Positions 1 through 64,000 of a stretch of 64,000 bases of DNA are shown here, piece by piece. Numbering within the stretch: the stretch's first letter is position 1; each line of letters opens with the position of its first letter. The DNA comes from Paragordius varius (lineage: Eukaryota; Animalia; Nematomorpha), in contig OZ176056.1 in assembly GCA_964247055.1 (NCBI GenBank), positions 9,362,001-9,426,000 of the forward strand, in the 5' to 3' direction. Under the pieces are notes generated by a model. It was not told the origin of the DNA, did no database searches, and saw nothing but the letters and a program-made list of their open reading frames with translations. The position numbers and the translations under genes are program-made.

Positions 1-1250
1 GTTTTTCTAAAAATAATACAATTTCGTCTAAATTCCATTCTTGACCCCGAAATATCCACGATTCAGGCTGGTTTCCGAAAAGGTAGAGGATGCCGAGATA
101 TGATATGTAACATGAGGTGGATAATCGAGAAACACATCGAATTTAACAAAGAATTGCATATGTGCTTTGTCGATTTTTCCAAAGCATTTGATTCCATCCA
201 GCACAATAAACCACGGAAAGCTCTAAAACAACTCGGAGTATCAACACATTTAATCAACATCATATTTTCAATTTATTCAAATTCCACGGCTATAGTATCC
301 ACACCATACGGTATATCTGACCCATGTAGGGTACAAGTCGGCCTCCGTCAAGGATGCGTTTTATCACCAATTCTTTTTAACGCATACCTGGAGTGCATTA
401 TAAGAAATATCCCACAAACTTACGGCATCAACGTAGGTGGGAACCTACTTACATCCGTTCACTACGCGGATGATACAGTCTTGATCGCAGACAGTGTAGA
501 CACATTATCGCAAGCCTTGCAAGTGTTTACAACTGAATGCAATAAATTTGGATTAAATATCAATTTAAAAAAAACAAAAGTCATGCAAATAAATCCGGCT
601 CAAACCAATCCAATAATCCTCAACGGCAACCAGATCGAAACAGTTAGCAACTACACGTACTTAGGTAGCATTATTTACAGTGAGAACAACTCTACGCCAG
701 AAATAAAGCGAAGAATTGCTATCGCTAAAGCAGTAACTTTTAAATATAACAGGATTTGGATGTCACATGACATTAAACTACAAACCAAAATCAGATTAAT
801 CAAAGCTACAGTTTTTCCCACATTCATGTATGGGGGGGAAAGCTGGACACTGAAAAAATATGATGAACGTCTAATAAATTCTTTCGAATTATGGGTTTGG
901 AGAAAACTTCTTCAAACAAAATGGACAGACAAAGTTTCAAACACCACCATTCTAAATAAAATAAACCCAGAAATGTCACTCCTTGGCAGCTTAACACGGC
1001 AAAAACTCTCCTTCTTTGGGCACATCATGAGATCCAGCTCACTCGAAAAATCACTGATGCTGGGGAAAGTGAGTGGTGCCCGAAAAAGAGGGAGAAGACG
1101 AACTCGTTGGATGGATAACATCCTTAAAGAAACCAATCTATCCTTATCCGACCTAAACACCAAAACCGGAAATCGCAATGAATGGAGAAGCTATATTTTC
1201 AATGTTGCAATTAGTCGGAATCGACTTTAGCAAACAACAACAACAACAAC
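1..1250 (+). mobile_element. Non-LTR retrotransposon (RTE-like LINE), 3' part; RT ORF open from base 1 to TAG at 1228-1230, then a (CAA)n tail
   Basis: Frame 1 is uninterrupted from position 1. RT motifs QAGFRKGRG, FVDFSKAFDSI, GLRQGCVLSPILF, YADD, YLGS, plus an RTE-type C-terminus (FELWVWRKLL...FFGHIMR...G.R.RGR.RTRW). Tail CAAACAACAACAACAACAAC at 1231-1250. The 5' end lies outside the window. Confidence 0.93.
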
Positions 1251-1269
1251 GTTACATGTGGGTTTTTAA

Positions 1270-2513
1270 TTAAAATAAATATTTTTGTAGATTAAATTCC
1301 ATGACAGAGGGATATATCCATTGTTCGTAAGGGTTATGACTGATTTTAAATCTGTTATTTATATCGATTAATAGAAATCCCGGTAGCAGAGCCAATGTAC
1401 CCATAATATGCACGTCTTCCAAATGGGTATGCCTTGAGTAAAAAAAGCATGATACAATTTAAAAACTAAGGAAGGCTTCAAAGCATAAAACCATCCGTGA
1501 CAATAAGGTGGAAAATAAGGACTTGGGCATTCAGAGACATTTATGTAATATTTCATTTTTGGGTCTCGTACAGGCTGAGAATTAATGTACATTGGGCAAA
1601 ATATTATATCATAAGAGCTGCTATTATCATTAAATCTTTTTGAAAATTCCTTTTTAAATTTAGGATCAATATTTAACATGTCAAAGTTTTGAATGTTGCA
1701 TGTGTCATTTTTTGTTTGACTAACTGTTGTACGCTTCCGGTAGAGTTGCAATAAATCATCGCTTAGTTTTGAATCGTCCAGAACATAATCAAAGTATTCT
1801 CTTGGCTTAGGATCTATTTGATGATAGTGATGATCTGTAAAAAGTTTTGCTTTAGGCTTTAAAACATTCCAATTTTTTTGCATAAAATCTCCATGTTCTA
1901 CCTCAAATTTTTTAAGGTATAATATAACTTGAATAATATCTAAGTAAATATCATCCTCTGTTCTTATAATATATTTTGCATGAGCACAATAATCCAATAC
2001 CCATTTAAATCCCATCATAGTGGCATATGTTATGTTAGAATATGAATCAAGAAAACTAGATTGAAGAATATCATTGTATTTTAGACTTTCATTCATTATC
2101 ATAAACTGTAATTTCTTATTACCAACTTTACCCATAAGAAATAAATGCTGCACTACTAAATCGCCATACGTAAAATTCGCACCATAAATATTTCGAAATC
2201 TTTGTCTTAATTGGGAATGAGTAGGATTCGATAATATAAGTAATAATATAATATTTTTTGATTCACAAACTGTGCTTCCCGGATCAATTATTCGGATAAA
2301 ATTTAGTTCCGAAATAATGTTTTGTTTTGTTTTAGAGATAAAACACCCATGTTTTATATTGCATTTAGCTGTATAAGGCTCTAAACACTTTTTATTTATC
2401 ATTTTCAAAGATGAATAATCGATATTGTCCCATCTGGGTTGTTTATATTGATAAAGTTTATCGTATTGCGTATACATATATATTGTTACCGTGACCAAAC
2501 ATTTAAGCCCTAT
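1270..2513 (-). CDS. Glycosyltransferase family 31 (beta-1,3-galactosyl/GlcNAc-transferase-like), catalytic exon with a probable 1-nt frameshift near 1421-1423
   Basis: ORF 1368-2498 has GT31 motifs LLLILS..H...R..R, HLFLMG, ESLKYNDILQSSFLDSYSNIT, FKWVLDYC..AKYIIRTEDD and PPYCHG. The EDV motif (EDVHIMG) follows in a shifted frame and runs to TAA at 1270-1272. Splice acceptor TTAG at 2514. The upstream exon (membrane anchor) was not located. Confidence 0.85.
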
Positions 2514-3213
2514 CTAATATAAAAAATATCTTTAATCTTAAATTCACCTTCAAACATCTTTAATGTACCATCAAACATTTCAAATTCACTCTTAAGCATT
2601 TCAAAGTGACCCTTTAACATTTACAATTCGCTTTTAAACAACTAAATCTATAAATTATGCGTGTAGAACCATTCTTTGCTATTTTTCGGTATTATGTTAA
2701 TTTTGATAAAGTTTTATATTTTATAAATATAAAAAAAAGCAAAATTTTATTTCCTAAAACATAATTATTTTTAGATTGAACTAAAAACGTAAGAGAATGG
2801 GTTCTTTATATAAGGTAAAAATGCTCGAGGGTAAATCTGAGGTGTGTGGAATATAAATCATATCATAATTTTGGCTATTTTGGGATAATTAAATAAGGCA
2901 AATTTTCATCCTTTTATATTGGATGTAGATATTTCCAACTTTCATTAAATTTAATAAGTTTTAATATTTATCAATTGAAATTTTAGAGAATCAACCAAAC
3001 AATTATTTTTCCTTATAAATTTTTTTTAGAAATATCAATATAAAATGAAAATGAGTTTAGCTTAACTTTAAAAGGACTCAATTTTTTAAAACGAATTGTA
3101 AAAATTTATATACAGTAAAAAGTGAAATTATACGGACAAAAAGTAAAAATATAAACACATTTTTTTTCAACAACCATTCTTTTTCAAACCGTTTCCTTTT
3201 TAAGCTATTTAAT

Positions 3214-6200
3214 TATCATTAATGAATGCCCCGACAATAGCTTCGCCCATTTTTGGAATTACATCCCCAGTTCGGGCCTACCCCGTGTGAAAAATGGGTT
3301 AAGTCAATTTTTTGGAGAACGTGTTGAACCATTCAATTTCAAATATGATTTGTGTTTATTATTTTTGATCGCGTTGAATATAGTGTACTAACTTTATTGA
3401 TTTAGGCCCTCTTTTTACCCGCTCCCCCCGTAAAATGCCATTTTTTCAAAAAACAAAGTCCACAAAAATAATTTTTTAAATCTATTTTTCGTCCTAGGTA
3501 TGAGACCGTAAAAATTCAATATAGATTCCACCTATTCCCTGTTAAAAGGCCAAAATTTTAGTCAGGCGTTTCTTTGATGATAGCTGCTGGGTGAGTAGCT
3601 CCCCGCAAAAACTGATTCCTCATGTAACTTTGTGATCTGTTTACGGAAAACCGGTGATCCCAATCAAATCCCAACTTCGAAAAAATATAATCATTAATGA
3701 ATGCCCCGACAATAGATTCGCCCTTTTTTGGAATTAGGTCCCCAGTTCGGGCCTACCCCGTGTGAAAAATGGGTTAAGTCAATTTTTAGGAGAACGTGTT
3801 GGACTATTCAATTTTAAATATGATTTTGGTTTACTTATTTTCGATTGCGCCGAACATAGTCGACTCACTTTTTTGATTTAGGCCCTCTTTTTACCCGCTC
3901 CCCCCGTAAAATGCCATTTTTTTCAAAAAACCAAGTATACAAAAATAATTTTTTGATTGTATTTTTTTGCCCAAGGTATGAAACTGTAAATATTCGAGAA
4001 GGATTTTTCGTATTCCCTGTTAAAAGGCAAAAATTTTAGTCAAACGTTTCTTTGATGATAGCTGCTGAGTACGGAGCTACCCGCTAAAAACTGATTCCTC
4101 ATGTAACATTGTGATCTGTTTCCGGAAAACCAGTGATCCCAATCAAATCCAAACTTCGAAAAAATATAATCATTAATGAATGCTGACAATAGCTTCGCCC
4201 TTTTTTGGAGTTAGGTCCCCAGTTCGCGCCTACCCCGTGTGAAAAATGGGTTAAGTCAATTTTTTGGAGAACGTGTGGGACCATTCAATTTAAAATATGA
4301 TTTTTGTTAACTTATTTTTGATCGCGCTGAACATAGTCTACTCACTTTATTGATTTAGGCCCTCTTTTTACCCGCTACCCCCCTAAAATGCCATTTTTTT
4401 CAAAAAAACAAAGTCCACAAAAATAATTTTTTGATTGTATTTTTTTGCCCAAGGTATGAAACTGTAAAAATTCGAGAAGGATTTTTCGTATTGCCTGTTA
4501 AAAGGCAAAAGATCTAGTCAAACGTTTCTTTGATGATAGCTGCTGGGTACGGAGCTACCCGCTAAAAACTGATTCCTCATGTAACATTGTGATCTGTTTC
4601 CGGAAAACCAGTGATCCCAATCAAATCCAAACTTCGAAAAAATATAATCATTAATGAATGCTGACAATAGCTTCGCCCTTTTTTGGAGTTAGGTCCCCAG
4701 TTCGCGCCTACCCCGTGTGAAAAATGGGTTAAGTCAATTTTTAGGAGAACGTGTTGGACTATTCAATTTTAAATATGATTTTGGTTTACTTATTTTCGAT
4801 TGCGCCGAACATAGTCGACTCACTTTATTGATTTAGGCCCTCTTTTAACCCCCTACCCCTGTAAAATGCCATTTTTTTCAAAAAAACAAAGTCCACAAAA
4901 ATATTTTTGTATTTTTTTGTCCAAGGTATGAAACTGTAAAAATTCGAGAAGGATTTTTCGTATTGCTTGTTAAAAGGCAAAAATTTTAGTTAAACGTTTC
5001 TTTGATGATAGCTGCTGGGTAAGGAGCTACCCACTAAAAACTGATTCCTCATGTAACTTTGTAATCTGTTTCCGGAAAACCGGTGATCCCAATCAAATCC
5101 AAACATCGAAAAAATATAATCATTAATGAATGCCCCGACAATAGCTTCGTTCTTTTTTGGAATTAGGTCCCCAGTTCGGGCCTACCCCGTGTGAAAAATG
5201 GGTTAAGTCAATTTTTTGGAGAACGTGTTGGACTATTCAATTTCAAATATGATTTTTGTTTACTTAATTTTGATCGCGCTGAACATAGTCTACTCACTTT
5301 ATTGATTTAGGCCCTCTTTTAACCCGCTACCCCTGTAAAATGCCATTTTTTTCAAAAAAACAAAGTCCACAAAAATAATTTTTATTGTATTTTTTTGCCC
5401 ACGGTATGAGAATGTAAAAATTCGAGAAAGATTTTTCGTATTCCCTGTGAAAAGGCAAAAATTTTAGTCAAGCGTTTCTTTGATGGCTGCTGAATAAGGA
5501 GTATCTATCATATGTATAGGATGTTAAAAGATATATGGATATTAATACATTATATTTGGTCATCTATATATTTATAAAAATGGAAAATGCTGGCTTTGTG
5601 AGATGTTTCCGGAAAACCGGTGATCCCAATCAAATCCAAACTTCGAAAAAATATAATCATTAATGAATGCCCCGACAATAGCTTCGCCCTTTTTTGGAAT
5701 TAGGTCCCTAGTTCGGGCCTACCCCGTGTGAAATATGGGTTAAGTCAATTTTTTGGAGAACGTGTTGGACTATTCAATTTCAAATATGATTTGTTTACTT
5801 ATTTTTGATCGCGCTGAACATAGTCGACTCACTTTATTGATTTAGGCCCTCTTTTTACCCGCGACCCCCGTAAAATGCCATTTTTTTCAAAAAAAACAAA
5901 GTCCACAAAAATATTTTTGTATTTTTTTGTCCAAGGTATGAAACTGTAAAAATTCGAGAAGGATTTTTCGTATTGCTTGTTAAAAGGCAAAAATTTTAGT
6001 TAAACGTTTCTTTGATGATAGCTGCTGGGTAAGGAGCTACCCACTAAAAACTGATTCCTCATGTAACTTTGTAATTTGTTTCCGGAAAACCGGTGATCCC
6101 AATCAAATCCAAACATCGAAAAAATATAATCATTAATGAATGCCCCGACAATAGCTTCGCCCTTTTTTGGAATTTGGTCCCCAGTTCGGGCCTACCTCCT

Positions 6201-9137
6201 GTGAAAAATGGGTTTCGATTTTTTGGTGAACGTGTTGGACCATTCAATTTCATATATGATTTTTGTTTATGATCGCGCTGAACATAGTCGACTCACTTTA
6301 TTGATTTAGGCCCTCTTTTTACCCGCTACCCCCGTAAAATGCCATTTTTTTCAAAAAATAAAGTCCACAAAAATAATTTTTTAAATCTATTTTTCGCCCT
6401 AGGTATAAGACCGTAAAACTTCAATATGGATTCCACGTATTCCTTGTTAAAAGGCAAAAATTTTAGTCAAACGTTTCTTTGATGATAGCTGCTGAGTAGG
6501 GAGTATCTATCATATGTATAGGAGGTTAAAAATATATGGATATTAAAACATTATAAATGGTAATCTATATATTTATAAAAATAGAAAATGCTAGCTTTGT
6601 GATCTGGTACAGGAAAACCGGTAGACCCATTCCAATCCAATCTTCGAAAAAATATAATCATTAATAAATGCCCCGACAATAGCTTCGCCCTTTTTTTTGA
6701 AATAGGCCCCCAGTTCGGGCCCACCCCGTGTGAAAAACGGGTTTTTTTTGAAAACAGAAGTCCACAAAAATCGTAGACAATTTTGGGGAAAACGTGTTGA
6801 ACTATTCAATTTCAATATGATTTTTGGTTAATTATTTTCGATTGCGCCGAACATAGTCGAGTCACTTTTTTGATTTAGGCTCTCTTTTTACACGCTCCCC
6901 CCGTAAAATGCCATTTTTTTCAAAAAAAGTCCACAAAAATAATTTTTTAAATCTATTTTTTGCCCTAGGTATGAGACCGTAAAAATTCAATACGAATTCC
7001 ACGTATTCCCTGTTAAAAGGCAAAAATTTTAGTCAGGCGTTTTTTTGATGATAGCTTCTCGGTAAGGAGCTACCCGCTAAAAACTGATTCCTCATGTAAC
7101 TTTGGGATCTGTTTCTGGAAAACCGGTGAACCCAATCAAATCCAAACATCGAAAAAATATAATCATTAATGAATGCCCCGACAATAGCTTCGCCCTTTTT
7201 TTGGAATTAGGTCCCCAGTTCGGGCCTATCCCGTGTGAAAAATGGGTTGTCAATTTTTTGGAGAACGTGTTGGACCATTCAATTTCAAATATGATTTTTG
7301 TTTACTTATTTTTGATCGCGCTGAACATAGTCGACTCACTTTATTGATTTAGGCCCTCTTTTTACCCGCGACCCCCGTAAAATGCCATTTTTTTCAAAAA
7401 AAACAAAGTCCACAAAAATATTTTTATTTTTTGTTCAAGGTATGAAACTGTAAAAATTCGAGAAGGATTTTTCGTATTGCTTGTTAAAAGCCAAAAATTT
7501 TAGTTAAACTCTTTGATGATAGCTGCTGGGTAAGGAGCTACCCACTAAAAACTGATTCCTCATGTAACTTTGTAATTTGTTTCCGGAAAACCGGTGATCC
7601 CAATCAAATCCAAACATCGAAAAAATATAATCATTAATGAATGCCCCGACAATAGCTTCGCCCTTTTTTGGAATTTGGTCCCCAGTTCGGGCCTACCTCC
7701 TGTGAAAAATGGGTTTCGATTTTTTGGTGAACGTGTTGGACCATTCAATTTCATATATGATTTTTGTTTACTTATTATTGATCGCGCTGAACATAGTCGA
7801 CTCACTTTATTGATTTAGGCCCTCTTTTTACCCGCTACCCCCGTAAAATGCCATTTTTTTCAAAAAATAAAGTCCACAAGAATAATTTTTTACATCTATT
7901 TTTCGCCTTAGGTATAAGACCGTAAAACTTCAATATGGATTCCACGTATTCCTTGTTAAAAGGCAAAAATTTTAGTCAAACGTTTCTTTGATGATAGCTG
8001 CTGAGTAAGGAGTATCTATCATATGTATAGGAGGTTAAAAGATATATGGATATTAAAACATTATACATGGTAATCTATATATTTATAAAAATAGAAAATG
8101 CTAGCTTTGTGATCTGGTACAGGAAAACCGGTAGACCCATTCCAATCCAATCTTCGAAAAAATATAATCATTAATAAATGCCCCGACAATAGCTTCGCCC
8201 TTTTTTTTGAAATAGGCCCCCAGTTCGGGCCCACCCCGTGTGAAAAACGGGTTTTTTTTGAAAACAGAAGTCCACAAAAATCGTAGACAATTTTGGGGAA
8301 AACGTGTTGAACTATTCAATTTCAATATGATTTTTGGTTAATTATTTTCGATTGCGCCGAACATAGTCGAGTCACTTTTTTGATTTAGGCTCTCTTTTTA
8401 CACGCTCCCCCCGTAAAATGCCTTTTTTTTCAAAAAAAGTCCACAAAAATAATTTTTTAAATCTATTTTTTGCCCTAGGTATGAGACCGTAAAAATTCAA
8501 TACGAATTCCACGTATTCCCTGTTAAAAGGCAAAAATTTTAGTCAGGCGTTTTTTTGATGATAGCTTCTCGGTAAGGAGCTACCCGCTAAAAACTGATTC
8601 CTCATGTAACTTTGGGATCTGTTTCCGGAAAACCGGTGAACCCAATCAAATCCAAACTTCGAAAAATTATAATCATTAATGAATGCCTCGACAATAGCTT
8701 CGCCCTTTTTTTGGAATTAGGTCCCCAGTTCGGGCCTATCCCGTGTGAAAAATGGGTTAATTTTTTGGAGAACGTGTTGGACCATTCAATTTCAAATATG
8801 ATTTTTGTTTACTTATTTTTGATCGCGCTGAACATAGTCGACTCACTTTATTGATTTAGGCCCTCTTTTTACCCGCTACCCCCGTAAAATGCCATTTTTT
8901 TCAAAAAATAAAGTCCACAAAAATAATTTTTTAAATCTATTTTTCGCCCTAGGTATAATACCGTAAAACTTCAATATGGATTCCACGTATTCCCTATTAA
9001 AAGGTAAAAATTTTAGTCAAACGTTTCTTTGATGATAGCTGCTGGGTAAGGAGCTACCCGCTAAAAACTGATTCCTCATGTAACTTTGTGATCTGGTACC
9101 GGAAAACCGGTAGACCCATTCAAATCCAAACTTCGAA
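3214..9137 (+). repeat. Tandem satellite array 1: about 12 monomers of ~470-480 bp, Helitron-derived, with a ~1.5-kb trimeric higher-order repeat
   Basis: The marker TTTGATGATAGC recurs near 3576, 4054, 4532, 5004, 5481, 6014, 6481, 7047, 7514, 7990, 8557 and 9030. Near-identical ORFs are offset by ~1510 bp (6591 vs 8101; 7102 vs 8612). Confidence 0.95.
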
Positions 9138-9568
9138 ACCCCCCTCCCCCCAGAAGTCCTAAGGACTTTCTCGGGCTGCGTAGCATCACGAGATTTACGA
9201 TAGTATATTATATAATAAACTCAACTATAATGGTGAAAATCAATATTTAAAAAATAGGAAACACGCAAGACTTTAAATTGCAAAAGCGTTTATTTTCATG
9301 TAACTGCATCTTATCACCCAAACAATATTCATTTAAGCAACCAAACAACATGAGATCTAAAAAACGCTTTCGAAACCGTTAAAATGAAAATAAATCGGTA
9401 AAACATTAAATTTTACTTGACAAAAATCAACTATCATAAAAAAATAAAGTATTTTTATTTAATGTGTGTTAGATTTTTACAATATACACTATTTCATATT
9501 TATGTGTTAATGGACATGTTCTATTTTTCGGAGTTGAAATGTGCGTTAACCTAAAAGTTAAAACAATG

Positions 9569-12500
9569 TTATGCAACTTTGTCGACTAATGCGTCGTATT
9601 TTTTCATATTTTGTTGGAGAACTGATTCGGCCGTCTTTTCAAAATCTTTCAGCATTTGTTCCAATCGTTTGGTATCGTTAGAAAGAGTTTGTATTGTTTG
9701 TTGTTTGGATTGTATAACCTTTTCTAAAACTTTCCTAAAAAATGAAAAGATGCAAAAAACAATGGATGAGTTTTAAATTGTTGTAAACTCCCGATACTAG
9801 CAGAGCTTCGAACCACGCCAAAAAAAGTGTGTCTGTAATCAGAACTAGGTTGGTTCTACAAAGAAACCGGTTTCATGGGTCCAGTTCAAAGCCCTGCCTA
9901 GAATTTATATATTTCTGTTTTAAATGTTGGTATATTCATTACAAAGAAAAAAACTATAATTGTACAAAGATGAAAATTGATATAAAAATTTTAATTTAAT
10001 TTCATAATAGTAATAACACTCACATCTGTTTACAAGATCATATAGCCAGAACATAGGTTTGAACATTAAAAATTATTCAAAATTTATATATGAATCCATA
10101 ACACCACATAACATGTTAAAAATTATATTTATTTCCTAACACTAAATGAATCCATCAATGTATACCATTTACATCTAGAATTCACCCTTGAGAGTCAAAT
10201 TCACCGTTAAAAATTTCAATTTATTTGGAAACATTACATATTCCCCCTATAAATAATTGGTGTTTTTAAAAAAAATGGAAAATTACCTCTATTTTTGAAA
10301 TATTATTATAATATAAATATTGTTTAGATACAAAAATGCTTTATGCTAAAAAACAATATTGATCTAAATTACACCAAAAACAGATATTTAATTTTAAGGG
10401 TGATTATGAAATGATCGACGGCGAAATGTTCGAGGGTGAATGTAAATGGTTAATATACCATTTCACTTCAATTGTGTCCTTTAACATTACACCAAATTCC
10501 TAAACTTAATTATAGACAGTTTTTATTCTTAAATATAGACACGAATGGGATTACTGTTCTTTCAAAAGGTGAGGGATATTGAGAGCTAACAAGTCTTTAT
10601 CGATTTCTCCTTCCATATTTCGGATGCTTTCTTTGAACTTTTCTTCGTCTTCCATAAGTAGGGTCTTTCGTTTTTGTAATTCTGAAACACAAGTCTGAAG
10701 GTGAGTCAGGGCGCATTTAGTTTTTGTCAAATCGAGTTTGGCCTTTTCTGTGTTTGCATGGATTGCCTCCATCCTGGAAACATCCAAATCTTGCAAATCG
10801 GACAAAACTTGTTCGTACAAAACGACTTTTTCATTTTGAATTTTATTGGTTTGTATTGCCTCTGACTAACAAAGCGTTTAAGCGTTTTTATAATTTTAAA
10901 TAATTTATTGGACATTAATTTTAAATAACATAGATCTTGCGACCGCACAATTTTTACTTGGGATAAAACAAGAATTTTATTTGCCCTAGTTCACCTTTTG
11001 GGGTAGTTTTCATCCAAGAGCTCAAAATAACTAAAGTTTTAAAAGTTATTTTAGTTAAAATATAATTATTAAACATAGTACTAATGTGTAAGATAAAAAA
11101 ACTTATATTTTTATGATTTGTGATTTCTGGAGTTTAAATTTGGGACAGCTGAAAAAAAATGAAACGAACAGTTGATATAAAAATCAAAAACCGTGGCCTG
11201 AAAGCTATTTAAACTTAAATATTTACATTTCTAACCATAACACAATTATTTGCCTGTTTTCGATTCGCGATTTAAAAGAATTAGAAAAAATGGGGGCAAA
11301 AAAGTTTGAGCTGAGGGTTATCTTACAATTTACATTTTTAAAAGATGTATAAAGTTCATAAAGGGCTATAAAAAGCATAAACCTTAAATACTTTTTAGGA
11401 TATTCAAATTTCAAAACGGTCTGGGATGTAAAACAACCCCAAAAGGTAAGGGAGTGTTAATATTTTGAGTCAAAAACAATAGTCTTTATTATTTAAAACT
11501 GTCGCTAGCTATACTTATATAAAGTTAATTGCGAAAATAACCTTTTGAGTTTTTAGGCTTTGACATTTCATGTCGAGATTGTGGACTTCATCGACCAAAA
11601 TATTGGGCTGTTCTACCATTTCATCCCTTAATCTGCTCATTTTGGCATTTAGCTTTAAAGTAAAGAAGAATTAAGGCGTATATTAAAAAATTAAATGAGG
11701 ACCGGATTTGTTATCTGATACAAGATATACCATTTGCACTTCAAGAGTGTCCTTGAACACTTTAAGTTGGTCCTTGAACATTTCAAGTTGGTCCTTGAAC
11801 ATTTCAAGTGGTCCTTGAACATTTCAAGTTGGTCCTTGAACATTTCAAGTTGGTCCTTGAACACTTCAAGTTGGTCCTTGAACACTTCAAGTTGGTCCTT
11901 TGACTTTTTTGTTTTGTTTTTAATATTGATCAATCAAATCGAAAATAATGCATCTATTTTATTGTTTTCAACCTATTTTCTATTATTATAAATTTTTAAT
12001 CGATATCAACTTTTAGTCCTTGAGACACCGTATATCTTAATTAATTTTTTAAAATAATTTTGGATATTTATAAGATTTTAACACGAAATGAAAAATATAT
12101 AAGTTTTCTGGGTTATTAATTATAATTTTTCAAACATTTAAAAGTCAATAATTTTGTTCAATTGAAAAAAAATAGTTTGAAACAAAAAAGTGGTTTTTAA
12201 ATAAAAAATTTTATTTTTTAATGAATAATTATATAATAAATAAAATAAATTAGGTTAATAAATAATAAAATTAAAAAATAAATGCAAAAATTATGGTTTA
12301 TAAATTTTAAGGACCAACTTGTAGTGTTCAAGGACCAACATGAAATGTTCAAAGACCAACTTGAATTGTTTAAGGACCAACTTGAACTGTTCAAGGACCA
12401 ACTTGAATTGTTCAAGGACCAACTTGAAGTGTTCAAAAACCAACTTGAACTGTTCAAGGACCAACTTGAATTGTTCAAGGACCAACTTGAAGTGTTCAAA

Positions 12501-13879
12501 AACCAACTTGAACTGTTCAAGGACCAACTTGAATTGTTCAAGGACCAACTTGAAGTGTTCAAAAACCAACTTGAACTGTTCAAGGACCAACTTGAAGTGC
12601 TCAAGGACACTTCTGAAGTGCAAATGGTATACAAACCTCTGTGTTATAGAGCCATGCGGTATATATATATTTAAACAATACAAAAAATACAGTAAAATTG
12701 ATATAATAAATCCCAAACGTTAAAAAACATTATAAAAAAGAGATACTTTTTAAACCTTTATTTTTTAGTACCGATCGTTATGGGTGGCATAATATGTAAT
12801 ATAATGTAAAGTCTATACATTCAACAATTGTAATTTTTGTTTTATATAAAAAATGTTTGAAAAACTATGTTGCGCTTTGTTGTATATAAAAATAAAAAAA
12901 AAATTAAATTTATGCTAATTAAAAAGTTAAAATTAATTTCTTGTCAATATAATTTTTTTTATAAGAATTTGAGGCTTATTAAAATAATAGACAGATTTTT
13001 ATATTAAGCTTCTTTTAATTAACCTTAATTTAAGAGTTATTTTTTTATAAACGCCATTACTTAAATGATTATATTTGATAATATCCCATTGTAATAAAAA
13101 CACTTGAATGTTAATCGATAACTATATTTATACATTTAGCCCTTTTGCTTAGAATTTATAATGTAAAATATAATAACTTCATTGATTTTTGTGTTGAGGG
13201 CACTTTCTTCGTGAGTGTCGATGAGATCGCTTTCGATTTTTTCGACTTTGGAAGCGATAACAGAAATATCAGTTTTCAATTTTTCGTTTTTGCGTTTAAG
13301 GTCGTCGCAAATGAATTGAAGGTTAGGATTATGTTCAGATATTTTATGTTTTAATTCTTCAATTTTAACGATTAAATTGTCTTTACACTGAATTTTGGCT
13401 TGCCAATCACTTATGAATTTTAGGGCTTCTTGTTCATATTTAGTGAAAGACTCATTGTTAGATTTGATATAATCCAAATATCCAAAAACAACATTCAAAA
13501 ATTTTATCCACCGTTGTGGTTCTAGATTACATTATTAAGTAAAATACCAGGTACTGTTATATCTGTCACATAAAAATCATCACAATTCAAGTCCGTTAAA
13601 GTGTTGTTAAAAAGAATTGCTGCCCCAAATAATTGAATATCAAAACAAATATTCGAATTACTTGATAGAAGATGTTCTAAAAAACGTTGAATAGTGGTAT
13701 CGAAATCGATATCGCAATAATCTAAAAAAGACTTTATTAAAGTCAATCTGGCTTCCATATCCTATATTATCAATTAAATTAACTTCTGCATACAAAATAG
13801 ACTGACAATGCAAATTTTTATCCGGAAAATGTTCTGAAAACTTTTCATTGAAATGTTCTATTTGTTGTTTTGAAATCAT
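9569..13879 (-). CDS. NUF2: Kinetochore protein Nuf2-like (Ndc80 complex), 6 exons, ~413 aa
   Basis: Exons 13879-13784, 13761-13548, 13521-13178, 11652-11542, 10865-10555 and 9734-9569 are all GT-AG and phase-consistent (1242 nt). The spliced protein reads LNCDDFYVTDITVPEPQRWIKFLNVVFGYLDY, resembling the Nuf2 CH-domain pattern C..DF...D...P...R....L....F..F, then a long coiled coil with MVEQP (cf. IVDSPE). Family call is from remembered motifs, not a search. Confidence 0.75.
9801..9896. mobile_element. Short hAT-like MITE remnant in NUF2 intron 5
   Basis: Imperfect terminal inverted repeats CAGAGCTTCGAAC / GTTCAAAGCCCTG. No clean 8-bp TSD. Confidence 0.4.
10165..10449. mobile_element. MITE family B (CCATTTAC termini, ~240-290 bp, TA-flanked)
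   Basis: TA|CCATTTACA...AATTCACCCTTG at the left end and GGGTGAA-TGTAAATGG at the right end. Same family as 45585-45871, 57961-58200 and 59261-59505. Confidence 0.75.
10984..11452. mobile_element. ~470-bp MITE in NUF2 intron 4
   Basis: Inverted repeats TCACCTTTTGGGGTAGTTTTCATCC (~10991-11015) and GGATGTAAAACAACCCCAAAAGGTAA (~11424-11449). Confidence 0.6.
11730..12627. mobile_element. Foldback-type element (family C), 898 bp, with arms built of 21-bp tandem repeats
   Basis: TA|CCATTTGCACTTCAAGAGTGTCC ... GGACACTTCTGAAGTGCAAATGG|TA. About 8 units of TTCAAGTTGGTCCTTGAACAY in the left arm and about 15 inverted units in the right arm. This explains the repetitive ORFs at 11691-12723. Confidence 0.9.
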
Positions 13880-14337
13880 TGCTTTTTGGCGCTCGAATTT
13901 GAATAAGTGCTAAAACTAAACCGGCTGATGTGCATAATCCACAAAATAAGGTGTTAAAAAACTCAGACAATATACATAATGTCCAAAAAATATCATTTCG
14001 AAATATAAATATTGTGATAGGAAAAATGTATAATGATTACCATGGAGCTTTTGGTTTTGGCCCCGAGTGATATAATAATAATCTTATTTACACTTTTGTG
14101 GTGAGTGCTCCACATCAGAAAATGGCAAAATTTGGGCTTATTTTTTAAAATAAAATTATTTATGAAAGTTAAAGGCTTCATTTCAAAAAATATCACTAAA
14201 CTACAAAAAATTCTACAAAAAAAACAAAATAATATTTTTAAAAAATTAAATTTTTAGATGTTGGCTTTGATAGTCCCAAGTTTTTTCTCTCTTGTAAAAT
14301 AGGCCAGTTTTCTTCACACTTAAATTCAACACATCCA

Positions 14338-16250
14338 TTTTAGTCTTTCAATTCAAATTAAGGTATTTTGATACCCCAGGCCTATTTAAAATAAAATTCT
14401 TTAAATATGGAAATTAAAACCATGGAAAAATTTTGCACTTATATAACATTTATAAACCGAAATATATAAAAATTTTTATTCAAAAATGCTTAATATTATT
14501 TGTTTTAAGCTAAAACCGAAAGGTAAAAATTTAGTCATCGCGACATGTGGTAATGGTATAATTGAAAAATAATACAGAATAAACCGCTTTTTCTATTTAA
14601 AAAATTAGCTTTAATTTTACCCTTAAAACTAAATAAAGACGATATTTTTTAAAAATTTTGTAAAATAAAAATGGCGTCGAATTGACATGGAACTATTTTT
14701 TCAAAACATAAATTTTTAGATACTTTGTCATATTTATAGAATTTTTATTAGGATAGAAGCATAAATTTTAATTAACACCGTTTCCTTCAGTAGTTTTTTA
14801 CAAATCCTAACTTTAATTTAGTTTGGAGTATTTAGATACCCCATTTTAATCGAAGTGCTAAAATAAGCGCAAAAATGCAGAATGTCCGCGATAAATATAT
14901 TAAATATATGCATTTTTAGCGAAAACAATATTCTAAAAAATGCATACTTTTAATTAATTATTAGCAAAGTTTTGTTGGTACCTACATCGCACTTGTTTGA
15001 CGCATGATGGAAACGGTATAAGACGCTTTTACACACATATTATAAAAACCTTTGCCGTATAAATCGATAATGTTGAACATTTCTAATATCTCATAAATTT
15101 GAAGCATGCCTTCGTCTTCAAATTAATATTAAATAAATAGTGTTTCAAATTCATAAAAATTTTGAGCCTATAAATTAAAATTCTAAGCGTTAAAAAATGT
15201 TTTAGACATCATTAAATATATAGTAAAAATGTTTTTATAATATCTAAAAGCGTTTTTATAGTTTCTATCAAGCTAAAAATAGTAAGAAGGTTACTTCTAC
15301 AAAATTATGCCAAAATCAAATTTTTGTAAAAATTATGCATTTTTAAAAAATATGGTGAAAATTCAGTATTATTTAATGTTTCTATCGTATCCAAGTATTT
15401 TGCGATTATTCTACGATACCAGCCCCTTCAAAAAAAGCGAAATTTGGGACTTTGGAATTTACATCTGATAAATAAAATTTTTTGAAATATTTTTTGTTTT
15501 TAATATGTAATTTATATATTTTTTAATATTTTTTGATATAAAGCATTTAGATTTCACCAGAAAAAATTTATTACAATGTGCCCTAATTTTGCATTTATAT
15601 GAAGCCCTTACTACAAAAATTTAATTTGCCCCTTATATTACTACACAAAACCAAAATCACCATGATATTCTGATACATTGTCCTTATAAAACGCCTTCAC
15701 CCATATTTCTATCTAAAATTGTAAATGTGAACGCTAATTATTTAAGTGGGTTGATTATTCTATTATTCATTTTTTTAACAATTTTTGTTTTCCAAAAAAT
15801 TTAACAAAAGGTTAAATTTTAAAATAATTTACATTTAATCTGAAATGCTAGGGATAGAGAGCATGAGTTAGCACTAAACCAAAAAATGTGTTTATTTATA
15901 TCGAACCTTGTTTTATCAAAAGTTAAGCCTTAAATTGCTATTTGAGCGTTGCAATAATTTTAACGATCTCATCCTCTATGCACGTTTCAGAAATTGCTAA
16001 AAGATATAGGGAATTTTAGTTTCTTTGATGATTTTGATTTTAGGGGGGAGCGGCAAAATAGAGGGTTGCCAAAAAAAAATCTATATTATTTTTATATCTC
16101 CCTGCGCTCAAATCGATATGAGTAAGCATAAATTTATAATTTTTCTTATACTACTTGGCCCACAACCAAACCAATTTATTCCTTAAATCGGATATTTTTG
16201 TTGCGTTGTAAAATGATTCGTAAGCGACTATACCAAAATTATGGACTTTT
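14338..16250. repeat. Dispersed non-coding repeat (probable non-autonomous transposon)
   Basis: ~14338-14720 matches ~24650-25030 and ~62040-62450. ~15690-15740 matches ~24572-24620. ~16040-16250 matches ~25145-25370 (e.g. CTTATACTACTTGGCCCACAAC, GTAAAATGATTCGTAAGCGAC). Confidence 0.7.
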
Positions 16251-16459
16251 AAATATTTATAGAAAATAATTAACCACTAATTACATTACCATTCTTGCAT
16301 ATCCCATACTAATATTTAAACACATTTTACGACTATTATCACAAAATTATGTACCTAATATATCACACCACTTCCGCACTTTATAAATTATTCACTTAGT
16401 TATTCAAATTCATATTTTGATCATATATATTACTTTATACCATCTCAGTTAACGTTATT

Positions 16460-19040
16460 ATGAATAATTTACTCATTCGCATTTGTTCCTGGAATCAAAA
16501 CAAAACACCCCTTTTACGAGGGATTAGTAACAAAAATCTTTATGACATAATTTGTTTGCAGGAAACAAAGATTAACGCTAATAGTACAACAAAAATGTCA
16601 CATAAATATACTCTGCACAACTCAGGAGCTAAAGGACAGTCACCAGGGGTAGGATACTTGATAAAAAAGAATAAAAAGAAGCATATTAAGAAATTCATAC
16701 CTAATGACCATAGATTATCTGAACTTTATATTAGAATTGGTGCGACCGACCTTGTAAAATATCGGCTTATGCTCCCCAAACAATCGTTGAGTATAGGGAA
16801 TTCTTAACAAATCTAAATACTATGTGCAGAAACATTCCATCCAAACACCTGGTTATCATTGGCGGTGATTTTAATTGCAAAGTAGGGGCCGATGCTTTCT
16901 CAAGTGCCGTGGGTAACCACGCCTTAGAAAAAAACAAACGCTCCTAGCCACCTTCTTCTTAAATTTTGTGAGCAGAATAATTATGTGATCGTTAACACAT
17001 TTTTAAAGGAAATAATCATGGTAAATACACCCACATCTCACGGGGAAAATGTCCTTCCCAAATCGAGCCTCTTCCTATTACCATCAAAAAACATAACCCA
17101 AATTAGGGATGCATATTGCGGCGTCTACTAGCTATTAAGCGATCATAAGCCAATATTCGAAGTCATGGGAAAAATTAGGAAAAAGAAACAAGTCAAAGCC
17201 GGCCCTTCTACAGAATGGGATACTATAATATCATCGTTAATCGACCCACTAGCAAGACCCACCATTTACACGGCAGACTGGATATCATACAGAACGAAAG
17301 ATCTTTTAGAGGCTTCCAAAAATTAATGTAATAAGACAAAAAAGAAATTCTGGAAAAAGAACAAACTAAACGCCCTTATACGAAGGGACAAACGATTATA
17401 TCTTTCCAAAATGTTTAATGAAATCAATAAATGGAACGCGCAAAAAGACACCGATCAGTGTTTCAGCTGTTAAAATTTTTGCAACGTAAACCAAAGAACT
17501 GCACATCAATTAAAACCAAGGGGAATCACACAGATGGCTTTCGAAGCTTACAGGACTACTACAAAAACCTCCTAGCCGATGACCTAGAGAAACAAAATTT
17601 TTCTAAAGTAGACTATCCATTCAATATTAGTATTAATAAACAAGAATTCACTCAAGCTATAAAGGATCTTAAAAAATTTAAAGCACCGGGACCTGATAAG
17701 ACCCTCACTTGGACATGAAAGGAAGAAATAGAATGGTGCAAAGAAAATATTTTAAAGTTATAAAAAACAACCTTATGCAAGGGAGCCTCCTTGAGTACTG
17801 GACGGAATTCGATATAATAAACATATCCAAAATTCCAACGCAACCAACCCTTCACAATTTAGAGGAATAGCTCTGGTCAATACCGTCTACAAATTTATAG
17901 CAAACATAGCATTAAACAGAATAAAGGAGATAGATGACACCATGCACTTTTCCATATGTGGATTTCGAAAAGGAGGCGGCTTGATGGACTCCCATTACTA
18001 ATAATGATCGAAAAAAGTCTAATCTACAATCACCAATTATGGATAGATTTCCTCGACTTAAGCAAAGCGTTCGATAAAGTTGATCGCTCCCAGATAGCAA
18101 AGCATATTCAACAATTAAACATCGAAGATAGTTGGAAAAATTTTATGATAAGCGTCCTTCTCAAAACAAACTGCAGAAGAGGTTTGGACGGAAGCTAATC
18201 TAAAATGATATACCCAACGTTTGGAGTCAAACAGGGGTGCCCCATGTCGTCAAAATTTTTTAACATGATAATAAATGACGCAATTATAAATCATAGCGGG
18301 AACCACTCCTTATTCCAAAGCTTATGCTATGCAGGCGACATTTGTATTATCGACTCAAGAGAAGTTTTCGAAAACAAACTAGTGATTTTGATTGAAGAAC
18401 TTAAAAAGAGCAACCTTCTACTAAACTTCCAAAAAACCAAGATCATTACAGGAAAACATATTGGGAGAAGAAATTCAAGTTGTAAAAAGTGAAATTCAAG
18501 TTGTAAAAAGTTTCGAATACTTAGGAGTATGCATCACGTCCGTCGGCTGCACAGGCGAAAACATCACACAGAGGTTGGCCTCAGATTCATATACTTACAG
18601 TTATGAAAGTTATGGAAATCTAATGAAATATCCCTAACTTAAAAGTACGAATCTTTAAGGTCCTAACCCTCACTAGATTGACGTTTGGAGCGGCAATCTG
18701 GCCGAAAAATGCAAGAGCAATCAACAAAATACAGGTCTCCATCAACAAATCCTTAAGGTAGATAACAGGCCACACCTTCTACGATAACAAAGTGATATCA
18801 AACGCGGATCTCTGGACCCTAACGGACATAATACCTTTAAAAGAAGCTACACCATTGATGGGACTTAACATCCTATCACACAGTCTTCGCCACAACATTG
18901 AAACCCCAACAAGCCATACACTACAATGGTATATTATTGATAATACCAAAAAACCTATTGGACACGTAAAGGCACATGGTTAGGAAGGATTCCACAAACG
19001 CTCAAGGATTTTAAGATTAGTGAAGAAACCTTTATTCATT
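16460..19040 (+). mobile_element. Degenerate non-LTR retrotransposon ORF (APE endonuclease + reverse transcriptase), a different family from 1-1250
   Basis: Endonuclease motifs ICSWN, DIICLQETK, GVGYLI, GGDFNCKVG, SDHK. RT motifs KAPGPD, FRGIAL, DFLDLSKAFDKV, GVKQGCPMS, YAGD (YADD mutated) and FEYLG. Multiple stops and frameshifts. Confidence 0.85.
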
Positions 19041-20275
19041 AATCTAAACAAAATACATGCAAAAAAACATCCAACATCATCAAACGAACGATTCTAGTAA
19101 AAATCAACGAGGAGGCACACAAAAAACATGTCATAAGAGTCCAAAAAGACTGGAAAAGAAGACTAAAGCCGCTGCCACAACTATTTGGACTGAGGTGACG
19201 CGGAACATCCCAACGGAAAACCACCAGATTCCGCAATCATATCAACAATCGGTACCTTAAGGTCCGAAATCAGAGTAACGATGACCTTTAGGCTATAATT
19301 ATGAAATCGTTACCCACTTGGACTATTTTATATGCCCTCTAATCGCCGTCAGGTAAACTATAACTGATAGATTAGACATTACCTATAACCTATTATTTTA
19401 TGTGATCATAATGTCATCTCTATATATTTGTGTTTAAGTTTTAAGCTCCTGACAACGAGAAAACGCACCAAAACTACTAACCCTATTCCTTTGGAGATCA
19501 ACGCAAAACTCACTCCCTGCTATATGACGATGACATCGGGACCGCTGATATTTGAGGGCTGATTACCAACAACTTTTATTTGAACCGGATACTTTACTTC
19601 AGATAGAATGATTTAATTAAGTCGGTAGTTTATTTTAAGGTTATTCCCACTGCTGAATAAGGTACAAATTTTTATTTTACAACGCTCTTTTAAAGTCAAT
19701 TAGCATTGATGTAATATTTACAACTAAATCTGTTAATGGTAACCTATATTACACTTAGTTAATAATATGGACTGCTTCCCACAGATATCCCACGAACAAA
19801 ATATACCACTGAAAGCATTAAATCATGAAAGACGCGACTCTGACGAGACTATTAGATAATCATTGTGGGAAGACGTTCTGGGAAACAATGTTGAAGCCGC
19901 TGATATTTGAGCAGGGCTGGTTACCAATCTGCGACATCTCTGTTGGTCGGAGTTGAGACTTAGCTCAGAGCAAATTCAACGACCACTTATCCCGGGTTAG
20001 CGTCCCAGTTGAAGGTACAACTGAAACATAGCCGCACGAAGGGGTAACGTTGACGCTTGTAATGTCTAATATGTCCAAAATTGGTCTACCTTAAAGGCCA
20101 CACCCATTTAGAAGCAAAAGAAAACCCCTTCCACACCAAAGATAAGAGCTTAAAATTAATTTTACATTTGACCCGACATAGACCTTTGACATTACTTTTT
20201 GGAGTAAGCTGTTTGTACGGTTATTTAAATTCAAATAATGCTTTTACCTACCTAAAATAGCGAAATTAACATTTC

Positions 20276-20280
<5 letters not shown>

Positions 20281-20308
<28 letters not shown>
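20281..20308. repeat. (AT)n microsatellite; others at 51440-51472, 59863-59892 and 60150-60187
   Basis: Direct reading of pure AT dinucleotide runs. Confidence 0.95.
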
Positions 20309-20311
<3 letters not shown>

Positions 20312-21828
20312 GCTTATTAACTATTCTAACTCCCATTAACACATATAACATGAAAACATATATTTATGTATGTAGATACTAACGGCAAACCCAACCTCCG
20401 ATGTGTTTCCCCCCTCTGAAGCTCAATGCATTACGTGTGAATAGGGATTTGCCTTGACGCCAGGTGGCCGACCATCTTCCCACGCTACAACCTTTACTTG
20501 TTTACGAAAATTATGACTTACATTTATACATCATATATTTATTCATCAAAAACATTTATTTGATCTAAACTGTGAATAATGTGTGCCAAGAATATACCAT
20601 CTTAAATATCCTTATTTTTTTGGAATTAATATTATTGACTAACAAATGTTTTTCAATTTTAGTAAACAAAGTCCTGCCGTAAGTATGACAGTAAATATCT
20701 AAATTACGACATAAAGACTAAAATAAAAATATTATAAAAATTGAAACCGTACCCATTTTAATATACCATCGGGTTTGTATGAAAAATATTACGTTGTGAA
20801 TTTAAGTTTTCTTAACAAAATCTTTTAATTATTACGTTTTGTGTTTATAATAACTCTCGATAATACTCCAAATAAATATTGTGTCAACATAAACAACTGT
20901 TAAGCATAGATAATTGTTAAAGGGACATATTAAATTTTGGTTATCAAAGACTAATACATCGAAAATAGTATAATGGACTAGTTGATAATAGATGGGGTAT
21001 TATAATGAAGATATGAAATAAATATGCCAATTTATTTTCTTAAGAGTTCAACGATCAACCAACATAGATGTTTACGGCCCTCAGATATGACTGTTAATAG
21101 AAAAAATATTTATAGAGCTATTTTTAGAATCGAATCAAATGATTTGATTGACACCATTTACAGATATTAATATAAATGGCAACGGGAATAGTAAGATTGG
21201 AAATTTAAATAAACGAAAAAATGTAAACTATTGATATTCTAGAGTATATTATTTATTTTGTGTTAATACAGGTATAAACAGCACAAGCGACTGGCTACAC
21301 CCTGGATTTGGTTTGATAATGCTTCATATTTTTTGCATCGTTTTATGGTAATCGAAAGGAAAAACTTATCATGATAGATAGGGAGGGCTCTTATAATAAA
21401 ATTTCTATAATTTAAATAGACAGGGTCTGATTTAGAGGGTAATCATTGGAATGTAAAATTCCTTTCATCCCTATCGTTTATTAAAATAGACATCTTTTAA
21501 ACAATATAGGTAAAAGAACAGTTGTAATATTAAATGTTGGTGTCATGTAGAATATCTAATCCGATCAAAATAATGATAAATACCAAAAAAATGTTTTTTT
21601 GTTTACAATTATCCATTCTCCTCACAGAGTTTTGAATTCATATACGTAGATCAGGGCTTCTTAAACTATGGGTCACGAGTGATAAAAATACAATTTAACA
21701 AAAATGTTTTTTATCTTGTAAAATTATTGTTATAAAGAAAAATAACAATCATTGTAGATTAATATATCATAAAATCTTCTGGTTCGGAAAGACTGTTTAT
21801 GCCAGCATTTCTATTCCGATCATTATAA

Positions 21829-23081
21829 TCTATATATTTATAAAACTGAAAAATTCTGGCTGGTGATCTGTTCCCGGAAAACCGGTAGACCCATTCAAAT
21901 CCAAATGTCGAAAAAACATAATCCATAATGATTGCCCCGACAATAGTTTTGCGCTTTAGGCTGCCAGTTCGGGCCCATCCCGTGTAAAAACGAGTTTTTT
22001 TGAAAACACAAGTCCAGAAAAATCGTGTCTTAAAGACAATTTTCCGGAAATTTTGTTGGACTATTCGATTTTAAATATGATTATTTTCATTTTTTCCATT
22101 TGCACCGAACCTAGTCGGCTTACTTTTTTAATTTAGGCTCTCTTTTTACCCGTTTCATCCGTAAAATGCCATTTTTTTCAAAAAAACTTAATAATTTTTT
22201 GCCCAGGGTATGAGACCGTTAAAATTCACTGATTTGAGTTATTCTCTGTTAAAAGGCAAAAATTTTAGCCTTGCGTTTTTTAAATATTGGCTGCTGGGTA
22301 AACAGATAGCCGCTAAAACTGCGCCACTATATAGAAATTGCATTGTTTTGGAGTTAATTTACAGAAAATTCATGAATATGAGCTCATTAAAAGCTTGAAA
22401 TATTACCCGTAACTAGGTATTCGGTAGGGTTTTTTTATTAGCCGTTAATTTGGGGCTTTTATGCCCTAAAACGCCATCATATAACTATTATTAGTGTTTA
22501 TTTTTTCGAATAACCCATGTGACGATGGTATCAAAAATGATTCCAAATATTTACCCTTGAAAAGCAAAGAATTTTACTAAGCGCTTTTTCCATATAGGTC
22601 TATTGGTAGGGGTCTACCGGTTTAAAACTCAGACGCCATACAAAATAAGCGGAGCTGATTTAAAAAAAATTAAGAAGCCATCGAGTTCAGTTAAACACAT
22701 TTCTGAGGAATTTGTATTATATCATTCTTTCCTTTAAAAAGGGATCACAAATGATTTACTTTTTATATCCCTTGATCCCAGCTATGTGAACGTAATTTCA
22801 AAATAAAACTTTTAACCATAATTTCGTAAAACGAAAATCTCAAAATAAATCCAATGATAGTTGAATATTAACATTAATAAGGGACCGATTAAATATGGTC
22901 AATTTCGCGTAAACAATATTTCAGCCTCTGCAAAAACCAGTAAAAGAATAATTAAAGGCATTCTTTTTATTAAATATGTTGATTATTAATTTTTTATCTC
23001 CATTAACTCTATTTATTGTACATTATTAAGAATAATTATCGGTGATACTACGCCACACCGATGCGTGACCGGGCCAGCTAG
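21829..23081 (+). mobile_element. Non-autonomous Helitron, 1253 bp, containing one copy of the satellite monomer
   Basis: 5' A|TCTATATATTTATAAAA. 3' GC-rich CGCCACACCGATGCGTGACCGGGCCAG-CTAG|T. Inserted between A and T with no TSD, as expected for Helitrons. The 3' hairpin is weak. 21860-22320 is homologous to the array monomer. Confidence 0.75.
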
Positions 23082-23558
23082 TATCTTGTATAAATTTACT
23101 ATGAATCAGAAAATGTTATAAAAACTTATAAAAAATTTAGATTTATTTTTGTCAATCTCTCAAAACCGAAATAATCCTGATAAATATTATCAACAAAATT
23201 TCTAAGTGTTATTTTGAAGAAAGTATTTTTTCTTTTATATTTGTTGGGGTTAAGAAACTCGCAATCATAAATGGGGTCGGGAACTACAAAAGTTAAGGAA
23301 GCCATGCATTAGATTAACGATTTATCTCTATTTAAAATTGTTTTATAAAGGTCAATAATAAAAATATTTTAAAGACACCCAACCTTTTTGATTCATCAAA
23401 ATTTCCCTCTTGAAATCTAGCCAAAAACTCAATATCAAACTAAGCAACAAAGTGTTTTTTTCATCATATATTAACATAATATTAAATGCATTAATTTATT
23501 TTAATTGATAAGTGATAAAATTACTAAAAATTGTGTTGAATTTGGTTCATCATCAGAA

Positions 23559-23717
23559 TCATGGGCTTGGAGTGGTGGCATCAGTATAAATTCGCCCCTT
23601 AGTGGTTCGGGCAGGTTTTCTTCTGTTTGGTGGATCGATATTTCTATTACAATCAATCGTAACAATCAGGCTTAGAAAAAGCGTTAAGAGACCAATAAGG
23701 CATTTCAGCAAATTCAT
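23559..23717 (-). CDS. Candidate 52-aa small secreted peptide ORF (below ORF-track cutoff)
   Basis: MNLLKCLIGLLTLFLSLIVTIDCNRNIDPPNRRKPARTTKGRIYTDATTPSP*: signal-peptide-like N-terminus in a GC-enriched island. No homology recognised. Confidence 0.3.
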   Translation of the reverse strand: MNLLKCLIGLLTLFLSLIVTIDCNRNIDPPNRRKPARTTKGRIYTDATTPSP

Positions 23718-24569
23718 TGGAAATAATAAATGAATAACTATTAGTCAGTCTGTTTTACTAAAAAAATATTGTAAATTATATTAGAAAAATATCCTATTTA
23801 TAGGTTTTTTTGGTATGTAAGCGAAAGGGCACACCTTATCATATTTTATATTTTTATATAATGATATGCAAAAATAATATAATAAATGCATTCCAGGAAA
23901 ACTAACCGTTTTGATAAGGTGTGATATGATATAGCGTCTTACCAAACATAAAATTTAGTAAACGATTGTCAAAAGATCTTGTGAGGTATATTATAAAAAT
24001 ATTTTAGTTTTAGGGCTTATTTCTTTTTAAGGAAACATGCATTTATAATGAATGAGAAAACTGGCTAGCAGGTTGTGGTATTTAACTCATCCTATTAATT
24101 TAACACTGCTACTTAAAATCAGTAACGAATTTAATCTTAAATAATATGGATATAAATATATTGTTATATGACAATAAATTACGTATAATATGTTCTCATA
24201 TTATCGAGACTATAAATTTTTTATAATACAATTACTTAGGTAATCAGTGACGAGTATTAACTTTTAGGGCCTATTGCTTTCTAAGGACACATATATTTTA
24301 TTTTAATATGCAATCATCTTATTATGTTTTCTTATAGAGTAATCCTATTTTTTATATTTTTTAACAATAATCAGTAACGAATTTAACAAAATTAAAATTA
24401 GTAAGAAATATTATCCAAATCCATGTTGGGTAAGTTTTGGGTTGAGAAACAACCGGCCTTCAAAAAAAATTGGTTGCAGGTTAAGAATAATTAATCTACT
24501 CAATTGTTTTTGATTTATTTAAACCAGATTAAAATGCAAATAGTCATATGAATTTTAATTGTTGTAGAG

Positions 24570-25630
24570 TTACGCCTTCACCCATATTTTTATTGTCGGA
24601 AATTGTAAATGTGAACGCTATTTATTAAACACTTGGATACTAAATATGCATTTCAGTCCTTCGATTCAAATTGGGATAGTTAGATCATCCAGGATTGTTT
24701 AAAATTAATTTCAAAAAAATGGAATAAATTGAACCATGGTAAAGTTTGCACTTTTATAACATTAATGAACCGAAATATAATAAAAAAATCCTTCAAATTT
24801 ACTTGATATTATTTACTCAGCGATCAAACCCAAAGGTACATAAATATCACATGAGTGCATAAGCTAAATATGAAAACAAAGCAAAATATACCACTTTTTC
24901 TGTATGTATTAATGTTAAATGTCATTTTTATAAATGTTAAACTTATTAGGCTTAAATCAAATAAACACGATATTGTACAAAAATGTTATAAAATAGAAAT
25001 GGCGTCGACAGATATGGATTTTTTTCAAAACTTAATTTTATTTCGATAGAAATATCAACTTGAATTAATGATCACATCCTTAAGACATGTAAAAATTGCT
25101 GAAAGATTTTTTGAGAAATTTAGTTTCGTTGAAATAATTGTGATTTTATTGAGCAGCAAAATAGAGGGTCCGCAAATCAAAAATATCTATCTCAATTTTT
25201 TATCTACCTGCGCTCAAATCAATGTGAGTAAGCATAAAACGCAAATTTTTCTTATACTACTTGGCCCACAACTGAACTAAGATATTCCTTAAACATCTGA
25301 ATTTATATTTTCCTTTCGGATATTATTGGTGCGCTGTAAAATGATTCGTAAGCGACCATACCAATATTATGACTTACATTTATACATCATTTATTCATCA
25401 AGACATTTGATCTAAACTGTGAATAATATGTTCCAAGAATACACCATCTTAAATATCCTTATTTTTTTGGAATTATTATTATTGACTAACAAATGTTTTT
25501 CAATATATTCAGTTAACAAAGTCCCGCCGTAAGTGTGATAGTATCAAAATTACGACGTAAAGACTCAAATAAATATTATAAATTTAAACTCCGTACTCTT
25601 TGAAATATAGGATAGGGTTTGCATGCAAAA
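24570..25630. repeat. Mosaic of dispersed repeat modules
   Basis: Segments match 15690-15740, 14338-14720, 16040-16250 and 20512-20790 (e.g. GATCTAAACTGTGAATAAT, AACAAAGTCC.GCCGTAAGT). Confidence 0.7.
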
Positions 25631-25632
25631 AT

Positions 25633-28600
25633 AAAAAGAGGACCTAAATTAAAATAGCTAGACGACTATGTTCGGCGCAATCGAAAATAACTAAATAAAA
25701 ATCATATTTGAAATTTAACGGTTCAACATGTTCTCCGGAAAATTGTCTCACAAGATTTTTGTGGACTTCTGTTTTCAAAAAACCCGTTTTTTACACGGGG
25801 TGAGCCCGAACTGGGGCCTATTTCAAAAAAGGGCGAAGCTATTGTCGGGCCATTCATTAATGATTATATTCTTTAGATGTTTTAATTTGAATGGGTCTAC
25901 CTGTTTTCCGGAAAGAGATAACAAAGCCACATGACGGATCAGTTTTTAGCGGGTAGCTCCTTACCGAGCAGCTATCATCAAAGAAAGCTTGAAAATTTTT
26001 GCCTTTTAACAGGGAATACGTAGAATAATTATCGATTTATTACGTTCTCAAACTTTTGACGAAAAATAAATTCAAAAAATTATTTTTGTGGACTTTGTTT
26101 ACTGAAAAAAGTGGCATTTTACGGGGTTAGCGGGTAAAAAGACGACTATGTTCGGCGCAATCGAAAATAACTAAATAAAAATCATATTTGAAATTGTCTG
26201 GAAAATTGTCTCAAAGACACGATTTTTGTGGACTTCTGTTTAAAAAAAAACCCGTTTTTACACGGGGTGGGCCCGATCTGAGGACCTATTTCAAAAAGAG
26301 GGCGAAGCTATTGTCGGGAATTTATTAATGATTATAATCTTTCTATATTTGAATTTGAATGGGTCTACCTGTTTTCCGGTATCAGATCACAAAGCCACAT
26401 GACGGATCAATTTCAGCGGGTAGCTCCTTACCCAGCAGCTATCGTCAAAGAAACGCTTGACTAAAATTTTAACCTTTAACAGGGAATACGTAGAATCCTT
26501 ATTGAATTATTACGGTCTCATACCTTTGGCAAAATATAGATTCAAAAAGTTATTTTTGTGGACATTGATTTTGAAAAAAATTGAATTTTACGGGGGGAGT
26601 GGGTAAAAAGCGGGCCTAAATTAAAAAAGCGAGATGACTATGTTCGGCGCAATCGAAAATAACTAAACAAATATCATATTTGAAATTGAATGGCATGTTT
26701 TACGGGAAATTGTCTCAAAGACACGAATTTGTCGATCCTGTATTCAAATAAACCGTTTTTTACACGGGGTGGGTTTGAACTGGGGGCCTATTTCAAAACC
26801 AGAGCGAAGCTATTGTCGGAGCATTCATTAATAATTATAATCTTTCGATATTTGAATTTGAATGGGTCTACCTTTCCGGTATCAGATCACAAAGCCACAT
26901 GACGGATCATTTTCAGCGGGTAGCTCCTCCAGCAGCTATCATCAAAGAAACGCTGACTAAAATCGGGGAATATGTAGAATCCTTATTGAATTATTACGGC
27001 TCATACCTTTGGCGAAAAATAGATTCAAAAAATTATTTTTGTGGACATTGTTTTTTGGAAAAATGCCATTTTAGGAGGGGAGCGGCTAAAAAGAGGGCCT
27101 AAATTAAAAAAGCGAGACTATGCTCGGCGCAATCGAAAATAACTAAACAAAAATCATATTTGAAATTGAATGGTCCAACATGTTCTCCGGAAAATTGTCT
27201 CAAAGACACGATTTTTGTGGGCTTCTGTTTTCAAAAAAACCCGTTTTTACACGGGGTGGGCCCGAACTGGGGGCCTATTTATAAAAAAGGCGAAGCTATT
27301 GTCGGGGCATTCATTAATGATTATAATCTTTCGATGTTTGAATTTGAATGGGTCTACCTGTTTTCCGGTATCAGATCACAAAGCCACATGACGGATCATT
27401 TTCAGCGGGTAGCTCTTTACCCAGCAGCTATCATCAAAGAAAGCTTCACTAAAATTTTTGCCTTTTAACAGGGAATACGTAGAATCCTTATTGAATAAAA
27501 ACGGTCTCACACCTTTGGCGAAAAATAGATTCAAATAATTATTTTTGTGGACTTTGTTTACTGTAATAAGTGGCATTTTACGGGGTCAGCGGTTAAAAAG
27601 ACGACTATGTTCGGCGCAATCGAAAATAACTAAACAAAAATCATATTTGAAATTGAATGGTCCAACATGTTCTCCGGAAAACTGTCTCAAAGACACGATT
27701 TTTGTGGACTTCTGTTTTCAAAAAACCCGTTTTTACACGGGGTAAGCCCGAACTGGGGGCTTATTTATAAAAAGGGCAAAGCTATTGTCGGGGCATTCAT
27801 TAATGATTATAATCTTTCGATGTATGAATGTGAATGGGTCTATGTTTCCTGGAAACAGATAACAAACCCACATGATCAGTTTTTAGCGGGTAGCCACTTA
27901 CCCAGCAGCTATCATCAAAGAAGGCTTGACAAAAAGATTTGCCTTTTAACAGGTAATACGTAAAATCCTTATTGAATTAAAACGGTCTCACACCTTTGGC
28001 GAAAAATAGATTCAAAAAATTATTTTTTTGGACTTTGTTTATTGAAATAAGTGGCATTTTACAGGGTCAGCGGTTTAAAAGACGACTATGTTCGGCGCAA
28101 TCGAAAATAACTAAATAAAAATCATATTTGAAATTCAATGATCCAACATGTTCTCCACACGATTTTTGTGGACTTCTGTTTTCAAAAAAACCCGTTTTTA
28201 CACGGGGTGGGCCCGAACTGGCGACCTATTTCAAAAAAAGGGCGAAGCTATTGTCGGGGAATTCATTAATGATTATAATCTTTCGATGTTTGAATTTGAA
28301 TGGGTCTATATGTTTCGTGGAAACAGATAACAAACCCACATGATCAGTTTTTAGCGGGTAGCTCCTTACTCAGCAGCTATCATCAAAGAAGGCTTGACTA
28401 AAAGATTTGCCTTTTAACAGGTAATACGTAAAATCCTTATTGAATTAAAACGGTCTCACACCTTTGGCGAAAAATAGATTCAAAAAATTATTTTTGTGTA
28501 CTTTGTTTACTGAAATAAGTGGCATTTTACGGGGTCAGCGCGTAAAAAGACGACTATGTTCGGCGCAATCGAAAATAACTAAACGAAAATCATGTTATTG

Positions 28601-31600
28601 AATGGTCCAACACGTTCTCCGGAAAATTGTCGTAAAGACACGATTTTCGTGGACTTTGTTTTCAAAAAAAACCTGTTTTTACACGGGGTGGGCCCGAACT
28701 GGGGACCTATTTCAAAAAAAGGGCGAAGCTATTGTCGGGGCATGCATTAATGATTATAATCTTTCGATGTTTGAATTTGAATGGGTCTATATGTTTCCCG
28801 GAAACAGATAACAAACCCACATGACGGATCAGTTTTTAGCGGGTAGCTCCTCCAGCAGCTATCATCAAAGAAACGCTTAACTAAAATCGGAAAATACGTA
28901 GAATCCTTATTGATTAAAACGGTCTGACCACACCTTTGGCGAAAAAGAGATTCAAAAAATTATTTTTGTGGACTTTGTTTACTGAAATAAGTGGCATTTT
29001 ACGGGGTCAGCGGTTAAAAAGACGACTATGTTCGGCGCAATCGAAAATAACTAAATAAAAATCATATTTGAAATTGAAATAATCCCAACATGTTCTCCAC
29101 ACGATTTTTGTGGACTTCTGTTTTCAAAAAAACCCGTTTTTACACGGGGTGGGCCCGAACTGGCGACCTATTTCAAAAAAAGGGCGAAGCTATTGTCGGG
29201 GCATTCATTAATGATTATAATCTTTCGATGTTTGAATTTGAATGGGTCTATATGTTTCCTGGAAAGAGATAACAAACTCACATGATCAGTTTTTAGCGGG
29301 TAGCTAGTTACCCAGCAGCTATCATCAAAGAAAGCTTCACTAAAATTTTTGCCTTATAACAGGGAATACGTAGAATCCTTGTTGAATTATTACAGTCTCA
29401 TACCATTGGCGAAAAATAGATTCAAAAAATTATTTTTGTGACTTTGTTTTTTGAAAATGGCATTTTACGGGGGGAGCGGGTAAAAAGAGGACCTAAATTA
29501 AAAAAGCGAGACTATGCTCGGCGCAATCGAAAATAACTAAACAAAAATCATATTTGAAATTGAAATGATTCAACACGTTCTCCGGAAAATTGTCTGTGGA
29601 CTTCTGTTTTCAAAAAAACCCGTTTTTACACGGGGTGGGTCCGAACTGGCGACCTATTTAAAAAAAGGGCGAAGCTATTGTCGGGGCATGCATTAATGAT
29701 TATAATCTTTCGATGTTTGAATTTGAATGGGTCTATATGTTTCCTGGAAAGAGATAACAAACTCACATGATCAGTTTTTAGCGGGTAGCTCCTTACCCAG
29801 CAGCTATCATCAAAGAAGGCTTGACCAAAATTTTTGCCTTTTAACAGGGAATAAGTAGAATCCTTATTGAATTATTACGGTCATACCTTTGGCGAAAAAT
29901 AGATTCAAAAAATTATTTTTGTGGACTGTTTTTTGAAAAAATGGCATTTTAGGGGAAGCGGGTAAAAAGATAGCCTAAATTCAAAAAGCGAGACGACTAT
30001 GTTCGGCGCAATCGAAAATAACTAATAAAAATCATATTTGAAATTGAATGGTTGAACATGCTCCGGAAAATTGTCTGTGGACTTCTGTTTTTAAAAAAAC
30101 TGTATTTCAGGTGGGCCCGAACTGGGCTATTTCAAAAAAAAGGCGAAGCTATTGTCGAGGCATTCATTGTAATGATCATAATATTTCGATGTTTGAATTT
30201 GAATGGGTCTACCTTATTTTCCGGGAACAGATAACAAACCCATATGACGGATCAGTTTTTAGCGGGTAGCTCCTCTAGCAGCTATCATCAAAGAAACGCT
30301 TGACTAAAATCGGGGAATACGTAGAATCCTTATTGAATTAAAACGGTCTCACACCTTTGGCGAAAAATAGATTCAAAAAATTATTTTTGTGGACTTTGTT
30401 TACTGAAATAAGTGGCATTTTACGGGGTCAGCGGTTAAAAAGACGACTATGTACGGCGCAATCGAAAATAACTAAATAAAAATCATATTTGAAATTGAAA
30501 TAATCCCAACATGTTCTCCACACGATTTTTGTGGACTTCTGTTTTCAAAAAAACCCGTTTTTACACGGGGTGGGCCCGAACTGGCGACCTATTTCAAAAA
30601 AAGGGCGAAGCTATTGTCGGGGCATTCATTAATGATTATAATCTTTCGATGTTTGAATTTGAATGGGTCTATATGTTTCCTGGAAAGAGATAACAAACTC
30701 ACATGATCAGTTTTTAGCGTAGCTAGTTACCCAGCAGCTATCATCAAAGAAAGCTTCACTAAAATTTTTGCCTTATAACAGGGAATACGTAGAATCCTTG
30801 TTGAATTATTACAGTCTCATACCATTGGCGAAAAATAGATTCAAAAAATTATTTTTGTGACTTTGTTTTTTGAAAATGGCATTTTACGGGGGGAGCGGGT
30901 AAAAAGAGGACCTAAATTAAAAAAGCGAGACTATGCTCGGCGCGATCGAAAATAACTAAACAAAAATCATATTTGAAATTGAAATGATTCAACACGTTCT
31001 CCGGAAAATTGTCTGTGGACTTCTGTTTTCAAAAAAACCCGTTTTTACACGGGGTGGGCCCGAACTGGCGACCTATTTAAAAAAAGTGCGAAGCTATTGT
31101 CGGGGCATGCATTAATGATTATAATCTTTCGATGTTTGAATTTGAATGGGTCTATATGTTTCCTGGAAAGAGATAACAAACTCACATGATCAGTTTTTAG
31201 CGGGTAGCTCCTTACCCAGCAGCTATCATCAAAGAAGGCTTGACCAAAATTTTTGCCTTTTAACAGGTAATACGTAAAATCCTTATTGAATTAAAACGGT
31301 CTCACACCTTTGGCGAAAAACAGATTCAAAATATTATTTTTGTGGACTTTGTTTACTGTAATAAGTGGCATTTTACGGGGTCAGCCGGTAAAAAGACGAC
31401 TATGTACTGCGCAATCGAAAATAACTAAATAAAAATCATATTTGAAATTGAATGGTCCAACATGTTCTCCACACGATTTTTGTGGACTTCTGTTTTTCAA
31501 AAAAACCCGTTTTTACACGGGGTGGGCCCGAACTGGGGACCTATTTCAAAAAAAGGGCGAAGCTATTGTCGGGGCATTCATTAATGAATATAATCTTTCA

Positions 31601-31878
31601 ATGTTTGAATTTGAATGGGTCTACCTGTTTTCCGGAAACAGATAACAAACAAACATGATCAGTTTTTAGCGGGTAGCTTCTTACCCAGCAGCTATCATCA
31701 AAGAAAGCTTCACTAAAATTTTTGCCTTTTAATAGGGAATACGTAGAATCCTTATTGAATTATTACGGTCTCATGCCTTTGGCGAAAAATAGATTCAAAA
31801 AATTATTTTTGTGGACTTCTGTTTTCAAAAAAACCCTTGGGGTCGTCCCGAACTGGGGGCCTATTTAAAAGGGCGAAG
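25633..31878 (-). repeat. Tandem satellite array 2: about 13 monomers of ~455-495 bp, same family as array 1 but inverted, with a ~1.42-kb trimeric higher-order repeat
   Basis: CAGCTATCATCAAAG (reverse complement of the array-1 marker) recurs about every 470 bp from ~25970 to ~31690. Identical 60-aa ORFs at 29090 and 30511 (offset 1421). Confidence 0.95.
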
Positions 31879-32534
31879 GTATATTAAAATTGATTAAATT
31901 AAAGAGGAAAAGACTATGAGAACACGTAAAAAAATAATAATTAGTTAATAAATTTTTATAAAATTAAATTGATTAAATTTAAGATGAAAAGACTATGGGT
32001 AGAAAAAAAGAATAAAATAATTAGTTAATAAATTTAAAAAAAGTTAAAAATTTGATGTGTGTACTACGTATTTTGACAGAAGGGTTCATTAAAATGAACT
32101 CATATTTGGTACCTAATTCCATTTTTATATTTTACTTATGTTAATACAGTAGTTTATAATATAAAATAAATTTTGGCCGTATTTAAATATTTAATTATGG
32201 TTGTAAGATATAAAAATATGTAAATATAACTATTTGAAGTTTTCATCGATACCCTACTATCGCCAAACGGGAGCCAAAAATAATGTAATTGACCACCAAT
32301 AATATGCATACGGTAAATATATTTATAAATCTGTTGCTCGCCTGTCAAAATACCTAGTACACACATCAAATTTTTAACTTTTTTTAAATTTATTAACTAA
32401 TTATTTTGTTCTTTTTTGTACCCATAATCTTTTCATCTTAAATTAATTTTAATTTATAATAATTTATTAACTAATTATTTTTTTTACGTGTACCCATAGT
32501 CTTTTCATCTAAAATTTAATCAATTTTAATATAC
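31879..32534. mobile_element. Foldback/MITE with ~200-bp inverted arms
   Basis: Arms 31879-32079 and 32342-32534 (GTATATTAAAATTGATTAAATT ... AATTTAATCAATTTTAATATAC). Each arm holds two ~79-bp subrepeats. Spacer ~260 bp. Confidence 0.85.
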
Positions 32535-33549
32535 TTTAATAATATCTGTATTTAATATTCTTTATTCAGCCTATATAATTATTGATGGATCACACCTATG
32601 GTAAAATTTTATTTCACCTTTAGATTTCTATGATGATTGTGCAGAAAATCGTTCAATTATACTCTCACCATCATTCTCACCGTCATCGCCATCTTCATCT
32701 GTATGTTTAGACAACAACCAAGAAGATACGATTCATCAAAAAAAACGTATATACATTTCAAATTATATTATATTCAATAATACCATTGTGCTAGCTCTAG
32801 TATCTTTTTGTGTTTTTATGCGACATAGTTTCCTTTAAATAATTTTGCATATATTTTTAAAACTTATATCGTGGTTTGAGATCGACGTTATTTAATATAA
32901 TTATTTCAAGTGGGGAGAGTCAAGATATTTTATTTCACAAATTTATGTGAAAATCTTGCCAAATGTAATATATTTACATATGCAAATTGATAGTCCTTCC
33001 TCTTTATTTTAATAAAGGTATATTAGCTGCATTTTTCCGATTAAATCAATAACTTTTTAAAAATTTAATAAAATAATATAATTAATTATCTGTTATTAAA
33101 TATATGAATTGTTTATTCAACTATCTAAAATAATAAATTATTTGGGAATATTTGGTTAAGGCAAAGGAAGTTGGACAAATGAAAAGGAAATTGCGCTAAG
33201 AGCCTTTTCAGTAATCCGTCCACTTCGAATAATACCATGACGGACAATATAAACATTTTAAAAATGTCCAGATTAACAATTTATAAATATCGTAGGCGAT
33301 TGAACGTCGGCCTTCACATCCCACCTTATTTAATCGTCTGCTTATTGAGCTTATACGGTAAGATGTTTAAAAATTAGCAGAGTCTCATCATCTCGTTAAT
33401 TGAAAGTTGTTTCACGTAACAACATAATAAAGAGAGTTGATATATTAACTAATCTAAAAATACAGTCAGGGTAGAAGCCCATTAGAGTATTGATATTTTC
33501 GATTTAACCTTATTGTAAGATTATTACGCACATGTAGGAATCGTTGCAT

Positions 33550-35640
33550 GTTGTTGTTTGCTAAGGTCGATTCCGACTAACTGCAACATTGAAAATAAAG
33601 CTTCTCCATTCACTGCGATTACCGGATCTGGTGTTTAGTTCGGATAATGATTGGCTGGTTTCTTTGAGGATGTTATCCATCCAACGAGTTTGTCTTCACC
33701 CTCTTTTACGAGCACCACTCACTTTTCCCAGCATCAGTGATTTTTCAAGTGAGTTGGATCTTATGATGTGCCCGAAGAAGGAGAGTTTTTGCCGTATTAA
33801 GCTGCCTAGAAGTGACATTTCTGGGTTAATTTTATTTAGAATGGTGGTGTTTGAAACTTTGTCCATTTTGTTTGAAAAAGTTTCCTCCAAACCCATAATT
33901 CGAAAGAGTTTATTTGACGTTCGTCATATTTTTTCAGTGTCCAGCTTTCCCCCCATATATAAATGTGGGAAAAACTGTAGCTTTGATTAATCTGATTTTG
34001 GTTTGTAGTTTAATGTCATGTGACATTTAACTGTTATATTTAAAAGTTACTGCTTTAGCAATAGCAATTCTTCGCTTTATTTCTGGCGTAGAGTTGTTCT
34101 CACTATTAATGATGCTACCTAAGTACGTGTAGCTACTAACTGTTTCGAGCTGGTTGCCGTTGAGGATTATTGGATTGGTTTGAGCAGGATTTATTTGCAT
34201 GAGATATTTAATCCAAATTTAATCCATTCAGTTGTAAGCACTTGCAAGGCTTGCGATAATGTGTCTACACTGTCTGCGAATAAGACTGTATCATCCGTGT
34301 AGTGAAGAACGGATGTAAGTAGGTTACCACCTACATTGATGCCATAAGTTTGTGGGATGTTTCTTATAATTCACCCCAGGTATGCTTTAAAAAGAATTGG
34401 TGATAAAACGCATCCTTGACGGAGGCCGACTTGTACCTTACATGAGTCTGATATACCGTGAGGTTTAGATATTACAGCCGTGGAATTTAAGTAAATTAAG
34501 AATATGACGTTGATTAGATGTGTTGACACTTCAAATTGTTTTAGAGCTTTCCGTAGTTTATTGTGCTGGATGGAATCAAATGCTTTGGAAAAATCGACAA
34601 AGCACATATGCAATTCTTTGTTCGATGTGTTTCTCGATTATCCACCTCATATTACATATCATATCTCGGCATCCTCTACCTTTTAGAAAACCAGCCTGAA
34701 TCGTGGATATCTCGGGATCAAGAATGGTATTTAGTCGAAACTGTATTATTTTTAGGAAAACTTTGGACACCTGGTTTATGAGCGCTATGGTGCGATAGTT
34801 GTCGCACAGTTCTGGATTACCCTTTTTTAAAATCGGAATCATAATGGATGTACACCAATCCTCAGGGATTTTTCCATCTCAAATATGGTTTGAAATAATT
34901 TGGTGAGTATGTCGATTGGAATATATTTTATTATTTCAGTAGGGATGTCTCTGTGGCCCTCTGATTTGCCGGTGCTAGAGTGTTTTATCGCGAGTTCCAC
35001 TTCTTCTTTCATAATAGCTGGTTCTTTTTGTTGAGCAAGTTCGTTAATAGTCGGGGGATTATTTACATTGTAAGTTTGCGAATTTCGTCTTTTTCAGTGA
35101 CGATTGAGTTGTTGTCGTTTCTTATAGGTCCCTTGTAAAAAACTTTTTTGTGTGGATTAATATTGTTTGCATGGGCAAAAAGGTTTCGGTTATTTTTGGC
35201 GTTTGTTTCTAATTTTTCACATAGTTGGTCATAATACTTATTTTTGTCTTCTCTTGCACTCTTCTGAAATTCACTGTTTAGTTGTTTGTATTCATCCCAT
35301 TTGCATTTGATTTTGGATTCTCTACGTTTTTCTGCGATCTCGAGACTTTTGGTTGACAATTTTATTTTTTTTTAATGCGTTTATGAGGCCGAATAAATTC
35401 GTCGGCTGTGACTCTGCAGATTGTATATATATAGCTTTCCAAAAGAAGTTTATATCCTGATAGTTTTCGGAATTATGATCAGGACAATCGAAACGATTTG
35501 ATAAAGCGGTGCTAAACTTGTCGTCGATTGTAACATAATCTAATCTTGTTCTTGTGGGTTTGGATGTTTTAGGAAGTTGTAATTTAATGCAGAGTTTGGC
35601 GATCAATAGGTTGTGGTCGCTGTAGCAATCCGATCCTGGT
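33550..35640 (-). mobile_element. Second RTE-like LINE copy, 5'-truncated and frameshifted
   Basis: Closely similar to 1-1250 in reverse complement (GLRQGCVLSPILF, SNTTILNKINPEMSLLGSL). (CAA)n tail at 33550-33560. Extends upstream to the SDH motif at the end of the endonuclease domain (~35620). Several indels. Confidence 0.92.
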
Positions 35641-36471
35641 AGAAACCAAGATTAATAAGATGAAAATTTGGAATATTATTATTTTTGAATAAAGAGTTTT
35701 TTTTAAATGAGTATAGTTATAATAATATGTTTAATATTTTACATGAAACAATTAGGCGATTGGTGTTAATAATGTAAAAGAGAAATTTTGCCTTATTTTT
35801 AGTTAAATAAAATGAGAGATTTATTTAATCCTATTCATTTAATATCTTAGTTAATGTTAAATAAAAAATGGTTTATTTAAAAGTCGGTTCAAATGCTATG
35901 TTATAGTTTTAAAACTTTTTAAACATACATAGTAAACATTAGCAGACTAGAATTCATGGGGTTATTTTTTATCAATATTATGGATGAGGTCTCCTCTTCA
36001 TATCCTATTATATTTCGGATTTATGTCCGTATAAAAAAATTTGTCCGCAAATTAAAAATTTTAATTTTTTGATTTTAACCCTATATCTGTTATAAAAAAA
36101 TTATGTTTGTTTGTTTAAAAATTCGTCCGGATAATTACATATTTTACTGTACACTTATTACCTACCTTTTATTCATATATCTGGCCATTTGATTTTTATA
36201 ATAAATTATGTTTGATTTAGTTGATATTTCGTTGTAAAATGAACTGAATAAAATTATCTGTATATCGTTAATTTATTCTATAACAATCATATATATAATC
36301 GCAATCTATGATAAAATTTTTTATATAAAAATATTGATATATTTTCCATAAATATGACTATGATAAAACTATTTAAACGGTTTTTGTTTAAGAGTTGATT
36401 GAGCAATTTTCGTTCATTGCAATTAGATTTAAAAAATAAATCCAGATTTGTGCATAGACGTAGAGAAATCT

Positions 36472-39030
36472 TTAAATATTAGGTTGCAAAAGGAGAGAAA
36501 ATTTTTGTAAAATTTGGTGAAAGAAAGGACGAGAATGTTGGTTGAAAGTCCACAATGTATCTTTAATATACTCGCCTAGATATGAGGGACAAATCTCGGG
36601 TAGGGGTAATCTCCAACCATCCTTTATCTATGATTACAGAAATCAAACATTTTAACAAGATAAATATGTAATGTTATATGTAATTAAATTGCGTGAAATA
36701 AAAGTTATTACTAGTTGTTCCATTAATACAGTCACTTGTTCATTGTTGGATATAGGAAGAGCAGGTCCTAATAATTGAAAAACCAAATATAGTAAATATT
36801 TAGGAGGATTATATTTTAAACTCTGTAGAATATAAACTTACGTATTTTGGGGTTATTTTGATCAGTCCCGTTGATTAAATCATTATAATATTGAGAAATG
36901 ATTTTGGATTTAGTTTGTGGTAGTGTAAAGATTTCTTCATTGATATATGAATGGTGGGGTTTATGGTTTAACGTTCTCGATGATTTCAAATTCTGCATTT
37001 CGTGAGAGTTTTGTGTGATGGAAAACATGGTTTGAGAAAGGGTTATGCTAGAGTTTGTTAAAATTTCCCAACAAACACTCCCAAAAGACCATACATCAGA
37101 TTTTGTGGTAATTGCGTTTGTGTCCTAATTAGGATGATTTTCTTTAGTTTTACGAATCAAAGGGGAAAAAATGTAGATTATAATACCGCTTACTTTAAAT
37201 AATTCGGGTGCCATCCAACCCAAATCGGATAAAACAATGTCATTTTCATCGTTGGGTTGGCCCTTATTTGATTTGTCTATATAATCGTTGCTGTTTATAG
37301 CATTTCGACACTTTCTCCCAAAATGAGCAATTTTAACTGTCTTGCCTTCATTCGTAATAAGAATATGACAAGCCTTAAGATCTCCATGAACTATTCCCAA
37401 TTCATCGTATAAAAACGCCATGCCCTATTTTCATATTGAATGTAATGAAAAATTGAAACTATAGATAGACAAAACGTAACAACATAGACAAATATTTTTT
37501 CAAAAAAACCGCTGAAACTTTTTAAGCTTAAATTGCAAAGTATGAAAGAGATATGTAAATAGATAACACAAATTATATGTTTTGCTGTAAAAAATATAAA
37601 AATGTTTGGTGTTGTCTTTTCTAAAAAAATATTTGTCTTTACTGAACTTTAGAGAGAGTGAACACTCGCGTAAAATATTTTAACAAATATATAAAGAATA
37701 TACCCTGGCAATATCTTTCATGTAAATCATTTTTTGTCGCAAAGTTATGTCCGGGCCATTCATTTGCAAATAATTGGACAAAGCTCCCATCTCCAAGTAC
37801 TCCATAACATATTTTTGTTTAATTATAACCACCAAAGTGTTATTAAACATGTTATTCCTACTAGTATATGATATGGGCATTCTTTCATCCTTTTTATAAG
37901 AATCTGATTGGAAGACATCATTTTCATCATTACACGATAAAATGCCCTGTGGGGTACATAAAAAATAATTTAAATGTAAAATATACTGAAAGCTATACAA
38001 TATACTATTTACACTTCGATTACCCCTTGAGAAATCTTTCTGGAAAACTAATTTAAGTCAATAATAATGATATGTGAAATATTTAGGACATGTTGATTTT
38101 TTCCCATATTATATTTATTTAAAAAAATAATTTTCAAAAATATAAAAATTTTTAGATTTGGAAAAAGTTTAAGGGTGAATAATATAAAATATTAAGTGTG
38201 ATATATAAATGGTATTTTAAAGGAAAAAATTTTATACATATTCATTTTCGATGAGCATTAGCAATTTTTGAATATGTAAAAACTAAAAAAACATACAGTA
38301 ATATTTTACAGGTAAAATGTAAAACCATAAAGAAATATTAGGTCAATAAAGGCCTTTTTTTCAAATCGTTTTAAAATTTCCAAAATAAGCCCTAGAGATG
38401 GTAATTGTTAGTCTTAATTTAAATAGTAATTAAATATTTATGCAGGAAAATCAAAGTCCTAAAAATATGGTTACCTTATTAAAACAATTTTTCTATTACT
38501 TTTTACATTTTATCTGTATAATGTAAATTTTTATTGTATACCATAGAAAAGTTTGTATACCTTAATGTGTGCAATGTTTGGATGTGGATTCAGAATGAGT
38601 TTTGGTAAAATAACTTGAAATAAAGGTAAAAGCAATACATTCTTTTGAACTTCTTGTGATTTGAGTGATGTAATTTCTCGATTATCATTATTGATATTAT
38701 TAACGAATGAGGGGGATTGTTGTATGTTAAATTGTTTAATCACTACTTTTTGACGAAAAAGATCGTTGAATTTGGTCCAGCAAGCTAACCAGGTATCATC
38801 TCCATTTTTATTCTACGCACAAATAAAAAATTGATAAAATTATATCCAACAATTTAATCCTTTGATTAGTTTACAATTTTTGGTTATATGTTTTCTTCAA
38901 TCGCTCCAATTATGAGGGGTAATATTCAAAAAATCAGTAATAATACAATAAATAAGTATATTATAAGATCGTATAAATTAAAACAAGAAATAAACTCTCA
39001 CCATCTCCCCCAATGATTTAATGTAGCGAA
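36472..39030 (-). CDS. JAK: JAK JH1 kinase-fold domain, exons 18-24, catalytic motifs altered
   Basis: IKSLGEM, VVIK, REI, HPNI, VMEYLEMGALSNYL, HGDLKACH, KIAHFG, WMAPE, SDVWSFG, GWRLPLPEICP, RP.F. Confidence 0.88.
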
Positions 39031-42000
39031 TTTGGGTTTCAGAAATGGTAAAAGCATTGGCTGAATTTTTGTCATTTTGATGGTTGTTGATAGAGAACGA
39101 AACAGTATAAGAGGAAGAACTTCGTCTCAATCCATTCGAGTGAGAATCATTACTTGTTATTGCAGAAGTCAAGAAGGGTATCATTGGAACATGTTTAAAA
39201 GAACAATTGCCAAAATTGTTATATGAATAATAATAAGGATTATTGCTGTAGTTGCTATTTCCAAGCAAATAGGTTTGCGAATGTGGATGACCGATACTCC
39301 TAAGTCCAGAGTAAGAATTTGAACGAAAACGAAATTTTTTTCTTAACAACCATTTTGGTTTCGTGGTTTCCTTAATATCGCCCAAAGTAGATAAAGGAGA
39401 AGAGGCGTTGTGTGGCAAAAGCCTAATGTAAGATTTTCCGTCAGACGCCATTAAAACATTTTTTCGTGGTGACGATGTGTCGCGCTGACTATGTCTTCTC
39501 AAAAGCGTGGATAAAATGTGTTGTTTAAATTGTCGCCAAATTTTGTTGGACCTTGAGAATCGTGGACGTTGTTTTTTGAGACAAGGTGCAGGCGAAGGAG
39601 ACTGTTTTTGAGGTAGAGGGGGTAAGGGCAATTGTGTGATATGACTTTTCAGTTCGAATGAATATTTTTTTAATCGTTTCTCCTCCTCAACAACAGGGAC
39701 AAGATTATTCATTGTCATTGAATTGATATGACCATTGACAAGCGGTAAATTGGTGGAAAAACTGTTTTTTTCTTTATTTTCTACGTGTCTTTTGGGTTCG
39801 GATTCATGGATTATGTTACTATAAATAATTAAGATAAATGTTGAATATCCAAATATTTATTTAATGACATTTTAAGCCACAAATATAGTCATGTGGTGTT
39901 TTGGTATTAATGATAACTTTTTTACATAGCTTTCCTAACACTCAATTATTAAATTAATAAAAGCATTAACTTATAGCGTATTTTGTATCATAAAAAGACT
40001 TTTCAGGAACAAATAGTAAGAAATATCAATATAAAAATTAGCATTTGGTTACTTTATATCTTTATTAGGGGAATTGGTGTTTTTAAAACTCATATCGTAT
40101 TGCAGAGAGTGGGGGTCGAAAGGGCGTCTTTTCAGAGTATCTAAAAAAGGAGAGAAATACTTACAAATTTTATATAAATCCATTATAAAATATAAAAACT
40201 TTTAATTTAAAATAACGATTTTGACGATCAAGAATATTAGGTTTAATTTATTTATTTATCTCCTATTCGACCCTATCAATATTAAAGCTCAAGAGATAAG
40301 TATATTATCGAATATTGAAGCCATTTTTCATATCGACCCATTTAAATTCTTCAAAAAATTTGGAAATATATATAAAAAATAGACTCGAGTAAAAACAATT
40401 TTAAAATATAATCAAAAGTGTCACCATTAAATTTGTTACGAGTTGGTTTATTTGTCGCGTTTGAATTCACAATCATTTCATTCGGTTTATCTGTATCATT
40501 GATATCCTTGTTCAATGTAATACTATATTCACTTTCAACATCGGTGGGTGAATATAAACTTTCATTAAGGCGGCATTCATGAAAAGTAGGAAGGGGGGAT
40601 TTTAATGTTTCATGATCCACATATCCATCTGACCCAATCCCAATCTCACCAACCTGGTTCTTAAAAGACGACGTTGGCGTTGACTTAACTAAAGAGTTTG
40701 CATTTAACGGTTCTAAAGCAGGGACAGCAGAATCTAAAGTTTTATGTTCAGACTTGTTCGCATTGGGCATATGTGATTTAGAGTTGCTAGAAAAACGATG
40801 ATGATTGATTCTAACATTAGACGGTTGAGAGATTTGACCATTGCTAATAGTATTGCTCTTAACAAACGCTTTTTCTGACGTAGAATTTGTAAAATTTGTT
40901 TGGTTATCACTGTGTTGCGTTTTATTAGTTTTTAGCTGGAGTTGGGAAAATTGCTTTCGTTTTTCGCGCGTATGCAAGAGAGAATAGAATATTTGATGGG
41001 TATCTCGTACCTTGAATATCAAAAAATGAAAACATATAATAATTCCACTTTTTGCCCATTTGCAGCATTTGCCTGGATTTTTTACACATGACAAAAAATA
41101 TCCTTAGAGCTTAAAATACACTTCTCAAAGTGTCCTTTAAATACCGTAAAAATATTTTTTTCGAAAAAAGTTGAACCGAATATATATTCTACCCGATTTC
41201 GGATAAAATATAATTTATGCCTTTGATTTTAAAAGAATTTTTACTTTAAAATACCGAGTCCAAAAACCCTCTGGTAATAAGTTAAAATTTTTACTGATTT
41301 GTAATTTATCTTTATATTCCTAATACTTTTGTGAATAATCATTGATAAATTATGTATGATTACCAATTCATGAATGCGTATTCTGTGGTCTTTGTCGCGT
41401 TGCCAACATTGTAAAAGGAGAGAATATAAGCGATCAGGACAATTTGCGGGTTTGGGTAATCTAACTTCTGTTCACAATACATAATAATATGTAAAAGATA
41501 AAATTTGTTACATATCTTCATATAGGGACAAAACATAAAAGTTAAAATTTAAAAGTATCTTTAAATTAAATGACCTAATATTAAACCACCCCCATATTTC
41601 TTACATAAAACATATAAATACAGTTTTGAAATATATAATTCAGATTTACAATTTCGATTTCCAATTATTATTTTGGGAAGATAGTAAATAAGAGTTACAA
41701 TGAAGTTTTAAAAATTTGAATAATATGGTTGTCTTATAAATTTTATTTCATTCAACTTTAAAATTATGACAATTAAAAGGATAATTTGTTATAAACTATG
41801 AAATATTTTACCATGATGCATAATGTTTGATAATAAAAGTGATAATAATAAGTTGGCTTCTTTCTCAATTTTGGTTTCAAAAACTACGCTTTTTAAGCCA
41901 TTTATTTCCGTTCCGCTAAGTGAGATATCAACAACATCATTAGAAACTACAGGATTGTTTTTTGGATTTATAATACTATTTTCCTCTATAGTATTTTGTA

Positions 42001-45000
42001 ACGAGTTTAGTAAATTTCGATAGGCGGATTTAATGGAAAACTGAGAGCTGCCAGATAAGCATAAAGCACTCAATGGGTTAACCGAAGCATACATAAGACT
42101 TTCCCACAAGAATGTACCGAAAGACCAAATATCATACCCTTCATCATTACTTATTGAGTCTGAGATTGAGATAGATATTGATGGGTTAAACGGTTTATTG
42201 ATAATCTTTATTAGATTAGAATTTAATAAGGAGGGAAATTTATCGGTTAAATATTGGTTGTGCTTTGAAGTGTGTTCTCCTTCATTCTCGCTGCAGTAAA
42301 AGAGTTCGGGACTTAACCAAGGTAATCTGCGTTGAATGATATTTAAAACATATATTAAGGTTAATTCAAAGGATAAGATAGATTTGTTACAAAAAGGCGT
42401 CAAATAGAGCACACTCAAAAAACATAGATAAACTAGAGTAAAAACTAAAGAGGAAACTTTTTTTAAAAATAAAATCTTAATTTTTTCATATCTAAACAAT
42501 TTTGTATCATTTTACAGGAAAAATGAAAATTATACGGACAAAATGTAAAATGGAGAAATATTTTTTATCAAAAGACAACACACCATGCATTTTTAAACCT
42601 TATTCTTTCCCATAAAAATTATTTAAACAACCAATTTTAAAATATAAATTGATTGTGTTATCAATTCATACTTTGCAGTTTAAATAAACTGCTATATTTT
42701 TAAAAATAACATGGTTAAAAAGTATGGGGGATTTATAAAATAATATTTGTCTTATGTTTTTACATTTTGCCTGTTTTAATTCTGTATTTGTTAAAATCTT
42801 AAACTATATGTAAATTAAGAGAGAAAGCAAACTTAAATAAGGCGTGATGTGGGCAGATTGCGTATAATTTATTGAGGCCTTCATCTAAGCTTTCAAAACC
42901 TTTGCTGAGATTAGTAGTAGGCTGAGCAACAGAGCTTTTGAAATAAGCCTCAAACGGATTTATGGAAAGAACTGGATCACAAAGTTTGACAGTCCAATTT
43001 TCTGGGAATGCTTTCTCTAAATCTAAAATCATCAATAATTTAAGGTTGTTTTTGTGCATTTAAAATCATCCGTTATAAATAAATTATAAAAAACAAACAA
43101 AAATTAACAATCTATCTATATTTTAAGTGCCCACTTGTAACAAGCCGTATATATCAAAATGTATGTTATATAAAATTAATAATATTAAAGTGATAAAAAG
43201 AGAAAAACAAACCGCAGTTATCTTCAAATTTATGATTTGGTTCTGTGGGCGTCCGATCTAGTAAAATTGATTGATAAATGATATAAAAATACGTAAAAAT
43301 TTAAATTTTAAAAAATTTAATATGTTGGCTTTGAGACAAAAATACGGAAATATAAATACATGTAGATTAAAAATTCTATCGATTTAACCCAGTTAGAATT
43401 GAGCGTGCAAATTTCTAAAAATAAAATCCAAGAATCGTATCTTTGACACAACTTTTCAAAAAACATGTAAACCCAAACAATTTCAGGACTAAAATTTATT
43501 GTTTTTACAAATGCAACGGCCTCTTACTTTATTGTCCGTTTTTTTATATCGGCAAATGTGTCACTATATAAAAAAACGTGGGTTCGAACCAATTTATCAG
43601 TATATTACCTCATTAAGAATTTTAGCGATTTCTAATCTGAAGGCAATTTTTTAGCCTAATCTTTTTTTAAAATAGAGACTGTTGATTAAAGGACCACCCT
43701 TCAAGCTTTTCCCGATATAAATAAGGTAGCTTGGAAACATTTTTTTCAATCAACCCTTGAATAAAGATATAGTAAAATCAAATTGGCTATTTCATGAATA
43801 TTTAATAACCAATAAGCCGTAACCGTATGTTAAATTCCCAACCATATAAAAATTATGTGGCTAGGAAGCATTTTTGAAAGGCTAATGTTATAAGTTATTA
43901 TATGGAATCCATATAACGATTTTAGGCGGATTTTTGATCGAATTTCAAAATAAGCATTAATAAACGACCCTATAAAAATAACGTGGCTTCAAAGCAAATC
44001 TTCGGTTATATAGATTCATTATTCATTTTTGTTGGTCCTATAGATTTGGTCAATAACTTTACTTTTTTAAAAAAGCACCTATTTAGGGCCCTAAGATCGT
44101 GTCAAGGACCCAATCTTTTTCTGAAAAAATAACAATTGTACGTGGGACAACTTTTTTGTTCCAAGTATAGTAATAAAATTGTTCAAAACTTTTTAGTTTG
44201 ACGTAAACATTGACAGCTCCAATGCGATTGTGGATGAGTGCTTTCTCATGCAAAAACCACAGGGCTCGTGAAATGGTCGCCCCGGCCTCTAATATACAAC
44301 ACACATCCACTCTTTCCTTTCCAGCAGAACGCAAAAAGGTCGCCCAGGAACCAAGTTCCAACTCTTCGGTTACAATCTATCAATCAAACAAAATTATATT
44401 TTTTGTAATACTTTTATGCAAAAAAAAAAATTTGAAATTTACAGATAAAACATAAAAATCTAAATAAAAAAACTAAAAGATCGCTATTATTATATTGAAC
44501 CTTGGTTACTATAACATAACCTATATAATATATTGTAAAATGAATAATTTTTAAAATCCCCATCTGGTGAGTTATATTTTTTAAATTCAATTAATATAGT
44601 TGCCATTTTAAAAGAAATATTTTTCTAATTTTTATGAATAAATGCAAACTAAAATAGTATATAATCAAAAAAAATGGATTTTACCAATAATGGATCCAAG
44701 CATACGCCATATATTTTGACAAGCGTGGGATCCGAAATAAATGCAAATTTGTTTAATGCTTTCAAAAATGTTACGGTCGCCATTTCTTCCGTATTAATAG
44801 GGCTAAGTATATTTTATATATAAAAAGATAAAGACAAGTATGTTTCAATAAAAAGACAACCACGTCTTTAAGAAAACTTGATTTTTAAATACAGTAAAAA
44901 TTGAAATTATACGGACAAAACTTGAAAATATAAAGACAAATGTTTTTTTTTTCGAAAAACAAACCATACTTTTTTTATGTTGATTTTTTTAAATATAACT

Positions 45001-48000
45001 CATTGTTTCAAACTACAAATTTAAATAGAAACGTAAATTGATAACATAATCAAATTTGTATTTTAAAATTGTAATTAAATGTTTTTTATAGGATAAAAGG
45101 TTTAAAAGTATGGTTGTCTTTTGAAAAAAATATTTGTCTTTATATTTTTACATTTTGTCCGTATAATTTCAATTTTTACTGGATTAGTTATCGTTTTGGG
45201 TTGTAAAATAAGGAAAAGAAACATGTAAATAGTAATGAACACTGAACTATATTCTATATATTGTATTTATAATGTTTAAGTAAGTAATCAAGTTTTAAAA
45301 AAGTATGGATGGTTTTCTTTTAGAGTAAATAAATATTTGTCTTTAAATTTTAAAGTTTTGTCCATAGTATTAATTTCAATTTTTACTGTAATAGCTACCT
45401 ACCTTGATTGATTATTTGACGTATAATAAGAAGTGATTATGGTTTTAAACGAAATTGGGATTTTGTGATATTTATCTTTGTGCCAAATCCCACCAGCCAT
45501 GAGTGAGGATCGCCCATTCAAAGTATTCGAAGCATTGAATTCTCCTTCAATTAGTCCTTAAATACAGTTTAAATATAAATTATACCATTTACAGTTCAAA
45601 TTCACCTTTGAACAATTCAAATTCACCCCCCTGAACAATTCAAATTTACCCTAAAAAAGATTATGTGTTTTTTAAAATTAAAAATTACCTATATTTTTTT
45701 ATATTCTTACAAAAATCAAATTTTGTTTAAAATTAATATAATACTGAAAAAATAATAAACTATCCCATAAAGATATATTTCATATTAATGATGAGTTATA
45801 TTAGCCAAAAAACGCATAATTTATTTTTAGAGGAATTTGAATTGTTCATGGGTGAATTTAATTGTAAATGGTATATTATAGGTTTTCATAAAAAAAACAA
45901 CCATATTTTTTCCAACCTTATTTTTCCAATATGTATATTATAAATAAGAATCCCGAAATATATAATTGAGTGTGCAATCACCCAAATTAATGAGTTTAAA
46001 AAACATCAAGAATCGAAAAATATAGGAATCTTTCGATAAAAATATTTGTCTTTTAGTTTTTATTTCTTAACTAATATTAATGGTTTTTAAATAATATATA
46101 AACCATTGGACATCCAAGTCCTTTTAGATTCCAAATGTTGATTTTAATTTCTTTTGATTCCATGTAATATTAATTATCACGTATAATTAATTCATTTCCC
46201 CATCATTTTTAACCTATTCTCTTTAATTAACCTAAACTTTTAAAGTATGCCAACTTTTTTTCATTCAAAAACTGTATTTATTACTTTTTCAATAATATTT
46301 TAATTATTATTATTTAATATTATGGTTTTAATTACATAAGGGTTTTCAGTTATCTAATTTTATTTAAATTATTGACGAATTGGAGAAAATTAGTTCAAAA
46401 CAAAAAAAAATTTTTCAAAATGAAAAATGTTATTAGAAAAAAAATAAATAGAAAATAGATAATTATAGTATACTTAACAAAAATAAAAAACCAACTTGAA
46501 ATGTTTAAGAATAACCTTGAAGTGTTATAAGGGACACTCTTAAAAGCAAATGGTTATTTATTAAATTAAAGAAAAACTTGAATTTTTAGTCATTAAAGTT
46601 TGACGAGAAAATAAATTTGGTGTTCGATTGATAGTTGGACGGGAGCTCAAAGAATTATACATTTCTTCACTGCTTAAAACATCATGATATTCAACTTTAT
46701 TGTTTAAGTTAGGATTTGTGCTTTGTGTTTCAAACACTTTATCGGTTTTATCATTAAAATGGGCAGTTTTTTGCAAAGTTATTGGGGGTTCCGTTTCCAC
46801 CAAGTATTGTTGTGGATTATTGTAAAACTTAGACTTATGTTTGTTATCATAGGAAGAAAAAGGTAATTCTAAATCCGCGAAAGCTATAAAGAGCAAAGGG
46901 GCCGCTTTTATAAGTTGATATTGTTGATAATTATCGCAGTCTACTAAATTGCGTTTGTGAGATTGGTTGATAATGGGTTCAGACCCATCATCATTTTTAT
47001 TTCCATTTACAGAATGATTCAAGGAATTTTCCGCCGAAAACGAATGATTTCCAATGAGACCGGCTGGATCGAGTATTTGTTTGAGAGCTATTTGCAACGT
47101 GGCATATTGAGCCAATCTTTCATCACTGTTGAATGTTAAACTTTTCGTTCGATGATTCGTTTTTTCACTCAAGTCAAACAAGTATCGATTACACAGCAGG
47201 AGTTCAGGAGCTAAATCATAATCGGAGGGCGGAATACACTTGGTGGGGTAAGTAAAAGGAACTCTCTCCCCACCACTCGAGTAAGCTTTTAACAAGGCTC
47301 GTAAGTTGGCGTATTGCAAAGGTTTTTGCTGTTGTTGAGATGGTAAAATGTTATCAGTATCAAGCTTTTCACCTAGAAATGTCCAATAGGAATTAGATTG
47401 TGGCGGTATTTGTAATAATGCTTTTATCATTTTGTTTTGGGGCAAGGAAGGATTGTTGAAATCTGATTCGTTTGTTTTGATAACAGATGTTGCATTTTCC
47501 GTGCTGTTTAAGAGTTGAATGGGTTCCTCATCAAAATTTTCTAAACCATATAACATAAAATATACACACCATTTACACCTAAAATTTAACCTAAATATAA
47601 ATTACGTGTTTTGGTGGGTTAATATACCATTTGCACTTCAAGAGTGTCCTTAAACAATTCAAGTTGGTCCTTGAACAATTCAAGTTGGTCCTTGAACAGT
47701 TTAAGTTGATCCTTGAACAATTCAAGTTGGTCCTTGAACAGTTCAAGTTGGTCCTTAAAATTTATAAATTTTGATTTAACCATAATTTTTGCATTTATTT
47801 TTTTATTTAATTATTTATTAACATAATTTTCTTTATTATATATTTATTCATTTAAAAATAAATTTTTTTATTGAAAAACCACTTTTTTGTTTAAAACTAT
47901 TTTTTTTTTCAATTGAACAAAATTATTGACTTTTAAATTTTTTTAATGAATTAATTACCCAGAAAACTTATATATTTTTTCATTTCGTGTTAAAATCTTA

Positions 48001-51000
48001 TAAATATCTAAATTTATTTTAAGAAATTAATAAAGATATACGGTTTTCAAAGATTAAGAGTTGATATCGATCTAAAATTTATGTTAAATAATAGAAAATA
48101 GGTTAAAAACAATAAAATAGACGAATTATTTTCGATTTGATTGATAAAAGTTAAAAACAAAACAAAAAAGTTAAAGGACCAACTTGAATTGTTCAAGGAC
48201 CAACTTGAACTGTTCAAGTATATATTATTTTTGTATTATAGTAAAATTTTAAACGTTAAAATTAAAAATCAAAGCAAATTTTTTTAAAAAAATAACCACA
48301 TTTTTTTAAACCTTAATTTTTTGCCTAAAAACATTTTTCTACAGGGGTAAGAATATAATAATTTTGTGCGTTACCAATTTACATCTCATTTATCTTTACA
48401 TGGCAATTTAAAACAATGAGAGTTACATTGATAAAAATCATTTCCATATATATCGTATTCAAAAATGGTTTAAGTTTTATTTTTTGAAAAAAGAGATTTT
48501 TTGATAATTTGCGCATAACAAGGATGCAACGTACATTCGATGCAGAAAAATTACTATCAATTGTATTAAACATTTAGTGCCATTTTAACTATTAATCTTG
48601 GCTTTTGGGCAGAAAAAAAACTCTCTAAATCTAAAAACTCAGTTGATAAATCTTATAGTAAAAATAAGCACAGTAAAAATTAAAATTATACGGAAAAACG
48701 ATAAAATATAAGGACAATTTTTTTTGAATAGACAACCAACCATACTTTTTTTAGCTTCATTTTTGTAAATATAACTCATTATTTCAAATTTCATATTATA
48801 GAATTAATATCTATAATGGTGACACAATAAATTACATATTAATTGTAAATAATTTATATGAGAAAAATTAAGGTTTAAAAAAAGTATGGTAGTTGTCATT
48901 TAGAAAAAAATATTTGTGTTGTTTTTTAACGTTTTGTCTGTATAGTTTAATTTCAATTTTTACTGTAAAAAATAAAATCAATCGTGACTTTTATTTGGAT
49001 CCTACTTTGTGTAAGATCTAACTCACTGGAAAAATCCTTGATGTTGGAAAAATTTAGTGGTACACGTAAAAGGGACCGAAGAAAGATAAAGTAAATAAAA
49101 GTCAATATTCTAATCTACAAGAAACGTATGCAATTTTGGCAGAATTTAACCTTAAAAAACTAAAAAGATAGCAACCTATGGGGGAGAGAAGTTTTATTGA
49201 CAATAGATATTGCAAAAGGTCGACCTCGATTGTAGCAATACATACACATACACACACACATATATATACATACTGTGTGCAAAAAAATTTAACGAAAAAA
49301 TTTTTTTTTCATGAAATAGGTTATGACCAGCGTATTGATTTACCGCAACAATTTTTATTTGTTAACAACCTAGTTTTTGAAATATTGAGAGAATATCGAA
49401 ATTGGGCAAAAAGTGAAAATTAAGGATAATTCAAAAAATAATGATAAAATCTGAAATATTATCCATTTAGGAGATATTTTCAATAGATAAATAGCCTAAA
49501 ATCATATAGTTACGGTTTCTATAAAATTTCAGGTGAAAAGATGGCGTTTTTCTTTTATTACACTTAAAAGACAAAATTAATTTAATGAAACTATATTAAA
49601 ATAATATTTTTTAATTATTTAGTATCTAAATTCACTATTAAAATCTTAACATTCATATTTTATTCAGTAAAATAAACTTCTAGATCAAAATAAAACAAAA
49701 AAAATTGTTTTTTATTTTTGCATTTTTTTGTCATCTGGTTTATGAGTGTAAAAATTTATAGTTTTATTTTGAATTCTCACATCATCAGGAATTATTAAGT
49801 ATATAATCTATGCACAATAGGTTTGAAAATTAGTGGAATATCAACCAACAATCCGTACAAATCCCAATACATATATGAATTTGTCATAAAAGAGACTTGT
49901 TAGAGGAAATTGTAAGGATTGTTGGTTGATATTCCACTACTAAATCCTATTTTGCATAAATTATATACTTAATATTTCCTAATCATGTTAGAATCCAAAA
50001 TAAAACAGTATAAATTTTTTATATACTCATAAATCAGATGACAAAAAAATGCAAAAATAAAAAACAATTTTGGTTTTATTTTGATCTAGAAGTTTATTTT
50101 ACTGAATAAAATATGAATATTTAATAGCTAGTTAAGGTAGTAAATAATTAAAAAAATTATTTTAATACAGTTTCATCAAATTTTTTTGTTTTTTAAGTGT
50201 GATAAAACAAAAACGCTATCTTTTGACCTGAAATTTTATAGAAACCGTAACTATATTATTTTAGGCTATTTATATATTGAGAATATCTCCTAAAATGATA
50301 ATAAACCATAATATTTCAGATTTTATCATTTTTTTTTGAATTATCCTTAATTATCCTTAATTTTCACTTTTTGTCCGATTTCGATTTTCTCTCAATATCT
50401 CAAAAGCTAGGTTTTCAACAAATAAAAATTTTTGCGGCAAATGAATACGCTGGTCATAAGCTATCTCATGAACAAAATTTTTTTTTCGTTAAATCAAAAT
50501 AACCCTCTTTTTTGCACACAGTATATATATTTAAAAAATGTATATATATATAGTTTAATAGAGTTTACCTTGAATGACAAATGTTTGTATCCTGTATTGA
50601 ATATCATGATGTGCGGTTTGATCTTGAAATTTGCCTGAATTAGCTTTGTATCGGGGTTGATCTTAACGTAATGTAATATACAATAAAAATTAAAATTAAA
50701 GGTAAAAACATAAAGAAAATATTTGAAAGAGACCGCTATATTATTAAATTATTTTTTTAAAAATTCATTAGAAATGCAATAAAAATTAAGACGCTGTAGA
50801 TTTGTCGATTAATAATATCATTAAAAATTGGGATATAATATATGTTGGAAAAAGGATTTATTGTTTATCTATGTAATAATTTTAATTTTTACTGTATTTC
50901 AAGACTATAATATGTTATAATTTTGGGTTGCAAACATGGAATATAGATATAATTTTTTAATAATTCAATTATATCATTTAAAATTGTGATAAAAAAAATA

Positions 51001-51437
51001 AGATTTTAATATGTATAGATAGCGGTGTTTAATTGGGTTTCTGTATAATTTTTAATGTATAATTTGAATGATATTATTAATTAAACCTCTGTCCTCAATC
51101 AATAGGACATCGAGTAGAAATCGATTGTAAGAATAATCCGATTGCCTCAAAATGTAAGAACCGGTCAGTGTTTTGATTTGACAATTAGTTTGTGCCATGG
51201 CTTGTTGTAACTTTTCACGAAATTTCAACTCAACGAATTCATCACTGTTAAATTTAATCATTCCGTTATTAACAATAATGAAATTGAAATTACACACTAC
51301 AAAGGGAAAACAGTAAAAATGTTAATATAAATATCAATCATACTTTTTGAAAGATTTTTTTTAATCATTATTATGAATTGCAAATCAAAAAATAAAGATG
51401 TAAATTGATAATTTTTGTGGATTTCTTTTGGATAATT

Positions 51438-51476
<39 letters not shown>

Positions 51477-54400
51477 GGTTGGTTGTCTTTTTAAAAAATA
51501 CCTACCTGTCTTTATAATTTTACGAGTATGTTTCTATTTTAACAGTAAATGTCAAAATGATAATTTATATAAATAATTCAAGCGCCATCTAAATAATTAT
51601 TATATAACTTTAGTTTTGAATAATGCAAAAATTCCAAACAAATATGACAAATATAGGTTTTTATAAAAAAATTATATTTCTAAACCTAAATTTTAATAAG
51701 TAATCTAATATATCGTTTTGGGTTTCAAATTAAAGTATTGAGATGTAAATTGGCAATTCGCACAAAATTTATCCTTCAAAATATAAAGGATAAAAAGCTA
51801 AGGATTAAAGTAAAAAATTATACAGAAAAATGCTAAATAAAAGACAACAATATTTTTAAATAAAGCCTCTTTTTGGATGCAAAAAAAGAATAGAGTTTAT
51901 ATTGTTAATATAAACTATTAAATTTTTTCATAATTTTTATTAAGTAATTTATATGACTAAAAAGTATAGTTTTCTTTAAAAAAATATTTGTCATTATATC
52001 TTCATATAATTTTAATTTTTATAAAAGACCACCATATTTTTTAAAAATCATGCTTCTTAATTTATAACCTATCTTTTTGGGTCGCAAAAAACAGGGAATT
52101 GAATGTTTTAATAAACATAAATATATAGTTTAAGATTATAATTAAATAGTTTATGGGGATATCGTCAAGGTAAATTCGTTATTATTGACTTTTTAAAATT
52201 TTTTACTGTAAAAATTATTTTTTACCCAACAGGTCCGTGAGAAGCCAGAGATTTGAGTTTGAGCAAAGTAGGAGAATAAACCAACGTGCAAAGATTGAAT
52301 GAAAATCGTTGACTTAATCGATAATATCCATCTAATAGACTTATAAACGATAACATGGCCAGATTTGTATTGAACGTGACAGTCTACAAATAAAGGGATT
52401 GTTTTGAAAACAACATCAATCAATTAAAAGTAAGTTAGCCATAAAAAAATAGGGGAGCTCTTTACAAAATATCAAAATATAAGTACAGTAATTGATAATA
52501 TACTATGGACAAAACGTAAAAATATAATAAAGACAAATAATTTTTCGAAAAGTGAGCCTTTGAATCTAAATTTTATAATGAAAACTTATTGTTTCAAAGT
52601 ATAAAATAGGAAATAAAGATGTAAATTGAAAAAACAATAATTATGTATTATACGATTGTAATTTAATTATTCGAATAGGATAAATTAAGGTTTGAAAAAG
52701 TATCATTGACTTTATTTTAAAAAAAGAAATTTGTCTTTACATTTATACGTTTTGTCCGTATAATTTCAATTTTTCCTGTATAAATTTTTTGGATAAAATA
52801 TTTACAACAATAAATGGTCGAGATAAATGCCAAAACCAAGCGAAAACGTGAATAAAAATAACGCTTTCGAAATTTGATAATATTTCTTCACCGAGTCATT
52901 AAAAGATTTAAAATATAGAGAGTGTACATAAAATAATCCTAATATATTTATAATAATCTAATGGATAGTGCTTTAAATTTTGGGCCTAAAACAAATATTT
53001 ACACTGGTTGATGATTGCTCCATAAAAAAATTGCAAATTAGCCACATTATGCTAAAAAAATGGTAAAATTTTCAAAAGATATCCTAAAAATATATCATCA
53101 TAAACTACATTTAAAAGCAAAAAATTTATTAATTAAGTTTTAGATCAGGGGTGTCCAACATAAATGGCTTCGCGGGCCGCATTTTATATTATGGACAATA
53201 AAAATAATTTATTAGAAATCAAACGGACTGCAAAATGATAACAATCAATTTTTTTCTAGTTCTTATTGCATTGACTTATATAAAATTTTTTAGAAATATC
53301 AATTTTGCTAAGAATTTGCGTTATTGTCGCAAATTATGAATTTCCGAATTTTAAAATTTTGCACCCCTCAAAATTAGGTTTTTTAAAACATAAACATGCA
53401 AAGATTACGTTGTAACAATAACTAATATAGGTAAGATTATGACATCAAAAAAATTATTATTGATTTTGGGTAAATATTTTAGCAAAATTGCGGATTTTTT
53501 TATATCATGTAATAAACTCTTTTAATTAAATTATGTTTGATTTAATTCAAGTATATATTTTAAACGGAATTTTTACTATAACGAGCCAATCTATTAAATT
53601 CATATTTTAATTGATACCCTTTAAATATGCTTTAAAAATTTGTTAAAAATTAAATTTTGGACAGAGTATGCCTATTTCAAAAAACTTGTTTAATATAATG
53701 AAATAAAAAAATTATTTTTGATTTTGGATAAATATTTTAGCAAAATTGCGGAATTTTTATAGCAGGCAAGAAACTCTTAAATAAATTATGTTTGATTTGA
53801 GTCAAATATATATTTTAAACATAATTTTTACTATAACGAGCCAATCTTTTAAAAAATAATTCATATTATAATTGATACCCTTTAAATATGCTTTAAAAAT
53901 TTGTTAAAATTTAAATTTGGACAAAGTATTATTATTTCAAAAAACTTGTTTAATATCATAATATATTATATTTTGAAAATAGTATCGCGCAATCTCAGCA
54001 TTTTATCAATTATTTTATTGTTTTTGAGGGGTCTAAATTGAAATCAAATTTAATTTAATACAATAATCAAATGTAAATTTTAATATATTAATTAATTTAT
54101 AATTAATCATTTAACTTTGTGCATAAAAAATTTATTCAAAATAAAGTACGCTAATATTGCGATTTTGCAATACGTAGCAATTAGCACAAAAGTGTATTTC
54201 TTATGTTACACATAAAGCTGAAAGCACCATAAGAATTTTGATACATTTATTACAGTAAAAATGGAAATTATACGGACAAAACGTAAAAATATAAAGAAAT
54301 TTTTTTTTAAAAAAAACATCCATACTGTTTAAAACCTAAATTTATCCTATAAATACATTTAAATACAATCATAAAATATATAATTGATTGTTTTACCGAT

Positions 54401-57400
54401 ATACGTTACTTTGCAAATTCAAAATATGAGTTATATGTATAAAAATAAAGTTTTGAAAACTATGGGTGTCTTTTTAAAAAATATATTTGCCTTTATATTT
54501 TTACATTATGTCCGTATAATTTCAATTTTTACTGTAATTTTATTCAGATTGATTGAACATTAGATCGACTGTTTTATAATTTAGTTTTTTTAAAAAAAAT
54601 TACCTAACAAATAATAATTTAAACGTGACAGTTTTTACCAAAGGAATTCCAGTTTTTCTGGATATTTCGGCCACAGTTTCGCTGTGAATGGATATGAAAG
54701 AGAGCTCACATAACGCACAAATCAGAATGCCATTTTTTTCACAGATATTTTTAGTGTCATTACTAAGGACTTTAGAGTTGGTGGGACGCAATATTGATTT
54801 ACTTTGAGAACTGGCCTTCTTGGGATTCAAAACAAAATTTTGCTTCTAAGCGTTAAATATACAGTAAATTTGTAAAAATATAAAAACAAAAGTTTTTTTT
54901 GATTCAAAAGACAACCCCAAACTTTTTGAAACCTTAATGTATCCTATAAAAAAACATTTAATTAAAATCGTAAAATATGATTGTGTTACCATTTTACATT
55001 TATATATTTTACTTTGTAGTTTAAAACAATGAGTTATATAAAAAATCAAGATTGAAAAAGTATGGTTTTAGAAAAAAATATTTGTCATTATATTTTCACG
55101 TTTTGTCCGTATTTAATATAATAAACTTTATATAAAATAGATAAATGTGGAAGGGTTGATATGTGCAAAAAATAGGCCTTAAATTCACGTTTAAATAAAT
55201 TTATTGTATTTGAATACTAAAAATTGCCTATATTTTGGCTTATTTTAAAAAAATGAAATTTCATTCAAAATTGGCATAATAGGTGATTTAATTTGGCCCA
55301 GATAATGTTTTTGGGGTTAATTTGAATTATGGCGGGTGAACTTAAGGTGTAAATGGTATATTTAAAAACATATGGCTGTTTTAGATAAATAGGGGAATAG
55401 AGTTAAAGGTAAAAGTAAAAAAATCTTAAAAAACTCAGCAGGGTTAAAAATAATTTATATACTTACCCGCAAAGATTTTCTTTTAGGTCCAACTCGATGA
55501 TGTCTTCTTAAGCTGGCTCCAGATCTCAAAGCGGATGATAAGGGTTGAAATATTAGGTAATATTCGTATTTAGATTCCTTGCTATTGAGACTACCACTTT
55601 ATCAAAAAATAAATCGTATAAACTTAGAAGCAAATATTTTTCACATAAAAAGACAACCCTACTTTATTAAAACTGGATTTTTTCCAGATAATCTTTTTAA
55701 TAATTACTAATTATATATAATTGGGTGTTATTAGCAAGTTATAATTCTTTTTCTTTTTTCACAACTTAAAATAAGAAATTATATTCAAAAATCAAACGGT
55801 TATTTAAAAAATATAAGTCTTTTAGATATCACATTTTGTCTGTATAATTTTTGATTTTTACTGTGCTATAGGAGGAGTGGGTAAATTTAATCCTATTCGA
55901 CCAGGCACACAGCTGTTTGCAACAGTTCGTTCCATCGTTGATTGGTCAGCAAAGGGTGGTCCCGTGATATCACGTGACATTTGCAAAAGAGCATGCCCAG
56001 AAATTGAGCAATCATATGATTCATTGTTATAGGCCGGGAGTGGCAACAATGTTTCCAAATATTTCATCTAAGGTTGAAATGTAAATTAGAATTAGAAATT
56101 AGATATGTAAATTTACAAGTGTAAAATAAGATAACTTTGAAATCATTTTACTGTCAAATATTTTTGAGCGTCTTTTATAGTATAATCGCCGCTCACGAAA
56201 CTATAAAATGATAGCAATCTAATATATTTTTTACATTACACCTCAAATTCACCCTTGAAAACAATTCAAATTTAGCCTAAAAATAATTTGTGCTTTTGAG
56301 CTAATATAACTTTTTATTAATATTAATTATTTACTATATGACATAGCCTATTATTTTTTTAGTATTATGTTGGTATTTTTCGGTATTTTCATATTTTAAA
56401 AATTGTAAAAAAATAGGCATTTTTTAATATTCGAAAACTCATAATCTATTTAATGGTGGTAAATTTGAAGTGCTCAAGAATGCATTATAGCCTCGTAAAT
56501 GGCAAATCTATATAAAGTTAGTTGTGCGACTCTTATATTGAATTATAAGAAATTACAGTAAAAATTGAAATTATACGGAGGACAAAACGTAAAAATATAA
56601 AGACAAGAATTTTTTTAAAAAAAGGACAACCCCATACTTTTTAAACCTTAAATTTTCGCATATAAATTATATAACTTACAATTTTAAAATATATAACATA
56701 TCGTTTTCATACTCTGCAGTTTAAAACCATTAGTTATAGTTTAAAAAAATCAAGATTGAAAAGGTATGGTTATCTTTTGTTAAAAAAAATATTTGTCTTT
56801 ATATTTTTACGTTTTGTCCATAGTATAATTTTAGTAATTGAAATTTTTTATTGAAATCGAGTTATAGTGTGTCGAAACTTGGCATTGTTTTTTCTTTTGC
56901 TTCAAACAATTATTTAAATAGAGTTAGTTGATAATTGGTTGTATTCAGAATACAAAAAATATCGCCATATAAGGAAAATAAATGGAAAAAAATAAAAACA
57001 GCTGTTTTTTAGTATTTTAGACAGCGCCTTTGTCCCTTATGTTTATATACCATTTTTTCAAGCAAACACAACATTTTTAAGCAAAAAACAATGGAAAAAT
57101 ATTGTGTTTGATTGAAAAAACTATGATTGTTTTGCTTGAAAAATAGATTAACAATAAAAATAGTTGATAACTTCAAGAGGATCGAAAATACAAACGTTTT
57201 TGTTTTTGCTAAATTTTAACATGTTAAAATCCAAAATTTTCGAAAAAAATTTATCATACATATTTAACTATGAGTAAGTATACATTGTTAGAAAGTTATA
57301 AATTATTGCCAAATAGCAATATAAGGCATTATTATTGATTTTTAGTTATTTTTTTCAGCCAATAATAATTCTCTTTGCTGCTGAATATGCTATTTCATGG

Positions 57401-59859
57401 CAATAATTAATAGCTTTCTAGCAATGTATACTTACTCATTAAACCGTATGTTTAAAATTTTTTTATTAAGTTGAAATAAAAGATTTTGATTAAATGGATC
57501 TATGTCTATATTTAATATATAAAGTAACTAAATATTATGGTTTTTATTGTAATATATTTGTATTCAATCATAATAATTTTCCTCATTTAAAACTAGGTTG
57601 GGTATATTAAAAAATATCCTTTATATATTTGAACATTTTTATAAAGATAGAATTTTACCCTATAGTAGGGCGGTCAATTTGTAACACAACAGTAGTGTAT
57701 GGAAAAAAGTAACAAAATAGGGAATAAACAATTCATTCCTTTCTTTTTTTCCATACACTACTGTTGTGTTGCAAATAGTACGCCTTACTATATCTTGAAA
57801 TAAGCAACCATTAAAATGCATACTGTATACAGAAAAAAAATGTAAAAAATAAAAAGTTGTTTTTTTAATTTAAATCATTATTTTGGCATTACTAAAGAGA
57901 AAACATAAATGTAAATTTATCACATTATAATTATAAGTTTCAAAAGAGAAAATAAACATACAATTTACAGTTCAAATTCACCCCAAAAAACAATTATGTG
58001 TTTTCGAACTAATAAATTATTAATATAAAATATAATTTTATGGCTGAGTGTATTTATTTTTTGCAGTATTATTTTAATTTAAAACAAAATGTTATTTTTT
58101 AAAAATATATATAATATAGGTATTTTTTAATTCTAAAAAAAATATAATTTATTTGAGGGTGTAATTAAATTGTTCAAGGATGAATTTTAATTGTAAATGG
58201 TATAGTATATGTAAAAATTATCAGGGTTAAAAAATATTTGTCTTTTAGTTTTTACGTTTTGTCAGGTATAATTTTAATTTTTAGTGGATACTTTAGAAAT
58301 TTCTCCGGATAATCGAAAACAATTATTGATACCCAAACTCCATAAAAAACAAATTCACCCTTGAACACTTCAAATTCACCCTAAAATAATAAACTATGTG
58401 TTTTTCAATATTGTGAAAAAAAACCTATAGTTTTTTATATTTTAAAAATAAAAAAAATTTAAAAAATTAACATTTTACAAAGAAAAAATGATAAACTATG
58501 CCATAAAGATATATTTTATATTAATGATGGCATATATTAGCCCGAAAACAAGTAATTTATTTTCAGGGTGAATTCGAATTGTTCAAGAATCAATTTGAGG
58601 TGTAAATAGTTTAGTATAAATCAGAATGTTAAAATTTAAAATTTTCCGAGCATAATCAAATTAAAATTAAAAACTATTTTTTCGATTAATGAGCTCAATA
58701 TACGCTTGTTTAAGAACAAATTCATGTTTCTTAAGACATTAAACCAAGGTTGATTTATAAACTTTAGAGAAAAAGGTTATATAGATGTCTAAAATATCTT
58801 AAGTAATAATAATAATATATTCTTTTTAATTATTCTATCTATAGCCTTCTTTAGATTTCAATTATCATCATATTTTGAGTTTCGGTAGTTTTTTATTGAG
58901 AAAATTGTCTTTATGTCAAGTTGCTAAGTATCATTTAAAATTAAATGATGACTTCCAAACAGAATATAAGGATTTATTATATCGCCTGAAAAATAGTTGC
59001 ATAACAGGAATTGCAAAAAGACCCTCGAATAATAATCCGTCGAAACTTCAAATAATCGCTTTGAAACAGTAAAAAATGACATTGTATACGTACAAAACGT
59101 ATAAAAAAACTTAAAAATAAATAATTTTTTTTCTTAAAAAACAATCATAGGATTTTTTCTACATAAACCATGTCAAATTATTTAAATTTAAATATAACTT
59201 TACACCTATATCCTATTTTGTAACGTAAAATGATGAGTTATTATTAACAGAATATACATACCATTTACAGTTCAAATTCACCCTGGAACAATTAAAATTC
59301 ACACTCAAATAAAATATGTTTTTTAGGATTAAAAACTACCTATATTTTTACACATTAATGAAAATTTTGTTTTAAATTAAAATAATACTGAAAAAATAAT
59401 AAACTATGCGCCATAAAGATATATTTAATATAAATAATGTGTTATATTAGTTGCCCGTAAACACATAATTTATTTTGTTCAAGGGTGAATTTGAACTGTA
59501 AATGGTGTTATATAATAGAGTTGCCTTTTTAAAAGTTATTACGTTTTGTCCGTATGATGATTTTTATTGGTAAGTTTTTAAATGTAAAATTATATAATGA
59601 GGATTTAAAATTAAAGAAAGCTATACAGAGAATATTTTATGCGAAAATAATAATTTTCCTTATAATTCTTTAAAAATAAAATCTACATTGTTTAAATGTT
59701 GCAAGAAATATGATTTTGATCGTTAACAAGCGCAAATAAATGGCAAAAAAATTAATTGGACATAAGTATATTAATGCATAGGAAATTTTACAATTTTTAA
59801 ATTGTGATTTATATACTATGTAGTGAAGATCATCAGACTGGCATCACAATGATACAGTC

Positions 59860-59897
<38 letters not shown>

Positions 59898-60146
59898 GTT
59901 TATAAAGGGAGAATTTTCTCAAGAGGTAAACATATGATTAGGAATAGTTTTTTGGGGTTTCAATTAAAATAACTGTAATATTTGTAGCCATATAAATTTA
60001 TTGCAATCAGGCTTCTATTATCAATAATTCATTCCTGAATATATGTACTTATGTTTTTTACAAGATTTGTGATATATTATCCGATTACTTAAACTTTGCA
60101 ATTAATTACCATTAGATCTGTGTTGTTTTAAAATAAATTATAATTG

Positions 60147-60190
<44 letters not shown>

Positions 60191-61941
60191 AAAATAAAGA
60201 TAGAGTTGGCTTTTTAGCATGACATTTCAAAGATACAGTAAAAACTGAAATTATACGGACAAAAAGTAAAAATATGAAGACAATATTTTTTTACTCTAAA
60301 AGACAACCCCATACTTTTATAAAACTTAATTTTTCTCACATAAATTATATAATTACAATTGTAAAATATATAATTGATTGCGTAACCAATATACATATTA
60401 ATTTTATACTTTGCAATTTAAAACAATAAGTTATATGTTAAAAAATAAAGTTCAAAAAAGTATGGATGTTTTTTAAAAGAAACCATTTGTCTTTATATTT
60501 TTAGGTTTTGTCCGTATAATTTCAATTTTTTCTGTTATACTCAGGCGTTATAAATGACCATTTAAAAGCAAAGTTTTCATACATTATGGACATCAAATAC
60601 AGTGTGATACTCAAACCGCGGTCCTAAAAGTGCTTATTATTCATGACCTTGAAATACTTTTGAACTTAAATATCTGCAAATGTGTCAAATAGTAATAAAA
60701 ATTTATCGGAATTAGAGCCCTAGAGATATGAAAAATATTTTTTTTAAGCCTAAAATTTGCTTTTAAGTTCCACCGATATTACATTTAATTTATAATGTAC
60801 CATTTATGTATGCCTCAAAATCAGCATCGAACATTTTAAATTCACCCTAAAAATAAATTTTCTGTTTTTAAAATTAAAAAATAGTACATTTTTAATATTT
60901 CTAAAAAAGGAAGGTTAGAAAGCTTTTTAAAACCATTTTAGCAGTATTTTTTTGTTTATTTTAAAGTCATATGTTCATTTTAATCGGGTTTTGGAGCTAT
61001 CCCAATTTGAAATTTTAGACGTTAAGAAAAATAGTTTTACCATGGAACAATGCTTGATAATTAAATTATTACTAAAATAACCTTCAAAATTACCCTAAAA
61101 TGTATTATTTGAAAAAAAATATAAGGTATTCAAATGTTTAAAAGGCTATCTCACCCCTATAAAATATTAAAAAGCGCAATAAATCAAATACTTCATAAAA
61201 GAATTTAGATGGCATCTTAGGTGCTAGCAAGCTTTCTTTAACAGCTTTTCGTAAAGCACGCCGACCTGAAACCGCAAATCTAATTCGGTCTCTTGCTGAA
61301 TTCAAATAATCGTTTGGCACATAAGTCTCCAGATGATTGAGTAAAAGGGCAGACGATTTGAGTTTAGTGCGTAATAAATGATTAGAACTGTTTGAAACTG
61401 GAACATTTGCAATGTCATCATGTAATAATAATGGTGAATTTTTTGGAGAATCTTTTTGTGTTGAGTCAATGCTCCTCTCATTAAAATTATTGGAGGATTG
61501 GTTTAATGTCATGCGACAAACATCGGCAACAACCAGACCAAGACTATCAGATAGTTTTAGAAGATTAATATTTGGAATACAAGAGTTAATAAAGTCATGT
61601 CGTGTTTGATGGAACAAATAATTAAAAGCGGATGAATCGTTTTCCATAAGTTGTGGAATAGATGCTGGTAAAAATCGCAATCTATAATATATTTTCACAT
61701 TGAGGTGGTCTAATTTTAAATCATTATTGCTATTGACTAGATTAAAGGAAGGTGGAAGAAAAATATTTTTAGTTGGGAGATAAAGTGCAAACATAAAAAA
61801 TGATTGTGTTTTAAATCCAAGCGCTCGGGAAATGTAATTGCAAACCTCTTCTGAATATAAAGTTTTTGAATTTTTATTTAGGTATACTTTAAAAATGTGG
61901 TCATAAAAAGTGCTAATATAAATAAAATCCTGGGTTGCCAT
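36472..61941 (-). CDS. JAK: Janus kinase (JAK/Hopscotch-like), 24 exons, ~2,218 aa, with a degenerate JH1 kinase domain
   Basis: Exons (minus strand): 61941-61192, 56067-55862, 55590-55467, 54845-54639, 52383-52226, 51244-51087, 50591-50569, 49114-49027, 47540-46578, 45556-45403, 44802-44685, 44376-44190, 43022-42833, 42326-41812, 41467-41364, 41010-40425, 40140-40053, 39818-39002, 38812-38561, 37946-37704, 37424-37194, 37124-36842, 36767-36712, 36627-36472. All are GT-AG and phase-consistent, total 6657 nt. The domain order FERM, SH2-like, pseudokinase, kinase is diagnostic of JAKs. The junctions of exons 7-8 are the least certain. Confidence 0.92.
41364..47150 (-). CDS. JAK: JAK JH2 pseudokinase domain, exons 9-15
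   Basis: LTFNSDERL, LVKIYGVCL, ELGSWATFL, HNRIGAVNV (cf. HGNVCAKNI), VKLCDPV (cf. KLSDPG), LPWLSPE (cf. IPWVPPE), DIWSFGTFLWE, RLPKP.NCP...LLQCW. Confidence 0.88.
42515..42784. mobile_element. MITE family A copy (degenerate)
   Basis: TA|CAGGAAAAATGAAAATTATACGGACAAAA ... TTTTACATTTTG...TCTG|TA. Confidence 0.7.
44892..45181. mobile_element. MITE family A (Tc1/mariner-like, CAGT...ACTG termini, ~285 bp, TA target)
   Basis: TA|CAGTAAAAATTGAAATTATACGGACAAAA ... TTTTGTCCGTATAATTTCAATTTTTACTG, with long (~90-100 bp) inverted arms. Confidence 0.88.
45585..45871. mobile_element. MITE family B copy
   Basis: TA|CCATTTACAGTTCAAATTCACCTTTGAACAATTCAAATTCACCC ... GGGTGAATTTAATTGTAAATGG|TA. Confidence 0.85.
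47250..51244 (-). CDS. JAK: JAK SH2-like domain exons 6-9
   Basis: TGSYILRQSDYSYNRFLLDV, GYKHL, NFSNIKDF and TKCIPP match remembered JAK SH2-like motifs (GLYVLRCS, YKHC, NFSSLKDL, TKCCPP). Confidence 0.8.
47627..48218. mobile_element. Second family C foldback copy, interior inverted relative to 11730-12627, one end truncated
   Basis: TA|CCATTTGCACTTCAAGAGTGTCC, then about 5 21-bp units. The interior is the reverse complement of 11890-12310. The right arm has only about 2 units. Confidence 0.85.
48671..48965. mobile_element. MITE family A copy
   Basis: CAGTAAAAATTAAAATTATACGG ... AATTTCAATTTTTACTG|TA. Confidence 0.8.
49273..50521. mobile_element. 1249-bp near-palindromic element with TA target duplication
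   Basis: TA|CTGTGTGCAAAAAA ... TTTTTTGCACACAG|TA. The arms (~590 bp each) pair up to ...GGAATATCAACCAACAATCC / GGATTGTTGGTTGATATTCC..., leaving a ~50-bp spacer (49861-49909). Confidence 0.9.
52226..61941 (-). CDS. JAK: JAK FERM domain exons 1-5
   Basis: EEVC...FALY...FLPPS...YYRLRFLP...YLFHQTRHDF...LGLVV and MKYLETL. The signature SFISLLDGYYRL...NLC...SPTLL...HGPV is in exon 52383-52226, in a different frame from the listed ORF 52193-52423. Confidence 0.9.
53146..53960 (+). mobile_element. hAT (Charlie-like) 5' end followed by a ~258-bp tandem duplication
   Basis: TTTTAGAT|CAGGGGTGTCCAACA...CGCGGGCCGCA resembles hAT termini. 53455-53700 is repeated at 53713-53960. The other terminus was not found. 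Confidence 0.5.
54253..54534. mobile_element. MITE family A copy
   Basis: TA|CAGTAAAAATGGAAATTATACGGACAAAACG ... TGTCCGTATAATTTCAATTTTTACTG|TA. Confidence 0.9.
55591..55863. mobile_element. Degenerate MITE family A copy co-extensive with JAK intron 2
   Basis: Right arm CATTTTGTCTGTATAATTTTTGATTTTTACTG ends at 55863. The inner left arm AAATATTTT...AAAAGACAACCCTACTTT is at 55632-55667. Confidence 0.7.
56556..56835. mobile_element. MITE family A copy
   Basis: TA|CAGTAAAAATTGAAATTATACGG...ACAAAACG; right arm TATTTGTCTTTATATTTTTACGTTTTGTCC with an eroded end. Confidence 0.8.
57661..57792. mobile_element. 132-bp hairpin MITE
   Basis: TATAGTAGGGCG...AACACAACAGTAGTGTATGGAAAAAA / TTTTTTCCATACACTACTGTTGTGTT...CGCCTTACTATA. 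Confidence 0.8.
57961..58200. mobile_element. MITE family B copy
   Basis: CAATTTACAGTTCAAATTCACCCC ... GGATGAATTTTAATTGTAAATGG|TA. Confidence 0.75.
59261..59505. mobile_element. MITE family B copy
   Basis: TA|CCATTTACAGTTCAAATTCACCCTGGAAC ... GTTCAAGGGTGAATTTGAACTGTAAATGG. Confidence 0.85.
60236..60534. mobile_element. MITE family A copy
   Basis: TA|CAGTAAAAACTGAAATTATACGGACAAAAAG ... TTTTGTCCGTATAATTTCAATTTTTTCTG. Confidence 0.88.
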
Positions 61942-64000
61942 ATCTTGAACAACCGCAACCCGAGTTACACAAGATTACATGAATGCGCGAAATACATCAA
62001 ATATGATACCTAGATGTTTTAACATTTGGATACAACACAATCATTTTAGTTCTTCAAATTGGGGTAGTTGGATACCCCAAGCCTGTTTTAAATTAAATAT
62101 TTTAATAATTATGGAAGGTATAGAAACCATGGCAAAATTTTGCACTTATATGACATTAACACTTGGATAAAACACATTCGTTTTAGTCCTTCGATACAAA
62201 TTGGGGTAGTTGGATTCCCCAGGCCTGTTAAAAATGAGATAATTTAAAAATTATGGAAGGAGTCGAAACCATGGCAAAATTTTGCAGTAATATAACATTG
62301 ATAAACCGAAATATAAAAAAAAATTATTTAAAAATACTTGATATGACTTATTTTAAGCTAAAACCGAAAGGTGAAAATTTAGTCAATGTGACATGTGTGG
62401 ATTGGCTAAATTTAAAAATAATACAAAATAAACCGCTTTTTCTGTTTATATCAATGTTAGATGTGATATAAATAAAAAAATAGCTTTTATTACACTGTGA
62501 CACAACTTTTCTGGACTCGATTTTCTAAATATTTTCTGATTCCTTATAGTATTGTGATCAGATTTGCGTAAAAAAATTTTTTACTTACCCAGCTCGTTTT
62601 CGAGTTATGGGACTTTTTTTCATATTTGGACATTTCCAAAATTTTCTTGTTTGTAAATATTTTTCAAATAATATGTGGCTTACATAAGTATTTTACAAGA
62701 AATTACCAATTTATCTTCAAAATAAAAAAAAAATTTACTTAAAATATCCAATAGGGGCAAAAACTCTCAAAAATTGGGTAATTAACATTTTTTTACACAA
62801 ATATTTTTTATCAATTTATTAAATCAAAACAAATATTATATGTTCTTGGATGTTAATAATGTTTATTTAAGTAAATATCACTTTGTAATAGCTTTGTGGA
62901 CTTTTATTTTTAAAAATAAATTTAATTTTTACAGCTTTTTTGTTATTTTTTTTATGTAAAAAATAATTTAATTTACTCAGCTGTAAATACTAATTTCATT
63001 TTCTGAAATTTTTAAATTTTTACCATATATGAGATATGTTGATTCGTTAGTATGTTAAAATCTTATTATTTGTGATTGAATTCTGAATCGGAAAAATCGT
63101 CTACCTTTTGGATAAGAGAAGAACACACCTTGACACCATCAAATACATTTTATATATATATACTTTAGGGATATGGATGATTCCCTCTTTGTCAAGAGTG
63201 CAATCTAAAGAAGCTTATTACCCTGATGAAGTTTTATGATAGTCGGAAATGAATTCTTTTTTGATAAGAGTTAAGTCACCCATAAAATTTCAGTTGTTTA
63301 GGAGAACAGTACGTATGCCACAGTAAAATCAAAGATAAGTACCCTCATATACTAAATTATATTTCTAATAATATTTTAACCATATATTCTTATAAATTTT
63401 ATTTGGGTTATCGTCTCTTCGGTTAAATTATTGTTTTTTTGTCGTTAACGTTTTATTTAATTTAAACTATTGTCGCTTATCAACAACTCTAATCAAACCT
63501 TTGTTTTTTGCTGATATGTGTTTATTTTTGAGCAATTTAAGTTAATGATATTTTACTCCAGCCTGTTGGGATCTATATTTAACTGATTGGTTTATTCTTC
63601 CTAGGCAATGTATGACATCGCCCAAGTATTTAAAATTATTTACCAATTCGATTTTGGCGTCTGCCATATAAAAGTATTTTATTGATTTCTTTCATACATT
63701 CTTATAAAAACAATATATCGATTTGCAAGTAGTTATATTACCATGACAAAGTACCCAATCGCAACAATTTGTATATCACATCAGCTAATAGATTAGCTTT
63801 CAATATGGACGACTGTGCAGAGAAAATTGGATATGCCATATCTTATTAAAAACGTTGAAATAAAATATAATACCATTTATAAATGATTTCTTCATAATAT
63901 ATTGAACTATATGCAAATCCTAATTATAATCAGTTATTAGAGTGAATATTTAGAATATATTTTGGTGTACAGATGTTAAGACACGGATAATCTAATCTAG

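What the first reader, a model, noticed from the sequence alone, without database searches (positions are those of the whole stretch)
36472..39030. A Janus kinase whose active (JH1) domain also looks catalytically dead: a double-pseudokinase JAK
Seen in the sequence: the C-terminal kinase fold reads LGEMNKNG where GxGxFG is expected, HGDLKACH (37388-37365) where tyrosine kinases have HRDLAARN, and KIAHFG (37325-37317) where KIGDFG is expected. The activation segment (INSNDYIDK) has one Tyr, not the JAK YY pair. The VAVK Lys (VVIK), the alphaC Glu (REI) and the HRD Asp are kept. Established: the DFG Asp and catalytic-loop Asn coordinate Mg2+, and JAKs (including Drosophila Hop) have a pseudokinase JH2 plus an active JH1. 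Inference: with JH2 also degenerate, this protein may be a kinase-dead scaffold or decoy. It might still bind cytokine receptors through its recognisable FERM-SH2 module and act allosterically or as an inhibitor. The reading frame stays intact over 24 exons, which argues for selection rather than decay, and several independent substitutions argue against a single base-call error.
Basis: partly seen in the sequence, partly recalled or inferred. Interest (0 to 1): 0.85.

Follow-up and report, generated by a model that had tools for sequence, protein, structure and literature searches.

The report
JAK gene with degenerate JH1 kinase
An AT-rich invertebrate genome (a horsehair worm, according to earlier scan notes) carries an intact Janus kinase gene whose normally active C-terminal kinase domain has lost both magnesium-binding residues; if confirmed, it would be the first JAK with two non-canonical kinase domains.

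Summary
On the minus strand, seven GT-AG exons (39002 down to 36472) encode a tyrosine-kinase-like domain. It reads SLGEM|NKNG at the glycine loop, HGDLKACH at the catalytic loop and KIAHFG in place of DFG. One activation-loop Tyr is kept.

Upstream on the same strand lie a JAK-type FERM, an SH2-like segment and a JH2-type pseudokinase, so this is a JAK-family gene. No alternative canonical catalytic exon exists anywhere in the window. Independent DNA runs reproduce the sequence. A diverged second version keeps the His codon through a synonymous change.

The listed coding differences give omega of about 0.3, and all listed indels are intronic. This argues for selection rather than decay.

By the standard sequence definition, JH1 is a pseudokinase. 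Whether it is truly inactive is untested. STRADalpha has a His at the same Asn position and binds ATP without a cation. A textbook glycine loop (IGIGSDGYV) sits in a linker exon upstream.

Still open:
- There is no RNA evidence.
- No orthologues could be fetched.
- Whether JH2 and JH1 are joined in one transcript is unproven.
- I did not verify the taxon.

The scan noted the same state before on another piece of this genome (s1-368131).

The parts
61141..61941 (-). First large coding exon, starting at the ATG at 61941. It encodes JAK-type FERM F1 and F2. The 3' boundary is approximate.
   Evidence: Pfam FERM_F1 PF18379 scores 27.7 bits (cutoff 26.1) and FERM_F2 20.7 bits. The only PDB sequence hits are TYK2 and JAK2 FERM-SH2 chains.
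52225..52383 (-). Open segment holding the end of the FERM F3 (PH-like) lobe. Boundaries are approximate.
   Evidence: Weak Pfam Jak1_Phl PF17887 match, E=0.0044. The motif SFISLLDGYYRL was read by eye.
51055..51321 (-). Open segment holding the N-terminal half of the SH2-like domain. Boundaries are approximate.
   Evidence: Weak Pfam SH2_1 PF21990 match, E=0.065. The motif GSYILRQS was read by eye.
46564..47556 (-). 331-codon ORF: the end of the SH2-like region followed by a long low-complexity SH2-JH2 linker.
   Evidence: ORF list. No Pfam match. The assignment is by eye only.
44197..44376 (-). JH2 hinge to catalytic loop (LIHNRIGAVNVYV). The catalytic Asp is replaced by Arg.
   Evidence: Pfam PK_Tyr_Ser-Thr. 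The PDB alignment to LCK puts HNR on HRD, and JAK2 JH2 chains are also among the hits.
41792..42301 (-). JH2 C-lobe exon (RRLPWLSPE, DIWSFGTFLWE, NPLSAL) with an insertion of roughly 70 codons.
   Evidence: Weak Pfam and PDB kinase matches at DIWSFG.
41364..41469 (-). Last JH2 exon (RLPKPANCPDRLYSLLLQCW...HEL). The donor GT is at 41363.
   Evidence: Pfam PK_Tyr_Ser-Thr profile positions 221-255, E=1.1e-6. Sequence.
40397..41010 (-). Linker exon A (a model; part of a 250-codon open segment). It contains a canonical glycine-loop motif, VGEIGIGSDGYV, at 40653-40618 (core IGIGSDGYV 40644-40618).
   Evidence: The phase-0 acceptor at 41010 fits the JH2 donor. GC is 33-38% against 18-25% in introns. 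Motif scan.
39002..39818 (-). Linker exon B (a model; part of a 292-codon open segment). It ends with the start of JH1, ISETQIRYIKSLGEM.
   Evidence: GC is 34-42%. No Pfam match.
38561..38812 (-). JH1 N-lobe exon: NKNG (degenerate glycine loop), the VVIK Lys, the REITSLKS alphaC Glu and an insertion.
   Evidence: X5 contig is identical over 38598-38834. Weak profile alignment of the Lys. No Pfam or PDB hit.
37704..37946 (-). JH1 hinge exon (VMEYLEMGALSNYLQ).
   Evidence: Pfam PK_Tyr_Ser-Thr, E=7.8e-4. Only JAK1 JH1 chains appear among kinase hits, and weakly.
37194..37424 (-). JH1 catalytic exon: HGDLKACH (37388-37365), KIAHFG (37334-37317), an activation segment with one Tyr, and WMAPE.
   Evidence: Pfam, KIT alignment, profile alignment. 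The variant contig keeps the His codon, CAT to CAC.
36842..37124 (-). JH1 exon with SDVWSFG and a long insertion. It ends in phase 1.
   Evidence: Pfam E=4.7e-7. PDB tyrosine-kinase hits.
36712..36767 (-). Short JH1 exon (PALPISNNEQVTVLMEQL).
   Evidence: Spliced frame.
36472..36627 (-). Last JH1 exon (IKDGWRLPLPEICP...HSRPFF) with the TAA stop at 36474-36472.
   Evidence: Pfam profile positions 217-258. PDB hits include JAK1 JH1 and full-length JAK1.

Best explanation
This is a genuine, fast-evolving JAK-family gene. Its C-terminal JH1 domain keeps the kinase fold but has lost the canonical Mg-ATP chemistry.

Kept: a recognisable C-lobe, a probable beta3 Lys and alphaC Glu, the HxD Asp, APE, DxWSFG and the subdomain XI Arg.

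Lost: the catalytic-loop Asn and the DFG Asp are both His, the local glycine loop is degenerate, the tyrosine-kinase AAR signature reads KAC, and the activation-loop Tyr pair is reduced to one.

JH1 is therefore a pseudokinase by the sequence definition, next to a JH2 that lacks the catalytic Asp. The gene is kept open by selection.

The most likely mode of action is inferred, not shown. The protein would act as a non-catalytic receptor-bound scaffold or allosteric partner. The two His residues may take the place of the metal ions and allow cation-independent nucleotide binding, as in STRADalpha. STAT phosphorylation, if it occurs, would then depend on other tyrosine kinases.
For: - JAK identity: Pfam FERM_F1 is above its cutoff, with weaker FERM_F2, Jak1_Phl and SH2_1 matches. 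The FERM exon hits only TYK2 and JAK2 in the PDB. There are two kinase folds in JAK order, and JH2 has HNR where HRD is expected.
- Motif mapping: the KIT alignment and the profile alignment put His on the Asn and His on the DFG Asp.
- No alternative canonical catalytic-loop or DFG exon exists in any frame of the window.
- Not an error: contigs from other runs and studies match, and a diverged version keeps HGDLKACH with three synonymous changes and one I-to-M change.
- Selection: the 423-codon JH1 frame is open in DNA that is about 70% AT. Twenty-two listed coding differences split 10 synonymous to 12 non-synonymous, giving omega of about 0.31 and P=0.008 against neutrality. All 10 listed X1 indels are intronic. 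High-copy repeats sit only in introns.
- Mechanistic precedents: STRADalpha binds ATP without a cation, using a His at the Asn171-equivalent position and an Arg at the DFG-Asp position (PMC4718504). TYK2 has kinase-independent functions (PMC4589058, PMC3377589).
- An earlier scan note reports the same His/His state in a second copy on another piece of the genome.
Against: - There is no RNA evidence for expression or for the exon joins. No RNA run held the sequence.
- No orthologue from another species could be retrieved, so the age of the changes is unknown.
- The omega estimate rests on 22 differences, which are a non-random subset of those found.
- One X1 contig differs by about 11% across the N-lobe exon and part of the adjacent intron. 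The N-lobe is not recognised by Pfam or the PDB, so that part may be weakly constrained.
- JH2 and JH1 are separated by about 480 low-complexity codons, and the splice model across them is only phase-compatible, not observed.
- A canonical glycine loop lies upstream in the linker.
- Sequence-based calls of a dead kinase have failed before, as with CASK (PMC4718504).
Confidence: 0.6

Rival explanations
1. JH1 is an atypical but active kinase. It would transfer phosphate without Mg2+, as CASK does, or use the two His residues to hold another metal such as Mn2+ or Zn2+. An isoform might supply the canonical glycine loop encoded in linker exon A.
For: - The HxD Asp, the probable beta3 Lys, the alphaC Glu and one activation-loop Tyr are kept.
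- Both lost residues became His rather than random residues.
- CASK lacks the DFG Asp yet is active without cations (PMC4718504).
- The motif IGIGSDGYV lies in frame at 40644-40618. A phase-0 GT at 40620 is compatible with the acceptor at 38812.
Against: - According to PMC4718504, an intact glycine loop together with the beta3 Lys has been the best predictor of activity. Here the loop adjacent to JH1 is degenerate, and the isoform that would use the upstream loop is hypothetical.
- The tyrosine-kinase AAR signature is lost (KAC).
- The N-lobe is too diverged for Pfam or the PDB to recognise.
- The candidate donor reads gtggat, unlike the gta or gtgag donors used elsewhere in JH1.
Confidence: 0.15
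2. The JH1-like exons are a decaying or unexpressed remnant. The functional JAK product would end after JH2 or in the linker, or the whole locus would be one of two duplicated copies drifting towards loss.
For: - No RNA evidence was found.
- The N-lobe is unrecognisable to Pfam and the PDB.
- One diverged contig shows about 11% difference over the N-lobe exon region.
- Earlier scan notes list many degenerate kinases in this genome.
- Nematodes, said to be the sister group, have lost JAK altogether (PMC13203501).
Against: - Seven exons with canonical splice sites give 423 codons with no stop, in DNA where about 8% of random codons would be stops.
- Omega is about 0.3, and the listed indels fall only in introns.
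- The catalytic-loop exon shows 3 synonymous changes to 1 conservative change between versions.
- Exon GC is above intron GC.
Confidence: 0.1
3. Gene fission: FERM-SH2-JH2 (with a tail) and the JH1-like domain (with its own N-terminal low-complexity region, for example from the ATG at 39718) are two separate genes. The locus would then be a JAK without JH1 plus a free-standing pseudokinase.
For: - The spacer of about 480 codons is far longer than the short JH2-JH1 linker I recall for known JAKs.
- An ATG opens the 246-codon ORF at 39718.
- The donor needed for the 40397-to-39818 join (gtttttac) is weak.
Against: - The segments lie on the same strand in the exact JAK order.
- Long open, GC-elevated segments fill the gap.
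- At least two phase-compatible GT-AG paths join JH2 to JH1 without stops.
Confidence: 0.12
4. Assembly or base-call artefact at the key codons.
For: None found.
Against: - Contigs from other runs and studies match the window. X5 shows 0-1 differences over several exons.
- An independent diverged version has the same residues in the catalytic loop.
- Several separate codons are involved.
Confidence: 0.02

Closest known systems
Janus kinases (human JAK1/JAK2/TYK2, Drosophila Hopscotch)
   Same: The domain order is FERM, SH2-like, JH2 pseudokinase, then a C-terminal kinase fold. The FERM exon matches only TYK2 and JAK2 in the PDB and matches the JAK-type Pfam FERM_F1 family. JH2 lacks the catalytic Asp.
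   Different: JH1 has His for the catalytic-loop Asn and His for the DFG Asp, KAC where AAR is expected, a degenerate local glycine loop and one activation-loop Tyr instead of two. There are very long insertions between SH2 and JH2, inside JH2, between JH2 and JH1 (about 480 codons) and inside JH1.
STRADalpha pseudokinase
   Same: It has a His at the position of the catalytic-loop Asn and a basic residue at the DFG-Asp position. In STRADalpha these stand in for the cation, so that ATP binds without metal and the domain takes an active-like shape for allosteric work (PMC4718504).
   Different: STRADalpha has Arg (GLR), not His, at the DFG position. It belongs to the STE20 group and works with MO25 and LKB1. 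Nucleotide binding by the worm JH1 is untested.
CASK CaM-kinase domain
   Same: It lacks the DFG Asp but keeps the catalytic Asp and the beta3 Lys, so it was once called a pseudokinase (PMC4718504).
   Different: CASK has an intact glycine-rich loop and is shown to be active without Mg2+. Here the loop next to JH1 is degenerate and activity is unknown.
Kinase-inactive TYK2 (K923E mice)
   Same: It shows that a JAK protein can have biological roles without kinase activity (PMC4589058, PMC3377589).
   Different: That is an engineered point mutant in a mammal. Here the loss is natural and affects several motifs.
Nematode STAT signalling without JAK (C. elegans STA-1/STA-2)
   Same: A related lineage, if the hairworm assignment holds, runs STAT proteins without a catalytic JAK (PMC13203501). 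A STAT gene is noted elsewhere in this genome (not checked by me).
   Different: C. elegans has no JAK gene at all. Here the JAK gene is retained and apparently under selection.

Membership tests
Janus kinase (JAK) family | N-terminal JAK-type FERM domain (F1, F2, F3) | tested here: met
   Pfam FERM_F1 scores 27.7 bits against a cutoff of 26.1. FERM_F2 (20.7 bits) and Jak1_Phl (17.4 bits) are below their cutoffs. The PDB hits are TYK2 and JAK2 only.
Janus kinase (JAK) family | Atypical SH2 domain between FERM and JH2 | tested here: inconclusive
   Pfam SH2_1 gives E=0.065. The motifs GSYILRQS and PTKCIPP were recognised by eye only.
Janus kinase (JAK) family | JH2 pseudokinase domain lacking the catalytic Asp | tested here: met
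   Pfam kinase matches on the JH2 exons. HNR aligns to HRD of LCK, and JAK2 JH2 chains are among the hits.
Janus kinase (JAK) family | C-terminal JH1 with a full catalytic motif set (GxGxxG, VAIK Lys, HRDLAARN, DFG, activation-loop YY) | tested here: not met
   The fold is present, but the Asn and the DFG Asp are both His, AAR reads KAC, the local glycine loop is degenerate and there is one Tyr.
Janus kinase (JAK) family | All four modules in one polypeptide | not testable with these tools
   The order and strand fit, and phase-compatible splice paths exist. No RNA run holds the locus.
Pseudokinase (sequence definition: lacks the beta3 Lys, the HRD Asp or the DFG Asp) | At least one of the three catalytic residues is absent in JH1 | tested here: met
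   The DFG Asp is replaced by His at 37325-37323.
STRADalpha-like cation-independent ATP-binding pseudokinase (works-like comparison, not homology) | Basic residues at the Asn and DFG-Asp positions, and ATP binding without metal | tested here: inconclusive
   The residue pattern is met as His/His, against His/Arg in STRADalpha (PMC4718504). ATP binding cannot be tested here.
CASK-like atypical active kinase (works-like comparison) | Intact glycine-rich loop plus beta3 Lys despite the missing DFG Asp | tested here: not met
   The loop adjacent to JH1 reads GEMNKNG. A canonical loop exists only about 345 codons upstream in the linker.

The most novel reading that the evidence does not exclude
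This is the first natural JAK in which both kinase-like domains are non-catalytic, and it is kept under selection. In a lineage next to the nematodes, which have STATs but no JAK, it would be a living intermediate in the loss of JAK catalysis. The JAK would survive as a receptor scaffold or as an allosteric, possibly nucleotide-sensing, module, while STAT activation has moved to other kinases.
Probability: 0.45. Interest if true: 0.8.

Novelty: new variant of a known kind. Interest (0 to 1): 0.6.

Why it matters
Every JAK studied so far pairs a regulatory pseudokinase (JH2) with an active kinase (JH1), and the whole JAK-STAT model rests on JH1 trans-phosphorylation. A JAK retained under selection with a non-canonical JH1 would matter in three ways:
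- It would be a natural experiment on the kinase-independent roles of JAKs, such as receptor scaffolding, trafficking and allostery.
- It would give a stepwise picture of how the nematode lineage came to run STATs without any JAK.
- It would add a new His/His solution at the two metal-binding positions to the list of pseudokinase active sites, directly testable with recombinant protein.

Tried and rejected
- **Orthologue searches came up blank.** The search for homologous proteins with the 77-aa catalytic exon, with the 246-aa linker/JH1-start ORF and with a neighbouring 376-aa ORF found nothing. That neighbouring ORF is a clear Pfam galactosyltransferase. The blanks therefore reflect the word index and the speed of evolution of this genome, not absence of relatives.
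- **The exhaustive representative search gave no JAK.** The catalytic exon found no orthologue and no JAK. The best hits (E=7e-10) are fungal or metagenomic multi-kinase TKL-like proteins. Two of them share HGDLKxxH with a non-DFG motif, which I read as convergence.
- **A home-made kinase profile could not separate two models.** It could not tell the model with linker exon B from the model that skips it.
- **Structure prediction of JH1 was left out.** The spliced protein has no reference, and long letters must not be typed into a call.
- **The taxon could not be verified with the tools.** "Horsehair worm" comes from earlier scan notes only.
- **Literature searches found nothing directly relevant.** I found no paper on JAK in Nematomorpha or on a JAK with a degenerate JH1.
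- **A hidden canonical exon is rejected.** A six-frame motif scan found no canonical catalytic-loop or DFG exon in the window.
Full report
**What is there.** The region 36472-39030 lies in a multi-exon gene on the minus strand of an AT-rich window (about 70% A+T). Reading the strand and joining seven exons with canonical GT-AG borders gives an uninterrupted frame that ends at the TAA at 36474-36472. The exons are ...39002, 38812-38561, 37946-37704, 37424-37194, 37124-36842 (phase 1), 36767-36712 and 36627-36472.

- SLGEM|NKNG is split by an intron.
- VVIK and REITSLKS lie in exon 38812-38561.
- HGDLKACH is at 37388-37365.
- KIAHFG has its HFG at 37325-37317.
- The activation segment INSNDYIDK has a single Tyr.
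- WMAPE, SDVWSFG and RLPLPEICP follow.

**It is a kinase fold, and the key residues map as claimed.** Pfam PK_Tyr_Ser-Thr matches the hinge, catalytic, alphaF and C-terminal exons, in order along the profile. A PDB sequence search aligns the catalytic exon to KIT, with HGDLKACH on HRDLAARN, HFG on DFG, and the single Tyr on the KIT activation-loop Tyr. A profile I built from the 73 kinase domains of the best database hits gives the same mapping.

The N-lobe exon is much more diverged. It has no Pfam family and no PDB chain at E<=10. Only a weak profile alignment puts the VVIK Lys on the VAVK Lys. The Lys and alphaC Glu are therefore probable, not proven.

A six-frame motif scan of the whole 64 kb finds no other catalytic-loop or DFG-type exon. 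No hidden canonical JH1 exon is available for alternative splicing.

**It is a JAK.** Upstream on the same strand, in JAK order, lie the following:
- An exon starting at the ATG at 61941 matches the JAK-type Pfam FERM_F1 above its curated cutoff, and FERM_F2 below it. Its only PDB hits are TYK2 and JAK2 FERM-SH2 chains.
- A segment gives a weak Jak1_Phl match and another a weak SH2_1 match.
- A second kinase fold has its catalytic loop aligned as HNR on HRD. It therefore lacks the catalytic Asp, as JH2 domains do.

The protein is full of long insertions. There is a 331-codon ORF after the SH2-like part, about 70 extra codons inside JH2, and about 480 low-complexity codons between JH2 and JH1.

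**One gene or two?** The JH2-JH1 gap holds two open segments of 250 and 292 codons. Runs that long are very unlikely by chance in DNA of this composition. Their GC content is 33-42%, against 18-25% in the introns.

Phase-compatible GT-AG paths join JH2 to JH1 without stops. One uses donor 41364 to acceptor 41010, then donor 40397 to acceptor 39818. Another uses donor 40471 to acceptor 39685.

No RNA run held the locus, so a single transcript is the most economical reading but is not shown. I give a fission into two genes about 12%.

**Not an error, and probably under selection.** Contigs from runs of other samples and studies reproduce the window. X5 has 0-1 differences over 38598-38834, 37901-38481 and 39011-39295.

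X1 and X5 also hold diverged versions. In X1 the depths are about 60 for the window-identical version and about 45-55 and 117-127 for the variants. This pattern fits two loci, or deeply diverged haplotypes; that is my inference.

In the catalytic-loop exon the variant differs at four places. Three are synonymous, including the His codon (CAT to CAC), and one changes Ile to Met.

Of the 22 coding differences that the tool listed, 10 are synonymous and 12 are not. With 399 synonymous and 1,536 non-synonymous sites, this gives omega of about 0.31 and P=0.008 against neutrality.

All 10 indels listed for X1 fall in introns. The very high-copy repeats at 37426-37767 and 38452-38622 are intronic too.

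Some caution is needed. The listed differences are the best-supported subset of 459, and one variant contig differs by about 11% over the N-lobe exon plus 46 intron bases.

**How it most likely works.** By the accepted sequence definition, a pseudokinase lacks the beta3 Lys, the HRD Asp or the DFG Asp. JH1 meets that definition, so the protein has two non-canonical kinase domains.

What replaced the two metal ligands may be informative, because both are His. The review PMC4718504 records that STRADalpha binds ATP without any cation. There, His200 at the Asn171-equivalent position and Arg215 at the DFG-Asp position stand in for the metal, and the ATP-bound pseudokinase works allosterically.

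I therefore favour a STRADalpha-like reading. JH1 would be a non-catalytic module, possibly still binding nucleotide, on a receptor-bound FERM-SH2 scaffold. Kinase-independent roles of a JAK have precedent in Tyk2 K923E mice (PMC4589058, PMC3377589). This step is inference.

The same review notes that CASK lacks the DFG Asp yet is active without Mg2+. It also notes that an intact glycine loop together with the beta3 Lys has been the best predictor of activity.

A textbook glycine loop, VGEIGIGSDGYV, lies in frame in linker exon A at 40653-40618 (core IGIGSDGYV at 40644-40618). This is about 135 codons after the end of JH2. Only one other GxGxxG occurs in all six frames of the window.

A phase-0 GT at 40620 could join it to the NKNG exon. 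That would put a canonical loop 27 residues before the VVIK Lys. The site is a weak-looking donor and there is no RNA evidence. It would not restore the Asn or the Asp. It does keep an atypical-activity rival alive, which I put at about 15%.

**Context and novelty.** Earlier scan notes call this genome a horsehair worm's. They also report the same His/His JAK on another piece of the genome, with a follow-up that reached the same reading (s1-368131). A STAT gene is noted elsewhere. I could not verify the taxon or fetch the other copy.

The diverged contigs are consistent with a second copy that keeps the catalytic-loop residues.

C. elegans has STATs but no JAK (PMC13203501). If the taxon is right, this gene would be an intermediate state in the loss of JAK catalysis in that wider lineage.

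I found no report of a JAK with a degenerate JH1. The searches were limited and the comparative data are missing. I rate it a new variant of a known kind.

**Limits.**
- There is no expression data.
- There are no orthologues.
- There is no structure model, because the spliced JH1 has no reference to hand in.
- The omega estimate comes from a small, selected sample.
- The count of 24 exons is not verified.

Noticed in passing
window 40618-40653 (minus strand): A canonical glycine-rich loop motif, VGEIGIGSDGYV (core IGIGSDGYV at 40644-40618), lies in frame in the JH2-JH1 linker exon, about 345 codons upstream of the degenerate SLGEM|NKNG. It could be a relic or duplicate of the JH1 first strand, or part of an alternative isoform through a GT at 40620.
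   Followed up: partly
window 37426-37767 and 38452-38622: Very high-copy repeats sit inside JH1 introns, with summed contig depth up to about 150,000 in X1 against about 230 for unique sequence. Inverted-repeat arms at 38290-38349 and 38476-38535 suggest a MITE.
   Followed up: partly
window 36400-41500, in runs X1 and X5: Two independent studies each hold a window-identical version plus one or two diverged versions, about 2-12% different. In X1 the depths are roughly 1:1:2. This suggests a duplicated JAK locus or deeply diverged haplotypes.
   Followed up: partly
window 36400-41500, in runs X6, X7 and X8: Runs labelled as three other organisms hold exact 151-290-nt pieces of this locus at depth 2-5. 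This may be the worm's DNA in other samples, for example hosts or mislabelled material.
   Followed up: no
window 47646-47756, 48170-48218 and 12218-12723: 21-nt tandem repeats are open in several frames on both strands (translating as KDQLELF and NLNCSRT). One array lies just upstream of the 331-codon JAK exon.
   Followed up: no
window 100-1230 (+) and 33589-35606 (-): Non-LTR retrotransposon reverse-transcriptase ORFs: one intact 376-aa RVT_1 ORF, and broken copies just downstream of the JAK 3' end.
   Followed up: partly
window 1368-2498 (-): A single-exon 376-aa ORF is a clear Pfam Galactosyl_T (E=2.9e-26). It found no homologue at E<=1e-5 in the word-indexed 5.8-billion-protein search. 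This shows how little a blank from that tool means for this genome.
   Followed up: partly
P0007 and P0006 (metagenomic proteins): Tandem-kinase proteins from JGI metagenomes have a domain with HGDLKGNH and GYG or EYG in place of DFG. The same Asn-to-His change is paired with loss of the DFG Asp, apparently by convergence.
   Followed up: partly
window 53432-53956 and 62019-62299: Two-copy tandem duplications of 255 nt and 142 nt lie in JAK introns or the upstream region.
   Followed up: no
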